Made by a program: the position numbers and the translations under genes
Part shown: in pieces, positions 1-23,023 of the stretch
Layout: each line of letters starts with the position of its first letter
Position numbering within the stretch: the stretch's first letter is position 1
The notes under the pieces: generated by a model
What the model was told of the DNA's origin: nothing
The model's input: only the letters and a program-made list of their open reading frames with translations
The model's database searches: none
NCBI GenBank assembly: GCA_048941265.1
Contig: JBHLNT010000062.1
Span: forward strand, 1-23,023
DNA from: Promethearchaeota archaeon
GTDB lineage: Archaea > Asgardarchaeota > Lokiarchaeia > Sigyniarchaeales > SOKP01
Reading direction: 5' to 3'
Length of the DNA: 23,023 bases

Positions 1-666
1 AAACAATTAGAAAGTATAGTAGGAGAGGGTAAATTATTAGAATTATATGGTATGACGGAACTTTCCCCTGTTGCGACGATGAATCCTTCTAAAGGGGTAA
101 GAAAACTTGGAACTGTTGGAATGCCTATTCAGAATGTTGATTTAAAAATAGTCGATCCTGAAACCGAAAAAGCAGTTCCTTTGGGAGAAGCGGGAGAAAT
201 TTGGGTAAAAGGTCCTTTGGTTATGCAGGGTTACTATAATAAGCCAGAAGAGACGAAAAAAACTGTAACTCCAGATGGTTATATGAAAACAGGAGATGTG
301 GGTATAATGGATGACGATGGTTATATTCGGATTGTCGATCGTACAAAAGATATGTTAATTGTTGGTGGATTTAAGATTTTTTCAAGTAAAGTTGAAGATA
401 CACTAACTGAACATCCTGCGATCGGGAGCATGGCAATAATAGGTGAACCGAATCCAGATCGTCCGGGTTCCGAAATTGTGAATGCTTACATCCAATTAGA
501 TCCTGATTACCAGTATGATGGAAATGAAGCAGCGTTAAAAGAAAGTATCATAAATTTCGCAAAGGAAAAATGCGCCCCTTATGAGGTCCCCAAAAAGATT
601 CATATTATCAAAGAACTGCCGTTAACTGCCGTTGGAAAAGTTGATAAGAAGCTTTTACGAAAATAA
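1..666 (+). CDS. Long-chain acyl-CoA synthetase / AMP-binding ligase, 5'-partial (runs off window start)
   Basis: Frame 1 is open from base 1 (KQLESIVGEGKLLELYGMTE...). It carries the adenylation motifs YGMTE, TGD, IVDRTKD and C-terminal LPLTAVGK, and is collinear and highly similar to the C-terminal third of the next gene. Confidence 0.93.
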   Translation, partial: KQLESIVGEGKLLELYGMTELSPVATMNPSKGVRKLGTVGMPIQNVDLKIVDPETEKAVPLGEAGEIWVKGPLVMQGYYNKPEETKKTVTPDGYMKTGDVGIMDDDGYIRIVDRTKDMLIVGGFKIFSSKVEDTLTEHPAIGSMAIIGEPNPDRPGSEIVNAYIQLDPDYQYDGNEAALKESIINFAKEKCAPYEVPKKIHIIKELPLTAVGKVDKKLLRK

Positions 667-711
667 AAGCAATAATTTACGGCTTAATATTAAATAATAA
701 TAAAATTTTCA

Positions 712-719
712 TTTTTTTT
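712..719 (+). terminator. Putative archaeal oligo-T terminator
   Basis: T8 run about 45 nt after the stop at 666. A similar T8 run follows the paralog (2703-2710). The AT-rich background lowers confidence. Confidence 0.35.
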
Positions 720-944
720 AATTAAAATTTCTAATTTTTTAAATAACCCCTATTAAAAGATAGATTCATTCAATTTAAAATTAGAATTTAACTTATTTTA
801 TCTTTTAAGTAAAAAATATTGACAATAATATAGAAATTGAGTAAAAAGAAATTGGCAATTTAAAATTAAAACTTTATAACTGATTCTATCAAATATTATT
901 ATAATAAGTCTTTGGACTTATCAAAAAAGAAATTAGTGGTAGAA

Positions 945-2666
945 ATGTCAGAAGAAAATGTATATGCATCAAAATTCTGGAAAAAAAATTGGGACCCTCA
1001 TGTCAAGGATATACCCGCGGAGGATTATGAGACCACATTTGTCGAGATGATAAACCGTTCCTTTAAAGAATTCCCTGATAAAGTTGCTTTATCATATTTA
1101 GGAGTAGAAAAAACTTTCAAGGAATTAGACGAAATGGCAAATAAATTTTCGAATATGCTAATTGCTAACGGCTTTAAAAAAGGAGATGTGGTCGGGATAA
1201 ACCTACCAAATACAATAGAATATGTTGTAACAATTGTAGGAACAATGCGAGCAGGATGTATTATATCGGGCGTATCACCGCTTTTATCTGCTATGCAAAT
1301 TGAATATCAGCTTAACGATTTAGGTTCCGGTGGTAAAAAAGTATGCTTAGTAACATTAGATGCTATTTTTGCCGGTCACATAACAAAAATTGCTAAGAAA
1401 ATTGATTCAACCAAACTAATTGTTACAACTAACGTGGGCAGTTTTTTACCAAAAATAATCCAAATCTTAGGGAAAGCATTAAAAAAAATTCCAAAAGGAA
1501 AGGTTATTCCATTAGAAGGAAAAACTGTTCTCGATTTTCATAAAGATGTATTACAAGGAGAATATTCCACAGATCCTCCAGATGTGAAAGTAGTACCCGA
1601 TGATATTGGCTGGATTCAATATACAGGTGGAACTACAGGTCCTCCTAAAGGTGCGATGATAAGCCATAGAAATTTTGCCGCAAACGGATTAGCCATTGCA
1701 AGATGGTTGAATTGGGAGTTTGGTAAAGGAATATTACTCTCTGGTTTTCCTATGTTCCATATTGCTGGTTTAACCGTTGCTGAAGCTGGGGTGTATTTTG
1801 GGTGGACTCAGATCCTTATCCCCAATCCACGGGATACAAATCATATTGTAAAAGAAATGCAGAAATATCGCCCGACTAACTTGGTAAACGTTCCATCATT
1901 ATATCAATTATTAATAAAGAATCCTAAGTTTAAAGCGATAGATCATTCTGAATTAGGTACGTGTATTTCTGCTGCATCGCCATTCCCTAAAGAGTCCCAA
2001 GAAGAACTGGAAAAAATTATAGGTAAAGGTAAGTTATTAGAACTTTACGGTATGACTGAATTATCTCCCGTAGCAACAATGAATCCTTCGATAGGAAAGA
2101 AAAAGTTAGGAACCGTTGGAATGCCCATTCAAAATGTGGACTTAAAAATAGTCGATCCCGATACAGGAAAGTCAGTTCCTTTAGGTGAACCTGGAGAAAT
2201 TTGGGTAAAAGGTCCCTTGGTCATGCAAGGATATTACAATAAACCTGAAGAAACAAAAAAGTCTATCGATGCAGATGGTTATATGCATACCGGTGATGTA
2301 GGTTTAATGGGCGAAGATGGCTATATAAAAATCGTGGATCGTACTAAAGATATGATAATAGTTGGTGGTTTTAAAGTATTTTCCAGTAAAGTAGAAGATA
2401 TTTTGGCTGAACATCCTGCAATAGGTTCGATTGCCTTAATAGGAGAACCAAACCCAGATCGACCTGGTTCTGAAATCGTCAATGCATATATACAATTAGA
2501 TCCTGATTATGCATATGATGGAAATGAAGCCGCGTTAAAAGAAAGTATCCTTAACTACGCCAAGGATAATTGTTCACCCTACGAAGTTCCTAAAAAAGTC
2601 CATATAATGGAGGAATTGCCTCTTACAGCAGTAGGAAAAGTAGATAAGAAAGTTTTAAGAAAATAA
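945..2666 (+). CDS. Long-chain-fatty-acid--CoA ligase (FadD-like AMP-binding enzyme)
   Basis: P-loop QYTGGTTGPPKG, PMFH, YGMTE, HTGD, IVDRTKD and LPLTAVGK motifs. The ATG at 945 (preceded by GTGGTAG) is preferred over the TTG at 912. Confidence 0.93.
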   Translation: MSEENVYASKFWKKNWDPHVKDIPAEDYETTFVEMINRSFKEFPDKVALSYLGVEKTFKELDEMANKFSNMLIANGFKKGDVVGINLPNTIEYVVTIVGTMRAGCIISGVSPLLSAMQIEYQLNDLGSGGKKVCLVTLDAIFAGHITKIAKKIDSTKLIVTTNVGSFLPKIIQILGKALKKIPKGKVIPLEGKTVLDFHKDVLQGEYSTDPPDVKVVPDDIGWIQYTGGTTGPPKGAMISHRNFAANGLAIARWLNWEFGKGILLSGFPMFHIAGLTVAEAGVYFGWTQILIPNPRDTNHIVKEMQKYRPTNLVNVPSLYQLLIKNPKFKAIDHSELGTCISAASPFPKESQEELEKIIGKGKLLELYGMTELSPVATMNPSIGKKKLGTVGMPIQNVDLKIVDPDTGKSVPLGEPGEIWVKGPLVMQGYYNKPEETKKSIDADGYMHTGDVGLMGEDGYIKIVDRTKDMIIVGGFKVFSSKVEDILAEHPAIGSIALIGEPNPDRPGSEIVNAYIQLDPDYAYDGNEAALKESILNYAKDNCSPYEVPKKVHIMEELPLTAVGKVDKKVLRK

Positions 2667-2702
2667 GAAAGTTAATAATTTAATTGCATCATCAAAATTT
2701 AA

Positions 2703-2735
2703 TTTTTTTTCATTTGTTTTATGATATTTTTTTTT
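2703..2735 (+). terminator. Putative oligo-T terminator region between convergent genes
   Basis: T8 (2703-2710) and T9 (2727-2735) runs downstream of the ligase stop. Confidence 0.4.
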
Positions 2736-2752
2736 AAATAATCTAAAAATTT

Positions 2753-3526
2753 TCACGCATTTATTTTATTTTGCACAATTTCTACGATTTTTGGCAAAGT
2801 ATCACCAATTTTTTCGTGGATTACTACTTCTGCGTCGTGGTCCATATCAGTTTCTTGAATGTTAATAATAGCGAATTTAGCTCCTAAGGATAATGCTTTA
2901 TGAGGATAAAACGCTACGGGATAGACGAATAAGGAACTTCCAAGTACTATAAATAGATCGCAATTTGCAATCATTTCATCTGCTCTCATTAGTGTTTTAG
3001 ATTCTAAAGGTTCTCCGAAAAATATAGCGTTTGGTTTTAATAAACCAAAACATATCCCGCAAGAGGGGGTAGTAGCTCCTTTCATCACCTGATTTATCAT
3101 TTCCGTTATCGGAAAAACTCGCTTACATCTCATGCACTTTGCCTCATTCACGGTGCCATGTAACTCAATAATATTTTGAGTACGTGCTTTTTGGTGGAGT
3201 CCATCGATATTTTGGGTAAGAACTCCTACCAATTTTCCCATTTTTTGGAGCTTAGTTAAAGCTTTATGGCCTTTATTCGGTTTAGCCCTAAAAATCTTTG
3301 TTCCTAGTTCAAGCATCATTTTCAAATTTCTTCCAGGATTTGCGACATAAGAATGGATGGTGGCATATTTTTCAGGATCTACTTGAGTCCATAAGCCGGT
3401 ATCCGGGCTCCTAAAGTCTGGTATGCCCGATTCGGTGCTCATACCTGCTCCTGTTAAAACAACGATATTTTTAGAATCAATAATAAGTTGGGCAAATTTT
3501 TCAATTTTATTATCGAGGGAACTCAT
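2753..3526 (-). CDS. cobB: NAD-dependent protein deacylase, Sir2/CobB family
   Basis: GAGMSTESGIPDFR, TQNIDGLH, catalytic ELHG, Zn ligands CMRC...CGIC, FFGE and GSSL motifs. The ATG at 3526 (MSSLDNK) is preferred over the ORF-track start at 3547. Confidence 0.93.
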   Translation of the reverse strand: MSSLDNKIEKFAQLIIDSKNIVVLTGAGMSTESGIPDFRSPDTGLWTQVDPEKYATIHSYVANPGRNLKMMLELGTKIFRAKPNKGHKALTKLQKMGKLVGVLTQNIDGLHQKARTQNIIELHGTVNEAKCMRCKRVFPITEMINQVMKGATTPSCGICFGLLKPNAIFFGEPLESKTLMRADEMIANCDLFIVLGSSLFVYPVAFYPHKALSLGAKFAIINIQETDMDHDAEVVIHEKIGDTLPKIVEIVQNKINA

Positions 3527-3631
3527 AAATACAACCAATAATTGCAAAAATATAAAATAAAAAAATATTATTTATTGGTTATAATAATATATTATAATTT
3601 AAATTTGAGCATAATTTTATAACTGATAACA

Positions 3632-4177
3632 ATGTCTGCCTCAAAAAGTTTCATTTACAAGATATGCGTGGTAGGTGATGGTGGAGTTGGGAAAACCTCC
3701 ATGGTGTTAAGATATACTGAGAATTCATTTAAGGAAAATTATATAATGACAATCGGGAGTAATTTCTCAACCAAAGCAGTCGATTTACCTGAATATCCTC
3801 AATATAATATCAAGCTCCAAATTTGGGATTTAGCAGGTCAAAAACATTTCTCCTTCGTTCGTCCACCCTTTTATAGGGGTGCTACAGGTATAATTTATGT
3901 CTTTGATTTAACTCGAAGAAGTTCATTTTCTAATCTACCAAATTGGAAAACTGAAGTGGAAAAGGTCGTAGCGGGAAGACCTAGCATTTTAGTAGGAAAC
4001 AAGCTAGATTTAGCTGAAGAGGGAAATCGAGAGGTAGCATTACAAGATGGTGAATCTTTAAAAAGCGAAATAGAAGCACTCTCATATTATGAAACAAGTG
4101 CTAAAGATGGGCTTAAAGTAGATGATGTCTTTAAAGAAACCGTTTTAGCAATATTGAAAGCTTCAAACAAAATCTAA
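3632..4177 (+). CDS. Small GTPase, Ras superfamily, Rab-like
   Basis: G1 GDGGVGKT, G2 TIGSNF, G3 WDLAGQ, Rab-like FYRGA, G4 NKLD and G5 ETSAK. There is no C-terminal Cys tail. Confidence 0.93.
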   Translation: MSASKSFIYKICVVGDGGVGKTSMVLRYTENSFKENYIMTIGSNFSTKAVDLPEYPQYNIKLQIWDLAGQKHFSFVRPPFYRGATGIIYVFDLTRRSSFSNLPNWKTEVEKVVAGRPSILVGNKLDLAEEGNREVALQDGESLKSEIEALSYYETSAKDGLKVDDVFKETVLAILKASNKI

Positions 4178-4294
4178 TAAATTTATTTATTAGAACCAAT
4201 AAATTAAAATTTGGTCAAAATTTCTAATTATTAAATAGTTTAGATTCACTAATTTAATTTCATAATAGAAAAAAATAGAAGGTATAGACATCTC

Positions 4295-5014
4295 ATGTTC
4301 GGTGGAGGTCAAATTAAATATGATCGAGCCCTTACAGTTTTTAGTCCAGAAGGGCGTTTGTATCAAGTGGAATATGCTTTAGAAGCTGTTAGACGTGGTA
4401 CTTTAGCCGTTGCCATTAAATCTGATGAAGATGTATGTTTAGCAGCTCAAATAAAAATACCCTCAAAATTAATGGATCCCGATTCAATTGATAAAATATT
4501 TCAAGTTGATGATCACATAGGAGTAGCAATTTCAGGATTACATGCAGATTCAAGAGTATTAATTAATTATGCCCGAGTTCAAGCTCAGTCTTTTCGGTTA
4601 ACCTATGATGAGCCAGTTAGATTAACTATGCTAGTAAAATCCATTGCAGATTTAAAGCAAATATATACTCAATATGGAGGTATTAGACCTTTTGGATGTT
4701 CGTTGTTCTTTATTGCTATTGATAGTGCAGGCACCCAAATTTATACTACATCTCCAAGTGGAATTTATCGACCTTATAAGGCTTATGCATTAGGAAGTGG
4801 AGAAGCCCAAGCAAGAGAATTTATTCAAAATAATTATAAGGATGGTATGAGTTTTAATGATATTATAAATTTAGCTTTAAACGCTCTTAAAGAATCTATT
4901 GATGAAGAATTAAGTAAAGATAATATTAGGATTGCATATATTAAATCTGAAGACAAAAAGTTTAATTTATGTTCAAAAAACGAAGTTGAGAAATACATAT
5001 CCGAATTAAAATAA
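4295..5014 (+). CDS. psmA: 20S proteasome alpha subunit
   Basis: Alpha signature YDRALTVFSPEGRLYQVEYA, KIFQVDDHIG, YTQYGGIRPFG, and no N-terminal catalytic Thr. Confidence 0.95.
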   Translation: MFGGGQIKYDRALTVFSPEGRLYQVEYALEAVRRGTLAVAIKSDEDVCLAAQIKIPSKLMDPDSIDKIFQVDDHIGVAISGLHADSRVLINYARVQAQSFRLTYDEPVRLTMLVKSIADLKQIYTQYGGIRPFGCSLFFIAIDSAGTQIYTTSPSGIYRPYKAYALGSGEAQAREFIQNNYKDGMSFNDIINLALNALKESIDEELSKDNIRIAYIKSEDKKFNLCSKNEVEKYISELK

Positions 5015-5019
5015 ATTCC

Positions 5020-5026
5020 TTTTTTT
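5020..5026 (+). terminator. Putative oligo-T terminator
   Basis: T7 run starting 6 nt after the psmA stop. Confidence 0.4.
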
Positions 5027-5180
5027 AAATCTTTTAAATGTGAAATTTTGTAAAATTAAATAAATACAGAATAATAATTTTCACCTATTCTAATAAGTTA
5101 AAATTTATTAGTATTAAGAAAAATTATTATAATAACTGATAATATTCCATAGAGAATCCTAAAAAATTAAGGTAAACTCA

Positions 5181-5576
5181 ATGGGGAAAAAAAAAAAAAT
5201 AAGAGAAGAATTTGATGCAATTTTTCGTTCTGGAGATGAATCCAAAATTAAAAAAATGTTGGCGAAATATCCTTGGCTCCTTGATGAAGTATCTGGTAAA
5301 ATGGATAAAACTATGTTAGAACAAAGAGAAATAATCGCAGCTACTGGTGTAATGGAAGATGAGCTTGCAGGTCCAGTTAAAATTGATGATATCGTGTTGT
5401 GTTTAAATGTTGATTTTAATATCCGCAAAACAGAGGATGAGATTAAAAGAATTTTAAATGAAGTTGAAAATTTAGGTCTTGTAAAACAAGAACCCTCTGG
5501 ATGGATTTTAACTAGCGAAGGGGGCCAAATTTGTGATGAAGTCCTTAATAAGAATTTCAAAAATTTCGAACTATAG
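5181..5576 (+). CDS. Hypothetical protein with probable C-terminal winged-helix
   Basis: ATG preceded by AAGGTA. The segment EDEIKRILNEVENLGLVKQEPSGWILTSEG matches the recognition helix-wing-LTxxG pattern of winged helices. Confidence 0.75.
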   Translation: MGKKKKIREEFDAIFRSGDESKIKKMLAKYPWLLDEVSGKMDKTMLEQREIIAATGVMEDELAGPVKIDDIVLCLNVDFNIRKTEDEIKRILNEVENLGLVKQEPSGWILTSEGGQICDEVLNKNFKNFEL

Positions 5577-5842
5577 CTTTAATTGTGTCCTAATAATCCT
5601 ATATTCCCCTACTATAAGTTCAAATTTCTCTAAAATTTTAAATATTTTTTAATTTATATCATAACTAATAAATTTAAAATATTAGGATAATATTTTATAT
5701 TATAGAAGAATAGAGTTAATTTTAATAGTTTTTCATTGAAAACTTATTTTAAATTTGTTAGGTTTGTAATCGGGAAAAAACTGTTGAAGAGAGAAGAGTT
5801 TTATAGCATCTATTCCCCTATAGGGAAGAAATTATATTAAGT

Positions 5843-7585
5843 ATGAGGAATATGGACGAAAAAATCAATCGAGAAGCTTTAGAATTAGTACAGCACGCTT
5901 TATCTTTGCTAGATTTAAAATTATATGACGATTGTATTGAAATTTTGCGCAAAGCTATCAGATTATATCAACAAATCAATAATGAAGTGGAAATCAACGC
6001 ATTGAGAAAAAAAATCGCAGAGATATATACTACAAAAGAACACAGAATAGGTGTTGACACAATCAAAGATGATTTAGAGAAAAAATTATCTCAAAATGGA
6101 GCAACTACAGTAGATACAGCAAAAGGAATAAGTAATACAGTTATGGAACAAAATATTCCGGAGAAAATTTCAACATTATCACCAGAAAATTTAATTGAAG
6201 AGGCGAAAACACTTGTTAAGATGAATAAATTTGAAGAGGCGCTTAGTAAATATGATGAAATTATAAATATACTTAATGAAAATAATAGAAGCTCCGAAGT
6301 TGAAAATATATATAAATTAATTGAAGAATGTTATGTTTCTAAAACTAAATTTCTAAGAGAGCCTAAAAAAGAACATGCGGAAGTTGAGATGGAAGCAGAT
6401 TCGAAGGATTCAATACCTTCTAGCGACGTTAGAGAAGAAAAAATAGTAATACACGACGCAGATACATCAGAAATTGAAACTGAAAGAATGAGGGCTGTGG
6501 AAGAGAGATTTAAAAAAGAATTTGAAGATAAGGACCTTCAAAGAAAGATTACAGAGATGGTTAATAGAGCAGATAAAATGGCCCGAGAATACGAATCGCA
6601 AAAAATAAGAGCTCTTAAAAATGGAAAGTTTGAAGATCCATGTGTATATCCTGATGTAATTGTAATGTATGAAGAGGTACGCGGATTACTTGCTGAAAGA
6701 GGATGGATTGAACAAGCAAAAATTTATGCTAACCAAGTTCAAATATACAAAGAGAAATTAGAAAAAGATATTAAAATTAGGGAATTAGAAGCTATGAAAG
6801 CTGAAAAAGATAAAGAATTCGAAGATTTGATGAGAACTGGAAAAGTTGCGAGAGAACTCAAAGAAGATAGTCAGAGGGAGGAAAGATTAAAGGCCATTGA
6901 AGCTAAATTAAAAAAAGATTTTGAAGTTGAGAAATTCCAAAATTTCATAACTGAAACTGTAGCTAATACGGAAAAGATGGTTAGAAATTACGAATTAGAG
7001 ATTAAAAAAGGGAATTTTCAGGAAACTTGTCCTTATCAACAAGTGATTGAGATATATACTGAAATTCGCCAAAAGTTAATAGATAGAGGATGGATGGATC
7101 AAGTTGATATTTACACTAGTCAAATAAAGATTTATCAAGAGAAATTAGAGCAAGACCAAAAATTGCGGGCTGTTGAAGCTCAAAAAAAACAGAAAGAGGC
7201 AGAATACTTACAAACAATGAAATTGCAACAGAAGGATGATGAAAAATTAAAAGCTCTCGATGAGAAAATCCTTAGCAAATACCAGAGTGAGATTGAAGAT
7301 GCAAAATTTCAGAATTTAGTTACTTCCTTAGTTGAAGAGGCTGATAAAATGGAAAGAGATTATGAATCTAAAAAAAAGAGGGCTATTAAAGAAAAAAAAC
7401 TCCTAGAATTAGAAGCACCTTATTCTAAAATTATTGAAATTTATGAACGATTACGGGACATGCTACTTGAAAAAGGTTGGAAAGACCAGGCATCTATTTA
7501 TGTGAGTCAAATTCAGGTTTACACTGAGAAATATGAACGTGATAAGATTTTGAGGGATATCGAGGCTCATAAATTACAAAAATGA
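5843..7585 (+). CDS. Helical repeat protein: two TPR/MIT-like bundles plus three 129-aa repeat units
   Basis: 580-aa E/K-rich ORF. The repeat anchor Trp codons lie at 6704, 7091 and 7478 (387-nt period). The same unit recurs in the next gene. Confidence 0.85.
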   Translation: MRNMDEKINREALELVQHALSLLDLKLYDDCIEILRKAIRLYQQINNEVEINALRKKIAEIYTTKEHRIGVDTIKDDLEKKLSQNGATTVDTAKGISNTVMEQNIPEKISTLSPENLIEEAKTLVKMNKFEEALSKYDEIINILNENNRSSEVENIYKLIEECYVSKTKFLREPKKEHAEVEMEADSKDSIPSSDVREEKIVIHDADTSEIETERMRAVEERFKKEFEDKDLQRKITEMVNRADKMAREYESQKIRALKNGKFEDPCVYPDVIVMYEEVRGLLAERGWIEQAKIYANQVQIYKEKLEKDIKIRELEAMKAEKDKEFEDLMRTGKVARELKEDSQREERLKAIEAKLKKDFEVEKFQNFITETVANTEKMVRNYELEIKKGNFQETCPYQQVIEIYTEIRQKLIDRGWMDQVDIYTSQIKIYQEKLEQDQKLRAVEAQKKQKEAEYLQTMKLQQKDDEKLKALDEKILSKYQSEIEDAKFQNLVTSLVEEADKMERDYESKKKRAIKEKKLLELEAPYSKIIEIYERLRDMLLEKGWKDQASIYVSQIQVYTEKYERDKILRDIEAHKLQK

Positions 7586-7762
7586 AATCTTTTCTTTTAA
7601 TTTAAAAATTAAAATCTCAATTTTTAACTCTTTAGTGTTAATTGATTGAAGCAATTATAGAATGGTTAAAAGTAAATTATATATGCTTTAAATTTTCTCT
7701 AGTTTCTAAATGATAAATTTACTAGTATATTTTTAAAATACATTTCATTAATCATAAGGAAT

Positions 7763-7780
7763 TTTTAAGAATTCTTAAAA
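7763..7780. promoter_or_regulatory. Perfect 18-bp palindrome TTTTAAGAATTCTTAAAA, candidate operator
   Basis: The sequence is self-complementary over 18 bp, lies immediately 5' of TATA-like TATTATATTATTATATA, and ends about 55 nt before the ATG at 7835. Function is inferred only. Confidence 0.35.
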
Positions 7781-7834
7781 TATTATATTATTATATAGTT
7801 CTTATAAAGTTCTTTTTTAAAGAAGTAGATAAAA

Positions 7835-10800
7835 ATGGACGAGAACAATCAGAAAGAAGAATCTGACATAAAAAAACTCAAGAAAGTTGAGGACAAATAC
7901 AAAAAACAATTTGAAGATGAGAAATTTCAGGAACAAATAGATGAGCAGGTTACAGAAGCGGATAAGTTAATTAGAGAATATGAGTTGGAAATTAAAAAAG
8001 GAAATTTTGAGAGTATTCCTCCTTATCAAAATGTAATAGAAATCTATACTAATATTAAAGAGCAGTTACTTGAGAAAGGATGGAATAAGCACGTGAATGT
8101 ATATTTAAATCAAATCAAAATCTTAAAGCAAAAACAAGAACAAGATAATAAATTGCGCAATATTGAGGCTAAGAAAAGAGAAAAAGAGAAAGAATATCAA
8201 GAATCTTTGAAACTTAGAAAAGAGAGAAAAATAGATGAGGGGAAAATGAAAGCGGCAGAAAAAAAAATATTGAGAGATTTGGAAGTTGAAAAATTTCAAG
8301 ATCAAATAACTGAAAGGGTTAACGAAGCAGAACATATGATTAGAGAATATGAAATTAAAATTAAGAAAGGAGATTTCAGTCAAGAACCACCTTATCGAGA
8401 TGTAATAGAGATTTATAGAGATATTAGAAAAGATTTATTAGAACACGATTGGATTGAGCAGGCTAATATATATCTAAATCAGATTAAATTGCTTCAAGAG
8501 AAAATAAAACAGGATGAGAAATTACGGAAAATCGAAGCTCAAAAAAAGCAAAAAAAGGTGGCATATTTAGAATCAATGAAATTGGGTGTACGTAAAAAAT
8601 CTGAGTATAAAAGATTGAGAGCTGCTGATGATAAAATAAAAAGAGAGTTAGAAGATGAAATTTTTCAGAGTCAAATAGATGATCAAGTATCTGAAGCAGA
8701 GAAGTTAATTAGAAATTATGAGATTGAGATTAAGAAAGGAGATTTCAATCAAGAACCACCTTATCGAGATGTAATAGAGATTTATAGTAATATTAGAAAA
8801 GAACTATTAGAACGTAATTGGTATGATCAGGCAAAAATTTATTTGAATCAAATTGAGTTACTTAAAGAAAAAATTGATAAAGATAAAATATTGAGAGAAA
8901 TAGAAGCTCGAAAGACCGAAAAAGAAATAGCTCATTTAGAAGCTATGAAATTAGGAGAGCGTAGGAGATCTGAATATAAGAAGATATTAAGTGCCCAAGA
9001 AAGAATTAAGAAAGAAGCCGAAGAAGAGGATTTTCAAAAACAAATTGATGAAAGAGTTACTAAAGCAGAAAAATTAATTCGAAATTATGATGCGGAAATT
9101 AAAAAAGGCAATTTTAATACAGAACCCCCCCACCAACAGGTAATTGATATTTATAATGATATTAGGAAAGAATTGTTAGAAAAAGGTTGGAAGGAGGAAG
9201 CTACGATTTATACAAATCAAATTAAATTAACTAAAGAAAAACTAGAAAAAGATAAGCTATTACGTGAAATTGAGGGCCAAAAGCAAAAAAAACAATTGGA
9301 ATTTGAAGAACTCATCAAATCAAAAGCAGAAGATAGGATGTTACAAACAGATATAGTATCTTTAAAGGGAGTTGAGGAGAGACACCGCAAAGATTTTGAA
9401 GATGAAATATTTCAAAAGAAGATTACCGAAATGGTTAATAGAGCGGAAGAATTAGCAAGAAAATATGAATTTGCCATTAGACAAGGGAAGTTTGAGGAAA
9501 AATGTCCTTATCAAGATGTAATAGATATCTATACCGAAATTAAAAACGAATTGATTGAACAAGGTTGGACAGATCAAGCTATAATTTATACTAAACAAAT
9601 TAATATTTACTTAGAGAAATTAGAAAAAGATAAGAAATTAAGGGAAATAGAAGCTCAAAAAGCTGAAAAACAAAAGGAGTTTGAAGCCACTTTTAAATCC
9701 AAGAAAGAGATAAAAGAAATAACCAAAGATAAGGAAAAACTTAAAATTGTAGAAGAGCAGTATCAAAAAGAACTTGAAGAAGAAAAATTCCAGAAAATGA
9801 TCACAAGTATGGTCAATAAAGCTGAAGAAATAGCAAGAAAATATGAATTTGCCATTAGACAAGGGAAGTTTGAGGAAAAATGTCCTTATCAAGATGTAAT
9901 AGATATCTATTCTGATGTTAAGAATAAATTAGTTGAAAGGGGTTGGTCTGAACAGGCTTTAATTTATACTAAGCAGATTAACCTTTATTTAGGGAAACTC
10001 GAAAAAGATAAGAAATTAAGGGAGATTGAAGCTCAAAAAGCTCAAAAACAAAAAATATATCAGGATTCTATTAAAGTTAAAGAAAAAGAGAGATATCTTA
10101 AATCAGATTTGGAAAAATTAAGATTAGCAGAAGAACTATATCAAAAAGAGCTAGAAGATGCTAATTTTGAAAACGAAATTGCTAAATTGGTCAACCGAGC
10201 GGAAGAATTGGCAAGAAAATATGAATTTGCTATTCGACAAGGTAAATTTGAAGAAAAATGTCCCTATCAAGAAATAATTGATATTTATACAAAAGCAAAA
10301 AATAACCTAATTGATAGAGGTTGGACTGAACAAGCAAACATTTACATAAAACAAGTTAATTATTATTTAGGTAAATTAGATAATGATTTGAGACTTCGGG
10401 AGATTGAAGCTCAAAAAGCCCAAAAACAAAAAGAATTTGAAGAACTTACAAAGATTAAGAAAGAAGATAAGCAATTAGAGGAAGATATAGAAAAATTAAG
10501 AACGGTTGAGGAACAATATCAAAGAGAATTTGAAGAAGAAGATTTTGAATACGAAATTTCTAAAATGGTGGATGAAGCAGATGCAATGGCAAGAAAGTAT
10601 GAACTTGCACTTCGAAGGGGTAAATTTGAAGAATCTTGTCCTTATCCTGTGATAATAGAAGTCTATGAACAAGTAAAAAAAAGACTCTTGGAAAGAGGAT
10701 GGAATGATGAAGCAGCTATCTATAGAAAGCAAGTTCAATTATATCAAGATAAATTCGAACAAGATAAAAAATTAAGGGAGATTGAAGGATTAAAACTACA

Positions 10801-13534
10801 AAAACAAAGAGATTTTGAGGAGCAATTCTTAATTAGACCTGAACAAGAATTAGAGAGTGCGGCAAAAAGATTAAAAGCTGTAGAAGAGGAATATGAAACC
10901 AGAATCGAAGAAGAGAAATTTCAAAGAGAGTTAAGTTCGAAAGTAGATCAAGCCGAAGAAATGGCGCGAAAATATGAATTTGCTATTCGACAAGGTAAAT
11001 TTGAAGAAAAATGTCCTTATCCAAGAATTATCGATATTTATACAAATATTCATCAAAAACTTAAGGAAAAAGGTTGGATTGATCAGGCTTTTATATTTAA
11101 TAGCCAAATTCAGTTATATCAAGAGAAATTAGAGAAAGATAAAAAGTTAAGAGAATTTGAGGCACAAAAAGAAACTAGAAGCAGAGAAATGATGGAATTA
11201 TTAAAAACTAAGGATTTTAAAACTATTGATGAAGAGAAACTCCGAAAAATTGAAAGTAGAAAGAGAGAAAAGAAGAAGTTATTAGATGAAGGTTTTTCTC
11301 TTATTGATAGAGCAGAAAAATTGGTAAAAGAGTACGAATTAAGGTTAAAGTTGGAAAAAGAAATCTTACTTTATGAGAGTCCTTATGAAGAAGCTATAAA
11401 ATTATATAGACAAGCAAGGCAAATATTTCAAGATAATAACTGGGATAATGAAGCGAATAGTCTAATTAATACAATTAATTTTTATAAAGATAAACAAGAA
11501 AAAGACGATAAACTACGGGAGATTGAAAAAAGTAAAGCAATAAGAAAAGATATTGAGATTGGCATTGGTAGACCAACGGCAAAACGAGCTCAGATAGAGA
11601 GAAAAAAGAAGGTTTTAGCTTTGGAAGAACAAAAAAGACAACAAGAACAATTGTCAAATGAAGCGTTTGGGATTATTGATGAGGCAGAAAGCATGGCAAA
11701 AAGATATGAGTTAGAGTTAAAAGAAGGTAATTTCCCTGAACCACCATTTGAAGAAGTTATAAAAATGTATCGCAATGCTCGAAGCATTTTTGAAGATATT
11801 GGATGGGAGGACCAGGCAGCAGAGCTTGTAAATACTATAAACTATTACAAAGAGAAGATGTTGGCGGATAATAAATTAAGGGCCTTAGAAACCGAAAAAA
11901 TAGAAAAACATAAAAAAGAATTGGAGGAACAACAACGAATTCTCAAAAAGCAAAGAGCAAAGGAGAGAGAACAATTAAAACTAAGGGAGGAAAAACTGCT
12001 CACAAAACGCAATCAAGAAACAGAGTTGGAGTCTAAGAAATTTAAGGCATTTAGTCTCATGGATCAAGCAAAAAGACAATTAGATCAGGATAATTTCGAC
12101 TCTGCAATTGAATTATATGAACAAAGTCAGAAAATAATCTCTGAGATCAATTGGACAGAAGGTCTTAAAATGGTTCAAGAATCGATAATTGTAATAAAAA
12201 AGAAAAAACAGGAATTTGAAATTAGAGAAAAGGCTCTTAAAGAAGAAGAAGTAGAAAAATTGCGTTTAGAGAGAGAGCTAGAACAAGAAATAACTAAAAC
12301 TAAGGAGTTAGAAAGACTTCAGCAGGAGCTTAAAAGAGAGGAAATGTTAAAGATTCAAAAACAGAAAGAAAAAGAAAGTATTGCTTCTGAAAGAGCCTAT
12401 ATTCTACTTGAGAAAGGAACCAAACTCTTAGAAAAAAAAAGTTTTAAGGAAGCTTATGAAGCATACGTAGCAGCCTTAGATATTTTTAAAGAGCTTGATT
12501 GGTTTCATGAAGTAAATCGAATTAACAACGAATTGTTATTAAACCTTCAGCTCGAGGAGACAAAGGAAAAGCGATTTGAAGAATATAAGAAGAAAAAAAT
12601 GCAAGAGAAGCAAGAGCTAGAGAATATGCTAAAAGTTGCAGAACAACAAAGGAAGGAGCTTGAAACTGCTAAAATAAAAGAAAAGCGTGAGAGATTAAGA
12701 AAATTACAAGTTTCTGATACACTTAAAGACAAAATAGAAGAAAACTTAGAACGGGCAAACATTGAAATACAAAATGGGAACTACAATAAAGGAGTTTTAA
12801 AACTGAAAGAAATCATTAAAATGATGGAGAGAGTCGGTTGGGATAAAGAGATCGCAGATATTAATAATCAAATCCATGTATTAAAAAATAAAAGCCATGT
12901 TCCACTTATTACATTAGAAGAAGTTGATAGTGGAGAAAATATAAAAAAATTTAAAGCCGCTTATGATGCATTAGATAAAGCTCATGTTTCTCTTCTTAAA
13001 AACCGAATAATGAAAGGAATATCTGAGTTAAATGAATCCATATTTAATCTTAAAGAAACGAAAATTGGGACAAAATTTATTGATCAAATTGAGATGAAAA
13101 TTAAGGAGCTTAGAGATTCAATCGATAAGAAAAGAAAATTGAAGGATATTTCCGATATTGAGGGGATTGAAATAGAAGAGGGGAAACCTGTAGAGTTATC
13201 ATCAGAACTTGCTTATGAATATATGGATAAATGTAAAAAAGAGGAACGACGCAACAACTTTAAAAAGGCTATTGATTTAGCTACAACAGCAAAAGAGATC
13301 TTCGTAAAACTTGGATCTGAATGGTCTCGTGAAATAATGTCGATAACAAGATATATTAGCATATTAGAAAACAAACAAGTCGCACGAGAGGAATCATTTA
13401 AACATAAAAAAGAAGAATTAGAAGAAAAGGAGAGATCATTGAAAGAAGAGGAAGAAGAATTTAAAGAGAGAATTAAAGCTCGTAGGGAAGCAAGAAAGAA
13501 GAGAATACAGAATTTAATGAAAAAAAATAAATGA
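7835..13534 (+). CDS. Giant helical tandem-repeat protein (11 long units, then about 5 short TPR/MIT-like bundles joined by charged helices)
   Basis: Uninterrupted 1899-aa ORF with consensus FQxxIxxxVxxAExxxRxYExxIxxGxFxxx[PC]PYxxVIxIYxxIxxxLxxxGWxxQAxIYxxQIxxxxxKxxxDxxLRxIEAxK. No hydrophobic TM segment or signal peptide is evident. Confidence 0.9.
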   Translation: MDENNQKEESDIKKLKKVEDKYKKQFEDEKFQEQIDEQVTEADKLIREYELEIKKGNFESIPPYQNVIEIYTNIKEQLLEKGWNKHVNVYLNQIKILKQKQEQDNKLRNIEAKKREKEKEYQESLKLRKERKIDEGKMKAAEKKILRDLEVEKFQDQITERVNEAEHMIREYEIKIKKGDFSQEPPYRDVIEIYRDIRKDLLEHDWIEQANIYLNQIKLLQEKIKQDEKLRKIEAQKKQKKVAYLESMKLGVRKKSEYKRLRAADDKIKRELEDEIFQSQIDDQVSEAEKLIRNYEIEIKKGDFNQEPPYRDVIEIYSNIRKELLERNWYDQAKIYLNQIELLKEKIDKDKILREIEARKTEKEIAHLEAMKLGERRRSEYKKILSAQERIKKEAEEEDFQKQIDERVTKAEKLIRNYDAEIKKGNFNTEPPHQQVIDIYNDIRKELLEKGWKEEATIYTNQIKLTKEKLEKDKLLREIEGQKQKKQLEFEELIKSKAEDRMLQTDIVSLKGVEERHRKDFEDEIFQKKITEMVNRAEELARKYEFAIRQGKFEEKCPYQDVIDIYTEIKNELIEQGWTDQAIIYTKQINIYLEKLEKDKKLREIEAQKAEKQKEFEATFKSKKEIKEITKDKEKLKIVEEQYQKELEEEKFQKMITSMVNKAEEIARKYEFAIRQGKFEEKCPYQDVIDIYSDVKNKLVERGWSEQALIYTKQINLYLGKLEKDKKLREIEAQKAQKQKIYQDSIKVKEKERYLKSDLEKLRLAEELYQKELEDANFENEIAKLVNRAEELARKYEFAIRQGKFEEKCPYQEIIDIYTKAKNNLIDRGWTEQANIYIKQVNYYLGKLDNDLRLREIEAQKAQKQKEFEELTKIKKEDKQLEEDIEKLRTVEEQYQREFEEEDFEYEISKMVDEADAMARKYELALRRGKFEESCPYPVIIEVYEQVKKRLLERGWNDEAAIYRKQVQLYQDKFEQDKKLREIEGLKLQKQRDFEEQFLIRPEQELESAAKRLKAVEEEYETRIEEEKFQRELSSKVDQAEEMARKYEFAIRQGKFEEKCPYPRIIDIYTNIHQKLKEKGWIDQAFIFNSQIQLYQEKLEKDKKLREFEAQKETRSREMMELLKTKDFKTIDEEKLRKIESRKREKKKLLDEGFSLIDRAEKLVKEYELRLKLEKEILLYESPYEEAIKLYRQARQIFQDNNWDNEANSLINTINFYKDKQEKDDKLREIEKSKAIRKDIEIGIGRPTAKRAQIERKKKVLALEEQKRQQEQLSNEAFGIIDEAESMAKRYELELKEGNFPEPPFEEVIKMYRNARSIFEDIGWEDQAAELVNTINYYKEKMLADNKLRALETEKIEKHKKELEEQQRILKKQRAKEREQLKLREEKLLTKRNQETELESKKFKAFSLMDQAKRQLDQDNFDSAIELYEQSQKIISEINWTEGLKMVQESIIVIKKKKQEFEIREKALKEEEVEKLRLERELEQEITKTKELERLQQELKREEMLKIQKQKEKESIASERAYILLEKGTKLLEKKSFKEAYEAYVAALDIFKELDWFHEVNRINNELLLNLQLEETKEKRFEEYKKKKMQEKQELENMLKVAEQQRKELETAKIKEKRERLRKLQVSDTLKDKIEENLERANIEIQNGNYNKGVLKLKEIIKMMERVGWDKEIADINNQIHVLKNKSHVPLITLEEVDSGENIKKFKAAYDALDKAHVSLLKNRIMKGISELNESIFNLKETKIGTKFIDQIEMKIKELRDSIDKKRKLKDISDIEGIEIEEGKPVELSSELAYEYMDKCKKEERRNNFKKAIDLATTAKEIFVKLGSEWSREIMSITRYISILENKQVAREESFKHKKEELEEKERSLKEEEEEFKERIKARREARKKRIQNLMKKNK
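7910..11900 (+). repeat. Intragenic tandem repeat, 11 units of 363-378 nt
   Basis: Conserved Trp codons at 8081, 8450, 8819, 9188, 9566, 9944, 10322, 10700, 11075, 11441 and 11804. Spacings are 369 x3, 378 x4, 375, 366 and 363 nt. The outer boundaries are approximate. Confidence 0.92.
9453..9910 (+). repeat. Exact 80-bp direct repeat (9453-9532 and 9831-9910)
   Basis: TAGCAAGAAAATATGAATTTGCCATTAGACAAGGGAAGTTTGAGGAAAAATGTCCTTATCAAGATGTAATAGATATCTAT occurs twice, 378 nt apart. Confidence 0.9.
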
Positions 13535-13537
13535 TCA

Positions 13538-13544
13538 TTTTTTT
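13538..13544 (+). terminator. Putative oligo-T terminator
   Basis: T7 run just after the TGA at 13534. An A9 run at 13649-13657 could serve the convergent gene. Confidence 0.4.
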
Positions 13545-13667
13545 AGTTATAAAGCAATTATAGAATTTCCAAAATTAATATATTGTATTGTTAATTTACC
13601 TTTTTTAAAATTTTATGACAGAGAAATATTTTAAGAGAATTAAAAGGTAAAAAAAAATAAATTAAAG

Positions 13668-13889
13668 TTAGATTAATATTTTTTCTTGAATTTCACGTTC
13701 TATTTGATGTTCTATTGAAGCTGGACTGATGTTTCTTTTAACAGATTCTTCAATTAAATATTCTGTCTTAATTAAATCTCTAATTGCTACCCTAATAGCT
13801 TCAGATCTATTTGGAAACTTTCCTTCTGCTACCAATAGTTCCATAACTTTGATATAGGCCTCAGGTAAGTTAACTGAGATTAATTTCAT
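13668..13889 (-). CDS. Ribbon-helix-helix (CopG/Arc/MetJ) transcription regulator, CdrS-like
   Basis: Beta-strand MKLISVNLP followed by LVAEGKFPNRSEAIRVAIRDLI. A GGTGA ribosome-binding site lies 8 nt upstream of the ATG. Confidence 0.88.
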   Translation of the reverse strand: MKLISVNLPEAYIKVMELLVAEGKFPNRSEAIRVAIRDLIKTEYLIEESVKRNISPASIEHQIEREIQEKILI

Positions 13890-14100
13890 TATTTAATTCA
13901 CCAGAACTTTAAATATTTCGATATAAATATATATATGGAGGTGATATTTAAGCATTCAGTGGAAAATGACCTCACTAATTCCGACAAAAATACTTTTTCA
14001 TAAAATATATATACATAGTCTAATATGTAACACACAATACTATTATATAAGTTCAATAAAAGAATTAAAAAATAATAAAAATTTAAGTGGTGAAATGTAA

Positions 14101-14424
14101 TTGGCTGAAATACAAGCTCAACTAAAAGAACACCTTAAAAATGGAAAGGATTGGGAAAAAATGGAAACCCCTGTTGAAGGAGTATTTGTTGTGAAAGTTC
14201 CTGCGACAAAAACAAGACCAGCATTATTGCATCTGGAAGTAAATCCTTTAACTGATGATGGAAGACCTATGAAAAAAAAAGGATTATTTGTTGGTAGTAA
14301 AGAGATGTTGGTTAAATTTAGTGAAGCGTTAAGTGATGATAAGGTATATCAATTAATAGGAGAACTCGAACGAGTAAACCCAGAAGTAAAAGGAATTGGC
14401 TCAACAAAAAAGTTAAAAATGTAG
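14101..14424 (+). CDS. Conserved archaeal hypothetical protein, possible PC4-like fold
   Basis: TTG start 7 nt after GGTGA. A beta-rich segment ending PMKKKGLFV is followed by an amphipathic helix. Confidence 0.8.
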   Translation: MAEIQAQLKEHLKNGKDWEKMETPVEGVFVVKVPATKTRPALLHLEVNPLTDDGRPMKKKGLFVGSKEMLVKFSEALSDDKVYQLIGELERVNPEVKGIGSTKKLKM

Positions 14425-14584
14425 AAAAATAACCTTTATTCAATATTGTATAAAGGGTACTTTTGGCTAAAAAGGCATAAATAATTTGAAAACTAAACAT
14501 TTTTAATTATCAAATTTATTAAATATGCAATTATCTTAGTCAAATAAAAATTAATTATATTAAGCAAAAAGTAGGTGTGTAATC

Positions 14585-14854
14585 TTGGCTAATAAGGAAT
14601 GTACAGAATGCGGAGGAACTAGCTTTCGAATCGTTAATGATGAATGGATGAAAAGAACTTTTAGATTTGTTGAAAATGGCACACTTGAAATGTGTGATGG
14701 GTGTGGAGCTAAATTTTTAGTGTGTGAAAAATGCGGCGGTCTTTATACTAGGGTTCATCCAGCACTAGAAGCTTGGGAAGTAAATCAACAATGTCCTACC
14801 TGCGGTCACGTTGATCCCGAAGTAAAGGCTTGGGATGGGGTTTCTGCACGCTAA
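14585..14854 (+). CDS. Small double zinc-ribbon protein (4 x CxxCG)
   Basis: CTECG, CDGCG, CEKCG and CPTCG. TTG start 7 nt after AGGTG. Confidence 0.85.
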   Translation: MANKECTECGGTSFRIVNDEWMKRTFRFVENGTLEMCDGCGAKFLVCEKCGGLYTRVHPALEAWEVNQQCPTCGHVDPEVKAWDGVSAR

Positions 14855-15052
14855 ATTATTAAAAAATATTTTATTCAAGCATTTTATATTAATATTTATT
14901 TTTAAGAATAGAATTTGCCAAAATAATAGTTAGATACATTTTATTTTGAAATGAATAAAAAATTTTAATTAATTGAAATAAATAAAATATATAAATCACT
15001 TATTTATCTTATAAAATTTGAAACTATTTAAGAATTTGAAGCTGAATTAAAA

Positions 15053-15520
15053 TTGATTAAAGTAGAAATTGCCTCTCCAGATGAAATTGATGCGTTAAGA
15101 GAATTCACTAAACACTTAGTTGAGGGGCTCGGACAAAAATTTGATCCAAAACGTTTTGATTGGGGAATTCAAAGAAGATTATATGATCCCTTGCAAAGAC
15201 ATGGGATTTTAATAGCAGTTAATGAAGATAATAATGAAATTGCAGGTATGATCATCGCAGAACTTAGAATTGATCCTTTTGGAATGTCAGAAGGATATAT
15301 TAAACAATTTTACCTAAAAAGTGAATATCGGGGTCAGGGAGTTGGAGAACTTCTCCTAAAAAAAGCACTTGAACATTTGAAAAGAATAAAAGTTGAAAAG
15401 ATAAAAGTTAATATTAAAGATAAAGCATTAGAAGCCTCTAATCTTTACGAAAAGATGAGATTTAAAAAAGTCTATGAAGTTCTTGAATTAGACCTTACTG
15501 AAGATAATCCTTTAGATTAG
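15053..15520 (+). CDS. GNAT-family N-acetyltransferase
   Basis: Acetyl-CoA motif A (FYLKSEYRGQGVGELLL) and motif B (ASNLYEKMRF). The start codon (TTG) is uncertain. Confidence 0.88.
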   Translation: MIKVEIASPDEIDALREFTKHLVEGLGQKFDPKRFDWGIQRRLYDPLQRHGILIAVNEDNNEIAGMIIAELRIDPFGMSEGYIKQFYLKSEYRGQGVGELLLKKALEHLKRIKVEKIKVNIKDKALEASNLYEKMRFKKVYEVLELDLTEDNPLD

Positions 15521-15540
15521 ATTTTATAGGAATTAATAAA

Positions 15541-16521
15541 ATGACTCTCGACTTAGATGTTCCTTGGGTTGAAAAATATCGACCTAAGGATTTTGAGGAT
15601 ATTGTTAGTCAAAGTATTACTATAAATAATTTAAAAGAATTTGTTAAAAGTGGCAATATGCCCCATATGATCTTTACAGGTCCTGCTGGCACTGGGAAAA
15701 CAAGTGCAGCTCTAATTATCGCAAAAAAATTGTTAAAAGGAGATCACTATTATAGGGATTTATTAGAACTTAACGCTTCTGATACAGTTAGAATGGATTA
15801 TGTAAGGAGCGTTATCAAGAATTTTGTTAATCAAAATATGATAATTGGAGCAAAATCTCTGAAAATCGTGATATTAGATGAAGCAGATAATATCCCAAAT
15901 CAAGTCCAACAAGCTTTAAGGAGAATCATTGAGAAAACATCAAATCAAGTAAAGTTTATCTTAATGTGTAATTATATTAATCGCATTATAGATCCTATTA
16001 TTTCTAGATGTGCTGTTTTTAGGTTTGTGAGTCTGCCAAAAGAAATAATTATCGATAGGCTAAAATATATTACTCAGCAAGAAAAATTGAAGATACCAGA
16101 AAAATTTTCCGATGATTTTTTTGAAACACTCTTTTTTATATCGGGTGGTGATTTAAGAAAAGCAATTAACACTCTCCAAAGCGCGGTGGCACTTGAATTA
16201 TTAGAAAATCTAGATATTAATGAAATTCTAAAAATTTCTGGATTCTTAGATAAGCCAACATTGGAGCATTTAACTAGAGCTATTTCAGCCATAGATTTTA
16301 TTCGTACAAAAGAAATCTTAGCAAATGCGGAGAATCTTGATAGTAGAAATTTTATAAAACAAATCTTAGAAATATTGCCAAAGCTACAAATCGAACAAAA
16401 AGATATAAGTTATCTATACTATTTTTTGGGCGAAGTAGATTATAGAATCAGTCAAGGAGCGGATGAACAAATCCAAATATTCGCTTTAATAGCAGAAATA
16501 ATACATAGGATGAGTAAATAG
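15541..16521 (+). CDS. rfcS: Replication factor C small subunit (ATPase-competent)
   Basis: PWVEKYRP, Walker A GPAGTGKT, ELNASD, Walker B ILDEAD, QALRR, SRC and GDLRKAIN. No intein is present. Confidence 0.95.
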   Translation: MTLDLDVPWVEKYRPKDFEDIVSQSITINNLKEFVKSGNMPHMIFTGPAGTGKTSAALIIAKKLLKGDHYYRDLLELNASDTVRMDYVRSVIKNFVNQNMIIGAKSLKIVILDEADNIPNQVQQALRRIIEKTSNQVKFILMCNYINRIIDPIISRCAVFRFVSLPKEIIIDRLKYITQQEKLKIPEKFSDDFFETLFFISGGDLRKAINTLQSAVALELLENLDINEILKISGFLDKPTLEHLTRAISAIDFIRTKEILANAENLDSRNFIKQILEILPKLQIEQKDISYLYYFLGEVDYRISQGADEQIQIFALIAEIIHRMSK

Positions 16522-16563
16522 TAAAATTTAAAATAATAAATTATACAAAATAGGTGGAAAAGC

Positions 16564-17610
16564 TTGATTGAGACAATTCCGATATGGCGTATAAAATATC
16601 TCCCCAATACCTTAGATGAAATATGTGGAAGACAGGAGATTATAAAAAATTTAAAAGAGATAATTAAAAAGAGGAATTTCCCTCACTTATTACTTGTAGG
16701 TTCTGAAGGTATTGGAAAAGCTACCATTGCGAGATTATTTGCCAAAGAGTTTTTAGGAAGATATTTTACTGCGAATTATAAGTTAATATATGCTGATGAA
16801 CCATTAACAGAAGAAGAAAGAAATTTAGCTAAATCAGAAGCATATATCTCAACAAGCAAAATTGGCAGTATAGCTGGTAAAAGGATTACAACTCCGGCTT
16901 TTATCAAGGTTAAAGTTAAGCCTTTTGTGCAATTAAAGGTATTAGGAGATGCTCCTTTTAAAATTCTGATAGTTAAAAATTTTGAGGTATTGGGGGCAGA
17001 TCAACAAGGTTTTAGACGATTAATGGAAATATATGGGAACAATTGCCGCGTAATCTTAATTACGAAAAAAATTTCAGGGATCATAGATCCTATTATAAGT
17101 AGATGTCAACTATTTTTGATTTCTCAAGTAGATTTTCAATCGTTTAAAGAGTTAATACTTAAGATTTCCCAAAAGGAATCCTTACAAATTGATGAGCATG
17201 TTATAGAAGTCCTTTATAAACTCTCTGAAGGGAAAATATCTCGAGCGATTGATTTATTGCAATTATGTAGTTTAAGTGGAAAAAGCATAGATTTGGAAAA
17301 ATTATTTCAAAATTCCCAGAAATTTCGAATTGATATTGTGAGAAGCCTTTTATTAGTTGCATTAAATGGTGATTTTCCAAAAGCAAGAGAAATAGCAAGG
17401 AAAATTGTATCTAGCTATAAATATAATGCGAATGAATTGTTTAATTTATTGCTTGAAGAATTGATTAAATTACCTTTAAGTAAATTTACTCGGAGTAAAT
17501 TGATTAATTTTATCGCAGATGCGGATTTTCGTTCGTTAGATGGTATAGATAACGATATACAAATTTCGGCACTCTTATCTAAATTCTGTCTATTTTCAGA
17601 AAATTTATAA
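16564..17610 (+). CDS. Second, divergent RFC small subunit (degenerate Walker A/B, intact SRC)
   Basis: WRIKYLP, PHLLLVGSEGIGKAT, ILIVKNFE in place of ILDEAD, QQGFRRLME, IIDPIISRC, and the collar domain IADADFRSLDGIDNDIQISALL. TTG start after AGGTGG. Confidence 0.88.
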   Translation: MIETIPIWRIKYLPNTLDEICGRQEIIKNLKEIIKKRNFPHLLLVGSEGIGKATIARLFAKEFLGRYFTANYKLIYADEPLTEEERNLAKSEAYISTSKIGSIAGKRITTPAFIKVKVKPFVQLKVLGDAPFKILIVKNFEVLGADQQGFRRLMEIYGNNCRVILITKKISGIIDPIISRCQLFLISQVDFQSFKELILKISQKESLQIDEHVIEVLYKLSEGKISRAIDLLQLCSLSGKSIDLEKLFQNSQKFRIDIVRSLLLVALNGDFPKAREIARKIVSSYKYNANELFNLLLEELIKLPLSKFTRSKLINFIADADFRSLDGIDNDIQISALLSKFCLFSENL

Positions 17611-17619
17611 GAATCCAAG

Positions 17620-18999
17620 GTGAGAGAAATAGCTAAAAAACCTATAATTATAAAATCCCAATTGCCATGGGTTGAAAAATACCGCCCAAAAAGCATGAAA
17701 GAGATGGCATTACCTTCCGCTAAAGTTGAAGGACACCGTGTTGATTTAGCAGAAGAATTAACAAATTTTATTAGAACATTTTTCCAAGAAATTAAAATCA
17801 TAAATGAAAAAAATAAAAAAATAAGAGCCTATAATAGAACTGTTTCAGAAAAAGAGCAAAGAGAAGAAGTTAAGCTACAACCTGAAAAAGCAGCAGTTTT
17901 ATTGGAAGGACCTCCGGGTATTGGCAAAACTTCCATAGTGTATGCTCTAGCTCATGATTTAAATATGGATGTAGTGGAAACTAATGCCTCTGATACACGT
18001 ACTAGAGATAGCCTTGAAAAGAAGTTAAAAGAGACAGTTAAATCTCGAGGAATTATCGATTTTATGACTGATTCTAACCAAAAATTAATTTTAATTGATG
18101 AGATTGATGGCCTTTATGGAACAAAAGATCGAGGAGCTGTTCCTACAATTGTGGATTTAATTGAAAATACTCAATTCCCGATAATTATGTGTTCTAATGA
18201 ATACAAGCAAACCCTCCAAAATCTTTATAAAAATATTCGAAGATTTGAAGTCAAACCATTGCCTGAAGATGAGGTTTTTAAAATAGCTCAGAATATTCTC
18301 AAACAAGAAAATATTTCAAGTCTTACTAGAGATGAATTAGAGTTAGTAATAAAAAACAATAAGGGTGATTTAAGAGGAGTTATCAACGATCTTCAAGGTA
18401 TAAGTCAAGGATCAACTAACATTGATACTGGGGAGTTAATTATGAATCTGCATCGAGATAGCACTGAAGAAATTTTTACATTAATTAGAGATTTATTCCA
18501 AAGGGTTAATACTTTAGAAGAAGCTCGAAATTTAACTGATAAATCTGATGTGGATTATAATTTCTTATATAAGTGGGTTAATGAAAATCTTCCAACTTTC
18601 TTAAATATGAATGAAGATATCGCAAATGCCTATGAAAATCTTTCATTAGCAGATGAGATTTTTGGAAGGATCCGAAAAAATCAGTATTGGGCATTATTAC
18701 CTTATTTTTATGACCTTTTCGCAGGGGGAGTTGCCTTATCACGCAAGAGAAGTCCGCCAACAAAAGGTTTTCGTCGAGTTGTTTTTCCACGATATATCAC
18801 ATCAGGTTCATATTCATTAACGAGCCTTGAAAAAAGTATGATAGATAAGATCAACTTGAGATATGAAATATCACAAATAGAAGCAATGCAAGAATTTTTG
18901 CCATTTTTAAAGATATTGTGTACATCTTCACGAAAACAACTTAAAACAGTTAGTGATTGGTTAGAATTGGATGCAAAAGAGAAAAAATTATTAAAATAA
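17620..18999 (+). CDS. rfcL: Replication factor C large subunit
   Basis: PWVEKYRP, GPPGIGKT, ETNASDTR, LIDEIDG, GDLRGVINDLQ, and large-subunit motifs WVNEN and LSLADEIFGRI..QYW.L. There is no SRC motif. Confidence 0.93.
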   Translation: MREIAKKPIIIKSQLPWVEKYRPKSMKEMALPSAKVEGHRVDLAEELTNFIRTFFQEIKIINEKNKKIRAYNRTVSEKEQREEVKLQPEKAAVLLEGPPGIGKTSIVYALAHDLNMDVVETNASDTRTRDSLEKKLKETVKSRGIIDFMTDSNQKLILIDEIDGLYGTKDRGAVPTIVDLIENTQFPIIMCSNEYKQTLQNLYKNIRRFEVKPLPEDEVFKIAQNILKQENISSLTRDELELVIKNNKGDLRGVINDLQGISQGSTNIDTGELIMNLHRDSTEEIFTLIRDLFQRVNTLEEARNLTDKSDVDYNFLYKWVNENLPTFLNMNEDIANAYENLSLADEIFGRIRKNQYWALLPYFYDLFAGGVALSRKRSPPTKGFRRVVFPRYITSGSYSLTSLEKSMIDKINLRYEISQIEAMQEFLPFLKILCTSSRKQLKTVSDWLELDAKEKKLLK

Positions 19000-19034
19000 T
19001 ATTTTAAAAGTAAATAAGATTTGTAATTATTGAA

Positions 19035-19397
19035 TTAGACCACTTCTTCTTTTATAAATAATTTTTTAATTCGTCTTGGCAAAAAGAATCCGAAATAGAA
19101 TTCAATAGCGCTTGACATTAAAAGTAATCGAACTAGAATTAAAAGAAATGCAGTAATAGCAAATAGTCCAGCATCTAGAAGTCCACCTATAAAAAATGAG
19201 AACCACGCAGCTAATATAAATTTTCCTTTCAATTTAATTTCTGGATTTTCAGATTTAAAGGATTCAAGCCCAAATGAAAGACCAATAATAATAGCTATCA
19301 CGAGAATAATCACTATATAAATAAGAAATGGTGTAGTTAATTCGTCATTAAAAAGACCTTCTTTTGGCGCTATAACCGATATATCGGTAAAACATTT
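19035..19397 (-). pseudogene. 5'-truncated multi-pass membrane protein gene (C-terminal three TM helices only)
   Basis: The frame stays open upstream of the GTG at 19313 (…FTDISVIAPKEGLFNDELTTPFLIYIVIILVI…) to a stop at 19398-19400, with no in-frame ATG. The GTG falls inside a TM helix. Confidence 0.6.
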
Positions 19398-19430
19398 TCA
19401 GACTTTTCCAATATCATAGAATTTTGAAGG

Positions 19431-20276
19431 TTATATCGAGTTAAGAAAACTCTGAGAGAGACTAGGAACATCAATATCAAAATAATTTTTAACAATTTCA
19501 ATTAAAAAAGCTAAATACTTATTACTAAGTTTAATCTGATATTCATCTTCTAATTCTTTAGAAATTTTTAATATGTTGATTTTTTCGTCTTTTCTCTGAT
19601 TTTTAATAATATCAACAATAGCTTTTGAAAGAATATATGCTTTCTGAATGTCATTACGCAATAAAATTAAGCTTGATTCCATATCAACTTCGGAAAAAAA
19701 ATTCTGAACAATTTGCTTTTCTACTGCCAGTTTTTTCAAATTTATGGATTTATTGACATTTTTTACAATCTCTTTGCCATTGAATACCATAAAATCTTTA
19801 TATATTTTAGAATTATCCTTATATTGTTCATTAGAGATTATAGAAATATCGATTTCAAACAAATCAAGGGTTATATAGTTAAAGAAATTTAAAATGTGGT
19901 TATAGAGAAATTCCTCTTCAAAAATTAATACTATTTTCTTCTTAAGAAAAATGGATTTTATGACAAGGGTAATTAATATTGCAGGCAGATTAAGCTTAAT
20001 TAAATTCAAATTAATCATTTCAGATTCAGGAATCTTCTCCTCTTCAAGTTTTCCAAAAGGAACTTTCTCTGGAATTTCAATTAGAAAATCGGCTATAAAA
20101 TAATCTCGAATTTTCAGATTTTTATCTATATATGTGACAAATGAGTGCTCACAGATAGTATTCGCTTTTACATAAACTGCTAGAAGACCCCGTGTGATAC
20201 TTTTTAAGGCATTATCCTCTATTTCTATAATTCCAATTTTATGGCAGGAGGGACACCTTATTTGAATTTGTGGCAT
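19431..20276 (-). CDS. Hypothetical protein, N-terminal CPxC...CxH Zn-binding domain, paralog 1 of 3
   Basis: CPSC, RGLLAV, ICEHSFVTYIDKNLKIRDYFIADF. Full-length similarity to the two neighbouring genes. Confidence 0.88.
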   Translation of the reverse strand: MPQIQIRCPSCHKIGIIEIEDNALKSITRGLLAVYVKANTICEHSFVTYIDKNLKIRDYFIADFLIEIPEKVPFGKLEEEKIPESEMINLNLIKLNLPAILITLVIKSIFLKKKIVLIFEEEFLYNHILNFFNYITLDLFEIDISIISNEQYKDNSKIYKDFMVFNGKEIVKNVNKSINLKKLAVEKQIVQNFFSEVDMESSLILLRNDIQKAYILSKAIVDIIKNQRKDEKINILKISKELEDEYQIKLSNKYLAFLIEIVKNYFDIDVPSLSQSFLNSI

Positions 20277-20483
20277 TATTAGTTAATTTGAAATCTATAC
20301 TTTTACACAATATTTTTTTTTTGAAATTTGTTTGATTACCATCCAATTAAGACTATAAAAATTTTAAGAATCCATCAAATTTATTATGTAATTTCTTCTA
20401 TTTTTATTTAATTCTTTCTTTTTTTTATCAATTTGAACTAAATAACTTGGTACTTGAAAATAAGTCAGAAGAAAAAAAAATCT

Positions 20484-21323
20484 TTATAACAAATCCATAA
20501 GACTTTCAGAAGCACTTGGTACTTTGACATTAAAATAATTTCGAACTATATTCAGTAAAAATTCTAAATAATCATTATTTATTTTAGTTTTTTGGTTTTT
20601 CTCCAAATTTTTCCCTAATTTAGAATAATTAAGCTTTTTGATATCATTTATCTTTTGAATTATTTCTACTAGTGAATTTGCAAGTAAGTAGGCCTTATGA
20701 AGTTCATTTTTTAACATAATAAAACTAAAGTTAAGATCAGCTTCATATAAAAAATTTTGCACTATTTTTTTTTCTACTTTTAATTTTTTTGGATTTAAAG
20801 AGTTATTAACATTATTAATTATTTCATTATCCTGAAAAACCATATAATCTTTAAATTCATTACTTTTATTTTTGAATACTTCTTCAGATTCAAAGGATAT
20901 ATTAAATTTAAAATTGTCTTGAGTGATAAGTTTAAAGAATTCTAAGATATGAGGATTCATGAATGATTCTGTTGAAATTAATAGTATTTTTTTTTTCATC
21001 AAAATTGATTTTATCATATAAGTAATTAAATTTGGGGACAAATTTAGCTTAATTAGACTTAAATCCAATTCCCTTGAAATTCCAATATCTTTAATCCTTT
21101 CGGTTTCTGTTATCTCAGGTAACTCATATTGGAAATCAGCGATGAAATAATCTCTTATCTTCAAGTTTTTATCAATATAGGTAATAAACGAATGCGGGCA
21201 AATTGTACCTTCGGGGACATTAACTGCGAGTAAACCTCGTAATATAGTTTTTAAAACATTATCGGAAATTTCTATATTTCCCCTCTTTGAACAATCAGGA
21301 CAAATTACTTGAAGAATTGTCAT
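20484..21323 (-). CDS. Hypothetical protein, N-terminal CPxC...CxH Zn-binding domain, paralog 2 of 3
   Basis: CPDC, RGLLAVN, ICPHSFITYIDKNLKIRDYFIADF. Confidence 0.88.
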   Translation of the reverse strand: MTILQVICPDCSKRGNIEISDNVLKTILRGLLAVNVPEGTICPHSFITYIDKNLKIRDYFIADFQYELPEITETERIKDIGISRELDLSLIKLNLSPNLITYMIKSILMKKKILLISTESFMNPHILEFFKLITQDNFKFNISFESEEVFKNKSNEFKDYMVFQDNEIINNVNNSLNPKKLKVEKKIVQNFLYEADLNFSFIMLKNELHKAYLLANSLVEIIQKINDIKKLNYSKLGKNLEKNQKTKINNDYLEFLLNIVRNYFNVKVPSASESLMDLL

Positions 21324-21477
21324 ATTCTTAAATATATTTTATTAATTCAAAATTTATAGGAGGGTTTCCTAAATGAATTAAACTATTATTTAATTGTCGG
21401 TTTTTAGTTTATTAACTTATAAACTAAAGTAAAAAAAATAATAATTTAAATGTATTCTATACCATGTAAATTATCGG

Positions 21478-22329
21478 CTATAATAAATCATGGAAACTCT
21501 CGAAGATACTAGGGACTTTAATTTCAAAATAATTTCTGACAATATCTACCAAAAATTCTAAGTATAAATTGTTAATTTTAATTTTATGAGTCTCTTCTAA
21601 GCTTTTATATATTTTTAATATGTTTATTTTTACGTTTTTATCGAGACTATTAATTGCATCAACTATGGATTTTGAAAGGAAATATATCTTGTTTATATCG
21701 TTTCTTAGGACTAATAAACTCGAATTTAAGTCCATTTCGGATAAAAATCGGAGGACCATTTGCTTTTCTATTGCTAATTTCTTTGGATTAATTAATTTTT
21801 TTACATTATTAATTATTTGACTTCCCTCAAAAACCATATAATCTTTATATTGCTTTTTCTCCTGATTAAATTTTTCGTTAGAAATCATAGAAATATCAGC
21901 AGCGAAATTATCCTGTGTTATATATTTGAAAAAGTTAAGAATAATGTTGTTTAAGAAAGTTTCCTCCGAAATTATTAATATTTTCTTTTTTAAAAAAATT
22001 GATTTGAAAATAAAAGTCATTAAATTTGCTGAAACGTTGAGTTTAATCAAATTTAAGTTAACCAAATCTTTTTCTGGAATTATGACATCTTTTTGTTCTC
22101 CAAGAGTATCTAAAACCGGAATTTCGATTTGAAATTGATAATCGGCTATGAAATAGTCTCTTATTACCAAATTTTTATCAATATATACAATAAATGAATG
22201 AGTACAAATAATATCTGATGGAATATTAACAGCAAGTAATCCTCTTTTCACATCTTTCAAATTTTCTTCAGCAACGTCAATATATCCATTTCCTGAGCAA
22301 GACGGACATCGAACTAATATATTTGTCAT
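21478..22329 (-). CDS. Hypothetical protein, N-terminal CPxC...CxH Zn-binding domain, paralog 3 of 3
   Basis: CPSC, RGLLAVN, ICTHSFIVYIDKNLVIRDYFIADY. Confidence 0.88.
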   Translation of the reverse strand: MTNILVRCPSCSGNGYIDVAEENLKDVKRGLLAVNIPSDIICTHSFIVYIDKNLVIRDYFIADYQFQIEIPVLDTLGEQKDVIIPEKDLVNLNLIKLNVSANLMTFIFKSIFLKKKILIISEETFLNNIILNFFKYITQDNFAADISMISNEKFNQEKKQYKDYMVFEGSQIINNVKKLINPKKLAIEKQMVLRFLSEMDLNSSLLVLRNDINKIYFLSKSIVDAINSLDKNVKINILKIYKSLEETHKIKINNLYLEFLVDIVRNYFEIKVPSIFESFHDLL

Positions 22330-22544
22330 CTAGTAATCAAATCCATTACTTTTGATTAAAATAAAAAAAGTTATGAAAAAAACATAAAAGAAGTTAGTTT
22401 TAAATTTAATCCTTTCTAAAAACTTTGTATTTTGAAGAAAAGTAAAAAAATAAATATAAACAAGATATTAGTTTAACTACAAATCAAAATGCTGTTATTA
22501 AGTGATTAAAATATAAAAGAAATAAACATAATGTTTTGATAATC

Positions 22545-23023
22545 ATGAAAGATCTAAAATCCTTAAAAAAAATCGATGTGTTTCTCATTATATTATTTGT
22601 AATCATTACTATTATCGCATTCCTCGCCGCATTAAATCCAGATTTTGGACAAGCATTATCCGTTAGAAATTTTTTTGAGACAAGTGAATTAGATAAGGTT
22701 CCATTTTGGGTAGCCGTTGGATTCACTATGCTTGTTTGCTTTTTAGGGGCGTTAGTGCCTTTTCCCATTCCTTACTCTTTACCTATTACTTTATTCTCCG
22801 CGGTATGGATAAAAACATATGGATTAGCTGCATGGGGATACATTTTACTTCTTATAATTTTTGCCACTATAGCAGTTACTGTAGGAGATTTAATAGATTA
22901 TTATATAGGAAAAGGAGCACACTATATAATGACCAAGGATGATCCGGAATTACAAACCAGATGGAGCCAAATCATATTAAACAAACCAAAAGCTATTCCT
23001 GCAATAATTGTTGTATTCGGAAT
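22545..23023 (+). CDS. DedA/VTT (SNARE-associated Golgi protein family) membrane protein, 3'-partial
   Basis: Not in the ORF track because it runs off the window. Manual translation gives MKDLKSLKKIDVFLIILFV...FLGALVPFPIPY...ATIAVTVGDLIDYYIGKG..., showing a re-entrant PxP motif and the GDxxxYxxG DedA motif. Confidence 0.78.
   Translation, partial: MKDLKSLKKIDVFLIILFVIITIIAFLAALNPDFGQALSVRNFFETSELDKVPFWVAVGFTMLVCFLGALVPFPIPYSLPITLFSAVWIKTYGLAAWGYILLLIIFATIAVTVGDLIDYYIGKGAHYIMTKDDPELQTRWSQIILNKPKAIPAIIVVFG

Follow-up and report, generated by a model that had tools for sequence, protein, structure and literature searches.

Organization of the RFC locus

The window, the whole 23,023-nt stretch of Promethearchaeota DNA that was analysed, includes three consecutive RFC genes, which we designate rfcS3, rfcS2, and rfcL (Table 1). 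The open reading frames agree with the original prediction of three adjacent genes, separated by 42 nt (rfcS3–rfcS2) and 9 nt (rfcS2–rfcL).

Table 1. Coordinates of the RFC genes and of the motifs of RfcS2 in the window
Feature	Positions	Strand	Description
rfcS3	15541..16521	+	326 aa; divergent RFC small subunit with intact motifs GPAGTGKTS, LDEADN, CN sensor 1, SRC, and GDLRKAIN
GGTGG	16553..16557	+	6 nt 5' of the rfcS2 TTG start; putative, ribosome-binding-site-like
rfcS2	16564..17610	+	348 aa, TTG start; predicted ATPase-dead small subunit, RfcE-like
Degenerate Walker A of RfcS2, GSEGIGKAT	16699..16725	+	Residues 46–54; Ala53 at the Thr/Ser position
RfcS2-specific insertion region	16792..16902	+	Residues 77–113; conserved PL[TS]xEER and S[KR][IL]GSxAG motifs
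Walker B-equivalent of RfcS2, KILIVKNFE	16960..16986	+	K138-N139 instead of Asp-Glu; FKILIVKNFE is residues 132–141
SRC arginine-finger motif of RfcS2	17098..17106	+	Residues 179–181; SRC in 80/81 copies
rfcL	17620..18999	+	459 aa, GTG start; RFC large subunit, NF003229 match

The genes were compared with NCBIfam profiles at their curated cut-offs (303 bits for NF001679 and 317 bits for NF009067, both equivalogs, and 280 bits for NF003229). RfcS3 matched the RfcS model NF001679 just above its cut-off (308.6 bits), and RfcL matched NF003229 with 304.4 bits. RfcS2 aligned with NF001679 in two stretches and scored 224.2 bits, below the cut-off, and is not a canonical RfcS by this measure. RfcL has intact Walker A and Walker B motifs and a C-terminal extension, bears a lineage-specific insertion around residues 30–88, and lacks SRC. 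The matches of the three RFC genes have E values from 1e-66 to 1e-92, and the S3-S2-L order is repeated in 75 of 80 related loci on contigs of related genomes; therefore, the RFC observation is not due to chance. Among the other 5 loci, 4 are truncated at contig ends and 1 (L087) is without the upstream S3.

An S3-type gene is present in 26 of 30 related genomes. Homologues of RfcS2 numbered 514 at E ≤ 1e-10, with 68–88% identity across Promethearchaeota MAGs, and strong full-length matches among the 201 genomes surveyed were restricted to the order of the window organism (43/45 genomes of family f1 and 3/4 of family f2). Weak S2-like genes (194–224 bits) occur in 6 genomes of two other families of the phylum; the four examined are stand-alone genes with 26–27% identity and a differing insertion.

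A clamp loader with this gene order has been described in Lokiarchaeales by Feng et al. (Nat Ecol Evol 2025, PMC12680538), and our statements on it refer to the accessible part of that report. There, (i) rfcS3, rfcS2, and rfcL form an operon, and rfcS1 is located elsewhere; (ii) RfcS2 is described as lacking Walker B, keeping the arginine finger, and carrying a mid-gene insertion, and RfcL as lacking the arginine finger; (iii) the phylogeny places RfcS2 as RfcE-like and RfcS3 as RfcB/C/D-like, and these two affinities are taken here from that phylogeny only; (iv) all four proteins of Ca. Harpocratesius repetitus, co-expressed in E. coli, were co-purified by tandem pull-down; and (v) RfcS2 occupies the E position in AlphaFold3 models of the orthologous complex. 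The window shares with the Ca. H. repetitus loader the operon order, the Walker B-less RfcS2 with its arginine finger and insertion, the RfcL without SRC, and the Asgard order; RfcS2 of the window is the middle gene of the operon, has lost Walker B and kept SRC, and bears the insertion in the AAA+ region, as Lokiarchaeales RfcS2 does. Thus, the region is very probably the rfcS3-rfcS2-rfcL operon of Lokiarchaeales (Promethearchaeota, Asgard), encoding the eukaryote-like clamp loader of Feng et al. The system is real but already known, having been published in 2025, which bears out the earlier statement that eukaryote-like RFC had been reported in Asgard archaea.

RfcS2 has lost catalytic residues and keeps the arginine finger

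The original prediction for the middle gene, namely GSEGIGKAT, a missing Walker B Asp-Glu pair (KNFE), a retained SRC, and an insertion at the ELNASD region, was seen in full in the translation. Alignment of 81 S2 copies revealed that (i) the Walker A Thr/Ser position is Thr in 73 copies, Ala in 5, and Arg, Lys, or Ser in 1 each; (ii) the Walker B pair is Asp-Glu in none, with KN in 70, KD in 7, NN in 2, KE in 1, and KH in 1; (iii) the sensor 1 Asn is replaced by Lys168 in the window, a position occupied by Lys in 1/81 copies and by Asn in 1/81; and (iv) the sensor 2 Arg is replaced by Ser226, and Arg is found there in 0/81. The two sensor losses had not been listed in the original prediction. 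In alignments A2 and A3, S179 and R180 of the arginine finger are invariant. With Walker B and both sensors lost, RfcS2 presumably cannot hydrolyse ATP. The Walker A alanine noted earlier is present in this copy but is not a trait of the family; the departure from the consensus (GKAT) is a variant inside the family and no ground for exclusion from it. Feng et al. describe a consensus Walker A in all four subunits; unlike the Ca. H. repetitus protein in the accessible description, RfcS2 of the window has the Walker A Ala and the sensor 1 Lys. Because the Walker A Thr/Ser position varies, selection may not be maintaining Mg-ATP binding at the E site.

The insertion comprises about 26 extra residues between a strand (residues 72–76) and a helix (residues 112–123), where canonical RfcS has ELNASDxRGI. 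In the AF2 model of RfcS2 (pLDDT 88.8), it consists of a helix (residues 83–93) and a loop with a pLDDT of 57–58. A search of PDB sequences with this region alone (residues 60–135) returned a single chance match (flavodoxin, E 1.3) and no homology to the eukaryotic E-plug. Unlike the β-hairpin of the E-plug, the insertion is thus modelled as a helix and a low-confidence loop, and it is without a PDB sequence match; Feng et al. likewise report that it lies at the same spot as the E-plug and differs from it in structure.

RfcS2 is conserved like its partners

The loss of four catalytic motifs, together with the variable Walker A position, could suggest that RfcS2 is a decaying RfcS duplicate without a role in the complex. 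Against such decay, the dN/dS ratios of S2 (0.08–0.21) match those of S3 (0.06–0.16), L (0.08–0.13), and S1 (0.10–0.12), although all these ratios are rough because most pairs are at dS > 1. In addition, the insertion is as well conserved as the AAA+ core (mean conservation 0.82 versus 0.84 over 81 S2 copies), SRC is retained in all but one of these copies, and none of the 81 reading frames contains a stop. The conserved operon position, the large number of homologues, and a predicted interface with RfcL that cleared its controls (described below) also argue against decay, the probability of which we consider negligible. Judged from these sequences, RfcS2 is under purifying selection like its partners and is not decaying, so that the earlier suggestion to look for relaxed selection yielded no sign of it.

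RfcS3 and the fourth subunit gene rfcS1

The first gene of the operon was originally read as a canonical rfcS. It is instead of the RfcS3 type: its product is 41.7% identical to the canonical RfcS1 of a genome of the same genus (G001), and the RfcS3 rows form a clade of 13 (SH-aLRT 99) separate from S1. Of the 30 relatives, 27 encode a canonical RfcS1 (374–461 bits on NF001679) at another place, among them 7 of the 9 genomes from the same genus. No rfcS1 was found in the assembly of the window organism (5.01 Mb, 91% complete) by HMM, tblastn, or blastn searches. In G001 and another relative (G009), rfcS1 is flanked by blocks matching the ends of two contigs of this assembly (C260 and C191), and the gene neighbouring the rfcS1 place is truncated at base 8741 of C191. 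The synteny and the relatives suggest that rfcS1 of this organism is present and was lost from the assembly in the gap between C260 and C191; this gap would account for the one further difference from the loader of Ca. H. repetitus as described in the accessible report, the absence of rfcS1 from the assembly.

The original prediction had envisaged three subunit types only, in a pentamer of one RfcL, three small subunits, and one dead small subunit (1L:3S:1S'), which would imply a true loss of rfcS1. Three RFC genes are indeed all that were found in this 91% complete assembly, and a three-gene operon could alone supply a full pentamer. However, true loss of rfcS1 was rejected on the synteny, as the rfcS1 place of G001 and G009 coincides exactly with a break between two contigs here, and on the presence of rfcS1 in the relatives. 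Since the first gene is of the S3 type, the relatives carry rfcS1, and the synteny reveals a gap, the three-subunit composition is not supported; nor is 1L:3S:1S' the expected composition, because the published tandem pull-down yielded all four proteins, and four types occur in the lineage. We therefore regard the three-subunit arrangement as very unlikely. Sediment metagenome runs that contain the operon also contain many short contigs that are 80–90% alike over the rfcS1 region of G001 (for example, X1 records 1–3 over 9010–10040); these contigs, collected at 80% likeness from four runs (X1–X4) of two studies, come from many related archaea, none assignable to this organism. They are a weak hint that a conserved rfcS1 breaks assemblies.

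Predicted RfcL–RfcS2 complex

The model of RfcL with RfcS2 had a score of 0.80, compared with 0.00 for the best of 3 controls, a result that may stem from similarity to RFC complexes already solved. Of 80 solved complexes, 58 attained this score mark, as did 2 of 110 mismatched pairs. The runs shared at least 59% of contacts, with a partner pLDDT of at least 82. In the model, the RfcL collar (residues 318–353) and C-terminal extension (residues 391–447) are predicted to contact the collar, lid, and AAA+ regions of RfcS2, the AAA+ contact residues being 4–13, 53, 57, 74–80, and 138. RfcS2 is thus predicted to sit against RfcL.

Comparison with the eukaryotic E subunit

The eukaryotic E subunit (yeast Rfc5/human RFC3) has no catalytic activity at its own ATP site and keeps the SRC arginine finger. 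RfcS2 of the window resembles this subunit in that (i) it appears catalytically dead yet keeps SRC; (ii) it has an extra AAA+ element; and (iii) its predicted contacts include the C-terminal domain of the large subunit. The original view of a specialised, ATPase-dead small subunit paralleling the eukaryotic E subunit is thus upheld by the motif states, the purifying selection, and the model against RfcL. RfcS2 does not score higher with E chains than with B/C/D chains in sequence or in fold. In phmmer searches against the PDB, it scored 71–93 bits with eukaryotic B/C/D chains and 47–57 bits with E chains, the latter aligning in a single stretch across the insertion region; in Foldseek, there was no E chain among the matches listed (to rank 43); and in VIA-align, the E chains had Z scores of 23.4–24.7 with RMSDs of 9.6–9.7 Å, compared with 24.8–27.5 and 11.2–12.6 Å for B/C/D. 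The E chains are thus not the closest solved relatives of RfcS2 by any of the three programs. Fold comparison does not single out the E chains, the RMSD being the one measure with a lower value for them.

Comparison with euryarchaeal RFCS2 and bacterial delta-prime

The tree included 41 of the best 150 representatives (317–380 aa, already in alignment A2), with no rows known as eukaryotic; the remaining 109 were excluded and consist mostly of fragments and of long forms with inteins. The lowest-scoring of the 150 has 100.9 bits, and solved eukaryotic chains reach at most 93 bits with S2 in the PDB search, so that eukaryotic sequences are probably absent from this set. S2 and S2-like rows form a 28-row clade with an SH-aLRT support of 100.

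This tree bears on whether RfcS2, instead of being an Asgard innovation, could be an orthologue of the euryarchaeal RFCS2 of Methanosarcina and haloarchaea (NF009067) that was inherited or acquired by transfer. NF009067 aligns with RfcS2 over the full length without a break (172.2 bits), and both families contain position-E-type second small subunits in the accessible descriptions. The score is, however, far below the cut-off of NF009067 and places RfcS2 outside that family. Furthermore, the rows that reach or approach this cut-off (P0174, P0185, P0250, and P0251) form, with P0226, a clade of their own among canonical RfcS (SH-aLRT 99), which a branch of support 100 parts from the 28-row S2 clade, and the insertions of the two proteins differ in sequence. 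We consider such orthology highly improbable. The RFC of Methanosarcina acetivorans has an RFCS1:RFCS2:RFCL ratio of 3:1:1 in the accessible accounts of Chia et al. (2010) and a 2014 review in Archaea. On these accounts, the lokiarchaeal loader resembles it in having a specialised second small subunit that takes the terminal place in the chain of small subunits; unlike it, its RfcS2 belongs to a different family and a separate clade, and Lokiarchaeales add a third small-subunit type.

The working mode proposed for RfcS2 has a further parallel in bacteria. Bacterial delta-prime (HolB) is an ATPase-dead AAA+ stator at the pentamer end with an SRC-type arginine finger. RfcS2 would have a similar working mode, and it gives weak matches to delta-prime models (for example, NF004047, E 2.8e-12). 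Delta-prime is, however, bacterial and only a distant homologue, and the archaeal RfcS models give RfcS2 much higher scores.

Proposed arrangement of the lokiarchaeal clamp loader

Diversification of the heteropentameric clamp loader of eukaryotes was long placed only after their origin. The lokiarchaeal operon, in which a dead E-like subunit is already distinct from active subunits of the B/C/D-like kind, represents an intermediate stage; this point was made and biochemically tested by Feng et al. (PMC12680538) and, in the accessible literature, has reached a 2026 review. The window adds detail only: the loss of sensors 1 and 2, the variable Walker A, an insertion constrained like the catalytic core, and purifying selection like that on the partners. 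It also carries a caution that a MAG with seemingly three RFC genes may lack the fourth because of a gap in the assembly.

In the arrangement we propose, RfcL would occupy the A position, the active ATPase RfcS3 and the canonical RfcS1, encoded elsewhere, would occupy the B, C, and D positions, and RfcS2 would sit where the spiral is open, in the E position. RfcS2 would not hydrolyse ATP, the Walker A Thr also being lost in this genus, and its SRC arginine would probably be donated to the ATP site of the adjacent D subunit. RfcS2 would close the collar ring against RfcL, and its conserved insertion probably juts into the DNA-binding chamber, as the eukaryotic E-plug does.

A variant of this arrangement, which we hold to be rather unlikely, is that RfcL, three RfcS3, and one RfcS2 form a self-sufficient eukaryote-style pentamer, matching the originally predicted stoichiometry with S3 in the role of S, and that the separately encoded, better conserved RfcS1 builds or joins a second loader. 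In this genus, the E site, with Ala53 and Lys168, may also no longer bind Mg-nucleotide at all, like delta-prime. The tandem pull-down of Feng et al. indicates, in its accessible description, that S1 can join the others upon co-expression of the four proteins in E. coli, and S1-free complexes in vivo would be compatible with it. If so, one archaeon would have two clamp-loader assemblies with divided labour, foreshadowing the alternative RFC-like complexes of eukaryotes.

The rfcS3–rfcS2–rfcL operon

Three consecutive window genes, with intergenic gaps of 42 and 9 nt, encode clamp-loader subunits, with Pfam AAA, Rep_fac_C, and RFC lid domains among them. Gene 1 has every catalytic motif intact in the alignment and scored 308.6 bits against the NCBIfam RfcS model NF001679 (cut-off 303); gene 2, with GGTGG 6 nt upstream of its start codon, matched this model in two stretches with 224.2 bits, under the cut-off; and gene 3, in which alignment revealed Walker A and B and no SRC, scored 304.4 bits against the RfcL model NF003229 (cut-off 280). 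NF003229 aligned over 447 RfcL residues using 408 model positions. RfcL has, after its WVEKYRP box and ahead of Walker A, an insertion of ~55 residues (approximately residues 30–88); it is kept across the family, and two relatives (L013 and L016) have a version shorter by ~30 residues. A GNAT acetyltransferase gene on the same strand ends 20 nt before rfcS3. One related MAG contig (L087, 3001–5433) carries rfcS2–rfcL without rfcS3 upstream, an unrelated 715-aa opposite-strand gene taking that place; therefore, the operon is not invariant.

Features of the window
Feature	Positions	Strand	Description
AMP-binding enzyme	1–666		
AMP-binding enzyme	912–2666		
Sir2 deacetylase	2753–3547	-	
Small GTPase	3632–4177	+	Ras/Roc family
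Proteasome alpha subunit	4295–5014		
Repeat ORF	7835–13534	+	1899 aa
GNAT acetyltransferase	15053–15520	+	
Gene 1 (rfcS3)	15541–16521	+	326 aa
Gene 2 (rfcS2)	16564–17610	+	348 aa, TTG start
Gene 3 (rfcL)	17620–18999	+	459 aa, GTG start
Tandem paralogues	19431–20276, 20484–21323, 21478–22329	-	279–283 aa

The clamp-loader system is already published and is biochemically supported in an orthologue. According to Feng et al. (Nat Ecol Evol 2025, PMC12680538), Lokiarchaeales encode RfcL, the canonical small subunit RfcS1, and two further paralogues, in the operon order rfcS3–rfcS2–rfcL with rfcS1 elsewhere. They report that (i) RfcS2, with Walker A and an arginine finger present and Walker B absent, is "akin to the eukaryotic RfcE"; (ii) the RfcS2 insertion is located at the E-plug spot; (iii) RfcS3 is related to RfcB/C/D; (iv) RfcL is without an arginine finger; and (v) in AlphaFold3 modelling, RfcS2 and RfcL face each other across the cleft. 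Their account is already repeated in a 2026 EMBO J review, and a euryarchaeal three-subunit RFC (3:1:1) was described earlier (Chia et al. 2010 and a 2014 review). What the window adds to the published system is minor detail.

Motifs and constraint of RfcS2

The motifs were read from an alignment to neighbour genes and solved archaeal RfcS, and all those named in the original prediction are present, including Walker A GSEGIGKAT (residues 46–54), K138-N139-F140-E141 at the place of DEAD, and SRC (residues 179–181). Approximately 26 additional residues lie between strand 72–76 and helix 112–123. Two further losses, absent from the prediction, are the replacement of the sensor 1 Asn by Lys168 and of the sensor 2 Arg by Ser226.

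We surveyed 81 RfcS2 copies (the window and 80 genome_contigs loci). The Walker B pair was KN in 70, KD in 7, NN in 2, and KE and KH in 1 each, never DE, and SRC was found in 80 copies, with SRS in the remaining one. The prediction of a dead small subunit that keeps its arginine finger is borne out, and its proposed eukaryotic parallel matches the RfcE-like RfcS2 reported in PMC12680538. Thr occupied the sensor 1 position in 70 copies and Asn in 1; Arg was at the sensor 2 position in none. The residue after the Walker A Lys was Thr in 73 copies, Ala in 5 (the window's among them), and R, K, or S in 1 each. Together, this variable Thr/Ser position and the loss of sensors 1 and 2 suggest an E site (the position of yeast Rfc5/human RFC3) that is no longer under selection for nucleotide handling.

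Mean column conservation of the insertion (0.82) was close to that of the AAA+ core (0.84); the lid and collar had 0.66 and 0.71, respectively. Between same-genus genomes, with dS above 1 in most pairs, Nei–Gojobori dN/dS was 0.08–0.21 for S2 (7 pairs), 0.06–0.16 for S3 (5 of 7 pairs, the other two being saturated), 0.08–0.13 for L (7 pairs), and 0.10–0.12 for S1 (2 pairs). The least diverged pair (G006–G009, dS 0.13–0.19) gave 0.21, 0.16, 0.13, and 0.10 for S2, S3, L, and S1, respectively. RfcS2 is a constrained protein; relaxed selection, the counter-indication named in the prediction, was not seen, and dN/dS and motif conservation rule out a decaying copy.

In RFC and gamma-complex loaders, each ATP site is completed by an SRC arginine from the subunit that follows, and the last subunit's own site is partnerless, with hydrolysis not needed. 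RfcS2 would be last in the pentamer, at the E position, where it would supply R180 to the ATPase in position D (RfcS3 or RfcS1) and close the collar against RfcL, and its conserved insertion may gate the DNA chamber.

Structural comparison and predicted RfcL–RfcS2 interface

The AlphaFold2 model of RfcS2 (52-row alignment) was confident (pLDDT 88.8, pTM 0.68) and contained, in the insertion, a helix (residues 83–93) followed by a loop of pLDDT 57–58. Foldseek ranked archaeal RfcS first and eukaryotic B/C/D chains next, and E chains were absent among the matches listed (to rank 43). VIA-align gave Z 24.8–27.5 and RMSDs of 11.2–12.6 Å against B/C/D chains, and Z 23.4–24.7 and 9.6–9.7 Å against E chains. 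With phmmer, E chains scored 47–57 bits versus 71–93 bits for B/C/D chains; the alignments of E chains and of yeast Rfc2 ran unbroken through the insertion region. A PDB search with the insertion alone gave no match. These sequence and fold comparisons neither reproduce nor contradict the RfcE affinity, which in PMC12680538 is based on phylogeny and topology tests.

Against three controls, the best of which had 0.00, the two-chain model of RfcL and RfcS2 scored 0.80; 58 of 80 solved complexes attained this mark, as did 2 of 110 mismatched pairs. Contact agreement between runs was at least 59%, and partner pLDDT was at least 82. The predicted interface comprises the collar (residues 318–353) and C-terminal extension (residues 391–447) of RfcL, and the collar, lid (residues 230–237), and AAA+ residues 4–13, 53, 57, 74–80, and 138 of RfcS2. 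This contact is of the A/A'-to-E type reported in PMC12680538. The model places RfcS2 against RfcL, but this pass may only reflect likeness to solved textbook RFC complexes.

Distribution and family tree of RfcS2

Homologues of gene 2 at 68–88% identity all come from Promethearchaeota (Asgard) MAGs. When 201 genomes from the phylum with a completeness of 80% or more were searched with an S2-family profile, 88 gave a match. Strong matches (at least 336 bits) in 47 genomes, full-length except in G019 (model positions 3–232), all fall in the window's taxonomic order (43 of 45 genomes of group f1, 3 of 4 of f2, and the window's own). Six genomes of two other families gave weak full-length matches (194–224 bits), and the four such genes examined are stand-alone and 26–27% identical to S2. 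In the remaining 35 genomes, the profile hit canonical RfcS, and there the C-terminal part alone. The stand-alone genes (L106–L109, in G124, G171, G113, and G107) encode 370–375 aa with a longer and different insertion; P0173 and P0191, representatives clustering with them, carry LRDAD/LDESD where Walker B would be. They may be the wider "RfcS2" mentioned in PMC12680538.

In a midpoint-rooted maximum-likelihood tree (LG+G4, quick search) of 77 archaeal rows, whose representatives are unnamed and none known to be eukaryotic, 13 S2 rows and 15 representatives lie behind a branch of SH-aLRT 100, and S3 (13 rows) and S1 (6 rows) each form one side of an SH-aLRT 99 branch. Four representatives at or near the cut-off of NF009067, the euryarchaeal RFCS2 model (P0174, P0185, P0250, and P0251), form with P0226 (not scanned with that model) a separate SH-aLRT 99 clade among canonical RfcS. 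Scored against NF009067 (cut-off 317), RfcS2 of the window reached 172 bits and is therefore not the Methanosarcina/haloarchaeal RFCS2.

The fourth subunit

The search of 30 related genomes with NF001679 revealed two classes of gene: (i) canonical RfcS1 (374–461 bits), located away from the operon, in 27 genomes; and (ii) in 26 genomes, a second gene immediately upstream of S2 and L, mostly at 257–332 bits, with 190.6 bits for one copy truncated by the end of its contig. Gene 1 of the window falls in the second class and is 41.7% identical to RfcS1 of the same-genus genome G001; it is RfcS3.

RfcS1 was not found in the window's own assembly (5.01 Mb, 361 contigs, 91% complete) by HMM, tblastn, or blastn. 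In G001 and G009, rfcS1 and a neighbour of ~288 aa lie between two gene blocks, one matching contig C260 of the window's assembly to ~233 bases from its end and the other matching contig C191, whose last base, 8741, truncates the flanking gene. Because the blocks match these contig ends, rfcS1 probably falls in an assembly gap, and the fourth gene appears to be missing from the assembly only. Contigs of four operon-bearing sediment runs contain many short pieces 80–90% like the G001 rfcS1 region, not assignable to the window's organism. The prediction of three subunit types is thus not supported, nor is its 1:3:1 composition: Feng et al. (PMC12680538) report co-purification of all four orthologous proteins of Ca. 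Harpocratesius repetitus.

Other genes in the window

The 1899-aa ORF has no Pfam match, is rich in Glu (17%) and Lys (16%), and consists of about a dozen or more repeats of ~100 aa, with the recurring unit ...KYEFAIRQGKFEEKCPYQDVIDIY...GW..QA.IY..Q...KLREIEAQK; this makeup accounts for the strong purine skew there. The product resembles a giant protein of the repeat or coiled-coil kind. The small GTPase (Pfam Ras, E 1.1e-47), of a kind typical of Asgard genomes, lies beside the genes for the Sir2 deacetylase, the proteasome alpha subunit, and the two AMP-binding enzymes. The three tandem paralogues, mutually 52–57% identical and without a Pfam match, begin with a zinc-ribbon-like CxxC...CxH segment at the N terminus; G006 has a relative of 41% identity near rfcS1.
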